Shown piece by piece: positions 1 through 64,000 of a DNA stretch of 64,000 nucleotides. The stretch's first letter is position 1. The number at the start of each line of letters is the position of its first letter. Made by a program: the position numbers and the translations under genes. This DNA is from Bacillota bacterium (GTDB taxonomy: Bacteria > Bacillota > DTU030), in contig JAAYTH010000014.1 of assembly GCA_012523785.1 (NCBI GenBank), positions 8,995 to 72,994 on the forward strand. The letters run 5' to 3'. The notes beneath the pieces were generated by a model. It did not search any database, was not told the origin of the DNA, and saw only the letters and a list, made by a program, of their open reading frames with translations.

Positions 1-78
1 GCGACCATCGCGGCATTATTTGGAATTGACTGGCCTGGTCCCGGTACAAGTTTTCACCTATTATTGTAATAAAGGAGG

Positions 79-912
79 ATGATTTTACCTATGGATAACT
101 TGCGGGCAAAGATGGAATTTGCCGCCAGTTTTTTGAACAAAAGGTTATCATGCCCACCCAAAGTAGGGATAATATTGGGGACGGGATTGGGCGGCCTGAC
201 AGCGAAAATTACGGAACAGGTGGTGATCCCCTATAAGGATATACCCTATTTCCCCCGGGCAACGGTGAAGGGGCATGCGGGAAAATTGGTCAGTGGCCAA
301 TTGGCTGCTAGGCCAGTGGTGGCCTTCGGGGGAAGGTTCCACTACTATGAAGGGTACACCATGGGGGAAATAACATTTCCCATCCGGGTTATGCAGCTAT
401 TGGGGATAAAGTACCTTATTATAACCAATGCAGCCGGGGGCATGAATCCTGATTTCACCACCGGGGATCTGATGATTATCCAGGATCATATCAACCTCAT
501 GGGGGACAACCCCCTCATTGGGCCCAATGACCCGGAGCTGGGGCCCAGATTTCCCGAATTATCCCAGGCCTACAATTATGAACTGCGGCAGTTGGCAATC
601 CGTAAGGCTGCCGAGGCGGGTATTAGTGTGAAAAAAGGTGTCTATGTGGCTGTACCCGGGCCCAATTTTGAAACTCCGGCAGAACTTATCTTTCTGGCCC
701 GCATCGGCGGGGATGCAGTGGGTATGTCTACTGTCCCAGAGGTTATTGCCGCCTGCCATGCTGGCCTAAAGGTCCTGGGGATTTCTTGTATTACCAACAA
801 AGCCGACGGGCACCATCCCCATGCTGCCGACCATGAAGAAGTCCTGGCCGCAGCCGCGAGGGCGGGGGGGCGTTTACAGCAGTTAGTTGAGCTGGTGGTA
901 TCGGATCTTTAA
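79..912 (+). CDS. punA: purine nucleoside phosphorylase (PNP-I, trimeric type)
   Basis: 277 aa ORF with a PNP/MTAP-family start (GIILGTGLGGL) and good overall match to B. subtilis PunA; synteny punA-dacF-spoIIA as in B. subtilis. Confidence 0.88.
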   Translation: MILPMDNLRAKMEFAASFLNKRLSCPPKVGIILGTGLGGLTAKITEQVVIPYKDIPYFPRATVKGHAGKLVSGQLAARPVVAFGGRFHYYEGYTMGEITFPIRVMQLLGIKYLIITNAAGGMNPDFTTGDLMIIQDHINLMGDNPLIGPNDPELGPRFPELSQAYNYELRQLAIRKAAEAGISVKKGVYVAVPGPNFETPAELIFLARIGGDAVGMSTVPEVIAACHAGLKVLGISCITNKADGHHPHAADHEEVLAAAARAGGRLQQLVELVVSDL

Positions 913-1025
913 TTACTATTTCCCGGTCGGGCAGCAAGATTTTTACCTTTAGGTTATAAATTTCCCCTTCTTCTCATAATAAGATCTTGATGGGACTATC
1001 CGGTGAAGGGAAGGGGGAGAAAAGA

Positions 1026-2195
1026 ATGGGTTTGGGACCCAGGTACCTGGTTGCATTAGTTGTTTTTGCCCTTCTGATGTCTTTACCGTTTCCCCGGGGG
1101 CACTGTCAAGAAATAGAGACCGGGGCTGCCAGTGCTATTTTGCTAGCCGGCGGTACCGGTGAAGTTTTATTTGAAAAGGATCCCCATACACCCAGGGCCC
1201 CGGCCAGCATGACTAAAATTATGACCCTCCTGTTGGCCTTCGATGCCATAAATGCCGGAAGGATTACACTACGGGATCAGGTGGCAATTACGGAGGGTGT
1301 TAAGACCTTGGGTGAGGATCCGGGAACTTGGGTTTGGCTAGAACCGGGGGAAATATGGTCCCTGGAGGAACTGTTAGTTGCCATTGCAGTGGCATCTGCT
1401 AATGATGCCTGTGTTGCTGTGGCCGAACACATTGCGGGAAATGAAAGTATCTTTGTCGAACTTATGAACCAGCGGGCCCAGGACTTGGGTATGGAAAACA
1501 CCCACTTTCAAAACTCCCACGGTCTTAGTGCCGATGAGCATTACATGAGTGCCTACGCTACTGCCCTCCTCAGTCGGGAGGCTAGTAAACATGCGGGATT
1601 GCTAAAACTGACCTCCATCTATGAATACCCGGGGTTTCGCCCCGAGCCGAGACGTCTTGACCTTTGGAATACCAATAAACTTTTAGTGTGGTATGAGGGG
1701 GTCGATGGTTTAAAAACAGGCTGGACGGAGGAAGCTGATTATTGCCTGGCGGCAACGGCCCAAAGAAACGGGCTGCGGCTCATCAGTGTGGTCATGGGGT
1801 GCGGGGCCGCCAATACCCATTTTTCTGAATCAATAAAACTTCTTCAGTATGGATTTGCCAACTACTTTTCCCAACGGGCCGTCAGTAAGGGTCAGATATT
1901 GGAACAAATACCAGTTCTGCGGGGTAAGGAACAGGCAATTGGGTTGGTGGCTGCGGAGGACCTGGATGTTATTTTGCCCAAGGGGGAAAAGGATTTTACG
2001 GTTAAGGTCAATCTGGAAAGGAAGGTGCTAACGGCCCCCGTAGATGCTGGAACCGAATGTGGCCAGATCCAAGTATGGCGTGGGAATAAAATTACTGCTA
2101 GTGTGGCTTTGGTTGCCAGCAGAAGTGTGGAAAGAGGAAACTTTTTATTGTCATCCTGGCGGTTTTTCAAGAAATGGTTCCAATTCGGCGGCTAA
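1026..2195 (+). CDS. dacF: D-alanyl-D-alanine carboxypeptidase (PBP5/DacF-type), signal peptide
   Basis: S11 peptidase motifs (SMTK, SHG) and an N-terminal signal peptide; lies directly upstream of spoIIAA-spoIIAB-sigF. Start set at ATG 1026, which has a GGGGGAG RBS; the track ORF begins at 987. Confidence 0.8.
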   Translation: MGLGPRYLVALVVFALLMSLPFPRGHCQEIETGAASAILLAGGTGEVLFEKDPHTPRAPASMTKIMTLLLAFDAINAGRITLRDQVAITEGVKTLGEDPGTWVWLEPGEIWSLEELLVAIAVASANDACVAVAEHIAGNESIFVELMNQRAQDLGMENTHFQNSHGLSADEHYMSAYATALLSREASKHAGLLKLTSIYEYPGFRPEPRRLDLWNTNKLLVWYEGVDGLKTGWTEEADYCLAATAQRNGLRLISVVMGCGAANTHFSESIKLLQYGFANYFSQRAVSKGQILEQIPVLRGKEQAIGLVAAEDLDVILPKGEKDFTVKVNLERKVLTAPVDAGTECGQIQVWRGNKITASVALVASRSVERGNFLLSSWRFFKKWFQFGG

Positions 2196-2249
2196 CTTGG
2201 CCAGAAATAATAGATTGGCCCATTGATTAAATCCCCTGCTGTCTTCCCT

Positions 2250-2274
2250 ATAGCCTAAAGGGCTATTTTTTTTA
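2250..2274 (+). terminator. rho-independent terminator after dacF
   Basis: ATAGCC/GGCTAT 6-bp stem with a 5-nt loop, followed by an 8-T run. Confidence 0.7.
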
Positions 2275-2336
2275 TGGTTTTCTGTTGCCCCTTTTCGGGG
2301 ATTTGGCAAATTTAAATGGATTTTTTAAATTTCAGC

Positions 2337-2363
2337 AGGAAATCCGGGCCGGGGAGACGAAGT
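2337..2363 (+). promoter_or_regulatory. candidate sigma-H-type promoter for the spoIIA operon
   Basis: AGGAAAT, 12 nt, GACGAAG resembles the sigma-H consensus RnAGGAwWW-N11-12-RnnGAAT, with one mismatch in the -10; correctly placed upstream of spoIIAA. Confidence 0.3.
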
Positions 2364-2397
2364 AAAAGGAAAATACTGTAAAGGGGTGTTCCCCGCC

Positions 2398-2745
2398 GTG
2401 GTCCTAGAATTAAAACTGGAGGCAGCTTGTCTTTTTGTTCGTTTAAAGGGTGATCTGGATCTTTATTCTGTTGATAAAATAAAGGAATTAGTTGACCATG
2501 AACTCAAGCGGACCCAGGCCCGGCTCCTCTTAATTGATTTGTCCCGGGTAGCTTTTATGGATAGCTCTGGCCTGGGTTTTATCCTAGGGCGTTACCGCCA
2601 TCTGCGGGGAAAAGGTGGCCGGGTTGTGCTGGCTGCCCCCGGCCCCCAGGTGCGCCGTGTCCTCGAACTTGCGGGTGTTGAGAGGATAATAAAGATCTAT
2701 GATTCTAAAAAAGCTGCCTGCCGGGCGCAGGGGGAGGTGCTCTAA
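2398..2745 (+). CDS. spoIIAA: anti-sigma-F factor antagonist (STAS domain)
   Basis: STAS/anti-anti-sigma domain with a DSSGLG phospho-serine motif. GTG 2398 is preferred over GTG 2386 because of RBS spacing. Confidence 0.8.
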   Translation: MVLELKLEAACLFVRLKGDLDLYSVDKIKELVDHELKRTQARLLLIDLSRVAFMDSSGLGFILGRYRHLRGKGGRVVLAAPGPQVRRVLELAGVERIIKIYDSKKAACRAQGEVL

Positions 2746-2746
2746 A

Positions 2747-3283
2747 ATGGTAATTAAAAATGAAATGAAGTTGGAATTTAAATCCCAAAAAGTCAACATT
2801 TCCTTTGGTCGTACAGTGGTAGCCGCCTTTATTACCCAACTAGATCCCATAGTGCCGGAAGTAGATGATATCTCGACGGCGGTATCGGAAGCGATTACCA
2901 ATGCCGTCGTCCATGGCTATAAGGGTGATCCTGAAGGGCTTATTCGGATAACAGTAAGATTGCTTACGAATAACTGGGTTGAAATTGTTGTTGAAGATTA
3001 TGGTGTTGGCATATCAGATTTGGCTACAGCCCGGCAGTTCGGTAAAACATCTCAACCGGGGGAAAGAATAGGAATTGGATTTAACCTTATGGAGCAGTGC
3101 ATGGATGAGGTTATTCTGGATACTTCTAGGGAGGGCAATAGGGATAAACTCGAGACTTCGGGATTCTTCCAATTATTGCGCCGGGGGCTGGGTCTGGAGA
3201 AAAAAGCGGATAGGAAAACCGTGCTGGAAGGGCCCGGTACCAGGGTGACCATGCGTAAACGTCTGCAACAGGCTTCCGTCTAG
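2747..3283 (+). CDS. spoIIAB: anti-sigma-F factor / serine protein kinase (GHKL ATPase)
   Basis: Begins MVIKNEMKLEF..., closely matching B. subtilis SpoIIAB; ATG is 1 nt after the spoIIAA stop and has a GGGGAGG RBS. Confidence 0.85.
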   Translation: MVIKNEMKLEFKSQKVNISFGRTVVAAFITQLDPIVPEVDDISTAVSEAITNAVVHGYKGDPEGLIRITVRLLTNNWVEIVVEDYGVGISDLATARQFGKTSQPGERIGIGFNLMEQCMDEVILDTSREGNRDKLETSGFFQLLRRGLGLEKKADRKTVLEGPGTRVTMRKRLQQASV

Positions 3284-3295
3284 GGGGAAGGGTTC

Positions 3296-4078
3296 ATGAC
3301 CAGATATATGGTTGATATGAATTGGAAGGAGCCCGCCCCTTTACCCGAGGCAGAGGTCAAGATTCTCTTGGAACAGGCTCAGGATGGGGATGGAAAGGCC
3401 CGCCAGTGCCTCATCGAAACCAACCTCAGGTTGGTACGGGCGGTGGTCCAACGGTTTACTCCCTGGGGGTATGAACCGGAAGATTTATTTCAAATAGGTT
3501 GTATCGGCCTCGTCAAAGCCGTCGATAACTTTGATCTTGGCTTTGGAGTGAAATTTTCTACTTATGCTGTACCCATGATTATTGGTGAAATCCGGCGATT
3601 TCTACGGGATGACAACCCAATTCGGGTCAGTCGCTCTTTGAAAGAAAGGGGTTATAAGGTTAAAAGGGCAATTGAATCACTCACACAACAATTAGGGCGG
3701 GGGCCGACTGTGCAGGAAATAGCCATCGAAACGGGACTTAAACCAGAAGAAATAGCAACTGCCTTGGAAGCCATCCAAATTCCCACGTCCCTTTCCGAGC
3801 CCATTTATCAAGATGAGGGGGCATCAATTCTATTGTCGGATCAAGTTTCAACCGGGAAGGATGAAATTGATTGGCTGGATAAAGTAATGCTAAAACAGGT
3901 TTTGGAAGTTCTGGAGGAACGGGAACGAAAATTGATCATATTACGTTTTTTCCAGGATAAGACCCAGACGGAGATTGCCCATTTGCTGGGTCTGTCCCAG
4001 GTGCAAATATCCCGTCTGGAAAAGCAAATCCTTAAAAAAATGAAGAAGATTATTGAACCTGGCCACGGGTCTTTTTGA
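3296..4078 (+). CDS. sigF: RNA polymerase sporulation sigma factor F
   Basis: Sigma-70 regions 2-4 and strong similarity to B. subtilis SigF; third gene of the spoIIA operon. Confidence 0.9.
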   Translation: MTRYMVDMNWKEPAPLPEAEVKILLEQAQDGDGKARQCLIETNLRLVRAVVQRFTPWGYEPEDLFQIGCIGLVKAVDNFDLGFGVKFSTYAVPMIIGEIRRFLRDDNPIRVSRSLKERGYKVKRAIESLTQQLGRGPTVQEIAIETGLKPEEIATALEAIQIPTSLSEPIYQDEGASILLSDQVSTGKDEIDWLDKVMLKQVLEVLEERERKLIILRFFQDKTQTEIAHLLGLSQVQISRLEKQILKKMKKIIEPGHGSF

Positions 4079-4228
4079 GCCCCTGCGGTATTTTACCGGT
4101 ATGAAAAAAGATTACTGTGGCATACTAAAGGAGTAGAATTGGGACGGCAATTTAAGAGCAAAGCCAATGAAGCAGAAAAAGATGCATCTTGGAAGATAGC
4201 TATGTGCAAAAGGAGGCAAGTGGTCAAA

Positions 4229-4456
4229 ATGGCGGTCATCAAGGTTATTGAAATAGTGGGGGAATCCCAAACTAGTTGGCAGGATGCTGTACAAAATGCA
4301 CTGAAGGGTGCCTCAAGGACCCTCCGGGGCATTACTGGTGTGGAAATTTATAATTTGACTGCTAATGTGGACAAGGGCCAAATAGTTGAGTATAAGGCCA
4401 ATGTTAAAGTTGCTTTCCCGGTGGAAAACATTTCTTCGGTAGAACCGGATTCCTAA
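4229..4456 (+). CDS. dodecin family flavin-binding protein
   Basis: 75-aa core (MAVIKVIEIVGESQTSWQDAVQNAL...) typical of dodecins. An alternative TTG start at 4139 with an AAGGAG RBS would add a 30-aa Lys-rich extension. Confidence 0.6.
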   Translation: MAVIKVIEIVGESQTSWQDAVQNALKGASRTLRGITGVEIYNLTANVDKGQIVEYKANVKVAFPVENISSVEPDS

Positions 4457-4550
4457 CGGGGATTGGCGATTGGAACTTGGGCCGGGGCTTGTACCTTTTC
4501 TTGTAAACCGAGGGTTTCTGCAAAATAAGGGGATATAGATTGCAGCTGGG

Positions 4551-4573
4551 AAGCACCTTCCGGGTGCTTTTTT
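4551..4573 (+). terminator. rho-independent terminator after the dodecin gene
   Basis: GCACC/GGTGC stem with a 5-nt loop, followed by a 6-T run. Confidence 0.7.
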
Positions 4574-4580
4574 CCTTGCA

Positions 4581-4610
4581 GTATAAATTGGTTTTAGGAT
4601 AGGGATAATA
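4581..4610 (+). promoter_or_regulatory. candidate forespore sigma-G-type promoter for spoVA genes
   Basis: GTATA-N18-GATAATA compared with the sigma-G consensus GHATR-N18-CATXHTA; the spoVA operon is sigma-G dependent in B. subtilis. Confidence 0.35.
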
Positions 4611-4626
4611 AAGGGCATGGGGTGAT

Positions 4627-5082
4627 ATGGTAATGGCTAAATTAACCCGGGAGCAGAAGGCATATAAAGAATGGGCGGATTCCCGCAAACCCCGCCCTTC
4701 CCTGGGCCGCAACATTGCTGTTGCCTTTGTCGTTGGGGGCTTGATCTGTGCCTTGGGCCAAGGTGTCTTGAATTACTTCATTTCCATCGGCATGAGTGCC
4801 AAAGAAGCCGGGGGACCGACTTCAGCTGTTATGATCCTTTTGGGTGCCCTTTTGACGGGATTGGGAATATATGACCGCATCGGAAAGTTTGCTGGTGCTG
4901 GTTCTATTGTTCCTATTACCGGTTTTGCCAATTCCATAGTTGCCCCGGCTTTGGAATATAAGCGGGAGGGTTATGTAATGGGTGTAGGGGCCAGGATGTT
5001 CCAGATTGCCGGGCCAGTCTTGGTATATGGCATGTCGACGGCCTGGCTAGTGGGTTTAATCCATTGGCTAATTCATAAGTAG
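4627..5082 (+). CDS. spoVAC: stage V sporulation protein AC
   Basis: Small membrane protein with the SpoVAC signature (VGGLICALGQG...); the start may be ATG 4633. Confidence 0.85.
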   Translation: MVMAKLTREQKAYKEWADSRKPRPSLGRNIAVAFVVGGLICALGQGVLNYFISIGMSAKEAGGPTSAVMILLGALLTGLGIYDRIGKFAGAGSIVPITGFANSIVAPALEYKREGYVMGVGARMFQIAGPVLVYGMSTAWLVGLIHWLIHK

Positions 5083-5097
5083 GGGGATAATATGTAA

Positions 5098-6123
5098 GTG
5101 GCAGAAAAAAGGCTTGGGGAAGATACCGTTCTGTTTTCCAGTTTCCCATCTATTATCGCAACGGCAACTACGGTGGGGAAAAAAGAAGGAGAGGGCCCCT
5201 GTGCTAAATATTTTGATAAGGTTGTAAGGGACCCCCTTTATGGAGAAGGCACCTGGGAGAAGGCTGAGAGCAAGTTTTTGTTGGAATCGGTTCGCAAGGC
5301 CTTAGAAAAATCCCGTTTAACCTATGACCAGATTCATTTCATGTTCAGCGGGGATCTGTTAAACCAAATTACCGCCTCTAATTTCGCCGCCCGGGAGCTA
5401 CCCATTCCTTTTTATGGCCTGTTTGGCGCCTGTTCGACCTTTACGGAGGGGTTGACCCTGGGGGGAATGGCCATTGATGGAGGCTTTGCCCAGCGGGTTT
5501 TGGTGGGGGCCTCCAGCCATTATCAGGCTGCTGAGAGGCAGTATCGTTATCCCACCGAACTAGGGATACAAAAACCCCCCACAGCCCAGCGAACAGTAAC
5601 TGGTGCCGCTGCTGTTGTATTGGGAAAGGATGGCCCCGGGCCCTTTTTGACGGCGGCCACCATCGGCCGGGTAATAGACATGGGTATTAGTGATCCCATG
5701 AATATGGGTTCAGCCATGGCACCCGCCGCTGTCCACACCATAGTACAACATTTTAAAGATACGGGCCGAAATCCAGATTATTACGATATGATTATTACCG
5801 GGGATCTGGCCAGTGTCGGCAAGGTTTTGGCTGAGGATCTAATGAAAAAAGAGGGCTATGATGTTTCCGATCGCTACACGGATTGTGGTGTCCTGATTTA
5901 CAAGCCAGATGCAGATACCTTGGCCGGTGGCAGCGGGTGTGGTTGTTCTGCCGTGGTCTTCTCTTCCTATTTTTATCCCTTGCTGCAGGAGGAATACCGG
6001 CGCCTACTCCTGGTCAGCACCGGGGCCCTCTTGAGCCCGACTACTTATCAACAGGGGGAGACAATTCCTGCTATTGCCCATGCAGTGGCAATCGAAAGGA
6101 ATTGGCCCGAAGGGGAGTGGTGA
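5098..6123 (+). CDS. spoVAD: stage V sporulation protein AD (thiolase-like fold)
   Basis: 341 aa with strong similarity to B. subtilis SpoVAD; GTG start. Confidence 0.85.
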   Translation: MAEKRLGEDTVLFSSFPSIIATATTVGKKEGEGPCAKYFDKVVRDPLYGEGTWEKAESKFLLESVRKALEKSRLTYDQIHFMFSGDLLNQITASNFAARELPIPFYGLFGACSTFTEGLTLGGMAIDGGFAQRVLVGASSHYQAAERQYRYPTELGIQKPPTAQRTVTGAAAVVLGKDGPGPFLTAATIGRVIDMGISDPMNMGSAMAPAAVHTIVQHFKDTGRNPDYYDMIITGDLASVGKVLAEDLMKKEGYDVSDRYTDCGVLIYKPDADTLAGGSGCGCSAVVFSSYFYPLLQEEYRRLLLVSTGALLSPTTYQQGETIPAIAHAVAIERNWPEGEW

Positions 6124-6124
6124 A

Positions 6125-6475
6125 ATGGATTTTGTCTACGCTTTTTTGCTCGGTGGTGCTATTTGTGCCTTGGGCCAAATACTATTGGACCTGACACCAC
6201 TGACACCAGCCCATGTCCTGGTCTTGTTTGTCTGCAGTGGTGCTGTTTTAAGCGGCTTGGGAATTTACGAAATCTTGATTGACTTTGGTGGGGCCGGTGC
6301 TACCATTCCCCTGCCGGGCTTTGGCCACACCTTGGCCAGTGGGGTTATCCAGGAAATTGAGGCCAATGGTTTTTGGGGGATTTTTAGTGGGGTTTTGGAA
6401 AACGCCAGTGTCGGCTTGGTTGCGGCTGTTGTCATTGGCCTGGTGATAAGCCTCCTTTTTAATCCCAAGGGTTAG
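6125..6475 (+). CDS. spoVAEB: stage V sporulation protein AE (SpoVAEB-type)
   Basis: SpoVAC/SpoVAEB family membrane protein; ATG is 1 nt after the spoVAD stop. Confidence 0.8.
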   Translation: MDFVYAFLLGGAICALGQILLDLTPLTPAHVLVLFVCSGAVLSGLGIYEILIDFGGAGATIPLPGFGHTLASGVIQEIEANGFWGIFSGVLENASVGLVAAVVIGLVISLLFNPKG

Positions 6476-6550
6476 GAAATAAAGCCGGATGTCATGGGGA
6501 TTAAACCGATGGGCAACTGTATAGGGCTTATAATCTTAGGGGAGGTTTAG

Positions 6551-8008
6551 ATGATAAAGCTGGCGAAAAGGCTGCAAGACAATTTGACTTATCTGCGGGA
6601 AAAAATGGGAGTGGGCGAGAGTTTTGATGTCCTTGTGCGGGAGATGGAGATAGCTGGCAAGGATGCCGCCCTGATTTTTGTCGATGGTTTTATCAAGGAT
6701 GAAGTTATGTTCATTATGAAATATCTTTTTCAGCTGCAGCGGGAGGATATTGTCCCCGCAACCATTGACAAACTATACAAAAAATGTGTCATTTATTTTG
6801 AAGTTGATCGGGTGGATACCACGGCGGAATTAATAGATAATATCCTAGCCGGACCAGTGGCTCTCCTGGTTGATGGGGAAAAAGAGGCCATCATTATCGA
6901 CGCCCGGGAATACCCGGCCCGGGGTCCGGAAGAACCCGATATCGAAAGGGTCACCAGGGGATCCCGGGATGGCTTTACCGAAACCCTGATATTTAACACA
7001 GCCCTTATCCGGCGCCGTATTCGTGATCCGGCCCTGAGGGTGGAGTTACTCCAGGTTGGCCAACGCTCTAAGACCGATATTGCTTTGGTGTATATCAAGG
7101 ATATCGCCAATCCAGGAACGGTGGATTTATTGCGGGAACGGATCAGAAAGATTGAAATTGATGGGCTGCCCATGGCGGAAAAATCAGTGGAGGAGTTTCT
7201 TACCCTGGGGACTTGGAACCCCTTCCCCCAGGTTCGCTATACCGAAAGGCCGGATGTGGCTGCAATTCACCTTTTGGAAGGCCATATATTGATTTTGACT
7301 GATACCTCCCCTAGTGCCATCATTGCCCCGGCAACCTTCTTTCATCATCTTCAGCATGCGGAGGAATTTCGACAAAATGCTGCCGTCGGTGCCTATATGC
7401 GTTGGATCCGTTATTTTGGTATACTTTTATCCTTGGTAATAACTCCCCTCTGGCTGCTTTTGGTATTACAACCAGGGCTTTTGCCCCCGGGCTGGGAATT
7501 TATCGGGCCCAAGGAGCCGACTCCAGTACCCATTTTATTGCAATTGTTTTTGGCTGAAGTAGGAGTGGATTTAGTTCGGATGGCTGCTGTACATACTCCT
7601 TCAGCCTTGGCCACCGCCCTGGGTATTATCGCCGCCTTTATGATCGGTGAGATAGCAATTTCTGTCGGGATCTTTACCGGGGAAGTGGTCCTTTACATGG
7701 CCATTGCCGCGGTGGGAACCTTTGCTACCCCCGGATATGAGTTTGCCTTTGCAATACGACTGGTGCGTTTGTTCCTTCTTTTGTCCGTTGGTTTCCTGCG
7801 CCTGCCTGGCTTATTACTTGGGCTGGCTCTCTTCTTATTTTTATTGTTGCGGACCAAATCCTTTAATGTGCCTTATTTATGGCCCTTGTTACCCTTGGAT
7901 GCCGGGGCCTTGGTGGATGTTATTTTTAGAAAACCGGTACCCTTCAAGGTAACCCGGCCGAGTATTTTACATCCACAGGATCCCGACCGGCTTCCATCGG
8001 CTGACTAG
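6551..8008 (+). CDS. spoVAF: GerA-family spore germination protein, SpoVAF-like (GerAA paralog)
   Basis: 485 aa with the GerAA-family N-terminal domain and a C-terminal membrane domain; positioned after spoVAE as spoVAF is in B. subtilis; no gerAB/gerAC partner genes. Confidence 0.7.
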   Translation: MIKLAKRLQDNLTYLREKMGVGESFDVLVREMEIAGKDAALIFVDGFIKDEVMFIMKYLFQLQREDIVPATIDKLYKKCVIYFEVDRVDTTAELIDNILAGPVALLVDGEKEAIIIDAREYPARGPEEPDIERVTRGSRDGFTETLIFNTALIRRRIRDPALRVELLQVGQRSKTDIALVYIKDIANPGTVDLLRERIRKIEIDGLPMAEKSVEEFLTLGTWNPFPQVRYTERPDVAAIHLLEGHILILTDTSPSAIIAPATFFHHLQHAEEFRQNAAVGAYMRWIRYFGILLSLVITPLWLLLVLQPGLLPPGWEFIGPKEPTPVPILLQLFLAEVGVDLVRMAAVHTPSALATALGIIAAFMIGEIAISVGIFTGEVVLYMAIAAVGTFATPGYEFAFAIRLVRLFLLLSVGFLRLPGLLLGLALFLFLLLRTKSFNVPYLWPLLPLDAGALVDVIFRKPVPFKVTRPSILHPQDPDRLPSAD

Positions 8009-8132
8009 GGTAATAAGGGGCAATTTTCTATCCCGTGAAGATGTCGTCCCTAGGGTGGCGGTGTAACCTGGCCGATTCCATTCTGCTTTGGGAGTTGGTC
8101 CCCGGGGACATTTATAGGAGGCAAATAAATAA

Positions 8133-9098
8133 GTGGGGGTATTTCTGGGTATTGATATTGGTTCAGTAAGTACCAATTTGGTCCTGGTTGATAAAGAAGG
8201 AAAAATTAAAGATTCAATTTACCTAAAAACATGTGGTGACCCTATTCGGGTTTTGCAAAAAGGTTTACAGGATCTGTCAGGACGCTGGCGGGATTCTTCC
8301 GTCGAGGGGGTGGGTGCCACCGGAAGTGGGCGCCGCCTGGCCGGGGTGATGATGGGGGCCGATGTGGTTAAAAACGAGATAACGGCCCACGCCGTCGCTG
8401 CCCTAAAGGTTGACCCCCGGGTAAAAACTGTGCTGGAAATTGGAGGTCAAGACTCGAAAATAATTCTCCTCCGCGATGGTATAGTCACTGATTTTGCCAT
8501 GAATACCGTTTGTGCTGCCGGGACCGGTTCCTTCCTTGATAGACAAGCAGCCCGCTTGGGTATACCCATTGAAAAATTTGGTGAATTGGCTTTGCAAGCG
8601 GAGCTCCCGGTGCAAATTGCCGGCAGGTGTGCTGTTTTTGCCGAATCAGATATGGTCCACAAGCAGCAGCTGGGTCACAAGATGGAAGACCTGCTGTTGG
8701 GCCTTTGCCAGGCCCTGGTGCGGAATTATTTGGCCAATGTGGCCAAGGGGAAGGATATCAAGGCCCCGATTTTATTTCAAGGGGGGGTAGCAGCTAATTT
8801 GGGGATGAAGTTATCCTTTGAAAAAGAACTGAATTTGCCCCTTAAGGTTCCACCCCACTATGATGTGATGGGAGCCTTGGGGGCCGCCCTCTTAGCCCAG
8901 CATGCGGTCCGGAAAAATGGGACCAATTTTAGAGGCTTTTCCGTAGGTGAGATGGATTACCGGGTTTCGGGATTTACATGTCCCCATTGTGCTAACCAGT
9001 GCGAGATTGTTGAAATCTATGCCGATGGTGAAGTCCAGACTTGCTGGGGCGGGCGCTGTGGTCGCTGGGAAGCTAAAAATAATTTGCAGAAAAATTGA
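8133..9098 (+). CDS. BadF/BadG/BcrA/BcrD-type ATPase (CoA-substrate-specific enzyme activase, HgdC-like) with Cys-rich C-terminal tail
   Basis: ASKHA-fold start (GIDIGSVSTN) and two Cys in CAAGTG and GRCAVF contexts that match the HgdC [4Fe-4S]-bridging cysteines; C-terminus reads CPHC-x3-C ... C-x4-C; GTG start. Confidence 0.6.
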   Translation: MGVFLGIDIGSVSTNLVLVDKEGKIKDSIYLKTCGDPIRVLQKGLQDLSGRWRDSSVEGVGATGSGRRLAGVMMGADVVKNEITAHAVAALKVDPRVKTVLEIGGQDSKIILLRDGIVTDFAMNTVCAAGTGSFLDRQAARLGIPIEKFGELALQAELPVQIAGRCAVFAESDMVHKQQLGHKMEDLLLGLCQALVRNYLANVAKGKDIKAPILFQGGVAANLGMKLSFEKELNLPLKVPPHYDVMGALGAALLAQHAVRKNGTNFRGFSVGEMDYRVSGFTCPHCANQCEIVEIYADGEVQTCWGGRCGRWEAKNNLQKN

Positions 9099-9123
9099 CA
9101 AGTTTTTGTGGTCATGGTAGAAT
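9095..9123 (+). promoter_or_regulatory. sigma-A promoter driving the lysA leader
   Basis: TTGACA-17 nt-TAGAAT with a TGn extended -10. Confidence 0.7.
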
Positions 9124-9164
9124 GATAACAATTTAATAGCTGGCATACCTCATCCCTTGCCTAA

Positions 9165-9375
9165 GGGGTGGGGTAGAGGCGCGGAGACTCATGAGTATCC
9201 GGTGGGAAAAGGGCATTGATGAACCCGGGAAAAGGGAGCTCCGCCGAAGTCCAGGGTCTGCTGCTGATCCTGCGGCTGGGCCTACATCAAAAAGGTGTAG
9301 GACTGTCATCGGGGTTGTTCGCCACATTCCCGATGGAGGGCTATCCCACGGCTTGGGTGGATGGGCGCGCTTAAG
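9165..9375 (+). ncRNA. lysine riboswitch (L-box) aptamer
   Basis: Conserved L-box blocks are present: AGAGGCGC, GAGUA, GGGAGCUCCGCCGAAG, ACUGUCA and GGAGGGCUAUC, with a P1-closing GGGCGCGC; lies directly upstream of lysA. Confidence 0.8.
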
Positions 9376-9384
9376 TTGCTTAGA

Positions 9385-9412
9385 CCAAAGCTGTAGAGCA
9401 TTTGGTTTTTTT
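9385..9412 (+). terminator. riboswitch expression-platform terminator
   Basis: CCAAA/TTTGG stem followed by a 7-T run, between the aptamer and the lysA RBS. Confidence 0.5.
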
Positions 9413-9468
9413 CATTCCAGCCGGCCCTGCCAACCCCACGAGCCAAATCAAGGAAGGAGCTGGGCATA

Positions 9469-10809
9469 ATGAATTTATCTGGCACCATATGTATCAATGG
9501 CCAGGGGCATTTGGAGATTGGTAAATGTGATGTTGTTGAACTGGCCAAAACCTATGGAACCCCCCTCTATGTGCTTGACGAGGATGGGATTAGACAGAAA
9601 TGCCGGGAGTATCTAGATGCTTTTAGATCATATTATCCCCGGTACAAGGTTCTCTATGCTGGTAAGGCCTTTTCTACCATGGCGATTTTTCGCTTGGTTG
9701 AACAGGAGGGTTTGGGTATTGATGTGGTTTCCGGGGGGGAATTGTATACTGCCCTGGCAGCAAATTTCTCCCCGAAAAACATTTACTTCCATGGGAATAA
9801 CAAAAGCATGGAGGAACTTAATTTTGCCCTATCCGCCGGTGTGGGACAGATTGTGGTTGATAACCCCTATGAGTTGGAAACCCTGGCCCAATTAGTGGAG
9901 GGAAGAAAAAAGAGGGTTGATATTCTTTTACGCCTGACCCCCGGGATTGAAACCCACACCCATCACTATATCCAAACCGGGCAGCTTGATTCCAAGTTCG
10001 GTATTTCCTTGGCTGGGGGGGCTGCCCTGGCTGCTGTAAAACAGGCTTTAAAATATCGGCGCTTAAAACTGAGGGGAATTCACTGCCACATTGGTTCCCA
10101 AGTGCACAATTCTGAATCCTTTGCCCTGGCAGCCCGGCGGATGGTTGAGTTCTTGGCCCAGATCCGGGAGGAAACCGGTCGGCAATTGCCGGAGCTAAAT
10201 CTCGGTGGTGGCTTGGGTATAGCCTACGCCAAGGAGGATAATCCAGAGCCTATTGCTCTTTATATCCGGCGGATTACCGAAGCTGTTAAGGCGGCTTGTT
10301 CTGAGGAGGACATTAACCTGCCCACATTGGTAGTTGAACCAGGACGTTCTTTGGTCGGCGAAGCGGGGGTTGCTATTTATAGAGTTGGAGCCATCAAAGA
10401 AATAGAGGGCATTAGAATCTATGTTTCTGTAGATGGGGGTATGGCTGACAATCCCCGTCCGGCCCTTTATGATGCTAAATATAAGGCAATCTTGGCCAAC
10501 AAGGCGGCAAGGTCTCCCGTACAAAAATATACCATTGCCGGCAAATGCTGTGAATCCGGGGATATACTCATCAAAGATGCTCACCTACCCCCGGTTGAAG
10601 CCGGTGATTTAATTGCTGTACCATCCAGTGGTGCCTACCAATATGCCATGGCCAGCAACTATAACAGATTGCCCCGGCCGGCGGTAGTAATGGCTTCCCA
10701 GGGCCGGGCTGAAGTTATTATTCGCCGGGAAACATATAACGATCTGGTGCGTTATGATCGTATTCCCTCCAGCTGGGGGGAGAAGGAATCCCTCTCTTTA
10801 GTAATGTAA
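9469..10809 (+). CDS. lysA: diaminopimelate decarboxylase
   Basis: 446 aa, PLP fold-III decarboxylase with clear LysA similarity. Confidence 0.9.
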   Translation: MNLSGTICINGQGHLEIGKCDVVELAKTYGTPLYVLDEDGIRQKCREYLDAFRSYYPRYKVLYAGKAFSTMAIFRLVEQEGLGIDVVSGGELYTALAANFSPKNIYFHGNNKSMEELNFALSAGVGQIVVDNPYELETLAQLVEGRKKRVDILLRLTPGIETHTHHYIQTGQLDSKFGISLAGGAALAAVKQALKYRRLKLRGIHCHIGSQVHNSESFALAARRMVEFLAQIREETGRQLPELNLGGGLGIAYAKEDNPEPIALYIRRITEAVKAACSEEDINLPTLVVEPGRSLVGEAGVAIYRVGAIKEIEGIRIYVSVDGGMADNPRPALYDAKYKAILANKAARSPVQKYTIAGKCCESGDILIKDAHLPPVEAGDLIAVPSSGAYQYAMASNYNRLPRPAVVMASQGRAEVIIRRETYNDLVRYDRIPSSWGEKESLSLVM

Positions 10810-10830
10810 AGCGCCCCCGGCGCTTTTTTT
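10810..10830 (+). terminator. rho-independent terminator after lysA
   Basis: AGCGCC/GGCGCT stem followed by a 7-T run. Confidence 0.75.
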
Positions 10831-10934
10831 CTTGCTGCCTTTATGATATAATTTTCTGTGTTGGGGTAGGGAAGACCATCATGTTGGCAATTGGATATGT
10901 TTAGCCACCTGAATTCCCAAGGGGGTAAAAACCA

Positions 10935-11573
10935 TTGTTTGGTCAGGATATGATTTTTCGGATTCCAGCACTTCTTTTGGCTATCACTGTGCATGAATAC
11001 GCCCATGGTAAAATGGCTGATTATTTGGGTGATCCTACGGCCAGGTATGCGGGAAGACTGACCCTTAATCCCCTGGCCCACCTGGACCCCTTGGGTTTAT
11101 TGATGCTGTGGATTTTTCGCTTTGGCTGGGCTAAACCGGTTCCCATCAACCCTTTTCATTTTCACAACCGGCGCCAGGGAATAATTTTGGTCTCCTTGGC
11201 CGGACCGGCGGCCAACCTAGTTACTGCCTTTGTTGTTTTATTGGTTTTCAAGTTTTGGCCGGGTACGGGCCTAGTTGTAAGACAGATACTTTCCTTAGCA
11301 TTTATTTACAACCTATATTTGGCTGTTTTTAACCTCATTCCTATACCCCCCCTGGATGGCTCTAAGGTTTTATGGGGATTTTTACCCCCATCCCGGGCCC
11401 ATGCCTTTTCCAAATTAGAAACCTATGGGCCTATCATATTGATCATACTTATTTATTTGGGCCTTGTCGGGCGCATTATCCTACCCATAGTGGCTGTATT
11501 GACCCATTTTTTAGAAACGATTACAGACTGGTTGGTTTTTGGAGTCATCTATAGATTTCTTTTGGGGTTTTAG
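10935..11573 (+). CDS. site-2-protease-family (M50) membrane metallopeptidase, small YwhC-like
   Basis: HEYAH zinc motif and an NLIPIPPLDG motif; TTG start. Confidence 0.65.
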   Translation: MFGQDMIFRIPALLLAITVHEYAHGKMADYLGDPTARYAGRLTLNPLAHLDPLGLLMLWIFRFGWAKPVPINPFHFHNRRQGIILVSLAGPAANLVTAFVVLLVFKFWPGTGLVVRQILSLAFIYNLYLAVFNLIPIPPLDGSKVLWGFLPPSRAHAFSKLETYGPIILIILIYLGLVGRIILPIVAVLTHFLETITDWLVFGVIYRFLLGF

Positions 11574-11600
11574 ATATTTTCAGAATGGAGGTATATTTAT

Positions 11601-12581
11601 ATGGTGCGGGGTAGAGTACTTAACGGAATGCGTCCCACCAGCAAGCTGCATTTGGGAAACTACCTGGGTTCGGTGGTTAACATGGTTAAACTGCAGGAGG
11701 AGTACGAATGTTTTTACACAATTGTGGATTGGCATGCCTTGACAACGGGCTATGAGGATACCGCCCAACTGCAGGAAAATATTCTTGATATTGCCCTTGA
11801 CTGGCTCAGTGCCGGGGTAGATCCTGAAAAATGTGTGGTGTTTGTCCAATCCCATGTGAAGGAACATGCAGAACTGCATCTCCTCTTGTCAATGTTTACC
11901 CCCCTGGGCTGGCTGGAACGGGTCCCGACCTATAAAGAACAATTGCGGGAACTCAAGGACAGGAATATACATACCTATGGTTTCCTTGGTTATCCCCTCT
12001 TGATGGCGGCTGATATTCTGGCCTACAAGGCCGACACGGTCCCGGTGGGCGAGGATCAGCTTCCCCACTTGGAACTGTCCCGGGAGGTCGTTCGGCGTTT
12101 TAATCATCTTTTTCAGCCGGTTTTTCCCGAACCCCAGGCTAAATTAACCCGGGTGCCTATGCTCCCCGGGATAGACGGACGGAAAATGAGCAAAAGTTAT
12201 GGCAATCATATCCCCATGTCTGCCGGCCCCAATACCATAAGGGAGAAGGTACAGCTGATGGTAACAGACCCGGCCAGGGTGAAAAAGACGGATCCTGGTC
12301 ACCCTGAGGTCTGTACAGTTGCTGCCTTTTACAAGGTATTCTTACCCGAGGGTGTAGATGAGGTTTTTGCCCAGTGCCGGGCTGGAAGCATTGGCTGTGT
12401 TGCTTGCAAGGAGCAATTGATGGATCTTATTATTGAGCGGATGGCACCGATTTACAAGCGGCGGTCAGAACTGGAAAAGGAACCCGATACCATTCGGGAT
12501 ATTCTCAAAAAGGGAGCAGAGCGGGCACGGGAAGTGGCGGCTACTACCTTGGATGAGGTCCGGCGGGCCATGAATGTTTGA
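11601..12581 (+). CDS. trpS: tryptophan--tRNA ligase
   Basis: Class I aaRS with a KMSKS motif and TrpS similarity. Confidence 0.9.
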   Translation: MVRGRVLNGMRPTSKLHLGNYLGSVVNMVKLQEEYECFYTIVDWHALTTGYEDTAQLQENILDIALDWLSAGVDPEKCVVFVQSHVKEHAELHLLLSMFTPLGWLERVPTYKEQLRELKDRNIHTYGFLGYPLLMAADILAYKADTVPVGEDQLPHLELSREVVRRFNHLFQPVFPEPQAKLTRVPMLPGIDGRKMSKSYGNHIPMSAGPNTIREKVQLMVTDPARVKKTDPGHPEVCTVAAFYKVFLPEGVDEVFAQCRAGSIGCVACKEQLMDLIIERMAPIYKRRSELEKEPDTIRDILKKGAERAREVAATTLDEVRRAMNV

Positions 12582-12600
12582 TTTATGGAAGTGAGCCCCG

Positions 12601-13323
12601 GTGACTTATAAAGTTCGGCTGGAAAATTTTGAGGGCCCCTTTGATCTTCTAATACATCTTATCGAGAAGGCGGAAATCGATATCCATGACATCCCCATCG
12701 CCCGGATCACCGAAGACTACTTGGGATACTTGGCGGGGTGGGAAGACATAAACATTGATGCAGCCAGTGAATTTTTGTTGCTGGCCTCCAGGTTGATTGA
12801 AATTAAGTCGAAAATCCTCCTGCCGGTTCCGAGGGAACATGTATTAGAGGGTGATCTTGACGATCCTCGGGATGAATTGGTGGAGCGCCTATTGGAGTAC
12901 AGACTTTTTCGCCAGCTGGCAGCCACACTAAAGGAAATTGCCCTGACAGAGGGGGAAATTTTCAGCAAGGGTATGGATAAATCCTCCGACTGGTTTCCGG
13001 AAGGACAGCCTTTGGAGGGTGTTACCCTTTTGGATCTTACCAATGCCTTCTGGGCAGTCCTGGAAGGGATGCCCGAACCGCCGCTGTTGCGACTTAGCGA
13101 AAAAAAGTTAAGTGTTGAAGAAAGGATAGAAAAACTGTGTAATATGTTGGAAAGCTCGGGTTCGGGGCTCTTGTTCGGGGGGCTTTTCCCTTCCGGGTGT
13201 AATCGCCTGGAAATAATCGTAACCTTCTTGGCCCTTCTAGAGCTTATCCATCGTGGTTATGCCACGGCCTGTCAAGAAGAAAATTTTGGGGATATTTTCA
13301 TTCACTGGTATGGGAGGTTATAA
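12601..13323 (+). CDS. scpA: segregation and condensation protein A
   Basis: ScpA N-terminus (FEGPFDLLIHLI). Confidence 0.85.
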   Translation: MTYKVRLENFEGPFDLLIHLIEKAEIDIHDIPIARITEDYLGYLAGWEDINIDAASEFLLLASRLIEIKSKILLPVPREHVLEGDLDDPRDELVERLLEYRLFRQLAATLKEIALTEGEIFSKGMDKSSDWFPEGQPLEGVTLLDLTNAFWAVLEGMPEPPLLRLSEKKLSVEERIEKLCNMLESSGSGLLFGGLFPSGCNRLEIIVTFLALLELIHRGYATACQEENFGDIFIHWYGRL

Positions 13324-13337
13324 CAATTCACCAATCA

Positions 13338-13901
13338 TTGCCAGCTTTAATGGAGGCCCTTCTTTTTGTGGCCGGGACCCCCCTGACTATTGCAGAGATC
13401 TGTGCCGCAGCTGACCTTGCGCCGGATGATGCAAAATTGGCCCTGGGGGAACTCCAGTCCCAATATGAAAGGGAAGGGAGGGGCCTAAGGCTACGGTTTG
13501 TTGCCGGGGGTTACCAGCTGTGTACCCGGGCTGAATACGCACCCTATATCGAGTCCCTTCTGGGTGGGCGGGAAAAGAATGTGCTTTCCCAGGCTGCTTT
13601 AGAAACACTGGCAATTGTGGCCTATAAGCAACCTGTTACCAGGCATGAAGTTGAAAACATCAGGGGTGTAAGGATTGACAGTGTTCTCAATACCCTGTTG
13701 GAAAAGAAGTTGGTCAAGGAGGTTGGAAGAAAGACTGGGCCGGGTAGGCCGATTCTTTATGGTACGACCCGGGAATTCTTGACTTCCTTTGGGTTACGGG
13801 ATATCAGCGATTTGCCTGAATTGGGTGCCGAATCTGCACGGGACACAAAAGCGGAATTTAAAACCGAAGCCGAATTAGATAGGAAAGAAACCTCCCCCTA
13901 A
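13338..13901 (+). CDS. scpB: segregation and condensation protein B
   Basis: ScpB winged-helix protein, adjacent to scpA. Confidence 0.85.
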   Translation: MPALMEALLFVAGTPLTIAEICAAADLAPDDAKLALGELQSQYEREGRGLRLRFVAGGYQLCTRAEYAPYIESLLGGREKNVLSQAALETLAIVAYKQPVTRHEVENIRGVRIDSVLNTLLEKKLVKEVGRKTGPGRPILYGTTREFLTSFGLRDISDLPELGAESARDTKAEFKTEAELDRKETSP

Positions 13902-13913
13902 AGGGGGTTTTTT
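13894..13913 (+). terminator. rho-independent terminator overlapping the scpB stop
   Basis: CCCCC/GGGGG stem followed by TTTTTTG. Confidence 0.7.
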
Positions 13914-13971
13914 GTATTTATTTCCTAATATTGGTTAGGATAGTGATATATGATGAAGGAAGGCTGGTAAG

Positions 13972-14610
13972 GTGTTCTACTTGTTGATGCTTGGCTTTGT
14001 TTTGTTCTTTCTTCTTTTATTGTGCCTTCCCCTGCGGATAAAAGTCACCTATCACTACCATGCCGGTGGATCCAAACTAAGTTTTTGTTTGCAGGTGCTG
14101 GGGGCTAGTTTTCACCTAGAACCTGGAAAGCGTTATCCCATAAAGACTAGGGACCGACGGGAGGATAGACGGGAAAAGCCGATAAATTTGGCTACATTTA
14201 TATGTACCTGGAAAAAATGGAAGGGATATATAAAGCTGGTGCTGCCCCCTTTGAAACGGTTTTTTTCCCGAAGCAAAATAGATATTAGCCAATTGTGCTT
14301 GAAGGTTGGCACCGGGAATGCGGCAGAGACGGGGATTATTGTAGGTCTGCTCTGGGGTGGCATAGGACTGATAGGCCCCCTTCTATTTCCCCGGGTCAAG
14401 TTTGCACCCCGGATAACACCTGTATACAATCGTCAGGTTCTTAATATATATTTCAGCGGTATATTGGAAGTAGGTCTGGTACATATTATTACTGTGGTGG
14501 TGGGCATGCTTATGTCATTATTGGGGGAAAAATATTCCCGGAAGGGAGAGGAGTTTAGTGGCGGAACATCCAATCCGGGGCTTAATGCAAACTGCCCTGG
14601 AAAGTATTAA
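13972..14610 (+). CDS. ytfI: sporulation membrane protein, YtfI-like (DUF2953)
   Basis: N-terminal TM segment and pairing with ytfJ as in B. subtilis; identification rests mainly on synteny. Confidence 0.45.
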   Translation: MFYLLMLGFVLFFLLLLCLPLRIKVTYHYHAGGSKLSFCLQVLGASFHLEPGKRYPIKTRDRREDRREKPINLATFICTWKKWKGYIKLVLPPLKRFFSRSKIDISQLCLKVGTGNAAETGIIVGLLWGGIGLIGPLLFPRVKFAPRITPVYNRQVLNIYFSGILEVGLVHIITVVVGMLMSLLGEKYSRKGEEFSGGTSNPGLNANCPGKY

Positions 14611-14992
14611 GGAGATGGTTGATGTCAACACCATTGTCGGTGATGCTGTAGAAACGCCCGACGGTAGTGTTGTTATTCCAATTTCCCGGGTTAGTTTTGG
14701 TTTTGCTTCTGGTGGGGGGGATTGTGGGGGAAGTGTTGATGATAATCAAAAAGATCCCCTCCCCTTTGCCGGGGGCAGTGGGGCCGGAGTGTCTATACAG
14801 CCAGTTGCTTTTCTAGTGGTGGGGCGGGGTCAGGTAAGGCTATTACCCGTCGACAGCAGGGCTATGTATGACCGACTTATTGACTTGGCTCCCCAAGTGC
14901 TGAAACAATTGGGCCTTGTGGTCGACAAAGAAGGCGGCAAAGTAGGAGATGAATTTGGGCCGCCTCCTCCAGATTACCAACCTTGGGAGTGA
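14558..14992 (+). CDS. ytfJ: sporulation protein YtfJ/GerW
   Basis: YtfJ signature (DVNTIVGD...VIPISRVSFGFASGGG); GTG start, 53-nt out-of-frame overlap with the upstream gene. Confidence 0.7.
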   Translation: MAEHPIRGLMQTALESIKEMVDVNTIVGDAVETPDGSVVIPISRVSFGFASGGGDCGGSVDDNQKDPLPFAGGSGAGVSIQPVAFLVVGRGQVRLLPVDSRAMYDRLIDLAPQVLKQLGLVVDKEGGKVGDEFGPPPPDYQPWE

Positions 14993-15154
14993 TTAATAAA
15001 AAGGTTGAAATTTGCCAATAACTGCATACCGATAACTCACCCAACCATTTCTCCCATTTCTAACGGGCATGTTTTTTTAAGGGATAGGGCAGGATTGTTG
15101 AAACCCTAGGGAGAAATAATCCATAAGGATTCTAGCAAAAGGGGTGTTGTTAAA

Positions 15155-15562
15155 ATGCAGTTAAAAGAAGCAGTAGACCTTATCTGGCAAAACCGTCGCT
15201 ACATAACCATGGATCCCAAGCAGGCATTAAGCCATCTTAATGAAGAGGTTGCCGAATCCCTCAATGCCTTTTTGCGGAATGATAAGGAAAGGGCCGGGGA
15301 AGAGCTGGGGGATGCCTTATCTTGTCTCTTTATTGCCATAAAGGTGTTGGACATGGATGCCGAGGAAATGGTCCGGCTCCAGGTAGAGAAAATGCAAAAA
15401 CGCGGGGACAAAGTGATGATCATTACTGAAAAGCGGGTGGAAATATACGTCAACGGGGAACTAAAGGGGGGATGGTCCATCTGGGGGCCAGAGGATCGGG
15501 ACCAGGCACGCCAAATTGCCACTGAATTCGGCTGCCAGGTAGTTGAGGAAAACCCCCTCTAA
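15155..15562 (+). CDS. MazG-like nucleotide pyrophosphohydrolase domain protein with a short C-terminal extension
   Basis: All-alpha NTP-PPase motif pattern (HLNEEVAE...EELGD). Confidence 0.5.
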   Translation: MQLKEAVDLIWQNRRYITMDPKQALSHLNEEVAESLNAFLRNDKERAGEELGDALSCLFIAIKVLDMDAEEMVRLQVEKMQKRGDKVMIITEKRVEIYVNGELKGGWSIWGPEDRDQARQIATEFGCQVVEENPL

Positions 15563-15574
15563 AGTCTATACCAA

Positions 15575-15608
15575 ACCGCCTGAATCATGAATCAGGCGGT
15601 TGTTGTTC
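15575..15608 (+). terminator. rho-independent terminator
   Basis: About 11-bp CCGCCTGATTCA-type stem followed by a U-rich tract. Confidence 0.65.
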
Positions 15609-15665
15609 TATGCCCCCACCTTCCTTCATATCCTAAAGACGAAGATGTTGGGGGAGGTGGTGCCC

Positions 15666-16268
15666 ATGATCAATAGAATTTGGCTAGGTTTTTTGTCCAT
15701 AGGTGTTGTAGCGGCATTGGTGACGGGTCAGCCGGAAATGGTGACCAGGGCGGTGACGGAGGGCAGTGAATTGGCAGTTCATACGGCCATTGGGCTTGTG
15801 GGGACCATGGCCTTTTGGTTGGGTCTTATGGGTATTGCGGAGGATGCCGGTTTAATTATTACCCTGGCCGGTATTATCCGCCCCTTTGTAAGATGGCTTT
15901 TTCCCGATGTGCCCCTGGAGCATCCGGCCATGGGTACTATACTCTTGAATATGGGTGCCAATCTGCTGGGCCTGGGAAATGCCGCCACCCCCCTGGGACT
16001 GAAGGCCATGGCCCAACTACAGGAATTAAATGCCCATCCGGATCTCGCATCCAACAGCATGTGTACCCTGCTGGCCATAAATACCTCCAGCATCACCCTG
16101 GTGCCGACCATGGTAATAGCAGTTCGGGCCGCAGCCGGATCTCTTAATCCGGCGGAGATCCTAGGTACTACCATCATTGCTACTACTTGCTCTACAGCGG
16201 CGGCTCTAATTGTCGATGCTTACTGTCGTTACTGCCGTGGCCCGGTGGGGGGTGGTAAAAAATGCTAG
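15666..16268 (+). CDS. spmA: spore maturation protein A
   Basis: SpmA nucleoside-transporter-like membrane protein. Confidence 0.8.
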   Translation: MINRIWLGFLSIGVVAALVTGQPEMVTRAVTEGSELAVHTAIGLVGTMAFWLGLMGIAEDAGLIITLAGIIRPFVRWLFPDVPLEHPAMGTILLNMGANLLGLGNAATPLGLKAMAQLQELNAHPDLASNSMCTLLAINTSSITLVPTMVIAVRAAAGSLNPAEILGTTIIATTCSTAAALIVDAYCRYCRGPVGGGKKC

Positions 16269-16804
16269 TACCCCTTTTGGAAATGGTGTCTTATGGTGCA
16301 ATTCCCCTTTTAATTATTGCCATTCCCCTTTATGCCCATCTTCGGGGGGTCGATGTATTTGCCTCCTTTATCCGGGGGGCTGAAGAAGGATTAAAGACGG
16401 CAATTAGAATAATCCCCCATCTGGTGGCGATGCTGGTGGCAATTGAACTACTTAGATTATCGGGAGTGTTGAATTTGCTGATACAAATCCTAAGGCCACT
16501 CCTAATTTGGGGAGGTGTTCCGGCAGAGGTTTTGCCCTTGGCACTTATACGTCCCTTATCAGGCAGTGCCGCCTTTGGACTTACTGTGGATCTTATTAAC
16601 ACCCATGGGCCCGATTCCTTCGTTGGCCGTCTAGCTTCCACCATGCAGGGAAGCACCGATACGACCTTCTACATTTTGACGGTTTATTTTGGCTCTGTGG
16701 GGATTAAAAAGGTCCGGCATGCCCTCCTGGCCGGTATTTTGGGTGATATTGCTGGCTTTTTAGCCGCTGTCTATATTTGTCAAATGGTTTTTGGACCGAC
16801 ATGA
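16262..16804 (+). CDS. spmB: spore maturation protein B
   Basis: SpmB family; overlaps the end of spmA. Confidence 0.8.
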   Translation: MLVPLLEMVSYGAIPLLIIAIPLYAHLRGVDVFASFIRGAEEGLKTAIRIIPHLVAMLVAIELLRLSGVLNLLIQILRPLLIWGGVPAEVLPLALIRPLSGSAAFGLTVDLINTHGPDSFVGRLASTMQGSTDTTFYILTVYFGSVGIKKVRHALLAGILGDIAGFLAAVYICQMVFGPT

Positions 16805-16880
16805 CTGGGACTGTTGTTGTATTATAGATACTAGGACAGCTGGTCTGTTAGATTGTTTGTATGTCCCAATATAAGAGAGA

Positions 16881-17606
16881 GTGGGGGAAACGGTGCGTTT
16901 GCAAAAATACTTATCCGCCGCTGGAGTTGCCTCCCGTCGCAAATCAGAAGAACTAATTCGGCAGGGGAGGGTTAGGGTCAACGGGGAAATAGCTATCCTG
17001 GGCATTAGGGTGCTGCCCGATCGGGATATCGTTGAGGTTGATGGAAAAAGGGTCACAAGGGAAGAAAAAGTGTACATAATGTTAAATAAACCTGCCGGGG
17101 TAATTACTAGCTGCCGGGATCCCCGGGGACGGACAACGGTAATAGATTTACTTACCGGCATAACCGCTGCCGTACATCCGGTGGGCAGGTTGGATTACGA
17201 TAGTGAAGGGCTGTTATTATTGACCAATGATGGTGACCTAACTTACCGTTTGACCCATCCCAGCTACCAAGTTAAAAAAACTTACCATGTTTTAATTAAA
17301 GGTGTACCGACCCAGGAGGATGTCCAAAAGTTGCGTCAAGGGATTTTACTGGAAGATGGTTGGACAGCCCCGGCCGGTATTCGGGTGTTGGGGCCCCGGA
17401 AGGGCGGCATATTAATAGAGTTTACAATCCATGAGGGGCGGAATAGACAGGTGCGGCGAATGTGGGCCAGCATGGGCTATTGGGTAATAAGGTTGCGCCG
17501 GGTAAAATTCGGCCCTTTAACCTTGGGGGGGCTAGAGCCCGGAAGGTTTCGTTATCTTGACCGCCGGGATGTGATGAGGCTAAAAGGTGTATTTAGGGAC
17601 CCTTGA
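16881..17606 (+). CDS. rluB: 23S rRNA pseudouridine synthase (RluB family, S4 domain)
   Basis: S4 domain and RsuA/RluB catalytic motif. Confidence 0.8.
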   Translation: MGETVRLQKYLSAAGVASRRKSEELIRQGRVRVNGEIAILGIRVLPDRDIVEVDGKRVTREEKVYIMLNKPAGVITSCRDPRGRTTVIDLLTGITAAVHPVGRLDYDSEGLLLLTNDGDLTYRLTHPSYQVKKTYHVLIKGVPTQEDVQKLRQGILLEDGWTAPAGIRVLGPRKGGILIEFTIHEGRNRQVRRMWASMGYWVIRLRRVKFGPLTLGGLEPGRFRYLDRRDVMRLKGVFRDP

Positions 17607-17668
17607 CTTGTTTTCTTCCCCCCGACTACGATATAATTGTTATGTGAATGGGGAAGGAGCCGCAAGAA

Positions 17669-18403
17669 ATGAAGGGCCTGCTGATTGCTATCCAATTTCT
17701 TACCATAATTCCGGTCCGGGGCAATTTTCAAATGAGGGATTTTTCCGGAGCCACCATCTTTTTTCCCCTCATTGGTTTATTAATTGGTTCCATCTTAGGA
17801 CTACTTTACTTCGTAACGTCTTTTTATTTCACATCCTTTACGGCGTCGGCAGTGATAGTAGTAGGGGAAATAATATTAACCAGCGGCTTGCACCTGGATG
17901 GCTTTATAGACACTATTGATGCCCTAGCCAGTGGAAAAGATAGGGAGGCAACCCTGGCTATTTTTAGGGATATCCATACCGGGGCAAAAAGTGTCTTGGC
18001 AGTTTTTGCCCTACTTTTGGGCAAATTTGTATTGGTGGCTGAATTTCCCCCCCCCATAATTTACCCCCTTTTGCTGACCATGCCTGTAATAGGCCGTTGG
18101 ATACAGGTGGGGGCTATGGCACTTTTCCCCTATGCCCGGGAAGCTGGATTGGGGACGGGTTTTATTAATAATATAGGCCCGTGGCATTTACTTGCTGCTA
18201 CCCTTTTCACCCTGGTGGCAACCGGCTGTCTCCTTGGTATTCCCGGGCTGACCGGTATGGTGCTTATAGGTATCATGGCCTATGGCTGTGCCGTCTTGCT
18301 ATCCCGCCGTTTAGGGGGGTTGGTGGGGGATATTTACGGTGCTTTTGGTGAAGTGGGGGAGGTTTTTTTATTATTGCTAATGGCTGTTTTTATTAGGTTG
18401 TGA
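17669..18403 (+). CDS. cobS: adenosylcobinamide-GDP ribazoletransferase (cobalamin synthase)
   Basis: CobS membrane protein signature. Confidence 0.85.
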   Translation: MKGLLIAIQFLTIIPVRGNFQMRDFSGATIFFPLIGLLIGSILGLLYFVTSFYFTSFTASAVIVVGEIILTSGLHLDGFIDTIDALASGKDREATLAIFRDIHTGAKSVLAVFALLLGKFVLVAEFPPPIIYPLLLTMPVIGRWIQVGAMALFPYAREAGLGTGFINNIGPWHLLAATLFTLVATGCLLGIPGLTGMVLIGIMAYGCAVLLSRRLGGLVGDIYGAFGEVGEVFLLLLMAVFIRL

Positions 18404-18435
18404 AAATTTTATCTAGTTGCTAAAGGGGGAAATAA

Positions 18436-19383
18436 TTGCTTATGGGTAAGGGAAGGGGCATTATACTTTGCTGCTGTGTGTTGCTATTTATTATGTCGCT
18501 TAACCTGGGTTGCAGCCGGAAGGAAGGATTGGAACAAGCTGAAGGAGAATTGATTGAAGATGATCTGGGGCGCCAAGTATTGATTACTGCTGTGCCTGAA
18601 CGGATTGTTTCCCTTTCCCCGGCAACTACTGAAAACCTCTTTGCCCTGGGGCTGGGGCCTAGGGTTGTTGCCGGGACCGAATACGATGATTACCCCCCCG
18701 AGGCTCTGGATCTTCCCAAAATCGGTGATTATTCTAACCCTAATTTGGAGGTTGTGGTTTCTCTGGAGCCAGATTTGGTTTTGGCGGACCTTATAATACA
18801 TCAAAAGACCATCGAAGATTTGGAGCGGTTGGGTATTCCCACCCTGGCCTTCGGACCCAACACCATCGAGGGTGTTTATAATACCCTAGGGTGGATGGGG
18901 AGGGCCGCCGGTGTGCCGGACGAGGCAGAGAAATTAGTTGCAGATATGCAGCGGGAGGTTGAAGCCCTTACTGCCCCCTTGGCAGAACTTGTAGAAGAAG
19001 ATAAGCCCACGGTATATTATGAAATCTGGCATGAGCCCTTAATAACAGTCGGACCCAACACCTTTATCAATGATCTGCTTACATTGGCCGGGGGGCGCAA
19101 TATAGCCGCCGATGCCCAGAAGGACTGGCCCCAATATAGTCTGGAAGTATTGGTGGAGGCCGATCCCCAAGTGATTATCCGCCCCCGGCTAACCCACGGG
19201 GAGACAGATGCAGATGTTGAGGACTTTCAGGCTCGCCGGGGCTGGGAAAACATCTCCGCCGTAAGGGAAAGGCGGATTTACTTTGTCGAAGATGACCATA
19301 TTTCCCGGGCGGGGCCCCGCCTGGTTAAGGGTTTGGAAGAATTAGTGGGGATTTTGCATCCCGATTTGTACCCTTCCCACTAG
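18436..19383 (+). CDS. ABC transporter substrate-binding lipoprotein, BtuF/FhuD class (cobalamin/siderophore type)
   Basis: Lipobox LNLGC and the class-III SBP fold. Confidence 0.75.
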   Translation: MLMGKGRGIILCCCVLLFIMSLNLGCSRKEGLEQAEGELIEDDLGRQVLITAVPERIVSLSPATTENLFALGLGPRVVAGTEYDDYPPEALDLPKIGDYSNPNLEVVVSLEPDLVLADLIIHQKTIEDLERLGIPTLAFGPNTIEGVYNTLGWMGRAAGVPDEAEKLVADMQREVEALTAPLAELVEEDKPTVYYEIWHEPLITVGPNTFINDLLTLAGGRNIAADAQKDWPQYSLEVLVEADPQVIIRPRLTHGETDADVEDFQARRGWENISAVRERRIYFVEDDHISRAGPRLVKGLEELVGILHPDLYPSH

Positions 19384-20451
19384 ATGGGGGCTGGCTATAT
19401 GACATCTAAGAGAAAAAAGACATTTCCAACCCTATTGTTTCTAGCTGCCTTGCTGCTAGTGAGCATTGTAGTGGCCCTGGGGATCGGTGCAGTTTCAATT
19501 CCTGTGTCGGAAACCATCCATATTTTAGCCCGCAGTATCCCCATCGGGGGCCGTTTCCTTCTCCCCCCAACTGCAGTGATTATTCCCAGCCATCGGGATA
19601 TCCTCATAGAATTGCGTCTCCCCCGGGTTCTGCTGGCAGTTTTGGTGGGCAGCTCCCTGTCCGTATCCGGGGCGACTTTTCAGGGATTGTTTAAAAACCC
19701 CATGGCAGATCCCCATATAATCGGTGTTTCCGCCGGTGCTGCCCTGGGGGGGACAACGGCCCTGGCCCTGGGCCCAAGGCTGCGTTATTTCGGGCTCGGT
19801 GCAGTGCCCTTATTTGCCTTTGCCGGGGCTTTGCTTACGGTGGTTCTAGTTTATAACATGGCCCGCGTTGGGGGGCGGGCACCCATCATGTCCCTTCTTT
19901 TGGCCGGCATTGCCGTCAGTTCTATTCTGCAGGCCCTGGTATCCCTTATCACTTACTTTAGTGATGGGGAATTACAAAAGATTGTATTTTGGATGATGGG
20001 GAGTCTTTCCGGCCGGGGCTGGGAATATCTACTTTTGGCTTTACCCTATTCCTTGGCTAGTATGGCAGTTATCTGGGTTTTTGCCCGGGATCTGAATGCT
20101 TTTCTTCTGGGGGAGGAACCCGCCCTCCATTTGGGGATAGAGGTTGAGGCGGTAAAACGCTATCTTCTTTGGGCGGCCTCCATGTTGACAGCGTCTGCCG
20201 TTGCCACCAGCGGTCTCATTGGTTTTGTGGGTTTAGTAGTACCCCATGTGGTGCGCCTGCTGCTGGGCCCTGATCACAGAGTACTGTTACCTGCGGTGGC
20301 CTTGACGGGTGGAATCTTTTTAGTGTGGGTAGACATCCTGGCCCGGACCGCCCTTCCCCCCCTGGAATTGCCCCTGGGGCTGTTGACTTCACTGGTAGGG
20401 GGACCCTTTTTCATATATCTGCTGCGAAAACGCAAGCATGCCTTATATTAG
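19384..20451 (+). CDS. FecCD-family ABC permease (BtuC-like)
   Basis: FecCD/BtuC permease with about 9 TM segments. Confidence 0.8.
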   Translation: MGAGYMTSKRKKTFPTLLFLAALLLVSIVVALGIGAVSIPVSETIHILARSIPIGGRFLLPPTAVIIPSHRDILIELRLPRVLLAVLVGSSLSVSGATFQGLFKNPMADPHIIGVSAGAALGGTTALALGPRLRYFGLGAVPLFAFAGALLTVVLVYNMARVGGRAPIMSLLLAGIAVSSILQALVSLITYFSDGELQKIVFWMMGSLSGRGWEYLLLALPYSLASMAVIWVFARDLNAFLLGEEPALHLGIEVEAVKRYLLWAASMLTASAVATSGLIGFVGLVVPHVVRLLLGPDHRVLLPAVALTGGIFLVWVDILARTALPPLELPLGLLTSLVGGPFFIYLLRKRKHALY

Positions 20452-20463
20452 GAGGTTTTAACT

Positions 20464-21735
20464 GTGGGTAAGGTTCACCTGCAGATTGAGGGGATATGCT
20501 GTTCCTATGGGGCAGAGCCCGTTTTAAATGGTGTGGAATTTATAGTGGAAAGGGGAGGACTCTTGGGTATTCTAGGGCCCAACGGTTCCGGCAAAACAAC
20601 CCTCCTCAAGGCCATCAGCCGCACCCTAAAACCCCACTTGGGGAGAGTGCTCTTAGATGATCAGGATATATACCGCATAAATAGTATAGAAGTTGCCCGG
20701 CAAATGGCTGTAGTACCCCAGGAAAGCCACTTTGATTTTCCTTTTACAGCCCGAGAGATCGTAATGATGGGGCGCACCCCTCATTTGGGGCGGTTCCAAA
20801 GTGAATCCCGGCATGATTGGCGGGTGGTGGAACAGGCCCTAGCTTTTACCAATAGCTCTCATCTGGCCGAGAGGCGAATTACTGAACTCAGCGGGGGGGA
20901 AAAACAGCGAATTGCCATTGCCCGGGCCCTGGCCCAAGAACCTGAAGTACTCCTCTTGGATGAACCCACTGCATTTTTGGATATTAACCACCAAACAGAA
21001 ATCCTTACTATCATCCGCCGGCTTAATAAAGATTATAACTTAACGGTTATTATGGTTCTCCACGATTTGAACCTGGCATCTGAGTATTGTGACCAGATCA
21101 TCTTGTTAAAGGAGGGACAGATTTACGCCCTGGGGTCCCCGGAGGAAATCATCACCAGCACCAATATCAATGCCGTCTATGGTTCCAAGGTGTTGATAAG
21201 ACCCCACCCCCTTCACCGCCGTCCCCAGGTCATCCTTTTGGCAAAGGACCAGGCCCAGACTAAAATTGCCGGTGGTGCCAGGGTGCATGTGGTGGGTGGG
21301 GGTGGTATGGCCACATCCCTGTTGGGGGAATTGGTCCAGGCCGGTTATAAGGTGACGGCCGGTGTATTAAATATCGGTGATAGTGATTGGGAGCAGGCGA
21401 AAATCTTGGGCGTTGATACCGTGGAGGCGGCACCTTTTTCCCCGGTGACGGCCGAAAATCACCGCAGCAATTTAGATTATATAGAAAAGGCCCAGTGGGT
21501 AATCCTGGCCCCCATCCCCTTTGGCGAGGGAAATATTTATAACCTTAAGGCCTTGCAGACCGCCGCCCGTCGGGGGCAACGGGTAGTAGTAATTGAACGG
21601 ATTCCTATCCAGGAGCGGGATTATACCGATGGCAAGGGTTTATTGGAGTACCGACACTTATTAAAGTTGGGTGTGATCAGGGTCACCGGTGAAGGGGAAG
21701 TTCTTAGATTGCTTCAAAGGGAGGGGCAAACGTAA
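20464..21735 (+). CDS. ABC ATPase (BtuD/FepC-like) with ~170-aa C-terminal extension
   Basis: Walker A GPNGSGKTT and signature LSGGEKQR; the C-terminal domain (VHVVGGGGMATS...) has no obvious assignment. Confidence 0.8.
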   Translation: MGKVHLQIEGICCSYGAEPVLNGVEFIVERGGLLGILGPNGSGKTTLLKAISRTLKPHLGRVLLDDQDIYRINSIEVARQMAVVPQESHFDFPFTAREIVMMGRTPHLGRFQSESRHDWRVVEQALAFTNSSHLAERRITELSGGEKQRIAIARALAQEPEVLLLDEPTAFLDINHQTEILTIIRRLNKDYNLTVIMVLHDLNLASEYCDQIILLKEGQIYALGSPEEIITSTNINAVYGSKVLIRPHPLHRRPQVILLAKDQAQTKIAGGARVHVVGGGGMATSLLGELVQAGYKVTAGVLNIGDSDWEQAKILGVDTVEAAPFSPVTAENHRSNLDYIEKAQWVILAPIPFGEGNIYNLKALQTAARRGQRVVVIERIPIQERDYTDGKGLLEYRHLLKLGVIRVTGEGEVLRLLQREGQT

Positions 21736-22346
21736 TGGGGGAATGGGGCAGATTGACCCTGGTAACCGGGGGAGCCCGCTGTGGCAAAAGTACCTTTGCG
21801 GAGGATTTGGCGGCCCGGCGGGGTGGAGATGAGGTGACATATATTGCCACCTGTCAACCTTTGGACGATGAAATGGTGGAGAGGGTGGCATTGCACCGGA
21901 AACGTCGCCCACCGGCCTGGCAGACGGTTGAGGAACCCTTTCAGGTGGCGAATGTGCTCGCTAAGGTTGGCTACAAATCTAAGGTGGTCTTGGTGGATTG
22001 CCTGGCCCTCCTTGTTTCCAATTACCTCACCGGGGGATGCCTAACGGATAAGCCGCTAGTAGAAAATACCGTTCTAGTAGAAAAAGCCTGGAATCAGGTG
22101 GAGGCAATTATACAGGCTAGCAGTCGAATTCCGGCCCAGACCATAATAGTATCTAATGAGGTTGGCTGGGGGTTGGTTCCCACCTCATCCCTGGGCCGTG
22201 CCTACCGGGATCTTTTGGGTAAAGCTAATTGTGCCCTTGCCGCCCAAGCCCTGGAAGTATATCTGGTGGTAGCGGGGATGCCCCTGGAGTTAAAATCCTG
22301 GGCCCGGGGTGCCTGTTCAGAGAAGAAAGGTAGAGATCTACCATGA
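21735..22346 (+). CDS. cobU: adenosylcobinamide kinase / adenosylcobinamide-phosphate guanylyltransferase
   Basis: P-loop GGARCGKS and CobU/CobP similarity. Confidence 0.85.
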   Translation: MGEWGRLTLVTGGARCGKSTFAEDLAARRGGDEVTYIATCQPLDDEMVERVALHRKRRPPAWQTVEEPFQVANVLAKVGYKSKVVLVDCLALLVSNYLTGGCLTDKPLVENTVLVEKAWNQVEAIIQASSRIPAQTIIVSNEVGWGLVPTSSLGRAYRDLLGKANCALAAQALEVYLVVAGMPLELKSWARGACSEKKGRDLP

Positions 22347-22969
22347 TCTATGCCGATAATGGCCCAGAAACCCTAAGGGTGTATTTTCTCCGCCATGGCG
22401 AGACGGACTGGAACCGGTGGGGGTTATATCAAGGCCATGGCGATATACCGCTGAATGAAAGAGGACGGCGGCAGGCCATAAAAGTAGCGGTAAAGTTATG
22501 CGGTGAGACCTTTGACAATGTGTATGTAAGTGATCTGGTAAGGGCCGGGGAAACAGCACAAATAATATTGTCCCGGCTAAAGGCTAAAAGTGTGACATCC
22601 CTAAGGGGTTTACGGGAACTGGATTTTGGCCATTGGGAAGGATTGAGCTTTACAGAGGTGGAGGCGGCTTACCCCCAAGAAGTAAAGGATGCCTTTGCCC
22701 AACCCGATGCCTTTAGGCCGCCGGGCGGAGAATCGGTGGTAGAATTGAGGGCCAGGGTTGTTAAGGCTTGGGAGGGGATAATACAGGAAAACCGGGCGGG
22801 TACAATAATGATTGTAACCCATGGTGGCCCCATCAGGGTTTTATGGGGGTACTGGCTTGGCAAAAGGGGGATGGCCCTTTGGAACATTGCCTTTCCCCAC
22901 TGTGCCCTGGGCTTTGCCTCTTTTAATACTGCCGGAAGGTTTCCACAGACATTTATTACCGGGATATAA
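22343..22969 (+). CDS. cobC: alpha-ribazole phosphatase (histidine phosphatase family)
   Basis: RHGETDWN motif; assignment supported by the cobalamin-gene context. Confidence 0.7.
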   Translation: MIYADNGPETLRVYFLRHGETDWNRWGLYQGHGDIPLNERGRRQAIKVAVKLCGETFDNVYVSDLVRAGETAQIILSRLKAKSVTSLRGLRELDFGHWEGLSFTEVEAAYPQEVKDAFAQPDAFRPPGGESVVELRARVVKAWEGIIQENRAGTIMIVTHGGPIRVLWGYWLGKRGMALWNIAFPHCALGFASFNTAGRFPQTFITGI

Positions 22970-23125
22970 AGGAGGCATCTAGGCGAGAAATACTACTAGC
23001 TACCAATGGGATAATGGCTGGTCGCCGGTCAGGGGGGTGGGATGATTGCTAGTTAACTAGAATACCCACAATGGACCTTCAATGCTGGTTGTTTTATTTG
23101 CCTTCTGGGCAAATTGCATTGGTTC

Positions 23126-23154
23126 TTGCCAAGGGGCCCCGCTATTGGTATAAT
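23126..23154 (+). promoter_or_regulatory. sigma-A promoter
   Basis: TTGCCA-17 nt-TATAAT with a TGn extended -10, about 50 nt upstream of the gene at 23207. Confidence 0.7.
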
Positions 23155-23206
23155 ACCCCTCCTTCGGGCATATCATAAAGGAAAGCCTCAAAAAGGAGGG
23201 TAAAGG

Positions 23207-23689
23207 GTGTCCCTTTCACCGGAAGAGAGATTTCTTCGCCTGGTTGCCCGGGTAGAACGGGTAATTTTCTATTCCTTCCTGGGGACCTTCTTAATTGTCA
23301 TCCTGGTTCAAGGTTTTCTGAGCTACCCGCTATCCCGTTATCGTCTCATGTCCTGCTTAAAAAAATCCCCGGAATTGTGCCCGGTGATGGTGGGGGTGGA
23401 GGCGGGAGAAACTGCACCCGCGGCTGTAAGGATTAAAATCCTGGGTCATCAGACCCTCCGCCAGGCTTTTGTTATGGTGGGGGAGGACCGAATAACAAAT
23501 TTTAATAAAGCTGAAGTGGAAATAACCGTTGCTGGGGGAAAGGAAATTATAATAGATGGTTCCTTTTACAAACGCCCCCTTACCTTTAAAATCACAGCTG
23601 TTTCCCCGGGGGTGTTGAGTCCTAATATCGGTCAGGAGGTTACCACCTGGGGTAGCCGGGAGAATTTGGGAAGGGTTAAGTTAAATTGA
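23207..23689 (+). CDS. hypothetical membrane-anchored protein
   Basis: GTG start with an AAAGGAGG RBS; one N-terminal TM segment; no recognisable domain. Confidence 0.4.
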   Translation: MSLSPEERFLRLVARVERVIFYSFLGTFLIVILVQGFLSYPLSRYRLMSCLKKSPELCPVMVGVEAGETAPAAVRIKILGHQTLRQAFVMVGEDRITNFNKAEVEITVAGGKEIIIDGSFYKRPLTFKITAVSPGVLSPNIGQEVTTWGSRENLGRVKLN

Positions 23690-23835
23690 TCTTTCTTGAT
23701 GCTATCGGAGCTGTGGAACGGATTGCTGTTGGACAAGCATCTAGTACATATTGTCGGGGTTTAGTTTAGTATCTGGGGTGGGCCGATTTGCAGTGGCAGG
23801 TCCTCATATCTTATACTGGGTTGGGAGGGACGGGA

Positions 23836-24525
23836 ATGTCTGAAGATGGGCTTAAAAAAATGATTATTGCCATCGATGGTCCAGCAGGTGCAGGCAAGAG
23901 CACCATTGCTAAAATGGTGGCTGATAAACTGGGGTTAAAGCATATTGACACCGGTGCCATGTACAGGGCCCTGGCCCTGAAGGCCATGAGGGAGGGGAAG
24001 GACTGTACAGATGGTAAGGTCTTGATTGACCTACTCAGTAGGAGCAAAATTGAAATTCGGGCTGATAATAGGTGCAGCCCAGCGGTCATTCTCCTTGATG
24101 GTGAAGATGTTTCCGGGGAAATACGACTTCCGGAAATAAACCATAAGGTTTCCCAGGTGGCAAAGGTCCCAGAAATTCGCCGGGAATTGGTTAAGCTGCA
24201 GCGGGAATTAGCTGCGGGCGGCGGTGTTGTGATGGATGGCCGGGATATAGGAACAATTGTTTTACCCGGAGCAGATATTAAAATTTATCTTACTGCCTCC
24301 TTGGAAGAAAGGGTGCGGCGTCGTTACCATGAACTTATACAAAGGGGCTCCCCCACCTCATTGGCTGAAACTAAAAAACAGGTGGTGGACCGGGACAGGG
24401 GAGATCGGGAACGAAAAACGGGACCTTTGAGGATGGCTCCCGATGCTTTTTATCTTGATACCACGGGGCTGACGCCGGAGGAAATTACCGCTAAAATTGT
24501 GCGACTATGTGATGAAGGGGGGTAA
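23836..24525 (+). CDS. cmk: cytidylate kinase
   Basis: P-loop IAIDGPAGAGKST and Cmk similarity. Confidence 0.9.
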   Translation: MSEDGLKKMIIAIDGPAGAGKSTIAKMVADKLGLKHIDTGAMYRALALKAMREGKDCTDGKVLIDLLSRSKIEIRADNRCSPAVILLDGEDVSGEIRLPEINHKVSQVAKVPEIRRELVKLQRELAAGGGVVMDGRDIGTIVLPGADIKIYLTASLEERVRRRYHELIQRGSPTSLAETKKQVVDRDRGDRERKTGPLRMAPDAFYLDTTGLTPEEITAKIVRLCDEGG

Positions 24526-25084
24526 AGATGTGTTCTACCGCTTGGTGCGTGCTATATACCGTTTTTATCTAACTTATTTGCGAGGCTGGGTGGTGGAAGG
24601 AAGGGAGAATATCCCGGCAAGGGGCCCTTTAATCCTTGTGGCCAATCATACTAGTTATTCGGATCCCCCCATTTTAGGGGCCGCCTTGACGCGCCGGGTG
24701 CATTTTATGGCCAAGGAAGAGTTATTCCGCTATCCGGTCTTTGGCCCTATTCTCCACCGGCTGGAAGCATTTCCAGTTAGGAGAGAGGCAGTTGATCGTT
24801 CTGCTATTAGAAAGGCTCTGCAGATCCTCCGGGAAGGAAAGGTCTTGGGGATGTTCCCCGAAGGAACCCGCATCAAGACAGGCCAATTGGGAGAAGCGCA
24901 GCCCGGTGTAGCCTTGTTGGCTACAAAATCGGGGGCTCCTATTTTACCCGTGGGTATAAGTCGGGTGTCGGGCAAATTGATAGTTAGATTCGGGAAAACT
25001 TTCTCCTTAAGGGCCGAAGGCCGGGAGAGGAAGGCGGCGGGGAAAAGGATTATGGCGGAAATTGGATCCTTATTGGAAAAATAA
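24497..25084 (+). CDS. plsC: 1-acyl-sn-glycerol-3-phosphate acyltransferase
   Basis: Acyltransferase motifs (NHTSYSDP, FPEGTR); start uncertain among 24497, 24512 and GTG 24530. Confidence 0.75.
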   Translation: MCDYVMKGGKDVFYRLVRAIYRFYLTYLRGWVVEGRENIPARGPLILVANHTSYSDPPILGAALTRRVHFMAKEELFRYPVFGPILHRLEAFPVRREAVDRSAIRKALQILREGKVLGMFPEGTRIKTGQLGEAQPGVALLATKSGAPILPVGISRVSGKLIVRFGKTFSLRAEGRERKAAGKRIMAEIGSLLEK

Positions 25085-25329
25085 GAAATGCTCCCAGTGC
25101 CAGATTGGGGCTGTAAGCCCCTCCAGCAGTTGGCGGTAATTTCGCCTAGGTGAACAAATGGCGGAAAAATTCGCAGCTGCTTCCATAAAAAGGGGCATTT
25201 ATTTTCAAAAGGAGTAATGGCCAGCTTTTTTGGGAAAAATAGAGGAGTTTAGTGCCTCAATAGCGAATAGGCAAGAGATTAGGGTAGGGGCTATTTTAGA
25301 AAACAAATTGGCTGACGGTAAAGGGGTGA

Positions 25330-27549
25330 TTGAATTTTGTGGAGATTAGAATTGCTCAACACAGCGGTTTCTGCTATGGTGTAAGGAGGGCCCTGGACCA
25401 AACGGAAAAAGCTGTTCAAAATGGGGAAGGACCTGTTTACACCTGGGGTCCCCTAATTCACAACCCTAGGGTCGTAGCAGACTTGGAAAACAAAGGGGTT
25501 GTTTCCCTAAAGAAATTGACCGGGGTTCCACCGGGGAAACTCATCATACGTGCCCACGGAGCACCACCAGAGGTTTATACACAGGCCCAAGAGCGGGGGT
25601 TCACAATTATTGATGCAACCTGCCCCTCAGTACGAAAATGCCAAAGGATAGCAGCGGATTTGGCCCGGGCCGGGAAAGAGATTGTTGTTGTTGGTCGACG
25701 GGATCACCCCGAAGTCATAGGCATCTGTGGCTGGTCGGGGGACAAGGCTATAGTAATAAGGGATCCCGTTGAAGGACAGGCCCTAACCTTCACTAAACCG
25801 GTGGGGGTTTTGGCCCAGACCACCCAGGAGGAAAAAAACTTCCAAGAAGTTGTTAAGATTTTGCAGAAAAGGGCACCGGAATTGGAAGTTTTCCCAACTA
25901 TCTGTGCAGCCACCCGTTCTAGGCAAGAGGCGGCCCTAGAGTTGGCGGAGGACGTAGATGTAATGCTTGTAATTGGTGCCCAAACCAGTGCCAACACCGG
26001 GGAACTGGCCAGATTATGCCGGCAAACAGGTGTTCAAACATATCAGATTGAATCTGCAGCCCAACTGCGCCGGGAGTGGCTGCAAAACAAAGACAGGATC
26101 GGGGTTATTGCTGGAGCTTCAACTCCCGACGTCACCATCGAGGAGGTAATAAGGGTTATGACGGAATTTCAACGGTCAGAAGGAGAAAACATTGAGGACA
26201 TGTACGCCAGTACATTGCGGACACTTGAAGAGGGGGATATCATTTCCGGAAAGGTTGTCCGCATCGATACTGATGAGGTTTTAGTGGACATTGGTTATAA
26301 ATCAGAAGGGGTTCTCCCCTTACAGGAACTCACCGATAAAACAATTTCTTCCCCGGAAGATATTGTGGCGGTGGGTGATGAGATCGATGTCTATGTCATG
26401 AAGGTGGAAAATAGTGAGGGGAACCCACTTCTTTCCAAAAAGCGGGCCGATTATGAAGGTGCCTGGGTTGACTTACAAGAGGCTTATGGAACTGCCGAAC
26501 CCATCGAAGGGGAAGTGTTGCAGGTAGTTAAGGGTGGGTTAATTATTTTTGTGGGCCTGCGTGCCTTTTTGCCGGCCTCCCAGGTGGGATTGCGCTATGA
26601 ACCAAACCTGGAAAAATATGTCGGCCAAACATTGCGGGTAAGGGTCATCGAATTGGAACGGGCCCGCAATAAGGTGATTGTATCGCAAAAAGTAGTGTTG
26701 GAGGAGGAGCTGGCCGAAAAACGCGCCGCCCTATGGGAAGACTTACTTGAAAACCAAGTGCGGCAGGGCAGAGTAACTAAACTTACCGATTTTGGGGCCT
26801 TTGTCGATTTGGGTGGTATCGAAGGCCTGGTCCATATTTCTGAACTTTCCTGGGCGCGGGTAAAACACCCGTCGGAAGTAGTCCAAGAGGGAGAAGATAT
26901 CGAGGTTATGGTTTTGGGTATCGACCGGGAAAGGGAAAGGATTTCCCTGGGTTTAAAACAAGTCCTACCCGATCCCTGGGAAGGGGTAGGGGAAAAATAC
27001 CCGGTGGATTCGATACAAAGGGGAACTGTTACCCACATCGTCGGCTTTGGGGCCTTCGTCCAGCTGGAACCTGGCGTTGAAGGCCTGGTGCACATTTCCC
27101 AATTAGCAAACTACCGGGTTGCAGAAGCCAGTGATGTGGTAGAGGTTGGGCAGAAGGTAAATGTCAAAATTCTTAATGTGAATGAGGCTGATAGGCGCAT
27201 CAGTTTAAGCATTCGGGAAGTTGACCAGGATATTGAAGAGGATGAATATCTGGAACAGGTGGAAGAAGAGCCCACCGGTGGAATTGTGATTGGCGAGGTG
27301 CTGGGGGAACTTTTGGAAGAAAAAAAGGCGGAAGAGGCTGAAGCCGAAAAAATAGAGGAAGCTGAAAAAGCCGAAACTGGGGAAGTAAAGGAAGCTGAAG
27401 AAGCAGAAACTGATGAAACAGAGGAAGCCGAAGACGCTGAAACTGATGAAACAGAGGAAGTTGAAGAAGTCGGAACTGAAGAAACAGAGGAAGCCGGGGA
27501 AACAGAAGAAAATGAAACAGAGGAAGAAGCCGAGGATGATGAAGAGTAA
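25330..27549 (+). CDS. ispH: fusion protein: 4-hydroxy-3-methylbut-2-enyl diphosphate reductase (IspH/LytB) + ribosomal protein S1 (four S1 domains) + acidic repeat tail
   Basis: N-terminal ~280 aa is IspH (FCYGVRRAL), followed by four S1 domains and a ~80-aa Glu/Thr/Ala-rich tail; TTG start. Confidence 0.85.
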   Translation: MNFVEIRIAQHSGFCYGVRRALDQTEKAVQNGEGPVYTWGPLIHNPRVVADLENKGVVSLKKLTGVPPGKLIIRAHGAPPEVYTQAQERGFTIIDATCPSVRKCQRIAADLARAGKEIVVVGRRDHPEVIGICGWSGDKAIVIRDPVEGQALTFTKPVGVLAQTTQEEKNFQEVVKILQKRAPELEVFPTICAATRSRQEAALELAEDVDVMLVIGAQTSANTGELARLCRQTGVQTYQIESAAQLRREWLQNKDRIGVIAGASTPDVTIEEVIRVMTEFQRSEGENIEDMYASTLRTLEEGDIISGKVVRIDTDEVLVDIGYKSEGVLPLQELTDKTISSPEDIVAVGDEIDVYVMKVENSEGNPLLSKKRADYEGAWVDLQEAYGTAEPIEGEVLQVVKGGLIIFVGLRAFLPASQVGLRYEPNLEKYVGQTLRVRVIELERARNKVIVSQKVVLEEELAEKRAALWEDLLENQVRQGRVTKLTDFGAFVDLGGIEGLVHISELSWARVKHPSEVVQEGEDIEVMVLGIDRERERISLGLKQVLPDPWEGVGEKYPVDSIQRGTVTHIVGFGAFVQLEPGVEGLVHISQLANYRVAEASDVVEVGQKVNVKILNVNEADRRISLSIREVDQDIEEDEYLEQVEEEPTGGIVIGEVLGELLEEKKAEEAEAEKIEEAEKAETGEVKEAEEAETDETEEAEDAETDETEEVEEVGTEETEEAGETEENETEEEAEDDEE
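27340..27549 (+). repeat. imperfect tandem ~27-nt coding repeats encoding the acidic tail
   Basis: Repeated units of the form gaaac(t/a)gatgaaacagaggaagccgaag; they produce spurious ORFs on both strands. Confidence 0.6.
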
Positions 27550-28612
27550 TCACTCCCTCCGATCTAACCGCAAGTTAGATCACATTCGTCACGCCCTGGA
27601 TCTGCCCCCTGGTCCCGGGACCACGGGGTTTGAGGATATCCATCTTCTGCATCGCTGCCTACCCGAATTAGCCTGGGAAGAGGTTGAATTATCAACCTCT
27701 TTTCTCGGCCTTTCCTTGTCTGCACCCTTAATCATAAATGCCCTGACCGGTGGAGCCCGGGATGTAACGGATATTAATGCTTCCCTGGCCCGGGTTGCTG
27801 CAGAGATGGGAATTGGCCTAGCTGTAGGCTCCCAAAGGGCAGCCCTGGAGGATCCCGGCCTGGAAGATACTTACCGGGTGGTCCGTCGGGAGAACCCCCA
27901 AGGCGTAATTTTGGCCAATGTCGGTGCCCATACTGCTCCCGCTGATGCCTGCCGGGCGGTAGAAATGATTGATGCTGATCTGTTGCAAGTACACTTAAAC
28001 CCGGCCCAGGAATTGGTGATGCCGGAAGGGGAGCGAGATTTTCGGGGATTGCTCGCTAATATTGGGGATATAATTGCTACTGTTAAAGTGCCGGTAATTG
28101 TAAAGGAAGTCGGGTTCGGCATGGCCCCCCAAGATAGCCTGGCCTTGGTCCAAGCCGGTTGCAAAGGTATTGACATTGGCGGTAAAGGGGGCACAAACTT
28201 TATTGCCATCGAGGAGGCCCGCCGCAGGGATACCTGTGGGCAAGGCTTGCTTGAATGGGGAATTCCCACTGGAATAAGCCTGCTGGAAACAATAAATATA
28301 CTCCAGGGGCAAAATGTTGTTGTTATTGCCTCCGGGGGTATAAAAACCAGTACAGATATAGCCAAATGCCTGGCATTGGGGGCCGGGGCAGTTGGTATTG
28401 CCGGTCGGTTTTTACATATTCTTATAAAAAAAGGGGAGGAGGAGCTCAAAGGGGCCATCAAGGTTCTTAAACAGGAGTTGAAAATGCTCCTCATCTTGAC
28501 TGGGACGGCGACACCGGCGGCCATGAAAAATATCCCGCTAGTAATAACGGGCCGAACCGCCGCTTGGCTTCGGGCCCGGGGAATTTCAGTAGAAACCTTT
28601 GCCTCCCGCTAG
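27536..28612 (+). CDS. fni: isopentenyl-diphosphate delta-isomerase, type 2 (FMN-dependent)
   Basis: Strong similarity to B. subtilis Fni (LDHIRHAL...INALTGG); ATG overlaps the ispH-rpsA stop. Confidence 0.8.
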   Translation: MMKSNHSLRSNRKLDHIRHALDLPPGPGTTGFEDIHLLHRCLPELAWEEVELSTSFLGLSLSAPLIINALTGGARDVTDINASLARVAAEMGIGLAVGSQRAALEDPGLEDTYRVVRRENPQGVILANVGAHTAPADACRAVEMIDADLLQVHLNPAQELVMPEGERDFRGLLANIGDIIATVKVPVIVKEVGFGMAPQDSLALVQAGCKGIDIGGKGGTNFIAIEEARRRDTCGQGLLEWGIPTGISLLETINILQGQNVVVIASGGIKTSTDIAKCLALGAGAVGIAGRFLHILIKKGEEELKGAIKVLKQELKMLLILTGTATPAAMKNIPLVITGRTAAWLRARGISVETFASR

Positions 28613-28754
28613 GGAGGTTTTTGTATGAAAGTTGGAGGGGGAGAACCCCAAACAAATAACGGCGGCACTGCGTTTCACATCCCGTTGGCCTTGACCCTAG
28701 CAGCAAGATATAGGATAATTAGAGGAGAAAAATAAGGGGAGAAGGGTAGTTAAT

Positions 28755-30098
28755 ATGGGGATGGACAGGGTCCAGAAGGGTATTGACATAACTGGGGTGG
28801 CCCCGGACAGTATTGCAGCTGAATTAGATATTGCTCCGGGTGATTGTTTACTTGCCATCGATGGCCAATATCCCCAAGATTTAATTGACTATCGTTACCT
28901 AATTGCTGGGGAAAATGTCAGTATTTATATTCGTAGCGGCGCGGGCAAGGAATATTTATATGAAATCGAAAAGGAATATGATGAGGGCCTGGGCCTAGAA
29001 TTTGCCTCTAAGTGTTTTACTCCAATAAAAAGATGCCAGAATAAATGTATTTTTTGCTTTGTGGACCAAATGCCTCCCGATATGCGCCCCAGTCTTTATA
29101 TTAAGGATGATGATTATCGTCTTTCCTTCCTGGATGGCAGCTTTATAACACTGACGAATCTGGATACCGCCGACATGGGGCGGGTGGCAAAGCTGCGACT
29201 AAGCCCCCTTTATATTTCAGTACATACCACTGATTCCCGGCTACGAAGCCGTATCATGGGGCATAAGGAGGCTGGAGCAATTAAAGAGCGCCTGGAAGAA
29301 TTGGCTGCAGCAGGAATTGATTTTCATGCCCAGGTAGTATTATTGCCCGGCATCAATGATGGTTTTTATTTGGAAGAGACCATCGGTGATTTGATAGAAT
29401 ATTGGCCCCGGGCCCGCTCCCTGGCCCTGGTGCCGGTGGGTTTAACCAGCCACCGGCAGGGACTTTATCCCCTAAAGGGATATGATAAGAAAGAGGCCCG
29501 AAAGATAATCCGCTGGGGACAGGGTTGGCAAAAAAAGCTGCGGAAACGCTTTGGCATTACCTTTTTATATTTGGCCGATGAGTTTTACCTTAGGGCCGGT
29601 GAACCGATACCAGATCGGGCACACTACGATGATTTTCCCCAGCTGGAAAATGGCATCGGGTTATTGCGCCTATTTTACGATGATGTGGCTGAACTGTCTT
29701 TACCCCAGACCCTGGGCCGACCGTATTCAATTACCCTAGTTACCGGGATTTCTGCCGCCGGTGCTGTGGGTAAATTAGCCCAACGGTTGCAACTGGTCGG
29801 AGGGCTTGGGGTGCAGCTAGAAACGGTGATAAATCGGTTTTTTGGCCCCCCCGTGACCGTTGCCGGCCTCATCACCGGTGGGGATCTGCTTGAGCAGCTG
29901 CAAGGCAAAAACCTTGGTGATACACTTTTTCTTCCTGCTGCTATGCTGCGGGCTGGCAGCGATGTTTTTTTAGATAATCTTAGCCTAAAAGATGTCAGCA
30001 GCCGGCTGGGGGTAGATATTGAGGTTGTAGCCGGACCTGCCGAGGTGGCCCGGTGGGTGTGGGGTAAAGGCGGTGAAGGTAAATGGAAAAACCGGTAG
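28755..30098 (+). CDS. DUF512-family protein: N-terminal PDZ-like domain + radical-SAM-like CxxxCxxC
   Basis: CQNKCIFCF motif, and this family's conserved position upstream of der. Confidence 0.6.
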   Translation: MGMDRVQKGIDITGVAPDSIAAELDIAPGDCLLAIDGQYPQDLIDYRYLIAGENVSIYIRSGAGKEYLYEIEKEYDEGLGLEFASKCFTPIKRCQNKCIFCFVDQMPPDMRPSLYIKDDDYRLSFLDGSFITLTNLDTADMGRVAKLRLSPLYISVHTTDSRLRSRIMGHKEAGAIKERLEELAAAGIDFHAQVVLLPGINDGFYLEETIGDLIEYWPRARSLALVPVGLTSHRQGLYPLKGYDKKEARKIIRWGQGWQKKLRKRFGITFLYLADEFYLRAGEPIPDRAHYDDFPQLENGIGLLRLFYDDVAELSLPQTLGRPYSITLVTGISAAGAVGKLAQRLQLVGGLGVQLETVINRFFGPPVTVAGLITGGDLLEQLQGKNLGDTLFLPAAMLRAGSDVFLDNLSLKDVSSRLGVDIEVVAGPAEVARWVWGKGGEGKWKNR

Positions 30099-31402
30099 TG
30101 GCTATTGTGGGACGTCCTAATGTGGGTAAATCCAACCTTTTCAATCGTTTATTGCAGAAAAGAATTGCCATTGTAGAGGATGTACCCGGTGTAACCCGGG
30201 ATAGGCTTTATGGCCAAGCCAACTGGTGTGGCCGGGAGTTTATTCTCATCGACACCGGTGGCATTGTCAAAAGCGATCCAGATGCAATTCAATCCCAGGT
30301 GCTCCTACAGGCTAAGATAGCCATAGAAGAGGCCGAGGTAATTCTATTTGTTGTGGATGGACGGGAGGGCCTCCAACCCGGTGATGAGGATATTGCCCAG
30401 TTACTGCGCCATACCCAAAAACCAGTCCTGGTGGCTGTAAATAAAATTGACAATCTGGAAATGGAATCCCATGTGTGGGAATTTTATACCCTGGGATTAT
30501 TCCCCATAATACCTGTTTCGGCTATACATGGCCATAATACTGGTGATCTTCTAGATGATTTAGTCTCCCTTTTGCCACCATTGGGGGATGGGAAGGTGGA
30601 CGGGGAGGAGGGTTTTGTCGGGGTTGCTGTAGTGGGAAAACCCAATGTGGGAAAGTCATCCCTGGTCAACTTTCTCCTGGGCCAGGAAAGGGTAATTGTC
30701 AGCCCTGACCCGGGGACGACACGGGATGCTATAGACACTTATCTAAAACGGGGGGAAACTGGTTATCTTCTTATTGATACGGCGGGTTTACGCCGCCCGG
30801 CCCGGGTTGCACTCCCGACGGAAAGGTATAGTGTTTTCCGGGCCCTGCGGGCCGTTGAACGCAGCGATATTACCCTCTTACTAATAGATGCCACCTCTGG
30901 GATAACTGAACAGGATAAACGAATAGGTGGCTATATTCATGAGGCTGGCCGGGGGTTGATACTCGTCATTAATAAGTGGGATCTCATGGCCCAGGATCAC
31001 CATACCCGGTTGGAATATGAAAAAGAAGTGCGCCATCAACTCTCCTTTCTTTCTTATGCTCCCCTTGTTTTCATCTCTGCCCACACAGGGCGAGGGGTGC
31101 AGGGGCTTTTTACCCTTATAAACTCTGTGGCCCGGAACCAACGCTTAACCATACCCACTCGTGATCTAAATCGCCTCATTATAGAAGCTGTAGATTTGCG
31201 ACCACCGTCAACCCATAAAGGTAGGCAGGCTAAGATCTTTTATGCCACCCAGACCTCCACTAACCCTCCGGTTTTTCTTCTCTTTGTCAATGATCCTAAA
31301 CTTATTCATTTTTCTTATCTTCGTTATCTAGAAAACAGACTACGGGCAGGTTACGATTTTTCCGGTACGCCCCTGCGTTTACGCCTAAAAAAAAGCACTT
31401 GA
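30083..31402 (+). CDS. der: ribosome biogenesis GTPase Der (EngA), tandem GTPase domains
   Basis: Two G domains (GRPNVGKS, GKPNVGKS) plus a KH-like C-terminus. Confidence 0.9.
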   Translation: MEKPVVAIVGRPNVGKSNLFNRLLQKRIAIVEDVPGVTRDRLYGQANWCGREFILIDTGGIVKSDPDAIQSQVLLQAKIAIEEAEVILFVVDGREGLQPGDEDIAQLLRHTQKPVLVAVNKIDNLEMESHVWEFYTLGLFPIIPVSAIHGHNTGDLLDDLVSLLPPLGDGKVDGEEGFVGVAVVGKPNVGKSSLVNFLLGQERVIVSPDPGTTRDAIDTYLKRGETGYLLIDTAGLRRPARVALPTERYSVFRALRAVERSDITLLLIDATSGITEQDKRIGGYIHEAGRGLILVINKWDLMAQDHHTRLEYEKEVRHQLSFLSYAPLVFISAHTGRGVQGLFTLINSVARNQRLTIPTRDLNRLIIEAVDLRPPSTHKGRQAKIFYATQTSTNPPVFLLFVNDPKLIHFSYLRYLENRLRAGYDFSGTPLRLRLKKST

Positions 31403-31434
31403 CTAAAAAGCGTTCACCAAAGAAATATCGACCC

Positions 31435-31458
31435 AAGCGGCCTAGGGCCGCTTTTTTT
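31435..31458 (+). terminator. rho-independent terminator after der
   Basis: GCGGCC/GGCCGC stem followed by a 7-T run. Confidence 0.75.
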
Positions 31459-31709
31459 AGTGGGGAAGGTATCCTTGAAGTCGGCTATGCTTTTATTGTC
31501 ATATTTTAGCCTTTGTTTAATATACATATAGTGGTTTTAAGTACACTCTGCCTTTTGGACTAACCCTATCTCCCTATGGATGAGCAAGGGGTGGTGAAAA
31601 CCGCTATTGGGGGATGGGAAAATAAGTTGTTCAGTTTTCTTTACCATATTGTTCTAAAACCGGGCAGGGGGAGTAGTAATATGATAATAGGGAGAGGAGG
31701 GAAGATAAT

Positions 31710-33188
31710 ATGGAGAAGATTGATCTTTTCCAAGATATTGCGGAGAGAACTGGGGGAGACATCTTCATCGGTGTAGTAGGACCGGCCCGGACGGGGAAGT
31801 CAACCTTCATCAGGCGTTTTATGGAATTATTGCTATTACCTGGCCTAGAAAGCGAATCGGAAAGGGAACATTTTATGGCTGAATTGCCCCAAAGCGGGGC
31901 GGGCAGGGCAATTATGACCACAGAATTCAAATTTGTTCCCCATGAGGCTGTTGAAGTGACTGCCAAGGATGATGAAGTCCTCCGGGTACAGATGGTGGAC
32001 TGTCTTGGCTATTATGTGGATGGAGCCCAGGGCCATGAGGTAAGGGGGGCCCCCCTATTGGTCCAAACACCTTGGCATGAAGAGGGAATCCCCTTTCAAG
32101 ATGCCGCCGAAGTAGGGCTGCAAAAGGTTATTACGGAACATACCACCATGGGCCTGGCCGTTACTAGCGATGGTACTATAAGTGAAATAGCCCGGGAAAA
32201 CTTCGAGGAAGCTGAACTTAAGATTGTTGCCAAGCTGCAGGAAATTGGCAAACCGTATGTGGTGATATTAAACTCGGCTTTACCCGATGCACCGGAGACC
32301 AGAGCCTTGGCAGACGAGCTGCAAGAACGTTACCAGGTTCCCGTCCTCCCCATGGATGCCAATCGTCTGACCAGGGATGATGTCCATACAGTTTTGCGGG
32401 AAATATTATATGAATTCCCCGTCGGTGAGGTTAATATTGATCTTCCCAGTTGGCTAGAAGGGCTGGAAAGGGATCACTGGCTCCGGCAGAATTTCACCAG
32501 GGCCATCCAGGAGACGATGTCTAAAATTAAGCAGATGAGGGATGCAACCGAGGCAATTGATGTACTTGTGGGTTATGAGTTTGTCCGTAATGCAATTTTG
32601 GCAGCCTTGGATCTGGCCCAGGGTGTGGTTCAGATAAGGGTTATTCCCCAAGAAAACCTCTTGTATCAAGTTATGCAAGAGATTACTGGCACAACACTGA
32701 CTGACGACGCAGACCTCTTGAGGGTACTGCGGGAATACACCTTTGCCAAACAAGAGTACGATAAGGTGGCCGATGCCCTGCAGGATGTGGAACGGACCGG
32801 ATATGGCATAGTGCAGCCCCAATTGGATGAAATGATTTTGGAAGAACCGGAACTGGTAAGACGTGGCAATAGGTTTGGGGTTCGCCTGCGGGCCAGTGCT
32901 CCAAGCTTACACCTGATTAGGGCTGATATAAATGCTGAGGTTTCCCCCATTGTAGGTACTGAAAAACAATGTGAGGAATTGGTGCAATACCTGGCGGAGG
33001 AATTTGAAGATAACCCGGCTAAATTATGGCAGACAAATCTCTTCGGCAAGTCCCTCCATGAGCTGGTAAAGGATGGAATTAGAAATAAATTATACCGCAT
33101 GCCGGAAAACGCCCAAGAAAAACTGCAGGAGACCCTGCAAAGGATTGTAAACGAAGGAGGCGGTGGACTCATCTGTATTATTCTCTAG
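31710..33188 (+). CDS. spoIVA: stage IV sporulation protein A (spore coat basement layer ATPase)
   Basis: 492 aa with Walker A GPARTGKST and strong SpoIVA similarity. Confidence 0.9.
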   Translation: MEKIDLFQDIAERTGGDIFIGVVGPARTGKSTFIRRFMELLLLPGLESESEREHFMAELPQSGAGRAIMTTEFKFVPHEAVEVTAKDDEVLRVQMVDCLGYYVDGAQGHEVRGAPLLVQTPWHEEGIPFQDAAEVGLQKVITEHTTMGLAVTSDGTISEIARENFEEAELKIVAKLQEIGKPYVVILNSALPDAPETRALADELQERYQVPVLPMDANRLTRDDVHTVLREILYEFPVGEVNIDLPSWLEGLERDHWLRQNFTRAIQETMSKIKQMRDATEAIDVLVGYEFVRNAILAALDLAQGVVQIRVIPQENLLYQVMQEITGTTLTDDADLLRVLREYTFAKQEYDKVADALQDVERTGYGIVQPQLDEMILEEPELVRRGNRFGVRLRASAPSLHLIRADINAEVSPIVGTEKQCEELVQYLAEEFEDNPAKLWQTNLFGKSLHELVKDGIRNKLYRMPENAQEKLQETLQRIVNEGGGGLICIIL

Positions 33189-33283
33189 TGATGGTATAAT
33201 CCGATAAGAACTCTGCCTTTAGGGAAGGTCTTGGATGGGTGTCTGTGGTTTTGTCCAGACCCCAGGGCCTATAATAGGGGAAA

Positions 33284-33313
33284 AGCGCGCTGACCACTTT
33301 AGGCGCGCTTTTT
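33284..33313 (+). terminator. rho-independent terminator after spoIVA
   Basis: GCGCGC/GCGCGC 6-7 bp stem followed by a T run. Confidence 0.65.
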
Positions 33314-33314
33314 A

Positions 33315-33343
33315 TTGTCAACTTTTCATACATATGGTATAAT
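33315..33343 (+). promoter_or_regulatory. sigma-A promoter for the ACT-thrC-thrB operon
   Basis: TTGTCA-17 nt-TATAAT with a TGn extended -10. Confidence 0.7.
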
Positions 33344-33394
33344 GTCTACCGTAAACAGAACTATGTATATGGGGAATAGACGGGAGGGGGAAGA

Positions 33395-33844
33395 ATGAAT
33401 GTACAGGATAATTCTCTCTTTTTAGTGAAGGAGGAAGCCTTGCCCAGCACACTGCGAAAAACTCTTTTGGTGAAGGAATACCTAAAAAAAGGGATCTGTA
33501 AAACAGTAAATGAGGCTGTTGAAAAGGCGGGTGTCAGCCGGGCGGCTTACTATAAGTACCGGGATTATATTTTCCCCTTTACCGAATTAAGCCGGGAAAA
33601 AATCGTAACCCTAGCCCTTCTACTTGATCACCAGCCTGGGGTTTTGTCCCAAATACTTGCTGCAATTGCCAGGGCCCGCGGCAACCTCCTGACCATCAAT
33701 CAGGGATTGCCCCTCCAGGGTGTGGCCAATGTGTCCGTTTCTATTGAAACTAGGGAGATGGAAATTGAGATAGATGCCCTTTTAAGCCAGCTCCGCACCT
33801 GTGATGGGGTGCGCAAGATTGATGTTATCGGCCAAGGTTGGTAA
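33395..33844 (+). CDS. ACT-domain regulatory protein (UPF0735/PheB-like)
   Basis: C-terminal ACT fold, about 149 aa, overlapping the downstream thrC region. Confidence 0.6.
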
Positions 33845-33912
33845 GTTGCGCAAAGGGCTTAAATTGTTTAGAAAACGGGATTCGGCTCTTTTCAGAAAAG
33901 GGGGAGGAACAA

Positions 33913-34962
33913 ATGTGGCCGGGACTAATCAGAAATTACAAGAAGTATTTACCCGTCGGTGAAATGACTCCCATTATCACCCTCCATGAAGGCAACACCC
34001 CTTTGGTTCCCCTTGCAAGGCTGGGGGCGGACCTGGGGGGTATTGAACTTTATGGTAAACTTGAGGGCAGCAACCCTACCGGCTCCTTTAAGGATAGGGG
34101 GATGACCATGGCGGTAAGCAAGGCTCTAGAGGAGGGTTCTAGGGCTGTTATCTGTGCTTCCACCGGTAACACATCGGCTTCTGCTGCTGCCTATGCCGCC
34201 CGGGCCGGTATGGGATGTATAGTAGTTATACCCACCGGGGCTATAGCCCTGGGCAAACTTGCCCAGGCCCTTATGTATGGGGCAAAGGTTATTGCTATTG
34301 AGGGAAATTTTGATCAGGCCCTGGATATTGTCCGCCAAGTAAGTGAAAAGCATCCCGTGGCTTTAGTGAATTCCATTAACCCCCTGCGCCTGCAGGGACA
34401 AAAGACGGCCGCCTTTGAGATTTGCGATGAATTGGGAGGTGCACCGACCCATTTGGCCCTTCCGGTGGGAAATGCCGGTAATATCAGCGCCTATTGGATG
34501 GGTTTTAAGGAATATCATCAACGGGGACAAATAGACAATAGGCCCCAAATGCTGGGTTTTGAGGCTGAAGGTGCGGCGGCCATTGTGCGGGGAAAACCAA
34601 TTGCGATGCCGGAGACTATTGCCACAGCCATTCGTATCGGAAATCCTGCCAGCTGGGAAAAGGCAGAAGCTGCTGCCCGAGAATCAGCGGGTCTAATAGA
34701 TTTTGTGACCGATGACGAAATCTTGTCGGCTTATAAGTCCTTGGCCCAACGGGAAGGTTTATTTGTGGAACCAGCCTCGGCTGCCGGACTAGCCGGGGTA
34801 AAGAAGTTGACCGCCAAGGGGTACTTTAAGAAGGGTGATAAGGTTGTTTGTATCCTCACCGGTAATGGACTTAAGGACCCCGACACTGCCCTGGGGAGCA
34901 TTGCACCCCCTGAAAGTGTAGAACCTACCTTGGCCGCCGTGGAAAAAATCATCTGGGGGTGA
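33913..34962 (+). CDS. thrC: threonine synthase
   Basis: PLP fold-II enzyme with ThrC similarity and a SFKDRG lysine motif. Confidence 0.9.
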
Positions 34963-34970
34963 CATAGAAC

Positions 34971-35873
34971 ATGCTAAAGGTCCGAGTACCGGCGACTACT
35001 GCCAATATTGGCTCTGGCTTTGACTGCCTGGGTCTGGCGCTAAATCTGTATAACACTTTGAAGGTTGAAGTAAGCGAAAGGACTGCTATTCGGGTATTTG
35101 GTGAAGGAGAAAGGGAATTATCCCCTTCTACAGATAACTTGGTATACCAATCTATGCTGCGTACATACCAGGAACTAAACATTACACCACCTCCATTGCA
35201 ATTAAAAATGACCAATGAAATCCCCCTGGCCCGGGGTTTAGGCAGTTCCGCCGCGGCCATTGTGGCCGGTATAGTGGCGGCCAATCACCTCACCGGGCAA
35301 AACATTCCCCGGGAAAGATTGCTTGATCTGGCTATAGAGGTGGAGGGTCATCCCGATAATGTTACTCCCGCCCTCTTGGGTGGATTGGTAATCTCGGCAC
35401 CTAAAGGGGATAGAAGCGGTTACCACTGTCTTAAGCTGACTCCACCCCCGGAACTGGAGGCAGTAGTATGTATCCCGGATTTCCATGTGGCAACAGAAGA
35501 TGCCCGGCGGGCACTGCCAGGCCAAGTTCCTTATGCCGATGCAGTCTTTAACATCGGCCGAGTGTCCTTACTTTTGGGGGCCATGGTAAGCAAACGCTGG
35601 GATCTGCTGTCCACCGCCATGGAGGACAAGCTGCATCAACCTTACCGCAAGCACCTGGTCCCGGGCCTTGATCAGGTCTTTTCCCAAGCCATGGAGGCCG
35701 GGGCCCTGGGAGTTGCCTTGAGCGGTTCTGGCCCGACCATCGCGGCACTGGTCAACCAGAATGCCGCTGCCGTGGGGAAAGCAATGGAAGGGGCCTTTAA
35801 AAAGGCCAAGATAAAATCCCGCAGTATTGTTTTGGGGCTTAACGGCCGGGGGGCGGAAATTTTGGAGAAGTAG
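34971..35873 (+). CDS. thrB: homoserine kinase
   Basis: GHMP kinase motif (PLARGLGSSAA). Confidence 0.85.
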   Translation: MLKVRVPATTANIGSGFDCLGLALNLYNTLKVEVSERTAIRVFGEGERELSPSTDNLVYQSMLRTYQELNITPPPLQLKMTNEIPLARGLGSSAAAIVAGIVAANHLTGQNIPRERLLDLAIEVEGHPDNVTPALLGGLVISAPKGDRSGYHCLKLTPPPELEAVVCIPDFHVATEDARRALPGQVPYADAVFNIGRVSLLLGAMVSKRWDLLSTAMEDKLHQPYRKHLVPGLDQVFSQAMEAGALGVALSGSGPTIAALVNQNAAAVGKAMEGAFKKAKIKSRSIVLGLNGRGAEILEK

Positions 35874-36050
35874 GCAGCGGAGGGTACTTGGGGTGGAAAA
35901 GGGTGGCAACATACCTATTGTTTTTAAAACCCTGTGCTGCTAGTTAGTAACCCATTGCGGGTATGATTGTATAATAATTCCCCCGGGAAAACCCCAGTTG
36001 GTTGGTGGATTTGGGATAGGAGGTAATGGTTTAGATTACCCCGAAAGGAG

Positions 36051-37295
36051 ATGGGATTTGTGGACATTGCAATAGAAAAATGGGGGCTTCGGGCAATTGT
36101 GGATGCAGATGTAAGGCGGTCTTTTGCCGCAAAAAAACCACCGGCTTTCCTGGATGTAAAGACAGCTCGAAGAGCAAGGAAATTTCACCAATCCCTGCCG
36201 GGTTATAAGCCTACTCCCCTGAATAATCTATCTAACTTGGCCCGGGAACTGGGAGTAGGCAATATTTATGTGAAGGATGAATCGGCCCGGTTTGGCCTCA
36301 ATGCCTTTAAAGTGTTGGGAAGCTCTTATGCCCTGGGGAAGTTAATTGGCCAAAGGTTGGGGATGGAGGATGAGGAATTGACATTTGCCCATCTTTGTTC
36401 CCAGGGAATACGGAAAAAATTAGGCCGGGTGACCTTTGCCACGGCTACCGACGGTAACCATGGGCGCGGCGTGGCCTGGACGGCACAACAACTGGGCCAG
36501 CCGGCGGTAGTGTATCTGCCCAGGGGTGTAGCCCGATACCGGGTGGAGGCTATTGAGGAAACCGGGGCCAAGGCTGTTGTTACCGATGTAAATTACGACG
36601 ATACAGTCCGCCTAATTGTGAAGACAGCGGAGGAAAAGGGGTGGCAACTGGTACAGGATACAGCCTGGGAAGGATATGAAGAGATTCCCCGTTGGATTAT
36701 GCAAGGATATACTACTATGGCGGTGGAAATCGATGATCAGCTAGAAGATTTTGGTTTACCCCGGCCCACCCATGTGTTTTTACAGGCCGGAGTGGGCTCC
36801 TTTGCCAGTACGATTCTGGGCTATTTTGTCAACCGGGATGGGGAAGAATACCCCCGGACAATTATTATGGAGCCGGAGAAGGCAGCCTGTATTTTTGCCT
36901 CGGCCTTGGCGGGAAAAGAAGAGCCCCAAAGGGTAACCGGGGATCTGACTACTATCATGGCGGGGCTATCCTGTGGTGAACCCAGTCCCCTTGCCTGGAA
37001 CATTATACACTCCTTTGCCGATGGATATGTGGTCTGCCCCGATTATGTTGCCGCCCAGGGTACCCGCATTTTGGCCCATCCCCTGGGGGATGACCAACGG
37101 CTAGTGGCTGGTGAATCGGGTTCGGTGGGGATGGGGTTGCTTTCGCTTTTATTCTCTAAGAGGGAATGTGCCCAACTAAAAGAAAGGCTTGGGCTGGATG
37201 AGAGTTCCAGCGTTTTGCTTATTAACACTGAAGGAGATACGGATCCAGTCAATTACCGCCACATTCTTTGGGATGGCAAATATCCCCTTCCCTAG
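36051..37295 (+). CDS. dpaL: diaminopropionate ammonia-lyase (PLP-dependent)
   Basis: Extensive near-collinear similarity to E. coli YgeX/DpaL (VKDESARFGLNAFK..., TDGNHGRGVAW...QQLGQ, DDTVRL, VQDTAWEGY). Confidence 0.85.
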   Translation: MGFVDIAIEKWGLRAIVDADVRRSFAAKKPPAFLDVKTARRARKFHQSLPGYKPTPLNNLSNLARELGVGNIYVKDESARFGLNAFKVLGSSYALGKLIGQRLGMEDEELTFAHLCSQGIRKKLGRVTFATATDGNHGRGVAWTAQQLGQPAVVYLPRGVARYRVEAIEETGAKAVVTDVNYDDTVRLIVKTAEEKGWQLVQDTAWEGYEEIPRWIMQGYTTMAVEIDDQLEDFGLPRPTHVFLQAGVGSFASTILGYFVNRDGEEYPRTIIMEPEKAACIFASALAGKEEPQRVTGDLTTIMAGLSCGEPSPLAWNIIHSFADGYVVCPDYVAAQGTRILAHPLGDDQRLVAGESGSVGMGLLSLLFSKRECAQLKERLGLDESSSVLLINTEGDTDPVNYRHILWDGKYPLP

Positions 37296-37400
37296 TGCAC
37301 CAAATTAGGTGATGATTAATGAAACAAAGTGGTGGTAACCCCGGGGACTTTTTTTGAGAGGGAGGTGCGGCAACAGCGGGGGTTTACTGTTGCTGACAAG

Positions 37401-38702
37401 ATGCAGGTATTAGATATCATCTCCAAAAAGCGGGATGGTGGGGAGCTCTCGGAAGCGGAGATTGAATTCCTGATTAGCAAGTATGTTGCCGGGGAAATTC
37501 CCGATTATCAAATGGCAGCCTTTCTCATGGCTACTTTTATCCGCGGCATGACTAGGTTAGAAACGGTAGCCCTTACCAAGGCCATGGCCCATTCCGGGGA
37601 AATACTGGATTTATCTGCAGTGCCGGGGTGTAAAGTTGATAAACATAGTACCGGTGGTGTGGGGGACAAGGTCACTCTGGTAGTAGCACCGCTGGTGGCG
37701 GCTGCCGGAGTGCCGCTAGCTAAAATGTCTGGACGGGGGTTGGGCCACAGTGGTGGAACCATTGACAAACTGGAGGCAATTCCTGGGTTTCAGTCGGTAC
37801 TATCCAAAGGGGAATTTATTGCTAACGTGGAGAGAATAGGTTTGGCCCTGACGGGGCAAAGGGAAAATTTGGCCCCGGCCGATAAAAAAATCTATGCCTT
37901 GCGTGATGTAACGGCCACGGTGGCCAGCATCCCCCTTATCGCCAGTTCCATTATGTCCAAAAAAATTGCCGCCGGCGCCAATGCCATTGTCCTGGATGTT
38001 AAGTGTGGTTCTGGTGCCTTTATACCCGATTTGGATGGGGCCCGGGCCTTGGCCAAGGCCATGGTGGATATAGGTACCGATGTAGGACGTCACACGGTGG
38101 CTGTGATCAGCAATATGGATCAACCCTTGGGCAAGGCCGTGGGCAATGCCTTGGAGGTAAAGGAAGCCCTTATGACACTAGAGAATAAGGGGCCGGCTGA
38201 TGTTACTAGGTTGTCCTTAATCCTGGGTGGGCTAATGCTGTTTTTAGCCGGGAAGGTGGAAGATCCCCATCTGGGGGAACAGGTTCTGAAAAACATTCTG
38301 GCCACCGGTGGGGCCCGGCAAAAATTTCGGGAGTTTGTAGCCACCCAGGGTGGTACTGTAAGGGTGCTGGATAATCCAGCATTATTGCCCTCGGCCCCCT
38401 TTAAACTTCCGGTGCTAGCCCCTGCAACAGGTTATATTGCCAAGTTACGGGCAGACATAATCGGCCGCACATCTATGGCCCTGGGGGCTGGGCGGCGAAA
38501 AAAGGATGATAGCATTGACCGGGCAGTGGGAATTGTGCTTGAAGGGAAGATTGGTGATTATGTCCAGGAGGGCCAGCTGCTGGCGGTGGTTCATGCTGGC
38601 AATGAAAATACTGGGCGGGAGGCGGTAGGGCAGGTGCTCCGGGCTTACAGCATTGTTCCCCGGCCGGTTGCACCACCGCCCTTAATTTACGAGGTCATTT
38701 AA
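37401..38702 (+). CDS. pdp: pyrimidine-nucleoside phosphorylase
   Basis: Strong similarity to B. subtilis Pdp. Confidence 0.85.
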   Translation: MQVLDIISKKRDGGELSEAEIEFLISKYVAGEIPDYQMAAFLMATFIRGMTRLETVALTKAMAHSGEILDLSAVPGCKVDKHSTGGVGDKVTLVVAPLVAAAGVPLAKMSGRGLGHSGGTIDKLEAIPGFQSVLSKGEFIANVERIGLALTGQRENLAPADKKIYALRDVTATVASIPLIASSIMSKKIAAGANAIVLDVKCGSGAFIPDLDGARALAKAMVDIGTDVGRHTVAVISNMDQPLGKAVGNALEVKEALMTLENKGPADVTRLSLILGGLMLFLAGKVEDPHLGEQVLKNILATGGARQKFREFVATQGGTVRVLDNPALLPSAPFKLPVLAPATGYIAKLRADIIGRTSMALGAGRRKKDDSIDRAVGIVLEGKIGDYVQEGQLLAVVHAGNENTGREAVGQVLRAYSIVPRPVAPPPLIYEVI

Positions 38703-38729
38703 AGTTAAACGAAAAAAGCTCCCTCGCCC

Positions 38730-38758
38730 TTGATTTTCACAGCCCAATCAGGTATAAT
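38730..38758 (+). promoter_or_regulatory. sigma-A promoter for tRNA-Pro
   Basis: TTGATT-17 nt-TATAAT, about 20 nt upstream of the tRNA 5' end. Confidence 0.7.
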
Positions 38759-38776
38759 GTTGCCACAAGGCGAGGT

Positions 38777-38853
38777 CGGGGTATAGCTCAGTTTGGTAGA
38801 GCGCTAGCATGGGGAGCTAGAGGCCAGCGGTTCAAGTCCGCTTACTCCGACCA
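38777..38853 (+). tRNA. tRNA-Pro (anticodon GGG), CCA encoded
   Basis: Hand-folded cloverleaf: 7-bp acceptor stem, D-arm GCTC/GAGC, anticodon loop ATGGGGA, T-arm AGCGG-TTCAAGT-CCGCT, discriminator A, CCA. Confidence 0.85.
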
Positions 38854-38873
38854 TTTATTATCTTGATAGGCCA

Positions 38874-38897
38874 AAAGCAGGTGCAACCTGCTTTTTT
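38874..38897 (+). terminator. rho-independent terminator after tRNA-Pro
   Basis: GCAGGT/ACCTGC stem followed by a 6-T run. Confidence 0.75.
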
Positions 38898-38934
38898 AAT
38901 TTACAGCCCGACTTGTCCCTAGTCTGGTATAGTA

Positions 38935-38976
38935 CAGCCCGGGACCGTCGGGTATGGGTTCCCGGCTGTTTTTGTA
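38935..38976 (+). terminator. second strong hairpin plus U-tract (tandem terminator or small structured RNA 3' end)
   Basis: 12-bp stem with one mismatch (CAGCCCGGGACC / GGTTCCCGGCTG) followed by TTTTTG. Confidence 0.55.
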
Positions 38977-39199
38977 TTTTTAGATGTATTTAGCGGGTAT
39001 ACTTCTTAATGGGATAATAAGAATTAAGTAACTGCCGGGTATTGCCCTCCCTCCGCTGAATCTTAAATAGGCGGGATGATAATCAAGATGGCCTGTGGCA
39101 TATCCGGGGGGCTGACAAGATATGTTTTGCAAGTATGGTTGAGCAGTTGCAGAATTAAATTGCCTTCCATAGACCAACACACTTCAGGGGGAATTCCCA

Positions 39200-40312
39200 T
39201 TGCCCCACAAGGTTATACACTTATTAAGTATTGCCGCCGGGGGAATCTACCGCCATGTTTTTGATCTTAGCCAGGGGTTAGACCGGGGGGTGTTTTCCCC
39301 GGTCGTGGTGGCCTCACGGTATAATACTTGGTTAGATAAGCCCCCCGGGCGGGGTGTTAAGGTTATTCCCCTTGATATCTGCCGGCGGGAGAATCCCCTG
39401 TTGCCGACGGGGGATTTGCTAAAATTAATATATTTTTTTCAGGAGGAAAAAATAAAGATACTGCATGTACACGGTTTTCGGGCTGCCTTCTGGGGTAGAG
39501 TGGCCGCCCGGCTGGCCGGGGTACCAGTTGTTATTTACACCGTACATAATTTTCCTGTCAATAGGGCCGCCATTGTATATGGCATCGAAGGATTATTAGC
39601 TAATTGGACTACCCATATAATTACGGTATCTGGTGCCTTGCAGGGGAAACTTATCCAGCGGGGTATTCCTTCCGGGAAGGTGACAACTATCCACAATGGT
39701 GTTAAGGCGGCAGAGGTACCGGAGGCTATTATTAAAACTAAAACCAGACGGTATTATAACATCGGCACTGTTGGCCGCCTGGTAGAATTAAAGGGTATTG
39801 AGTATTTTCTCCGGGCGGCTGCCACCGTGGCTGCTGTTGAACCCCGGGCCAGGTTCTATGTTATTGGCGATGGTCCCCGACGAAGCCGCCTGCAGGTCCT
39901 GGCCCATAAGCTGTCTTTAGACGGTGTGGTGTTTTTTACTGGCCATGTGGATAATATGGATAGGTGGTGGCAGGGCCTGGACGTTCTAGTTTCTTGTTCC
40001 CTCCAGGAAGGACTGGGTTTAAGTATTTTGGAAGCAATGGCGGCTTCTATTCCGGTCGTCGGCACCCGGGTGGGGGGGATACCAGAGCTTATTACCAATG
40101 GACTAAATGGTGTTTTGGTTAGACCGAGGGATAGTCAGGCCCTGGCCACTGCAATTTTAGATCTGCTCTTTAATCGCGACTGGAGAACCAGCTTGGGTAG
40201 AAGGGGCAGGGAAAAGGTTTTGGAAAAATTCACCTTGGAGAAAATGGTTACGGCTGTGGAAGGGATCTATCACCAATCATTGCAGAATCTAGGAAGTAAA
40301 GTGAATGAGTAG
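39200..40312 (+). CDS. glycosyltransferase family 4 (GT-B, retaining)
   Basis: GT4 C-terminal motif region (E-x7-E) and an N-terminal Rossmann half; TTG start. Confidence 0.75.
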   Translation: MPHKVIHLLSIAAGGIYRHVFDLSQGLDRGVFSPVVVASRYNTWLDKPPGRGVKVIPLDICRRENPLLPTGDLLKLIYFFQEEKIKILHVHGFRAAFWGRVAARLAGVPVVIYTVHNFPVNRAAIVYGIEGLLANWTTHIITVSGALQGKLIQRGIPSGKVTTIHNGVKAAEVPEAIIKTKTRRYYNIGTVGRLVELKGIEYFLRAAATVAAVEPRARFYVIGDGPRRSRLQVLAHKLSLDGVVFFTGHVDNMDRWWQGLDVLVSCSLQEGLGLSILEAMAASIPVVGTRVGGIPELITNGLNGVLVRPRDSQALATAILDLLFNRDWRTSLGRRGREKVLEKFTLEKMVTAVEGIYHQSLQNLGSKVNE

Positions 40313-42491
40313 ACGGTTATCTTTTATACTTATTGTAATTGGCCTTCTGTGCCTGATGGGCTTTTGGCAGCCGGGGTCGATCAATGCTGCTGGTAGAGAT
40401 AAGAGGGTGATAGTTTTTGTTCTAGATTCCATTAGTATAACGGATTTGTGTGCGGCTATGACCCCTACTATTGATATGCTTATTGATGTGGGTGCCATGG
40501 GTCTAATGAATACAAGCACCTACTCAGGCTCGGCCCGAAATGCTGCCCACTTAACAATAGGGGCGGGGGCCCGGGCCAGTGGTGGTGATGGCCTGGAACC
40601 GGCCTTGGAAATTGGAGAGGAGTGGGGGGGGATCCCGGCGGGGGAGGTATACCGTAACCGGATGGGGCTGATACCCGGGGGTAATATTGTTCACTTGGGC
40701 ATGGCTGAGATTATCGCTGGCAATAGTGGCCTGGCGGCGACGGTTTTACCCGGCGCCCTGGGGCAGACCCTTGCCGATGCTGGCTATACAAGCAGTTTGC
40801 TGGGTAATAGTGATGTTCCCGGTATGCCAAGGCGCCCGGCGGCGGGTATAGTAATTGACTTCACCGGTGTGGTAAAAGATGGTGCTATCGGATCGGATCT
40901 TTTGGGGGAAAATGCCACAGCCCCCTATGGTTTGGAAACGAACATTAATTCTTTACTGGGGGCCCTACATAAAACAACGGATAGTTCTTTACTGGTAATA
41001 GAGTGGGGGGATACCGCCCGGGTTGATGGTTATAGTAGATATTTGCTCCCGGAAGTGGCCGTTGCAGCCCGGCGTCGGGCCGTAGAAAGGGCTGATGAGT
41101 TTCTGGGGGAATTATTAAAAGGCTTGGATCTGGAAGAAACACTACTTTTACTCCTTACCCCCTCACCGGCGATAGGTGGTTATCAAAAAGGAGAACGATT
41201 GACACCAATAATAATGGCCGGGGCGGGTACTGGCACCGGTCTATTATCATCACCCACAACCCGGCGGGCTGGGCTGGTGGCCAACGTAGATGTTGCCCCC
41301 ACCATTATCCGCTTTTTCCAACTAGCTCCACCCTCTACTATGATGGGTAGACCGATGAAGATTGTCCCGGGAGATAATGCACCTGAAACCCTTTCTGCCC
41401 TGGGAGATATTTTCCAAAGGAATTTTGCCTTCCGGCCTATCGTGATCAGGACTTATATTATCTTCATTATTGCAGTTCTTGCCGGTACTACCGGGGCCAT
41501 CTACCGGCCGGGGAGATGGAATTCCCTTGGAGCCCAACTCCTAATTGCTGTTGCTGCTGTTCCCTTGATACTGCTGCTGCTCCCCCTACTAGCACTAAGA
41601 AAGTTGGATATTACACTGTTGGTAATAGCTATTACTACATTTTTGCTGGTTAAACTGGTCTACCGGAAAAAAAACAACCCCCAGCCCTTTATTGTTTTGG
41701 GTCTACTTACCGTGGGCTTGCTGTGGTTGGATTTAGTTTTGGGCCAATCCTTATTGCTTAAATCCCTTTTGGGGTACTGTCCCATCAGCGGTGCCCGCTA
41801 CTATGGAATGGGGAATGAATACATGGGCCTGTATCTGGGGGCGGGATTAATTGGCTGGAGTGGGTTGGCGGGGGAGATAAATACCGCTGGCAGGCGGATA
41901 AATCCTTTTTTTATTGTCCTGCCCGGTTATTTATTCTTGTTACTGTTTATAGCCTCTCCCCGCCTGGGGGCCAATTTTGGAGGCACAATTGCCACCATGT
42001 GGGGGGGTGGTACTACTATCATTTGCTTACAAAAACAAAGGGCACGAAGGAGGCAATTGCTTATTTGGGTTCTGGGGGGAGTGCTGTTATTGATAGCCCT
42101 TGGATGGGGGGATTATTCTTTGGCTGGTGATGGGGCATCACACCTGGGGCGAACAATTGGCCTAATTATTGGGGCTGGCCCCCGGGAGTTGCTGTTAATA
42201 ATTCAACGTAAAGTGGGAATGAACCTGAAACTGTTAAAATATTCTTGGTGGAGTTTGGTAATATTGGCTGTACTGATCCTTTTTATTCTACTCTCCTATC
42301 GCCCCCCCCGTCTTTTAAAGGATTTAGCCCGAGAATTCCCCGCCCTATGGGCAGGTTTTATCGGCAGTGGGATAGGGGCCTTTGTGGCATTTTTAGTGAA
42401 TGATTCCGGGGTCGTTGCCGGGGCAACAGTCTTGATTTTTCCTGTGACTACACTTTTGTTTTTACTGCTGCAGGCCGGGGGCAAAACCTAG
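40305..42491 (+). CDS. large membrane protein: signal peptide + ~330-aa extracytoplasmic domain + ~10 TM C-terminal domain; function unknown
   Basis: 728 aa; ATG overlaps the GT4 stop (translational coupling). The N-domain has a VFVLDSISITD motif that weakly resembles the alkaline-phosphatase-superfamily metal site. Confidence 0.5.
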   Translation: MSRRLSFILIVIGLLCLMGFWQPGSINAAGRDKRVIVFVLDSISITDLCAAMTPTIDMLIDVGAMGLMNTSTYSGSARNAAHLTIGAGARASGGDGLEPALEIGEEWGGIPAGEVYRNRMGLIPGGNIVHLGMAEIIAGNSGLAATVLPGALGQTLADAGYTSSLLGNSDVPGMPRRPAAGIVIDFTGVVKDGAIGSDLLGENATAPYGLETNINSLLGALHKTTDSSLLVIEWGDTARVDGYSRYLLPEVAVAARRRAVERADEFLGELLKGLDLEETLLLLLTPSPAIGGYQKGERLTPIIMAGAGTGTGLLSSPTTRRAGLVANVDVAPTIIRFFQLAPPSTMMGRPMKIVPGDNAPETLSALGDIFQRNFAFRPIVIRTYIIFIIAVLAGTTGAIYRPGRWNSLGAQLLIAVAAVPLILLLLPLLALRKLDITLLVIAITTFLLVKLVYRKKNNPQPFIVLGLLTVGLLWLDLVLGQSLLLKSLLGYCPISGARYYGMGNEYMGLYLGAGLIGWSGLAGEINTAGRRINPFFIVLPGYLFLLLFIASPRLGANFGGTIATMWGGGTTIICLQKQRARRRQLLIWVLGGVLLLIALGWGDYSLAGDGASHLGRTIGLIIGAGPRELLLIIQRKVGMNLKLLKYSWWSLVILAVLILFILLSYRPPRLLKDLAREFPALWAGFIGSGIGAFVAFLVNDSGVVAGATVLIFPVTTLLFLLLQAGGKT

Positions 42492-42540
42492 ATAATGCTC
42501 AATACTAGGCATTGCATATGCAATTAGTAGTAACCTATTA

Positions 42541-42602
42541 TTACCCCGGCCTACTTGGATTACAATTGCTGAATTCCGGGGTAATCGGTTTTTGAGGAGG
42601 AA
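42541..42602 (+). terminator. long-loop hairpin plus T-tract, putative terminator
   Basis: Perfect 9-bp stem TTACCCCGG / CCGGGGTAA with a 36-nt loop, followed by TTTTTG. Confidence 0.4.
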
Positions 42603-42698
42603 ATGGCGGGAGATAGGAAGAATTTAGTATAGAAATCTGGAGCAGGCTATAGGTATTACGGCCAATTAAAGAACCGAATACATAGGGGAGGTAAAAAG

Positions 42699-43766
42699 AT
42701 GAATAGAAGTAGAGACTTATTGCGGGAATTAACTGCTGCAGCGGGCGTATCGGGATTTGAGGGTGAGGTGAGGCGGATAATGCGGGAACGATTGGCCCCC
42801 CTGGCCCACATTGAGCTGGATCGCTTGGGGTGCATCATTGCCCAAAAAACCGGTGATAGGGAAAACCCCACAGTAATGCTGGCTGCCCACATGGACGAAA
42901 TAGGTTTTATGGTAAAGGCTATTACTGCGGATGGTTTTTTACGCTTTACCCCCTTGGGTGGCTGGCCGGAACAGGTCCTTTTGGCCCAAAGGGTCATCAT
43001 AAAAGGTAGGAATGGCGATGTACCTGGTGTCATTGGTTCTAAACCGCCCCATCTGATGGACCGGGAAGAGCGGAAAAAGATGGTGAAAATTAAGGATATG
43101 TTTATTGATGTGGGGGCCAAGGATAGGAAGGAAGTTGACTCTTTTGGGATTAGACCCGGGGATCCGATTGTCCCGGTGGAGAGTTGGGAGGCAATGAAAA
43201 ACGAAAAATTTATAATGGCCAAAGCTATAGATGATCGGGCGGGCTGTGGCCTTTTGATAGAGGTATGTGAAAAATTAAAGGACAATGATCATCCCAACAC
43301 TCTTTATGCCGTCGGTACGGTCCAGGAGGAGGTTGGCACCAGGGGGGCGGCGACCAGTGTGGCAGTAATTGATCCTGATGTTGCTTTGGTTTTGGATGTC
43401 AGTATTGCCACAGATGTACCTGGTTTGAAGGAAGAGGTTGAGGGAAAACTGGGTCAGGGGCCTACCATCGGCTTATACGATTCCTCCATGATACCGAATA
43501 TTAAGTTGCGGGATCTTTGTATACAGACAGCGAAGGAGTATAATATTCCCTATCAATATTCTATTATGGAGGGTGGCGGTACTGATGGGGGCAGAATACA
43601 CCTTCATGGTACCGGGGTCCCCAGCCTGGTTATTGGTGTCCCAGTTCGCTATATCCATAGCCATGTGGGTATTATGCACCTCGACGATTACCTGTGGGCC
43701 CGCCAGCTCTTGGTTGAATTGATAAAAAAATTAGATACTGAGACTACAAAAAATCTAATAAAGTAA
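42699..43766 (+). CDS. M42 family (TET/FrvX/YsdC-type) aminopeptidase, paralog 1
   Basis: M42 signature (LAAHMDEIGF, DDRAGC, EEVGTRGA). Confidence 0.8.
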   Translation: MNRSRDLLRELTAAAGVSGFEGEVRRIMRERLAPLAHIELDRLGCIIAQKTGDRENPTVMLAAHMDEIGFMVKAITADGFLRFTPLGGWPEQVLLAQRVIIKGRNGDVPGVIGSKPPHLMDREERKKMVKIKDMFIDVGAKDRKEVDSFGIRPGDPIVPVESWEAMKNEKFIMAKAIDDRAGCGLLIEVCEKLKDNDHPNTLYAVGTVQEEVGTRGAATSVAVIDPDVALVLDVSIATDVPGLKEEVEGKLGQGPTIGLYDSSMIPNIKLRDLCIQTAKEYNIPYQYSIMEGGGTDGGRIHLHGTGVPSLVIGVPVRYIHSHVGIMHLDDYLWARQLLVELIKKLDTETTKNLIK

Positions 43767-43900
43767 GATATTTAGCCAATATACAGGGTTAACCAAATTT
43801 ATGATAGAATGGTACTGGGGTTGGGATCGGAAGGAAGCATATATAGATATTTCGGGTATTACAGGGTACCTGAAGGGTAATAAAAGGAGGAACAAGCCCA

Positions 43901-44503
43901 TTGTTGCTAATCCCGGGGCTTTTCGGCCTGCTGGTGGGTAAAATCAAAGGGGGGAGGGTTGCAAATTTAGCCTCCCTGCATTTCAAGGGGCTTTATATGC
44001 TCTACATTGCCCTAATATTACAGTTTTTTGTCAGCAAGGCAATGGTGGGAAAATGGAATCCCTATGTTATGGTTGTATCTTATTTGTTGCTCCTAATTTC
44101 CCTGGGGGGCAACCTTCACCTGCCGGGGATGCATCCTATCTTTATGGGCACTTTTTTCAATGCCCTGGTTATAGCGGCCAATGGGGGGCAAATGCCCGTT
44201 GCCCTGGAATTTTTGGGACTGCCCCTTGAACCGGAAATGTTAGCTGCTCTGCGGGGAAAACACACCTTGTTGACGGCAGCTACTAAACTTCCCCTCCTGG
44301 CCGACATCATTCCCTTAAAGATTGCCCCGATATCTTACTATCGCCTCTACAGTATTGGTGATATTTTACAGATGGTAGGCATTTTTTACCTTTTGCAAGG
44401 GGGAATGCAAAGAACCAGCTCTGATAATTGGGCGAAGGGTGGGGTAGGGGAGCTAAAAAGGGATAATATGGGTACCTTAAATAATTCCGGTGTAAATAAG
44501 TAA
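43901..44503 (+). CDS. hypothetical polytopic membrane protein
   Basis: About 5 TM segments; TTG start with an AAAAGGAGG RBS. Confidence 0.4.
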   Translation: MLLIPGLFGLLVGKIKGGRVANLASLHFKGLYMLYIALILQFFVSKAMVGKWNPYVMVVSYLLLLISLGGNLHLPGMHPIFMGTFFNALVIAANGGQMPVALEFLGLPLEPEMLAALRGKHTLLTAATKLPLLADIIPLKIAPISYYRLYSIGDILQMVGIFYLLQGGMQRTSSDNWAKGGVGELKRDNMGTLNNSGVNK

Positions 44504-44805
44504 GGGCAATAGCGGCGGGATACGGTTGTAGGGGGCTTTTATTTTTCTTATGGCAGGATTCCCTTTGCCCATGGAGAAAGATTATGTGTCGAGCATTTTA
44601 GCTCCTGTCGGAGATGCATCATCATGGTCTTTATTATACCGGTATTTTCCTGTTCATGACACATATAATTATTATAACTTCTTGACTTAACCCCCGAAGG
44701 GGATGAGTTGGGGAAAGGTAACTAGTCAGTAGGTTTCCGAACCATCCCCATCGGGGCAGTGTTATGTCCACCTGTGAAGTGCTAGTGCCATAAGGGGGAA
44801 TTAAT

Positions 44806-45846
44806 TTGCGAAAAATTAAAGTTGGTGTTATTTTTGGTGGTAGATCGGGTGAACATGATGTTTCTTTAATGTCTGCCACCTCGGTCCTGAAGGCCATGGA
44901 TAAGAATAAATATGAAGTGATTCCCATTGGTATCACCACGGAAGGGCGTTGGATTACGGAGGGTGATCCCCTTTTACAGTTGAAAGAAAAGGATTTTTCC
45001 GCCGGTGGCTCTATCCCGGTTAACTTGTTGGAAAAAATGGATGTGGCCTTTCCTGTTCTTCACGGCCCTTATGGTGAAGATGGTACTATTCAGGGTTTAT
45101 TTGAAATGTTGAACATCCCCTATGTCGGCGCCGGGGTCGCCGGCTCTGCCGTTGGGATGGATAAAAGGATGATGAAACAGATCTTTTTACAATCAGGTTT
45201 ACCGACTGCTGATTATGTTACATTTTTACGCCGGCAATGGGAGGAAGACAAGGGTGAGGCTATTCGCCTGGTGGCGGAAAATATCGGATTTCCTTGTTTT
45301 GTAAAGCCGGTCAACATGGGTTCTAGTGTTGGGATCAGCAAGGTAAAGGAACGGGAACAGTTAGTAGAGGCAGTGGAGCTGGCTTGCAAATACGATGGGG
45401 AAATAATTGTGGAGGAGTACATTAATTGCCGGGAGATAGAATGTAGTGTTTTGGGGAATGACAAACCCCGGGCCTCTCTTCCCGGGGAGGTGGTACCCCA
45501 CCTAGAGTTCTATGACTATGAAGCAAAGTATACCGATGGTTTAACCGACCTTTTGCTGCCCGCCCCCCTTTCTCCGGAAGAAACGGAAAAGGTGCAGGAA
45601 CTGGCGATAACCGCCTTTCTGTCGGTAAATGCTTGCGGAATGGCCCGGGTTGATTTATTCCTTGACAAGGTTTCGGGTCAATTCTATGTGAATGAACTGA
45701 ACACACTCCCTGGTTTTACACAGTTTAGCATGTACCCTAAAATGTGGGAGATCACTGGCCTTGGTTATTCTGACTTGATTACAGAATTAATAGATTTGGC
45801 ACTGGAAAGATTTGCTGAAAAACAGCGTAACCTGATCAGCTGGTAA
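44806..45846 (+). CDS. ddl: D-alanine--D-alanine ligase (ATP-grasp)
   Basis: Ddl N-terminus (KVGVIFGGRSGEHDVSL) and ATP-grasp motifs; TTG start. Confidence 0.85.
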   Translation: MRKIKVGVIFGGRSGEHDVSLMSATSVLKAMDKNKYEVIPIGITTEGRWITEGDPLLQLKEKDFSAGGSIPVNLLEKMDVAFPVLHGPYGEDGTIQGLFEMLNIPYVGAGVAGSAVGMDKRMMKQIFLQSGLPTADYVTFLRRQWEEDKGEAIRLVAENIGFPCFVKPVNMGSSVGISKVKEREQLVEAVELACKYDGEIIVEEYINCREIECSVLGNDKPRASLPGEVVPHLEFYDYEAKYTDGLTDLLLPAPLSPEETEKVQELAITAFLSVNACGMARVDLFLDKVSGQFYVNELNTLPGFTQFSMYPKMWEITGLGYSDLITELIDLALERFAEKQRNLISW

Positions 45847-45894
45847 TAATATTAGTTTCGCTCTTTTATGGATGGGTAGGGGGGATGAAGGCAA

Positions 45895-46953
45895 TTGGTG
45901 GATCTTGATATTTTACGCCGCCTTTCGGAAGAAGCCGGGGTATCAGGTTCAGAGCTGAAGGTGGCGGAGGTAATTATGGAAGCATTACGCCCCTATACCG
46001 ACAGTGTGGCTAGGGATATATTGGGCAATGTGATTGCCCTCAAGAAGGGGGAAGGGGGCCAACCCCGCCCCCGGGTGTTGTTGGCAGCCCATATGGATGA
46101 GATTGGCCTTATGGTTACCAGGGTGGAGGAGGGGGGATTTTTACGATTTACCACCGTAGGAGGAGTGGATGTACGGACCCTTTTGGGACAAGAAGTTATT
46201 GTCCACGGGGTACACTCTTTGCCGGGGGTCATCGGAGCAAAACCGCCCCACCTCCAGACACCGGACCAAAGAAAGGAGACAATTACAGGGGAGAAATTGT
46301 ATATAGACACCGGGTTTAAAGACAAGGAAAAATTGGAGCAGATAGCTCCCATTGGTACTGTGGCCACAATAGATAGGAACTTGCAATTACTTACCGAGGG
46401 GCGCGTGGCCGGAAAGGCATTGGATAATAGGGCTGGGGTTATGGTACTGCTAGGATGCCTGCAGGAATTAATGGGCATTAAACACTGTGCTGATGTGTAT
46501 GGGGTGGCAACCATCCAAGAGGAAGTGGGGATTAGGGGTGCCATCACCAGTACTTATAAGATCAATCCAGATTTGGGCATTGCTATAGATGTCTGCCACG
46601 GTGATATGCCCGGCACCCGGGGGGACGAAGGATATCCCCTTGACAAGGGTCCGGCCATTGGTTGTGGGCCCCATGTGCATCACCAGCTCTTTAGGGCTCT
46701 GAAGGATAGTGCCGAAAGGGTGGGTATTTCCTATCAGATAGAACCCTCACCAACTCCGGCGGGAACCGATGCCTGGGGAATCCAGATTGCCCGCAGTGGA
46801 ATCCCGACGGCACTAATTTCAATTCCCCTGCGCTATATGCACACATCAGTGGAAACCATATCCACAAGGGATCTTTATGAAACTACCCGCCTGCTAGTGG
46901 CCTTTATCCAAGGTCTGAAGTCTTCCTTTGTGGAGGGATTATTGTGTTACTAA
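45895..46953 (+). CDS. M42 family aminopeptidase, paralog 2
   Basis: LAAHMDEIGLMV, DNRAGV, QEEVGIRGA. Confidence 0.8.
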   Translation: MVDLDILRRLSEEAGVSGSELKVAEVIMEALRPYTDSVARDILGNVIALKKGEGGQPRPRVLLAAHMDEIGLMVTRVEEGGFLRFTTVGGVDVRTLLGQEVIVHGVHSLPGVIGAKPPHLQTPDQRKETITGEKLYIDTGFKDKEKLEQIAPIGTVATIDRNLQLLTEGRVAGKALDNRAGVMVLLGCLQELMGIKHCADVYGVATIQEEVGIRGAITSTYKINPDLGIAIDVCHGDMPGTRGDEGYPLDKGPAIGCGPHVHHQLFRALKDSAERVGISYQIEPSPTPAGTDAWGIQIARSGIPTALISIPLRYMHTSVETISTRDLYETTRLLVAFIQGLKSSFVEGLLCY

Positions 46954-47972
46954 AAAGACTATCTGCGGCCTTTGGACCACCCGGGCAAGAGGGTGAGGTC
47001 CGGGACCTGTTGCGACGGGAAATAGGCCCCTATGTAGATAAGATCTGGACCGATGCTTTGGGTAACCTCTTGGCGGAAAAAAAGGGATTGGAAGAAGGGG
47101 CTCCCCGGGTTATGTTAACAGCCCATATGGATGAGGTTGCCCTTATGATAACCCATATAGAAGATACCGGCCTTCTGCGGTTTAAAACCATGGGGGGCAT
47201 TGACCAAAGAATATTAGTTTCCAAACCGGTTGTGGTGGGTGTGAAAAAAGTGCCGGGGGTTATAGGGTCGAAGGCGATACACCTGGTGACACCGGAGGAA
47301 AGGAAGAGGGCCTTCATGCTGCGGGATCTTTACCTAGACATCGGGGCCAGCTCCAGGGAAGAGGCAGAAAAACTGGTGACAGTTGGTGAAGGTGCAGTTT
47401 TTAACTCCTCTTTTTGCCTCCTAGGTGACAATCGGGTCCGGGCTAAGGCTTTAGACGACCGGGTGGGATGTTCTGCCTTGGTGGAGATTTTGCAAAGACA
47501 GTATCCGGTGACTTTAATCGCTGCCTTTACGGTACAGGAAGAGGTGGGCCTTAGGGGTGCTAGGGTGGCAGCCTTTGGCAAGGATATTGATTTAGCCCTT
47601 GTTTTGGAAGCAACTATGGCCTTTGATGTGCCTGATTCCAAACCCCATGAGACGGTGACCTACCTTGGAGGGGGCCCGGCCTTGACAATTATGGATCGCA
47701 CCCTCATTGCTGATCCTGCTTTGCTTGCTTCTTTGAGGAAAACGGCTCGGGAACGGAAAATTCCCTATCAACTACGCCGAACCGGTACCGGGGGAACCGA
47801 TGGTGGGGCTATCCATCTTACAGAAGATGGAATACCCACGGTGGTGATGGCTGTCCCCTGTCGTTATCTGCACTCTCCGGCTTCAGTCATAGAATTAAGT
47901 GACTACCACCATTTGGTGGATCTGACAAGTGCATTCTTGTCGGAGCTGACGGAAGGGAGGGCTGACAAATAA
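46944..47972 (+). CDS. M42 family aminopeptidase, paralog 3
   Basis: LTAHMDEVALMI, DDRVGC, QEEVGLRGA; GTG start overlapping the upstream gene. Confidence 0.8.
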   Translation: MLLKRLSAAFGPPGQEGEVRDLLRREIGPYVDKIWTDALGNLLAEKKGLEEGAPRVMLTAHMDEVALMITHIEDTGLLRFKTMGGIDQRILVSKPVVVGVKKVPGVIGSKAIHLVTPEERKRAFMLRDLYLDIGASSREEAEKLVTVGEGAVFNSSFCLLGDNRVRAKALDDRVGCSALVEILQRQYPVTLIAAFTVQEEVGLRGARVAAFGKDIDLALVLEATMAFDVPDSKPHETVTYLGGGPALTIMDRTLIADPALLASLRKTARERKIPYQLRRTGTGGTDGGAIHLTEDGIPTVVMAVPCRYLHSPASVIELSDYHHLVDLTSAFLSELTEGRADK

Positions 47973-48970
47973 TGAAAAACATATTGCAACGGCTAATATA
48001 TGCCTTCGGACCCTCGGGAAAGGAGGAGGAGATCCGTTCAGTTTTGAAAGAAGAACTGGCTGTTACAGGCCTGCAACTAAAGACCGATGCCCTGGGGAAT
48101 TTGATTGCTACCAAGCCGGGACAGGGTGGGCGCCTTATGTTGGCAGCCCATATGGATGAGATCGGTCTTTTAGTAACCCATATAGATGATAAGGGTTTCC
48201 TTCGCTTTGCCCCCATTGGGGGCCAGGACCCCAGGAATCTCCTCGGCTCCCGGGTGGTATTTGCCGATGGGACCATGGGCACAATTGGTGCTGAAACAAT
48301 CAAGGAAGCTAAAGACCTAAAGATAGACAAACTTTTTCTTGATATAGGTGCTGCCACCAGCGCCCAAGCCGAAGAAATAGTTCAAATTGGTTCCCCGGCG
48401 GTCTTTGCTCCTCATTTTAGCCATCAGGGGGATCGAATTATCGGTAAATCCCTTGATAACAGGGCCGGTTGTGCACTATTGCTGGCAGTCATCAGGGATC
48501 TGCCCCCGGTTGACTACCACCTGGATTTTGTTTTTACGGTGCAAGAAGAAGTGGGTCTACGGGGTGCCCGAACGGCGGCCTATCATCTTCATCCGGATCT
48601 GGCCTTGGCTGTGGATGTAACGCGAACCGGGGATACTCCTGAATCACCGCCTATGGCGGTTGAATTGGGTAAGGGACCTGCTATAAAAATTAAGGACACT
48701 TCCCTCATCAGCCATCCCCGGGTCCGGGACCTGTTAAAGGAGACTGCCCACTCCAGGGGAATTCCCTTCCAATTGGAAGTTCTTGCCCGGGGGGGCACTG
48801 ATGCCGGGTCCATTCATTTGAGCCGGGAAGGTGTTCCCAGTGGCGTCATTTCAATTCCCACCCGTTATGTGCACAGCCCGGCAGAGGTAATAGATTATCG
48901 GGACTTAACAAATGCTGCCAGCCTCTTATCTGCCTTTATGCAGCAGGAGCAATTATTTCCAGATTTATAA
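47972..48970 (+). CDS. M42 family aminopeptidase, paralog 4
   Basis: LAAHMDEIGLLV, DNRAGC, QEEVGLRGA; 1-nt stop/start overlap with the upstream gene. Confidence 0.8.
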   Translation: MKNILQRLIYAFGPSGKEEEIRSVLKEELAVTGLQLKTDALGNLIATKPGQGGRLMLAAHMDEIGLLVTHIDDKGFLRFAPIGGQDPRNLLGSRVVFADGTMGTIGAETIKEAKDLKIDKLFLDIGAATSAQAEEIVQIGSPAVFAPHFSHQGDRIIGKSLDNRAGCALLLAVIRDLPPVDYHLDFVFTVQEEVGLRGARTAAYHLHPDLALAVDVTRTGDTPESPPMAVELGKGPAIKIKDTSLISHPRVRDLLKETAHSRGIPFQLEVLARGGTDAGSIHLSREGVPSGVISIPTRYVHSPAEVIDYRDLTNAASLLSAFMQQEQLFPDL

Positions 48971-49105
48971 AGTTAATCACCAGTTCTATGGAGGGTCTTT
49001 ATTTTCCCGGCCGGTTTTCTTCCCGGGGAAAGGAAATACCTTACCGGAAGGCGAATATCAATCCCAGGGATGCAAAAGGAGAAATTGAATAAGGGGGAGA
49101 TTTTA

Positions 49106-51193
49106 TTGAAAGAGTTTGGGATCCAACAATTGCGAAATGTGGGTTTGATATCCCACGGCGGTGCTGGCAAAACTACTTTAACTGAAGCAATGCTCTTTAA
49201 TTCCGGCGCTACAGATCGCCTGGGCCGCGTGGATGATGGTTCTTCGGTAATTGATTACGATCCAGATGAAATAAAAAGAAAGATTACCCTTAATACCACC
49301 TTAGCCCCTTGCCAATGGCGGGGAAACAAGATCAATGTGGTTGACACACCGGGGTATGCGGATTTTGTCGGTGATGTCAAGGGTTCACTGCGGGTGGTAG
49401 ATGGGGCTATTGTTCTGGTTTGTGCTGTCTCTGGTGTTGAAGTACAGACAGAAAAAGTATGGCACTATGCGGATAAGTACAATTTGCCCAGACTTGTTTT
49501 TGTTAATAAATTAGAGCGGGAGAATGCTAATTTTTTCAAGGCTCTGCAGCAAATCCAGGAACAATTGTCTGGAAAAGCCGTTGCTTTGAATATCCCCCTT
49601 GGTAGTGAGGATAATTTTAAGGGAATTATTGACTTGGTGAACATGCAGGCCCTCATTTATGATAATGAAAAGGGTAAAGGATTTACCACTGCCGAAATAC
49701 CGGCGGAGCTCCGGGGGGAAGCGGAAGAATATAGGGAAAAATTAATTGAGGCTATTGCAGAAACCGACGATGAATTGGTTATGAAGTATTTGGAGGGTGA
49801 ATCCTTCACCCCGGAAGAAATTAATGCGGGCCTGCGGGCGGGCACCCTGGCCCATGATATTGTCCCTGTCCTCTGTGGTTCTGCCTTGGCCAACATGGGC
49901 CTAGAACCACTTTTGGATACCGTTGTGGCCTGTTTGCCCTCCCCCGGAGATGTTGACGCTGTTGTTGGCAGTGACCCGGACACAGAGGAGGAAGTGGAGG
50001 TTGAATTGAGTAAGGATGGTCCTCTGGCAGCCCTGGTATTTAAGACCATGGCCGATCCCTTTGTCGGCAAGCTGACTTACTTCCGGGTTTATTCCGGGGT
50101 GTTTAACTCCGATAGTCAGGTTTACAATGTTAGTAAAAAAAAGATGGAACGGGTGGGACAACTGTTTATTCCCCGCGGCAAGGAACAGGTGGCGGTAAGG
50201 CACATTTCCGCCGGCGATATAGGTGCGGTGGCCCGGTTGCAAGAAACAAGTACTGGGGATACCATTGGTGAAAGGGATAGGCCAATTTTGCTGGCCCCGA
50301 TTGAATTTCCCCGCCCTTCGTACTCTGTAGCCCTTTTTGCCAAATCCAAGGGGGACGAAGATAAACTTGGCACCGGATTGGGAAGGCTGATGGAGGAGGA
50401 TCCAACCCTCACCGTAGCCCAAAATACTGAAACCAGGGAACTCATTCTCTCGGGTATGGGTGATGTTCACCTTGATGTAACCCTGGAACGTTTAAAGCGG
50501 AAGTTCGGAGTAGAAGTAGATACGAAGGAACCCAAGATACCCTTTAGGGAGACTATCCGCAAGGCGGTAAAAGTTGAGGGTAGACACAAAAAACAAACCG
50601 GTGGGCACGGACAATATGGACATGTTTATATTGAAATGGAACCCTTAGCCGAAGGGGAAGGGTTTGTTTTTGAGGAAAGTATTTTTGGCGGTGCTGTTCC
50701 TAGACAGTACATCCCGGCTGTGGAAAAGGGTATCCGGGAGGCTATGGAGGAAGGTATTTTGGCCGGATATCCGGTGGTGGATTTTAAGGTCAACCTCTAT
50801 GATGGCTCCTATCACAGTGTCGATTCTTCGGAAATGGCCTTTAAAATAGCGGCCATACAGGCTTTCCGGAAGGCAATGGAAGAAGCTCAACCGGTATTGT
50901 TAGAACCCATAATGAATCTGGAGGTACTGGTACCGGATGCCTACATGGGTGATGTTATAGGTGACCTCAACTCTAAGCGGGGCAGGATCCTGGGGATGGA
51001 ACCCCAAGATGGGGAACAGCTGGTAAAGGCCCAGGCCCCCCTGACGGAATTATCCAAGTATGCTATTGATTTGAGATCCCTCACCCAGGGCCGGGGAAGT
51101 TTTGAAATGTCCTTTGACCACTATGAAGAAGTGCCAGCCCGTACTGCTGAAAATATTATCGTCCAAGCCCAGAAGGAAAGAGAAGGGGATTAG
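49106..51193 (+). CDS. EF-G-like translational GTPase paralog with non-canonical G motifs
   Basis: EF-G five-domain architecture. G1 is SHGGAGKTT. Switch II reads DTPGY, with Tyr in place of the catalytic His. G4 reads NKLE instead of NKxD. Likely TTG start at 49106 with a GGGGGAG RBS; the track ORF begins at 49070. Confidence 0.75.
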   Translation: MKEFGIQQLRNVGLISHGGAGKTTLTEAMLFNSGATDRLGRVDDGSSVIDYDPDEIKRKITLNTTLAPCQWRGNKINVVDTPGYADFVGDVKGSLRVVDGAIVLVCAVSGVEVQTEKVWHYADKYNLPRLVFVNKLERENANFFKALQQIQEQLSGKAVALNIPLGSEDNFKGIIDLVNMQALIYDNEKGKGFTTAEIPAELRGEAEEYREKLIEAIAETDDELVMKYLEGESFTPEEINAGLRAGTLAHDIVPVLCGSALANMGLEPLLDTVVACLPSPGDVDAVVGSDPDTEEEVEVELSKDGPLAALVFKTMADPFVGKLTYFRVYSGVFNSDSQVYNVSKKKMERVGQLFIPRGKEQVAVRHISAGDIGAVARLQETSTGDTIGERDRPILLAPIEFPRPSYSVALFAKSKGDEDKLGTGLGRLMEEDPTLTVAQNTETRELILSGMGDVHLDVTLERLKRKFGVEVDTKEPKIPFRETIRKAVKVEGRHKKQTGGHGQYGHVYIEMEPLAEGEGFVFEESIFGGAVPRQYIPAVEKGIREAMEEGILAGYPVVDFKVNLYDGSYHSVDSSEMAFKIAAIQAFRKAMEEAQPVLLEPIMNLEVLVPDAYMGDVIGDLNSKRGRILGMEPQDGEQLVKAQAPLTELSKYAIDLRSLTQGRGSFEMSFDHYEEVPARTAENIIVQAQKEREGD

Positions 51194-51218
51194 GGCCGGG
51201 GGTGGGGAGGAAGGTGCC

Positions 51219-51986
51219 ATGCACATACTAGTGACCAATGATGATGGTATTAATGCATCTGGAATAATTAGCCTTGTTAGTGAATTCACCCCCATTGCCA
51301 AGGTAACTGTTGTGGCCCCGGATCGGGAACGCAGTGCTACCGGCCATGCTATTACCTTCCATAAACCACTGCGGGCCGAGGAAGTTCAGCTGGATGTGGA
51401 GGGGGGAGGAAGGGCTTGGGCCGTCAATGGAACGCCCAGCGATTGTGTTAAGCTGGCCATAAAGGCTCTGCTCCCTGAGCCCCCCGATCTAATTGTCTCC
51501 GGGATAAACCGGGGCCCAAATCTGGGAACAGATGTCTTATATTCAGGAACCGTGTCTGCAGCCATTGAGGGCATCTTATTTGGTATTCCTTCCATTGCCG
51601 TTTCCCTGGCGGCCTTTACCGAATGTTCCTTTGCTACTGCCGCCCATATTACCAGAACCTTAATTCATCAAATAGGGGGCAGATCCCTACCCCCCCACAC
51701 TTTATTGAATGTCAATATTCCCCCGCTACCATTGCATAAATTGCGCGGTATAAAGATATCACGCCTTGGGTTTAGGGAGTATAAAAACATTTTTGAAGAA
51801 AGGCGCGATCCCCGGGGACAAATTTATTATTGGCTGGGGGGGCAAGTGGTGGATTGTGATGAGGAATCGGTAGAGGTTGATATTGGAGCGGTTAAAAAGG
51901 GGTATGTTTCTATAACTCCGGTCCATTTTGATCTGACCAATTATGAACTATTGGAGGAAGTCAAAACCTGGGATCTTTCTCTTTAG
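51219..51986 (+). CDS. surE: 5'/3'-nucleotidase SurE
   Basis: SurE N-terminus (ILVTNDDGI). Confidence 0.85.
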   Translation: MHILVTNDDGINASGIISLVSEFTPIAKVTVVAPDRERSATGHAITFHKPLRAEEVQLDVEGGGRAWAVNGTPSDCVKLAIKALLPEPPDLIVSGINRGPNLGTDVLYSGTVSAAIEGILFGIPSIAVSLAAFTECSFATAAHITRTLIHQIGGRSLPPHTLLNVNIPPLPLHKLRGIKISRLGFREYKNIFEERRDPRGQIYYWLGGQVVDCDEESVEVDIGAVKKGYVSITPVHFDLTNYELLEEVKTWDLSL

Positions 51987-52015
51987 GCCAACTGGCACGG
52001 AGGAGGGAAATTGAA

Positions 52016-53074
52016 ATGCACCCTATCTGGTGGGAAGATGGAAAGGTAGTATTAATCGATCAAACCCGGCTCCCCCACCGACGGGAAAACATTTGTTGCT
52101 CTACTTACCGGGAGGTGGGTGAAGCAATTAGGGGGATGCAGGTCCGGGGAGCACCGGCCCTGGGGGTGGCGGCCGCCTTTGGCTTCGTTTTGGCTGCCCG
52201 GGAATATGCAAACTTGTCCCGGGAATTGTTTCATAAACGGTTAGATGAGGTTGCCACCGCCTTGGCTGCCACACGGCCAACGGCGGTTAACCTTTTCTGG
52301 GCCCTGGACAGAATGCAGAAGGTCGCTGCCGAATATGTTGGCACTGATCCGCATATAATCGCTAATGAGTTGGAAAAAGCTGCCTTGGAATTGGCTACAG
52401 AAGACCGGGAAAACAATCGTCTGATTGGCAGATTTGGCCTTCAATTGGTTTGTCCCAATGCATGTATCCTCACCCACTGTAATGCTGGAGCCCTGGCAAC
52501 GGCAGGCTATGGAACCGCCTTGGGAGTTATCCGGGCCGCCCAGGAGGCAGGAAGGGTGGAGCGGGTCTATGTAGATGAAACGAGACCCCTATTGCAGGGT
52601 GCCCGTCTGACCGCCTACGAACTGCTAGAAGAAGGTATCCCAACTACTCTTATAACGGATAGTATGGCCGGTTACGTCCTACAACAGGGAATGGTGGACC
52701 TGGTTATAGTGGGGGCTGATCGAATTGCCGCTAATGGCGATGTGGCCAATAAAATTGGTACATACAGCCTGGCTGTTTTAGCCCAAGCAAATGATGTCCC
52801 CTTTTATGTGGCTGCCCCAGTATCAAGCTTTGATTTCCAACTTACCAACGGCGCACAAATTCCCATCGAAGAAAGAAGGCCCCAAGAGGTAACCCATTTT
52901 AGAGGGCAACCTGCTGCCCCAGTTGGGGTAGATGTCTTCAACCCAGCCTTTGATGTTACCCCAGCTGAATATATAACTGCCATTATAACTGAGGTGGGAA
53001 TATTGAAACCGCCTTATAAGGTGGGAATTGAGGAGTTAAAGGTACAGAGCAGAATGAAGGATGGCAATGGATAG
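52016..53074 (+). CDS. mtnA: S-methyl-5-thioribose-1-phosphate isomerase (eIF-2B alpha/beta/delta family)
   Basis: MtnA family similarity. Confidence 0.85.
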   Translation: MHPIWWEDGKVVLIDQTRLPHRRENICCSTYREVGEAIRGMQVRGAPALGVAAAFGFVLAAREYANLSRELFHKRLDEVATALAATRPTAVNLFWALDRMQKVAAEYVGTDPHIIANELEKAALELATEDRENNRLIGRFGLQLVCPNACILTHCNAGALATAGYGTALGVIRAAQEAGRVERVYVDETRPLLQGARLTAYELLEEGIPTTLITDSMAGYVLQQGMVDLVIVGADRIAANGDVANKIGTYSLAVLAQANDVPFYVAAPVSSFDFQLTNGAQIPIEERRPQEVTHFRGQPAAPVGVDVFNPAFDVTPAEYITAIITEVGILKPPYKVGIEELKVQSRMKDGNG

Positions 53075-53103
53075 TAGACAATGGGAAGATGGGAGGGGAG
53101 AGG

Positions 53104-54408
53104 GTGTCTGATTTATTGATCTCGGGGGGTACTGTAATTCCTGTAACCAAAGAAGGATGCCTATATGATCCGGGGGAAGTTGCCATCCGGGGCAATGAGA
53201 TATTGTATGTGGGGTCACCGGGGGGGAACCTACCCCAGGACTGGCAACCTCAACGGATAATCAGGGCCGAAGGGAAACTCATCTTGCCCGGTTTTATTAA
53301 TAGCCATACCCATGCCGCCATGAGCCTCTTCCGTGGCTATGGCGATGATCTTCCTTTACAGGAATGGCTAGAAAAGAAGATCTGGCCCGTGGAAAAAAGA
53401 TTAACACCGGATGCCGTCTATTGGGGAACAATGCTGGCCATAGCTGAAATGTTGTTGGCTGGTGTTACAACTTTTGCCGACATGTACTTCTTCCCGGAGG
53501 CCATTGCCCAGGCAGTGGCGGACACCGGGATTAGGGCCTCTATTGCCCTCGGTTTGCTAGGGGTCCAATCTGATTCCGCCGCCAACTTAGAAAGAGCCAT
53601 CCGGTTTTGCAGTGAATGGGATGGCGGTGCTTCGGGAAGAATTACCACCATGTTGGGTCCCCATGCTCCCTACACTTGCCCCCCGAAATTTTTGCAGAGG
53701 GTACTGGATGCCGCCCGGAAATTAGGGGTCGGCGTGCATATTCATTTAGCGGAGACAGAGGCGGAAGTGGGGGATATAAAAAAAGAATATGGCCTAAGCC
53801 CAATTGCTTACTTTTTTGCCCAGGAACCCGGCGATCTACACATACTGGCGGCCCACTGTGTACATGTGGATGAATTGGATATGAATATGCTGGCTGCAGG
53901 CAAGGTTCATGTGTCCCATAACCCGGGCAGCAACCTGAAATTGGCAAGTGGCATTGCCCCCATACCCCAATTACTGGCAAAAGGAGTACCGGTGGCCTTA
54001 GGTACTGATGGGGCCAGCAGTAATAATAATTTGGACCTGTTGGAGGAAGCACGGTTGGCGGCTCTTATCCATAAGGGTTATAGTGGGCAGCCTACGGTAA
54101 TACCGGCCAGAAAAGCACTGGAAATGGCCACCGTTAATGGTGCTGCCGCCCTGGGATTAGCCGGACAGTGTGGCTCTTTGAAAGCAGGAATGAAGGCAGA
54201 TATAATACTGATGGACCGGGAAAAACCCCATATGTATCCGGCAATCAACCCCCTTTCGGCATTGATATACAGTGCCAGGAGCAGTGATGTTGATATGGTG
54301 ATAGTTGATGGCCAGATCCTGGTTGAAGGTGGACAACTTTGCAAGTTGGACCTGGAAAAAATTATGGTCACGGCTGAAAAACATTCAAAAAAATTGTTTA
54401 CAAGCTAG
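53104..54408 (+). CDS. mtaD: 5-methylthioadenosine/S-adenosylhomocysteine deaminase (amidohydrolase)
   Basis: HTHAAMS metal-binding motif and MtaD similarity; GTG 53104 is preferred on RBS grounds, with ATG 53089 as an alternative. Confidence 0.8.
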   Translation: MSDLLISGGTVIPVTKEGCLYDPGEVAIRGNEILYVGSPGGNLPQDWQPQRIIRAEGKLILPGFINSHTHAAMSLFRGYGDDLPLQEWLEKKIWPVEKRLTPDAVYWGTMLAIAEMLLAGVTTFADMYFFPEAIAQAVADTGIRASIALGLLGVQSDSAANLERAIRFCSEWDGGASGRITTMLGPHAPYTCPPKFLQRVLDAARKLGVGVHIHLAETEAEVGDIKKEYGLSPIAYFFAQEPGDLHILAAHCVHVDELDMNMLAAGKVHVSHNPGSNLKLASGIAPIPQLLAKGVPVALGTDGASSNNNLDLLEEARLAALIHKGYSGQPTVIPARKALEMATVNGAAALGLAGQCGSLKAGMKADIILMDREKPHMYPAINPLSALIYSARSSDVDMVIVDGQILVEGGQLCKLDLEKIMVTAEKHSKKLFTS

Positions 54409-54746
54409 CCAACAGGAAATCAATTTGCGTTTATATCGCCCCAGTTTGCCAGGGGGAATAAATTAGAGTGCATTGGTATTGGATAGATACTGATAGTATT
54501 GCAAATAGTCCTGCAATGGGATTGCTTGTTCCAGCACTTGTACCTACAAGTACGTACCACTTCACTAATTTCTTCCCGGGGAGGGACTTCTAGCCCTTCT
54601 GTTTCCCGTCTTGATTTATTTTCTTTAATTATTTCTCACTGGCGGAAGGATATTGGGATTTTATAACGAATAGTAGTAATGTAATGAGTTTTGCAAATTG
54701 ACCCTCACGCAACATTAATAATAATCGAACTACGGAGGTGTAAATA

Positions 54747-55511
54747 ATGCACCCGGTTATCGGCATCACCTGCGCCCTCCAAAAGCCGGATGGCACAGGA
54801 CCGGTACCTACCAGCTTGACACCCAACTATTATGTGAACAGTGATTACTGTACGGCCGTGGAAGAGGTTGGCGCGATTCCCGTCCTAGTACCGATGGTGC
54901 AAAACAAAACTGTAATTGCCAAAATGCTAAAAAATTTAGACGCTATTATTTTTTCTGGGGGAGGCAACGCATTACCAAAGGAGGTGACCGAACAACCCTA
55001 CCTACCTAGTCTGGCGGAACAAAATCCGGAACGCTATCGTTTTGATTCCTATCTTATTCAACAGGTGCTGGACCTGGACATGCCTATGATAGGGATCTGC
55101 CGCGGACATCAGATGATCAATGAAGTAATGGGCGGAACAATCTATTCCAAGATCCAGACCGAGATTCCTGGGGCAAAATCCCATCATCAAGGGGATGTTT
55201 CGGGCGCGAAAGCCTGGCATGCAATAGACATCACGGAGGAATCTAAATTATCCCATATTTTAGGGGAAAATAATATTGAAGTAAACAGTTTCCATAATCA
55301 ATCTGTTTTTAAGGAAGGCAAGGGTCTAAAAATAGTAGCCCGGGCCCCCGATGGTGTGGTAGAGGCTATAGAAAGCCGGGAACATTCTTTTGTTTTTGGA
55401 GTGCAATTTCATCCGGAGAAAATGCGGGATGAAGCCTTTTCCCAAAGATTTTTTACTGCCTTTAGAGAAGCGGCCAATAATTATCGGGACTCAAAGGAAC
55501 CAAATAGATAA
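54747..55511 (+). CDS. gamma-glutamyl-gamma-aminobutyrate hydrolase family protein (class I glutamine amidotransferase, peptidase C26)
   Basis: GICRGHQ catalytic Cys motif and His near the C-terminus. Confidence 0.75.
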   Translation: MHPVIGITCALQKPDGTGPVPTSLTPNYYVNSDYCTAVEEVGAIPVLVPMVQNKTVIAKMLKNLDAIIFSGGGNALPKEVTEQPYLPSLAEQNPERYRFDSYLIQQVLDLDMPMIGICRGHQMINEVMGGTIYSKIQTEIPGAKSHHQGDVSGAKAWHAIDITEESKLSHILGENNIEVNSFHNQSVFKEGKGLKIVARAPDGVVEAIESREHSFVFGVQFHPEKMRDEAFSQRFFTAFREAANNYRDSKEPNR

Positions 55512-55719
55512 ATAAGTGCGGATCCCCGGTAGGTCGGGCCAATACTGGACAAATATGATATAATCCGTATAGAAAAAAACCAGCGACTATTTACTCGTCC
55601 TTGAACTTATGGGCCTGGTATTTCCGGGTACTTACAAATAAAAATAAAGGAGGGATAATGAGGGGGAACGAAGGTAGATACAAGGCATTGAGTATTCTGT
55701 CTCAAAAGGAGGTATATTA

Positions 55720-57309
55720 GTGGACAGAAAATGGTTAATTGTGGTTGCTTTTGTGCTGATTGCAGCCCTTTTTGGGGGAGTATTGGGCGGATGCGGGCCA
55801 GCAGACGAAGTAGAAGAAGAGGAACCTAAAACACTTATCGTCGGCTTAGCCCAGTCGGTTCTTACCCTAGATCCGGCCATGCATAGGGATCGGACATCAG
55901 AAACAGTTATCAGGAATATGTTTGACGGCTTGGTAACCAGGACCACCTCGATGGACATTGTTCCTGAAATTGCAGAATCATATACCCAGTTGACCCCGAC
56001 GGAATGGGAGTTTAAGATTCGGGAAGGAATAACCTTTCACAATGGTGACCCTTTGACTGCGGATGATGTTGAATTTACCTTTATGCGTATTTTGACCGAA
56101 GGCGCCGTTGACGGACAGTCTTCTCCGCGAAAGGGCCTCCTGGGCTCCCTGTTAAAGGTGGAAAAGACGGATGATTATACCGTTCTTTTTACCTTTGAAG
56201 AACCCTGGCCCATATTCCTCCGGATGCTGCCTCACCAGCAAATAGTGCCCAAGAACTACATCGAGGAACATGGCTCTGACTATTTTGCGGAAAACCCCAT
56301 CGGGGCTGGCCCCTTTAAGCTTGTTGAGGCAGCCCTGGATGAAAAAATTGTAATGGAACGGTTCGAAGATTATTACGGTGGCTCTCCTGAGATACCGCCA
56401 GTAGGGCCAGCCCAGGTTGATACTGCTATATTTGAAGTTATACCAGAAACTTCAACCCGAATTGCTGCTCTCCAAGCCGGCGATGTTCACATCATAGCTA
56501 ATGTGCCCACCCATATGGTTGATCAGCTGGAGGCGGATCCCAATATTGCGGTTAAGACCTGCACCGGGACCAACTTCTTCTCCGTAAGCCTGGATATGGA
56601 AGTCTATGAGCCCTTTAATGATGTACGGGTGCGCAAAGCCTTAAACCATGCCGTCGATGTAGATGAAATTATTGCTACAGTTATGGATGGCCTTGCCATA
56701 CGTTGCCCGGGCCCGTGTATTCCGGGTTCCTTTGGCTACAATGAGGCCATCACCGGGTATGATTACGATCCAGAAAAGGCAAAGGAACTGTTGGCCGAAG
56801 CAGGTTATCCAGAAGGAGAGGGTCTAAGTTTCGTCCTTGATACCCAGGATGCCCACAAGGACACAGCCGAAGCCATTGTCCAGTACCTAGAAGAGGTTGG
56901 CATAGATGTCTCGGTCCGGGTTTGGGACTGGGGCGTACTGAAGCCACTCCTGGATGAGGGCGGTGAAAGGGCGGCGGTATTCAGTAGCTGGGGGAACTCC
57001 ACCATGGAACCCCACGACCTTTTCGAGCCCAAGTTCGTATCCAAGCTAGATGATGTCCTGGGCCGTGGTAATTATTCCCGCTACAGCAACCCAGAATTTG
57101 ATGAACTCTTCTTTGAGACAACGGTGCTTATTGATGACAACGAGCGGATAGCAAATTATAAAATACTACAGGAGATGCTCTTTGAGGATGCTCCCGTTAT
57201 CTTTGTCTACACTCCCATGGTTGTAGAGGCCTGTTCGGCACAGGTGGAGAGATGGGAGCCGAGTCCCGACGGACGCATCAACCTCCATCGTGTAGGATTA
57301 AAAGAATAG
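55720..57309 (+). CDS. ABC transporter substrate-binding lipoprotein, family 5 (oligopeptide/dipeptide/nickel)
   Basis: Lipobox LGGC and SBP family 5 similarity; GTG start with an AAAGGAGG RBS. Confidence 0.8.
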   Translation: MDRKWLIVVAFVLIAALFGGVLGGCGPADEVEEEEPKTLIVGLAQSVLTLDPAMHRDRTSETVIRNMFDGLVTRTTSMDIVPEIAESYTQLTPTEWEFKIREGITFHNGDPLTADDVEFTFMRILTEGAVDGQSSPRKGLLGSLLKVEKTDDYTVLFTFEEPWPIFLRMLPHQQIVPKNYIEEHGSDYFAENPIGAGPFKLVEAALDEKIVMERFEDYYGGSPEIPPVGPAQVDTAIFEVIPETSTRIAALQAGDVHIIANVPTHMVDQLEADPNIAVKTCTGTNFFSVSLDMEVYEPFNDVRVRKALNHAVDVDEIIATVMDGLAIRCPGPCIPGSFGYNEAITGYDYDPEKAKELLAEAGYPEGEGLSFVLDTQDAHKDTAEAIVQYLEEVGIDVSVRVWDWGVLKPLLDEGGERAAVFSSWGNSTMEPHDLFEPKFVSKLDDVLGRGNYSRYSNPEFDELFFETTVLIDDNERIANYKILQEMLFEDAPVIFVYTPMVVEACSAQVERWEPSPDGRINLHRVGLKE

Positions 57310-57334
57310 GGTTTAAGCTCAAGTTGAAACAAAA

Positions 57335-57376
57335 AGGGGGAGACCCAGGTCTTCTGGGCTGCTCCCCCCCTTTTCC
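57335..57376 (+). terminator. intra-operon GC-rich hairpin plus T-tract (attenuating terminator between SBP and permease genes)
   Basis: GGGGGAG..CCCAG / CTGGG..CTCCCCC imperfect stem of about 13 bp, followed by TTTT. Confidence 0.55.
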
Positions 57377-57406
57377 GCAAATTTTACCGACAACGGGGGT
57401 GACGTT

Positions 57407-58417
57407 TTGAGGTTGGCGAGGGTTTTAGAAAGAGTATTTGTTGCCATTCCGGTTATGCTGGGGGTAGCCATTATCGTTTTTTTCTTTATGCGCCTTTCCC
57501 CTGGGGATCCGGTGGACTTGATGATGGGTGAGGCAGGCAGTGTTTCACCACGGGAAATGGAGGCCCTGGCAAGGGAGTTTCGCTTGGATGAACCCCTTCA
57601 TATGCAACTGTACCACTTTTTGGCTGGCCTTTTGAGGGGCGATTTGGGGAATTCCTTCGTAAAAAGAAAGCCTGTTGCCAGGCTTGTAAGGGAACATTTG
57701 CCGGCCACGGTAGAGTTGGCCATCGGTGCCCTTGTAATTGCTTTGGTCATTGCCATCCCGATAGGAATAATATCAGCGGTAAAACAGCATTCAATCTTGG
57801 ATCGGGTCTCAATGGCCGGAGCCTTTCTTGGTATTTCCATGCCCGCTTTTTGGATGGGTATAGTTCTTATCTTGGTGTTTTCGGTATACTGGCATGTATT
57901 CCCCTCCCACGGTAGATTACCCTTTGCTGTGGGTTTAAAAACCATCACGGGTTTTTATACTATAGACAGCATTTTGACTGGAAATTGGTCTGCCTTGGCC
58001 AGCACCCTGAAACATCTTTTTTTACCTTCCCTGACTCTGGGGGCTGGTACAGCAGCCACCATTGCCCGCATGACCCGTTCTAGCATGTTGGAAGTGCTGC
58101 GCCAAGATTATATTGTATTGGCTAGGGCTAAGGGATTGACTGAATATGCCGTTGTGGTGAAGCATGCACTACGCAATGCCTTGATACCTACCGTTACCAT
58201 TGTGGCACTCCAAATAGGTACTTTCCTAGGTGGAAATATGATTGTAGAAACTGTCTTCGGCTGGCCCGGCTTGGGACGCTTGGTAGTAGATGCTATTCAA
58301 CGGCGAGATTTTCCCTTGGTACAGGGGGCTGTTATTGTCTATGCCCTCACATTTGTCATGGCTAATCTCCTGGCTGATATTATCTACACCTTTGTTAATC
58401 CTAAGATTGAACTGTAG
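57407..58417 (+). CDS. ABC transporter permease (DppB/OppB type)
   Basis: BPD_transp_1 EAA-type loop; TTG start. Confidence 0.8.
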   Translation: MRLARVLERVFVAIPVMLGVAIIVFFFMRLSPGDPVDLMMGEAGSVSPREMEALAREFRLDEPLHMQLYHFLAGLLRGDLGNSFVKRKPVARLVREHLPATVELAIGALVIALVIAIPIGIISAVKQHSILDRVSMAGAFLGISMPAFWMGIVLILVFSVYWHVFPSHGRLPFAVGLKTITGFYTIDSILTGNWSALASTLKHLFLPSLTLGAGTAATIARMTRSSMLEVLRQDYIVLARAKGLTEYAVVVKHALRNALIPTVTIVALQIGTFLGGNMIVETVFGWPGLGRLVVDAIQRRDFPLVQGAVIVYALTFVMANLLADIIYTFVNPKIEL

Positions 58418-58432
58418 GAGAGGGGGAAGCCA

Positions 58433-59398
58433 ATGAAAGTAAACGAAACCAATGTGCATTTGGCACAGTTACCTACAACTGACCGGAGTCCACTACAGCA
58501 ACATTTATACCTCCTGGGTATAAAACTGCGGCTGCAGCGTCAAAACCTGGGGAATTTTTTCCGCCAGCTTAAACGCCATCCTACAGCTATGGTGGGTGCC
58601 ATAGTTGTAGTTCTGTATATACTAATGGCCATTTTTGCTCCCCTTTTAGTTCCCCATGATCCTTTTACAGGCATTCTTGGCAATAGAATCCTTCCACCTA
58701 AATGGTATGAAGGGGGAAGGCCCGAATATTTACTGGGCTGTGATGAACTGGGGAGGGACCTATTAAGCAGGATTATCTATGGAGCCCGTGTTTCCATTAG
58801 TGTAGGACTCATTTCAGTTACGGTATCGACTGTTATTGGTGTTACGGCCGGAATTGCGGCAGGCTATTACCGGGGCTTGTTTGATGAGATATTTTCCCGT
58901 TTTGCTGATCTACTGTTGGCGTTTCCATTTTTAATATTTGCTTTGGGGGTTATGGTGGCAACGGGGCCAGGATTTTGGAACTTGATTTTTGCCTTGTGTT
59001 TTAAGGGCTGGGTGGAGTTTTTCCGATTGGCCCGGGGAGAAACCCTCTCAGAGAAAACCAAAGAATATGTTGAGGCTGCCAAGGCCAGCGGCCAAGGCCA
59101 TCTAACTATTATGCTTTCTGAGATCATGCCCAATATTATTCACTCTGTTATCGTGTTGGGGACACTTAGAATGGGTTCTTTGATCATTACTGAGGCTTCC
59201 TTGAGCTTCTTAGGGCTTGGCGTAGGCACGAGAATTCCGGCTTGGGGGTCAATGATTTCCAGTGGGCGGCAGTACATGATGAATGCTTGGTGGATTTCCA
59301 CCCTGCCTGGTATGGCCCTCCTGCTACTGGTGTTGAGTATTAATCTCCTTGGGGAAGGCCTGCGGGATATTCTTGACCCGCGTTTGAAAATAGATTAG
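58433..59398 (+). CDS. ABC transporter permease (DppC/OppC type)
   Basis: DppC-like permease. Confidence 0.8.
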   Translation: MKVNETNVHLAQLPTTDRSPLQQHLYLLGIKLRLQRQNLGNFFRQLKRHPTAMVGAIVVVLYILMAIFAPLLVPHDPFTGILGNRILPPKWYEGGRPEYLLGCDELGRDLLSRIIYGARVSISVGLISVTVSTVIGVTAGIAAGYYRGLFDEIFSRFADLLLAFPFLIFALGVMVATGPGFWNLIFALCFKGWVEFFRLARGETLSEKTKEYVEAAKASGQGHLTIMLSEIMPNIIHSVIVLGTLRMGSLIITEASLSFLGLGVGTRIPAWGSMISSGRQYMMNAWWISTLPGMALLLLVLSINLLGEGLRDILDPRLKID

Positions 59399-59429
59399 GA
59401 GCTTTCATATTAAAGGATGTGAAAGAACG

Positions 59430-60431
59430 ATGTTGGTTATTAAAAATTTGAGCACTCACTTTCCCACCGAACGGGGTCTAGTCAAAGCCGTAAACAATGT
59501 CAGCCTTTCGCTGGCAACTGGTGAAATTTTGGGCCTAGTGGGTGAATCGGGCTGCGGCAAGAGTATGACCCTTCTATCTATTCTCAGATTAATACCTTTT
59601 CCCGGTAAAATTGTAGGTGGGGAAGTTTTCTTTAGAGGTAGTAATCTCCTGGAGAAGAAACCAGCAGAAATGCGTGCTTTACGGGGCCAAGACATCGCCA
59701 TGGTTTTTCAGGATCCCATGACCACCCTAAATCCTGTTTTTAAAGTAGGGGAGCAAATTGGAGAATCTCTACGAATTCACGGTGCCATGGGTAAAGAAAG
59801 TTTTCGCAGGAGATACGGTGATAATAAAAAAATTGCGGAAAAGGAACGGGTCCTGGAGTTAATGAAGGAAGTTGGGATCCCGTCTGTTGATGAACGCTAC
59901 CACGAATATCCTCACCAATTCAGCGGCGGGATGCAGCAGCGAGCCCTTATTGCCATTGCCCTTTCTTGTAATCCCCAGCTTTTATTGGCAGATGAACCGA
60001 CGACCGCCCTGGATGTAACCATTCAGGCCCAGATCCTTTCCCTACTGGAGCAGATCAACCGGGAACATGGCACAGGTATTATTTTAGTAACCCACGACTT
60101 GGGGGTTGCGGCTGAGTTTTGTCAGCGCATTGCTGTTATGTATGCCGGCAGTCTGGTGGAGGTAGGACCGACGGATGTGGTTATTGGGGAACCCCGGCAC
60201 CCGTATACGATAGGTTTGTTGCGGTCCATACCTAAGATTAGCAGTAAAAAGGAAAAGATCAAACCCATATATGGCAATGTGCCGGACTTGGCCGGGTTAG
60301 CAGGTGGCTGCCCCTTTGCCCCCCGGTGTGAAGTTGTGAAAGATGCCTGTTATTCCGAGGATATACCGATGCGGCAAATATCTGACGACCACCAAGTGCG
60401 CTGCTTAAATGTACCAGGGCACAGCGTCTAA
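59430..60431 (+). CDS. ABC transporter ATP-binding protein (DppD/OppD type)
   Basis: Walker A GESGCGKS and a C-terminal oligopeptide-ABC extension. Confidence 0.85.
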   Translation: MLVIKNLSTHFPTERGLVKAVNNVSLSLATGEILGLVGESGCGKSMTLLSILRLIPFPGKIVGGEVFFRGSNLLEKKPAEMRALRGQDIAMVFQDPMTTLNPVFKVGEQIGESLRIHGAMGKESFRRRYGDNKKIAEKERVLELMKEVGIPSVDERYHEYPHQFSGGMQQRALIAIALSCNPQLLLADEPTTALDVTIQAQILSLLEQINREHGTGIILVTHDLGVAAEFCQRIAVMYAGSLVEVGPTDVVIGEPRHPYTIGLLRSIPKISSKKEKIKPIYGNVPDLAGLAGGCPFAPRCEVVKDACYSEDIPMRQISDDHQVRCLNVPGHSV

Positions 60432-60447
60432 GAAAGGGGAGAAGTAT

Positions 60448-61440
60448 ATGACAGCTGCAGAACCCTTGGTAAAAACAAAGGGGCTGACAAAATATTTTAC
60501 CAGTAGGCGAAGTTTGGTTGCCAAGCTGGTGGCCCGCCAAAAAGATCATCTTATTAAGGCTGTTGATGATGTTAATCTGGATATTTACCCGGGGGAAACG
60601 TTGGGGCTTGTGGGGGAGAGTGGTTGTGGGAAAACTACCCTCGGGCGCACATTGATCAAGCTTTATGAACCCACATCCGGGGAGATTTTCTACCGTAATC
60701 AACTGGTACACGAACTGAAGGGGAGGGAGCTAATTGCCTTTCGAAAGGAGGCGCAGATTATTTTCCAAAACCCCTACGCCTCCCTCAATCCCCGGAAAAC
60801 TGTGCGAGATATTATTTCGGTCCCCCTACGCACCAGGGGGCTTCGGGAACCTAGGATAATAGAGGAGGAGATTCTCAATCTATTGCAAAGGGTTGGGCTG
60901 AGCCCCAGGCACATTGACAACTACCCCCACCAGTTTAGCGGCGGGCAGCGCCAGAGGATTGGTGTGGCCAGGGCTTTAGCCTTACAACCTAACTTTATTG
61001 TGGCTGATGAGCCGGTATCGGCACTGGATGTTTCAGTTCAAGCCCAAATTATCAACCTCTTGGAAGAACTACAAGAGGAATTTCAGTTAACTTACCTTTT
61101 TATTACCCATGACTTGAGTGTTGTTCATTATATCAGTGATCGGATTGCCGTCATGTATTTGGGGCATATTGTGGAAACAGCACCGACAATAACACTATTT
61201 GAGCGTCCCCTTCATCCCTATACCCAGGCTTTGCTTTCCGCTATTCCTAGTGTGGACAAGGGTTTTCGTCGCAAACGAATTATTCTGGAGGGTACAGTAC
61301 CTACTCCTTTGGATCCACCGCCGGGATGCCGTTTCCACACCCGGTGTTTCGCCAAACTTGGTGATGTTTGTACCCGTGTTACCCCCTCCTTGGTCGAAGT
61401 GGAGGATAATCATTTTGTTGCCTGCCATCATTTCAAATAG
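60448..61440 (+). CDS. ABC transporter ATP-binding protein (DppF/OppF type)
   Basis: Walker A GESGCGKTT. Confidence 0.85.
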   Translation: MTAAEPLVKTKGLTKYFTSRRSLVAKLVARQKDHLIKAVDDVNLDIYPGETLGLVGESGCGKTTLGRTLIKLYEPTSGEIFYRNQLVHELKGRELIAFRKEAQIIFQNPYASLNPRKTVRDIISVPLRTRGLREPRIIEEEILNLLQRVGLSPRHIDNYPHQFSGGQRQRIGVARALALQPNFIVADEPVSALDVSVQAQIINLLEELQEEFQLTYLFITHDLSVVHYISDRIAVMYLGHIVETAPTITLFERPLHPYTQALLSAIPSVDKGFRRKRIILEGTVPTPLDPPPGCRFHTRCFAKLGDVCTRVTPSLVEVEDNHFVACHHFK

Positions 61441-61468
61441 GCCGGATTTGCTTTTTTAATATAAGATC

Positions 61469-61496
61469 AGCACCCTGACCGGGGTGCTTTTTTTAT
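61469..61496 (+). terminator. rho-independent terminator after the ABC operon
   Basis: AGCACCC/GGGTGCT stem followed by an 8-T run. Confidence 0.7.
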
Positions 61497-61658
61497 TGCT
61501 TTTTTTGCCGTTAAAAAATATAAAGTTGTCGAAGGAAAGCCGCTTATTGGTTTTTCCAGCCTAAAAAAGGGATATTTGCACTGGTACAAATGGAAGGATT
61601 TAACAGGTGAAGGTAGTAATAGTAAAAACGAGGAATCTTAACTGGGGGAGGATTGTTT

Positions 61659-63602
61659 ATGGATAGAATTATTAGGTATGTATTAAATGAGAAAAACAGT
61701 AGGGTGCTTTATCCCCACCCCATCTCCAGCCAAATAAGGGAGCAGCTTCTGGAGGCAGCAGTAGGAGCACCAACAGCAACTGCATTACAGGCCTACAGTA
61801 TCATTGTTGTGGAAGATCCCCAGCAACGCCGGAGCTTACACCAAGTCTGCCAGTATCCATCGAATACAGAATCTCCCTTGCTTGTGGTCTTTTGTATTGA
61901 TTTATACCGAATAAAACATATTATTATAGAACAAGAAAAACCCGAACAAGATTTTCACCGGGATTGCCCCAATATATTTATGTTGGCAATTTGTGATGCT
62001 GTGGCGGCGGCCCAGGCCATGGTTACAACCGCCAAAAGGAAAGGCTTAGTGGCAGATTATTCGGGTACCATATTAAATAATGTGGGATGCGTTAGGAAAA
62101 TCCTTGCACTTCCCGAATATGTCTTTCCAATTGCAATGTTACGTTTGGGTTATCACCTGTCCTCCATAGAAAGGCAGCCGGCTTTAATAAACCCCATCCA
62201 TATTAATCGTTATGTTCATCCCGAGGGGAAAGAAACTGCGGAATATAAAAAATACTATCAATACCTTTTTGAAAGCTGTAGTGAATTGCAAGGGGATAGG
62301 GTGGCCGCCGAAGGTCGGGCTATGGATGTTTGGAAGGAATTAACCCACAGCGGTTTTTTTCGTAACATTAGGGAAAAGGATGGGAAAAAAACATACCAAA
62401 GAAGGAAATCAAATTTGGAAGAAATCCACCAAGTCATTCAACAGGCGCAAAAAATTAGCCGTAGACGAAAACAATATAATTTAAAAACTAACTTACTATA
62501 TGGTTTGGCCCGGTTCTATTTAATTAGAAAGCAGCCGGGAAGGGCCTTGAACTGTTTTTCAAAGGCCATACTTCTAATACCAGATGCAGCTGAACTATAC
62601 TGCTGTTTGGGTGCTACACACCAGCATTTGGGAAATATTGAGCGCTCCTTGCATTACTTTGAGAAGGCTGTGAGCTTGTGTAAGCGGGAACCTTATTTTT
62701 ATCTGTGGTTAGGAAAATGTCAACTGCTTCGGGGAGAAGGAGATGCGGCATTACAGTCACTGAATAAGGCCCTAGAACTCGATCCCACCTTCTTGGAGGC
62801 ATGGTTTGCAAAGGCGGCACTTTTGGAAAAAGAAATGGTGTGGGAAGGGGCACTTTATTGTTACCATAAGATAGAATCTTTGAAGCACCGGGATCACCAC
62901 CTGTACAACAACATGGCATTGGCATACCTAGGGTTGGGAAAATTAAAAGAGGCCCGGAAATACTGTGGAAAGGCACTGGATTTAAGGCCCAAAGACCCAA
63001 TAATTCTGGCCAACATAGGACTAATATTTTCCAAAATGGGCGAACATAAGAAGGCTATCGCTTGTTATAATAGGGCCTTAAAGGCCCAACCAGATAATGT
63101 TGATTTACTTAATAACAAAGGGTATTCTTTGCTAAAAATGGAATGTTACCAGGAGGCCTTGGCAATTTATGAACTGGCGTTGGAGTTGAAACCCGGTCTT
63201 CTAAGCGCTTTAGAGAACAAGGCTTCCTGTTTGACCCTTCTGGGGCGTACCAAAGAAGCACTCCATTGTTACAATGCAATCCTGCGGCAGCAACCCTCAG
63301 GGCCAACCGCCCTCAATAATAAAGCCCTCTGTTTGATAAAAATCGGTAAATATAAACAAGCATTAGATTACCATCAACAGGCCTTGAAGAATGATCCGGA
63401 AAATATATCTTTTCTCGGTAATACAGCAGCTTGCTTACTTAAGATGGAAAGATACAGTGAAGCATTAGTCCACTATGAACATGCCCTAAGATTGTATCCG
63501 GAGGAACCGGCATTGTTAAGTGGCAAGGGTGTTTGTCTAGATTATCTGGGACGTTTTGACGAAGCTGTAAATTGTTATAATCATGCCTTGAGGCTGGCAT
63601 AA
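61659..63602 (+). CDS. fusion protein: N-terminal nitroreductase-like (FMN oxidoreductase fold) domain + C-terminal ~10 TPR repeats
   Basis: N-terminal ~190 aa follow the nitroreductase family pattern (QAYSIIVVEDPQQRRSL ... LLVVFCIDLYR ... GLVADYSG). The C-terminal ~400 aa are canonical 34-aa TPR repeats. ATG 61659 has a GGGGGAGG RBS. Confidence 0.6.
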   Translation: MDRIIRYVLNEKNSRVLYPHPISSQIREQLLEAAVGAPTATALQAYSIIVVEDPQQRRSLHQVCQYPSNTESPLLVVFCIDLYRIKHIIIEQEKPEQDFHRDCPNIFMLAICDAVAAAQAMVTTAKRKGLVADYSGTILNNVGCVRKILALPEYVFPIAMLRLGYHLSSIERQPALINPIHINRYVHPEGKETAEYKKYYQYLFESCSELQGDRVAAEGRAMDVWKELTHSGFFRNIREKDGKKTYQRRKSNLEEIHQVIQQAQKISRRRKQYNLKTNLLYGLARFYLIRKQPGRALNCFSKAILLIPDAAELYCCLGATHQHLGNIERSLHYFEKAVSLCKREPYFYLWLGKCQLLRGEGDAALQSLNKALELDPTFLEAWFAKAALLEKEMVWEGALYCYHKIESLKHRDHHLYNNMALAYLGLGKLKEARKYCGKALDLRPKDPIILANIGLIFSKMGEHKKAIACYNRALKAQPDNVDLLNNKGYSLLKMECYQEALAIYELALELKPGLLSALENKASCLTLLGRTKEALHCYNAILRQQPSGPTALNNKALCLIKIGKYKQALDYHQQALKNDPENISFLGNTAACLLKMERYSEALVHYEHALRLYPEEPALLSGKGVCLDYLGRFDEAVNCYNHALRLA

Positions 63603-63623
63603 TTGGCAGGCAGGTTTTAAAAA

Positions 63624-63653
63624 ATGAAGTGTTTAGAAATGAAGTGTTTAGAA
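63624..63653. repeat. 2 x 15-nt perfect tandem direct repeat (atgaagtgtttagaa)
   Basis: Exact duplication in the intergenic DNA between the TPR gene and the tRNA cluster. Confidence 0.5.
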
Positions 63654-63662
63654 ATAATTTAA

Positions 63663-63684
63663 GCAGCGGTATAATCCCCGCTGC
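63663..63684 (-). terminator. hairpin terminator of the minus-strand tRNA operon
   Basis: GCAGCGG/CCGCTGC 7-bp stem followed by an A/T-rich tract on the minus strand, immediately downstream of tRNA-Gln. Confidence 0.5.
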
Positions 63685-63691
63685 CTGTTAC

Positions 63692-63766
63692 TGGTTGGGG
63701 CGGTAGGGGTCGAACCTACGCATACAGGATCCAAAGTCCCGTGCCTTACCGCTTGGCTACGCCCCA
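63692..63766 (-). tRNA. tRNA-Gln (anticodon UUG)
   Basis: Hand-folded: U1:A72, anticodon loop CTTTGGA, T-arm GTAGG-TTCGACC-CCTAC, CCA encoded. Confidence 0.8.
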
Positions 63767-63772
63767 ATATGG

Positions 63773-63859
63773 TGGTGGAGAGGGCTGGATTTGAACCAGC
63801 GAAGGCTTTGCCAGCAGATTTACAGTCTGCCCCCTTTGGCCGAACTTGGGTACCTCTCC
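63773..63859 (-). tRNA. tRNA-Tyr (anticodon GUA), class II long variable arm
   Basis: GGAGAGG acceptor, anticodon loop CTGTAAA, long variable arm and a TTCAAAT T-loop; close to bacterial tRNA-Tyr. Confidence 0.85.
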
Positions 63860-63871
63860 TTTTTAATGTAA

Positions 63872-63946
63872 TGGTGGGCCCACCTGGGATCGAACCAGGG
63901 ACCGACCGGTTATGAGCCGGCTGCTCTACCGCTGAGCTATGGGCCC
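63872..63946 (-). tRNA. tRNA with CAU anticodon (elongator Met or lysidine-modified Ile2; not initiator)
   Basis: G1:C72 acceptor, anticodon loop CTCATAA, and no 3-GC initiator signature in the anticodon stem. Confidence 0.8.
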
Positions 63947-63949
63947 GCG

Positions 63950-64000
63950 TGGTCGGAGCGACTGGATTTGAACCAGCGACCCCTTGCTCCCGAAGCAAGT
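63950..64000 (-). tRNA. tRNA-Pro (anticodon CGG), 3' portion only - truncated by window edge
   Basis: The reverse complement gives anticodon stem-loop CTTGC-TTCGGGA-GCAAG, T-arm GCTGG-TTCAAAT-CCAGT and acceptor 3' CGCTCCG-A-CCA, similar to the Pro(GGG) tRNA at 38777. Confidence 0.5.

Follow-up and report, generated by a model that had tools for sequence, protein, structure and literature searches.

The 64,000-nucleotide stretch of a Bacillota contig analysed here (the window) carries, next to a tRNA cluster, a gene in which a nitroreductase-like domain is joined to a long array of tetratricopeptide repeats (TPRs). The question raised by this locus is whether a flavin enzyme has been recruited into a larger protein complex, as the initial annotation proposed in evoking a flavin redox or BluB-like activity, or whether the fold is now used for something else. 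To our knowledge, proteins of the nitroreductase superfamily are nearly always regarded as FMN enzymes, and those of the NfsA type as stand-alone dimers. The coding sequence (61659..63602, + strand) is complete and encodes 647 aa followed by a TAA stop codon (63600-63602). Its ATG (61659) is situated 7 nt downstream of a Shine-Dalgarno sequence, GGGGGAGG (61644-61651). An identical protein is recorded at NCBI as NLP17656.1 under the name [quoted passage not shown].

In the protein, a nitroreductase fold (aa 1-236) is followed by a basic linker (aa 237-276) and by eleven TPRs (aa 277-647). Both families were matched in Pfam, confirming the two-domain architecture. PF00881 (Nitroreductase) was found at aa 18-165 with an E value of 3.8e-8 and a score of 34.1 bits vs a gathering cut-off of 23.5, and the same match is precomputed for all the fusion orthologues. 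The two strings initially assigned to the family pattern, QAYSIIVVEDPQQRRSL and LLVVFCIDLYR, are located at aa 44-60 and aa 74-84, respectively. The linker (62367..62486, + strand) is Lys/Arg-rich, as had been noticed, with 13 K/R vs 4 D/E. It contains one predicted helix (aa 253-268) and is the fastest-evolving part of the fusion protein (dN/dS 0.23-0.28).

The N-terminal domain (61659..62366, + strand) belongs to the NfsA/FRP/NfrA1 type. It is NfsA-like over its whole length. NfrA1 (5hdj) was matched in a search of PDB sequences (E 1.7e-22), and the AF2 model of the domain (pLDDT 82.9, pTM 0.78) displays the fold of the NfsA/FRP subgroup together with its C-terminal extension of ~60 aa, which closes with a conserved SGFF (aa 231-234). 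Foldseek superposition of this model on NfsA (7z0w) gave TM scores of 0.79/0.83, and the comparison with NfsA, FRP and NfrA1 gave 0.77-0.83 over 236-253 columns. The domain shares with E. coli NfsA (1f5v/7z0w), V. harveyi FRP (1bkj) and Bacillus NfrA1 (3n2s/5hdj) a common fold of ~240 residues at 23-26% identity, as well as the structural core D82, D107, G123, P146, P151, G158 and Y181. These relatives are stand-alone dimers of ~240 aa, whereas the fusion protein carries an additional linker and TPR tail of 410 residues. The NCBIfam equivalog for NfsA (NF008033) was reached with 74.9 bits only, vs a cut-off of 223 bits. A BluB-like identity was rejected: BluB (2isj) came 28th in the fold search (TM 0.55, 15% identity) and was absent from the sequence matches. 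The likeness to BluB is limited to the superfamily fold, the extension of the N-domain being of the NfsA type and not of the BluB type. The mycobacterial Acg-family proteins have a nitroreductase fold in which the flavin site is blocked or altered. They form a different subgroup devoid of TPR fusion, so that the resemblance is one of concept, homology being established only at the superfamily level.

The residues of the cofactor site were compared between seven fusion sequences, corresponding to six distinct orthologues, and 129 stand-alone relatives. Thirty alignment columns are conserved in at least 75% of the stand-alone proteins, and 23 of them are kept in at least five of the seven fusion sequences. 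The columns that are lost, i.e. kept in three fusion sequences at most, are S13, R15, Q67, G125, G130 and R169, and P160 is borderline (4/7). The N-terminal flavin-binding motif (61689..61703, + strand) is degenerate and reads E11-K12-N13-S14-R15 in the window protein vs H-R-S-I-R in NfsA. S13, present in 87% of the stand-alone proteins, is found in a single fusion sequence, P0003 (NNNKKKS). R15, present in 98% of them, is kept in three fusion sequences (RRRQQQQ) which all belong to the subclade of the window protein, and it is replaced by Q in the four others, which represent three of six distinct orthologues. A Gly-rich dimer-interface region had been recognized earlier. Its counterpart does exist at aa 129-137 (62043..62069, + strand) but this flavin-face loop is degenerate, with GLVADYSGT instead of the GLGxxYIGG of stand-alone proteins (NfsA G123-G131); G125 and G130, conserved in 91% and 95% of the latter, are each kept in two of the seven fusion sequences.

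A similar erosion affects the sites of phosphate binding. In HMMER alignments to 5hdj and 3n2s, the NfsA motif K167-P-R169 corresponds to E-R-Q-P-A at aa 171-175 (62169..62183, + strand). Both basic residues of the pair are gone: position 167 is a Q and position 169 is absent in the window protein, and R169, found in 83% of the stand-alone proteins, occurs in none of the seven fusion sequences. The loop that contacts the 2'-phosphate of NADPH (202-211, with R203) is gapped in all of them. The summed charge of positions 11, 12, 15, 167 and 169, which averages +3.97 in the stand-alone proteins (127 of 129 at +2 or more), is 0 to +1 in the fusions. In the window protein, K12, R15 and G130 are still present. 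Three pocket residues, E11, T41 and Q167, are near-fixed in the fusion clade, each in six of the seven sequences.

For FMN binding, the superfamily basically requires an N-terminal R/H, a Ser, an R/K and a further R/K (PMC6017928), and the alignment shows that the fusion clade does not possess this set of side chains. NADPH binding requires R15 and K167 (PMC8286842), and the pocket for the NADPH phosphate is formed by the 180-240 extension with R203 (PMC10953011; PMC9912195). This pocket, made of R203, the 202-211 loop, K167 and R15, is likewise not preserved. The redox interpretation of the initial annotation was conditional on the retention of the FMN-binding residues, and this retention largely fails: S13, R15, K167, R169, Q67, G130 and the NADPH loop are lost or variable, which speaks against a recruited flavin redox or BluB-like activity. 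On the basis of these alignments, we infer that the N-domain has lost flavin binding. The different orthologues have lost differing residues, in agreement with a relaxed constraint on the cofactor site. Members of the window subclade may nevertheless bind FMN or riboflavin weakly, as N13 could still form a hydrogen bond with the phosphate. In the other subclade, the change of S13 to K together with that of R15 to Q could be a compensatory shift of charge and not a decay, and the near-fixed E11, T41 and Q167 hint at a new constraint on the pocket rather than at pure relaxation.

The C-terminal part of the protein (62487..63599, + strand) consists of contiguous, gap-free repeats of 34 residues that run to the C-terminus. 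About ten canonical TPRs had been counted. The canonical 34-residue array stands but the number of repeats is eleven, Pfam TPR_1 accounting for 10 stretches (E 6e-66, 216 bits). The eleven repeats are in register, as expected for the TPR clan, whose helix-turn-helix repeats have their consensus at positions 4, 8, 20, 24, 27 and 32. Positions 4, 6, 8, 20 and 32 are the most conserved ones here, and the pLDDT of the AF2 model is ~90 or more over the array. The best fold match is the superhelix of human OGT (1w3b; TM 0.80, rmsd 3.6 Å, 365 columns, 26% identity). Sequence matches reach E values of 1e-29 to 1e-34, and consensus TPR proteins are matched as well. The array shares with OGT and plant SPINDLY a long unbroken series of canonical 34-residue repeats with an Asn at position 6, which forms a ladder on the concave face of OGT. 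This ladder anchors peptide backbones in OGT (PMC11145291). In the fusion protein, the Asn is invariant in repeats 5-10 (N418, N452, N486, N520, N554 and N588), and a putative Asn ladder could line the concave face of an OGT/SPY-type superhelix; Asn at position 6 belongs to the general TPR consensus, so this ladder is not specific evidence. OGT combines 13 repeats with a GT41 glycosyltransferase domain, whereas the fusion protein has 11 repeats and no GT41, and its TPRs, unlike those of OGT, are associated with an N-terminal nitroreductase fold. No glycosyltransferase domain was present in the Pfam or NCBIfam results for the fusion protein, which ends with the last TPR at aa 647.

Both domains are under purifying selection but do not evolve at the same rate. 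The dN/dS ratio is ~0.2 for the N-domain and 0.07-0.14 for the TPR array, which is about twice as constrained. This pattern indicates that the fold of the N-domain is maintained and that the tightest constraint is exerted on the TPR array. A dN/dS value of 0.2 is also compatible with an enzyme.

The gene is monocistronic and adjoins the tRNA cluster, as first described. Hairpins do flank it on both sides but they are not terminators of its own. The upstream one (61469..61488, + strand), an intrinsic terminator hairpin with its T-run, ends the Opp/Dpp ABC operon (55720-61440), and its position leaves the fusion gene transcriptionally isolated. The downstream one (63661..63686) is a GC-rich hairpin located between the fusion gene and the convergent tRNA Gln-Tyr-Met(-Pro) operon. 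It is kept in the orthologous loci, lacks a T-run on the + strand and probably serves as a terminator common to the fusion gene and the tRNA operon. The 5' region (61556..61658, + strand) is conserved at all orthologous loci, including one whose protein shares 46% identity, and contains, ahead of the Shine-Dalgarno sequence, the conserved blocks GATATTTGC, TGGAAGGAwwTAACA and GGTAGTAATAGTAA. It is probably a promoter or an operator. No covarying RNA structure was found in the conserved upstream 100 nt, and Rfam gave no credible match in the upstream region (a single hit below threshold, with an E value of 0.61, which covers the terminator hairpin); a riboswitch or another structured leader in the 5' UTR was discarded on these grounds.

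Exhaustive and profile searches recovered five or six distinct orthologues among ~15 billion proteins, all of them from MAGs or metagenomes of uncultured Bacillota, with one MAG series originating from a thermophilic anaerobic digester. A word-indexed search with the N-domain returned one match and missed the orthologues. The fusion is therefore rare, and it is also unannotated, the sole named copy (NLP17656.1) being described by its TPRs only. A search of the literature for nitroreductase-TPR fusions or nitroreductase pseudoenzymes yielded nothing relevant. The orthologous loci show a conserved synteny beside the tRNA cluster, and the occurrence of six distinct orthologues in this context is the sign of a stable, vertically inherited fusion. 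The synteny reflects the close relatedness of the loci. Around the gene lie MtnA, MtaD, a C26 amidotransferase, the Opp operon and tRNAs. The Opp/Dpp operon is directly upstream in five of the six locus types (judged by ORF sizes alone for L006 and L011) and is missing at L001. A functional tie to these neighbours was not retained, since hairpins enclose the gene on both sides and the Opp block proves dispensable, and the gene neighbourhood provided no clue to a binding partner. The PADLOC defence models gave weak, generic TPR matches only (39 bits at most) and the gene lies in a housekeeping synteny; a role in anti-phage defence was rejected.

Since most of the residues that hold FMN and NADPH are lost, a protein-binding scaffold is likelier than a recruited redox enzyme. 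We propose, with a probability of about 0.5, that the N-domain is a non-catalytic NfsA-fold module for dimerisation or ligand binding that bears two peptide-binding TPR arms. According to this model, the basic linker would connect a whole NfsA-type nitroreductase, which has kept its fold but not its FMN and NADPH sites, to a superhelix of 11 OGT-like TPRs. The NfsA-like head would form the intertwined homodimer typical of the fold, hydride transfer being lost, and the homodimer would display two TPR arms. Each arm would hold extended peptide segments of partner proteins on its concave face, along the invariant Asn ladder. Dimerisation, a flavin-free state, the binding of peptides and the partners themselves are thus predicted properties, and there is about an even chance that the fusion protein is a cytoplasmic, lineage-specific scaffold.

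Other explanations must be weighed against this scaffold. The N-domain could be an active FMN-dependent NAD(P)H oxidoreductase or flavin reductase, its TPR arm docking onto a partner in the way FRP hands reduced flavin to luciferase. The complete NfsA fold with its C-terminal extension, the purifying selection on the N-domain (dN/dS ~0.2), the PF00881 score above the gathering threshold and the presence of K12, R15 and G130 in the window subclade are compatible with such an enzyme. We nevertheless hold it to be doubtful: orthologues are expected to share their function, yet the catalytic residues are not common to them, the almost universal R15 being a Q in four of the seven sequences, and to this are added the loss of S13, Q67 and R169, the Q at position 167, the Glu at position 11, the absence of the NADPH 2'-phosphate loop, a pocket charge of 0 to +1 vs ~+4 in stand-alone proteins and an NfsA equivalog score far under its cut-off. 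Alternatively, the former flavin pocket could have become a sensor for a small molecule (a flavin lacking its phosphate, a quinone, a nitroaromatic or some other metabolite) that alters how the TPR arms engage partners, making the protein a one-component signalling adaptor. The new near-fixed residues of the pocket and the purifying selection on the N-domain agree with a sensor, and the loss of positive charge suits a ligand free of phosphate. However, a single conserved ligand is hard to reconcile with a pocket that differs at most positions from one subclade to the other, the TPRs are the only output domain and no regulator or target gene is linked at the loci, so we regard this sensor as unlikely. 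A flavin-free, ligand-gated dimerisation switch, whose pocket, rebuilt around E11, T41 and Q167 and deprived of its phosphate-binding charges, would sense a small redox-active or aromatic metabolite and control binding by the two TPR arms, is a more far-reaching proposal and seems improbable as well.

The vicinity of the Opp transporter and a mini-ORF of 12 codons located 3' of the window gene (MKCLEMKCLEII, about 63625-63663) also evoke a cytoplasmic receptor of the RRNPP type, in which the TPRs would sense oligopeptides imported by the adjacent transporter and a downstream gene would encode the pro-peptide. This candidate was rejected and we give it very little credence. The Opp operon is cut off from the fusion gene by a terminator and is not found at L001; the mini-ORF arose from a window-specific 15-nt tandem duplication, which elsewhere occurs only in L003, a 99%-identical copy of the window gene, and the remaining orthologous loci lack it. 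Moreover, the repeats are canonical TPRs resembling those of OGT rather than the degenerate ones of the RRNPP type, and Pfam detected neither an HTH nor a phosphatase effector domain. Finally, the fusion could be an artefact of assembly or gene calling made of two genes, as suggested by one JGI contig that encodes a "stand-alone" N-domain of 188 aa (P0184). P0184 is an L006-type gene broken by a frameshift, in an error-prone contig whose neighbouring genes are fragmented too, and it was dismissed as a true stand-alone version of the degenerate domain. A continuous ORF of 642-648 aa recurs in at least seven independent assemblies, including a 45-kb NCBI MAG contig and a 141-kb metagenome contig; it is therefore not an assembly artefact, and the probability of this explanation is negligible.

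If the scaffold reading is correct, the fusion protein would be a clean natural case in which an NfsA fold has been retained for its structure, i.e. dimerisation or ligand binding, after decay of its catalytic site and then wired to a large protein-interaction module. Should the switch reading hold instead, it would represent a one-component signalling architecture that has not been described before and, within the nitroreductase superfamily, the first adaptor derived from a pseudoenzyme. In practice the impact is modest, the family being tiny, present in uncultured Bacillota known from metagenomes only and devoid of functional context. For automated annotation, these results call for caution, as a match to the "nitroreductase" domain probably does not indicate nitroreduction in this family.

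The ORF at 61659-63602 (+ strand) encodes a product of 647 aa, in which a nitroreductase domain and a TPR array are joined in one reading frame, as the Pfam PF00881 (Nitroreductase) match over aa 18-165 (E 3.8e-8, 34.1 bits vs a cut-off of 23.5) and the TPR_1 match (E 6e-66, 10 stretches) confirm far above chance. The sequence strings quoted in the initial annotation were recovered in this product. The ATG start codon follows the strong Shine-Dalgarno motif GGGGGAGG by 7 nt; a TTG at 61653 is too near this motif to serve as the start. The Lys/Arg-rich linker described initially corresponds to aa 237-276 (13 K/R vs 4 D/E) and precedes the repeats, which had been counted as about ten; the array itself stands but the 34-residue register lays out 11 TPRs without gaps, from aa 277 to the C-terminus. 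The gene had also been credited with its own terminators on both sides. Hairpins are indeed present, but neither is its own: the upstream one (61469-61488) is the terminator of the Opp operon, and the downstream one (63661-63686, no T-run on the + strand) is common to the fusion gene and the convergent tRNA operon.

The N-terminal domain is of the NfsA/FRP/NfrA1 subgroup. Among NCBIfam nitroreductase models it matched NfsA NF008033 best (aa 1-203), with a score of 74.9 bits that is far under the 223-bit equivalog cut-off, and its best solved relatives were B. megaterium NfrA1 (E 1.7e-22), B. subtilis NfrA1, YcnD, V. harveyi FRP and E. coli NfsA. The AlphaFold2 model of aa 1-245, built from a 25-sequence alignment (pLDDT 82.9, pTM 0.78), matched NfsA, FRP and NfrA1 with TM 0.77-0.83 across 236-253 columns. 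BluB ranked only 28th by fold (TM 0.55), and the BluB-like activity suggested earlier is not supported. The fused partner is an entire NfsA-like protein, including the C-terminal extension of the subgroup, and ends in a conserved SGFF where NfsA has its C-terminal QGW.

To assess the cofactor site, the fusion proteins and E. coli NfsA were aligned with 129 stand-alone relatives of 200-300 aa taken from the exhaustive N-domain search. The NfsA numbering used here agrees with the residues named in the literature. In the stand-alones, thirty columns reached a conservation of 75% or more, and 23 of them, core positions such as D82, D107, G123, P146, P151, G158 and Y181, were retained in at least five of the seven fusion sequences. 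The lost positions are S13 (87% in stand-alones; N,N,N,K,K,K,S in the fusion clade), R15 (98%; R,R,R,Q,Q,Q,Q), Q67 (84%; retained in 1/7), G125 (91%; 2/7), G130 (95%; 2/7) and R169 (83%; 0/7), P160 being borderline (4/7). Position 11, normally R or H, is Glu and position 167 is Gln, each in 6/7 sequences, and the R203-bearing loop is gapped. Pairwise HMMER alignments with 5hdj and 3n2s gave the same equivalences. Over positions 11, 12, 15, 167 and 169, the charges add up to +3.97 on average in the stand-alones (at least +2 in 127 of 129) and to 0 to +1 in the fusion clade. The Gly-rich segment noticed initially has a counterpart, but a degenerate one (GLVADYSGT vs GLGxxYIGG in relatives).

According to Miller and colleagues, the superfamily core requires an Arg/His for the phosphate of FMN, a Ser and two Arg/Lys residues, one of which is at flavin N1-O2 (PMC6017928). 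NADPH binding by FRP needs R15 and K167, both of which contact ligands in NfsA (PMC8286842), and the NADPH 2'-phosphate pocket is formed by R203 and the 202-211 loop (PMC9912195; PMC10953011). As judged from these residues, the proposed recruitment of a flavin redox activity is not supported, S13, R15, Q67, R169 and the R203 loop being lost or variable. Which residues are lost differs between orthologues, a pattern more in keeping with relaxed constraint at the ancestral site than with another, conserved mode of FMN binding. In the window protein itself the FMN-binding set is partly kept (R15 and K12, and also G130), but S13 and R169 are replaced or absent and position 167 is Gln. Three observations make residual or altered ligand binding conceivable: K12, R15 and G130 are retained here, the S13K change found with R15Q in one of the subclades could be compensatory, and E11, T41 and Q167 are nearly fixed in the fusion clade.

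In the full-length AlphaFold2 model, pLDDT is at least 90 in repeats 4-11 and the linker is disordered. The best solved match of the array was the TPR superhelix of human OGT (1w3b; TM 0.80, rmsd 3.6 Å, 365 columns, 26% identity), followed by SPINDLY and designed consensus TPR superhelices, and sequence searches concur. Unlike in OGT, no domain was found C-terminal of the repeats, glycosyltransferase included. The Asn at canonical TPR position 6, which also belongs to the general TPR consensus, is invariant in repeats 5-10 of all orthologues. In OGT, the Asn ladder makes bidentate contacts to the backbone of extended lumen-bound peptides (PMC11145291), and by analogy these features support, without proving, an OGT-like peptide-binding mode. 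Ten Cys are also invariant among orthologues (C315, C316, C401, C436, C524, C537, C558, C592, C626 and C639; window 62601-63575, aa 315-639), most of them at TPR positions 10 and 23; OGT TPRs likewise have C23-Y24.

Nei-Gojobori dN/dS in the unsaturated pairs (window vs L008 and L009; L010 vs L006, all orthologous loci) was 0.19-0.24 for the nitroreductase domain, 0.23-0.28 for the linker and 0.07-0.14 for the TPR array. Identity between the window protein and its most distant orthologue was 39%, 19% and 55%, respectively. The head is kept as a folded, useful domain, and the array is the most constrained part, foremost repeats 7-9 and 11, with 47-65% of columns invariant.

Searching 1.84 billion cluster representatives exhaustively with the N-domain (HMMER) yielded 963 relatives. 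Among the best 150 of these, two have about 645 aa (P0002, 99% identity; P0003, 37%), the remainder being proteins of about 250 aa and a few unrelated AraC, FolD-like or PNP-like fusions. The hits in a profile search covering 5.8 billion proteins were P0152 (75%), P0153 (67%), P0154 (51%) and P0003 (46%), after which the score falls from 819 to 222 bits at ordinary TPR proteins without PF00881. A search with a profile of their own N-domains missed the full-length P0002, P0003 and P0152-P0154 yet returned weaker stand-alones, for which the HMMER bias filter or the way candidates are selected may be responsible. A further orthologue, L006 (53%), came from the GTDB species set, in the Bacillota MAG AS04akNAM_96; a thermophilic anaerobic digester was the source of other MAGs in this series (PMC10215811). 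The JGI metagenome scan yielded L011, a single full-length locus nearly identical to P0154, and 79 loci matching the TPR part only. P0184 (188 aa; L091 1839-2405, JGI 3300012949), a candidate stand-alone degenerate domain, proved to be a frameshifted L006-type fusion gene, on a contig where the neighboring ABC ATPase genes are fragmented as well. The window protein is identical to NLP17656.1, named in NCBI 'MAG: tetratricopeptide repeat protein [Firmicutes bacterium]'; the fusion is rare and is not annotated as such.

The gene order MtnA, MtaD, C26 amidotransferase, Opp operon and fusion gene is conserved. The fusion is real, vertically inherited and limited to a narrow uncultured lineage. Its location beside a tRNA cluster was confirmed: tRNA Gln(ttg)-Tyr(gta)-Met(cat)-Pro(cgg) is convergent with it at every sufficiently long locus (window 63692-64000, − strand, the fourth tRNA, 63953-64000, being cut by the window end; L001 11959-12294; L006 8675-9001; L011 7979-8310). 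The C26 glutamine amidotransferase and five-gene Opp/Dpp ABC operon (window 54747-61440) lie between MtaD and the fusion gene, likewise in L008, and ORFs matching them in size occupy the same place in L006 and L011. In L001 (8537-10001) this block is missing and MtaD is directly 5' of the fusion gene, the block behaving as an indel of about 6.7 kb within conserved synteny. Further upstream, three similar-sized tandem ORFs (45895-48970, +), of which the first, the one scanned, is an M42 aminopeptidase, are followed by EF-G, MtnA and MtaD, preceded by a further unannotated ORF (51102-51986); in L001 the corresponding position is occupied by three M42 genes, and SurE lies between EF-G and MtnA. 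A lysine riboswitch (RF00168, 108.6 bits; 9166-9351, +) precedes a 446-aa ORF (9469-10809).

About 100 nt before the start codon (61556-61658) are conserved in all orthologous loci, the one of 46% protein identity included, even where synonymous sites are saturated; the conserved blocks are GATATTTGC, TGGAAGGAwwTAACA and GGTAGTAATAGTAA. As this region showed neither RNA covariation nor a credible Rfam match (the sole sub-threshold hit, E 0.61, covers the Opp terminator hairpin), it probably acts as a promoter or operator. It contains two candidate promoter sequences: TTAACA-17-TAAAAA, and a sigma-H-like -35 element with a -10 one base off the Bacillus sigma-H consensus (RnAGGAwwT, 14 nt, G(T/A)AAT). 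The stretch from the stop codon to the convergent hairpin contains a perfect 15-nt tandem repeat, AAATGAAGTGTTTAG (2.3 copies, 63622-63655), which makes a 12-codon ORF, MKCLEMKCLEII; the unit is single and without ATG in L008, missing from more distant loci and identically duplicated in L003, the 99%-identical copy of the window gene.

We give a probability of about 0.5 to a non-catalytic reading of the fusion protein, in which the NfsA-fold head would supply the intertwined dimer typical of the fold and might retain a remnant of a ligand pocket; this dimer would bear two OGT-like TPR arms, which could clamp extended segments of partner proteins. An active flavoenzyme docked through its TPRs is rather unlikely given the loss of R15, S13, Q67, R169 and the NADPH loop, and a ligand-gated sensor-adaptor seems less probable still. 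The neighboring Opp operon might suggest an RRNPP-like receptor of imported peptides, but the operon is dispensable (missing in L001) and the candidate downstream mini-ORF is a tandem duplication specific to the window and L003, so we consider this very improbable. An assembly or gene-calling artefact is refuted by the independent assemblies that carry the fusion.

A PADLOC search returned generic TPR matches only. The importance of the finding is modest because neither genomic context nor literature indicates a pathway. On the sequence evidence, the decayed NfsA fold most likely serves in scaffolding.
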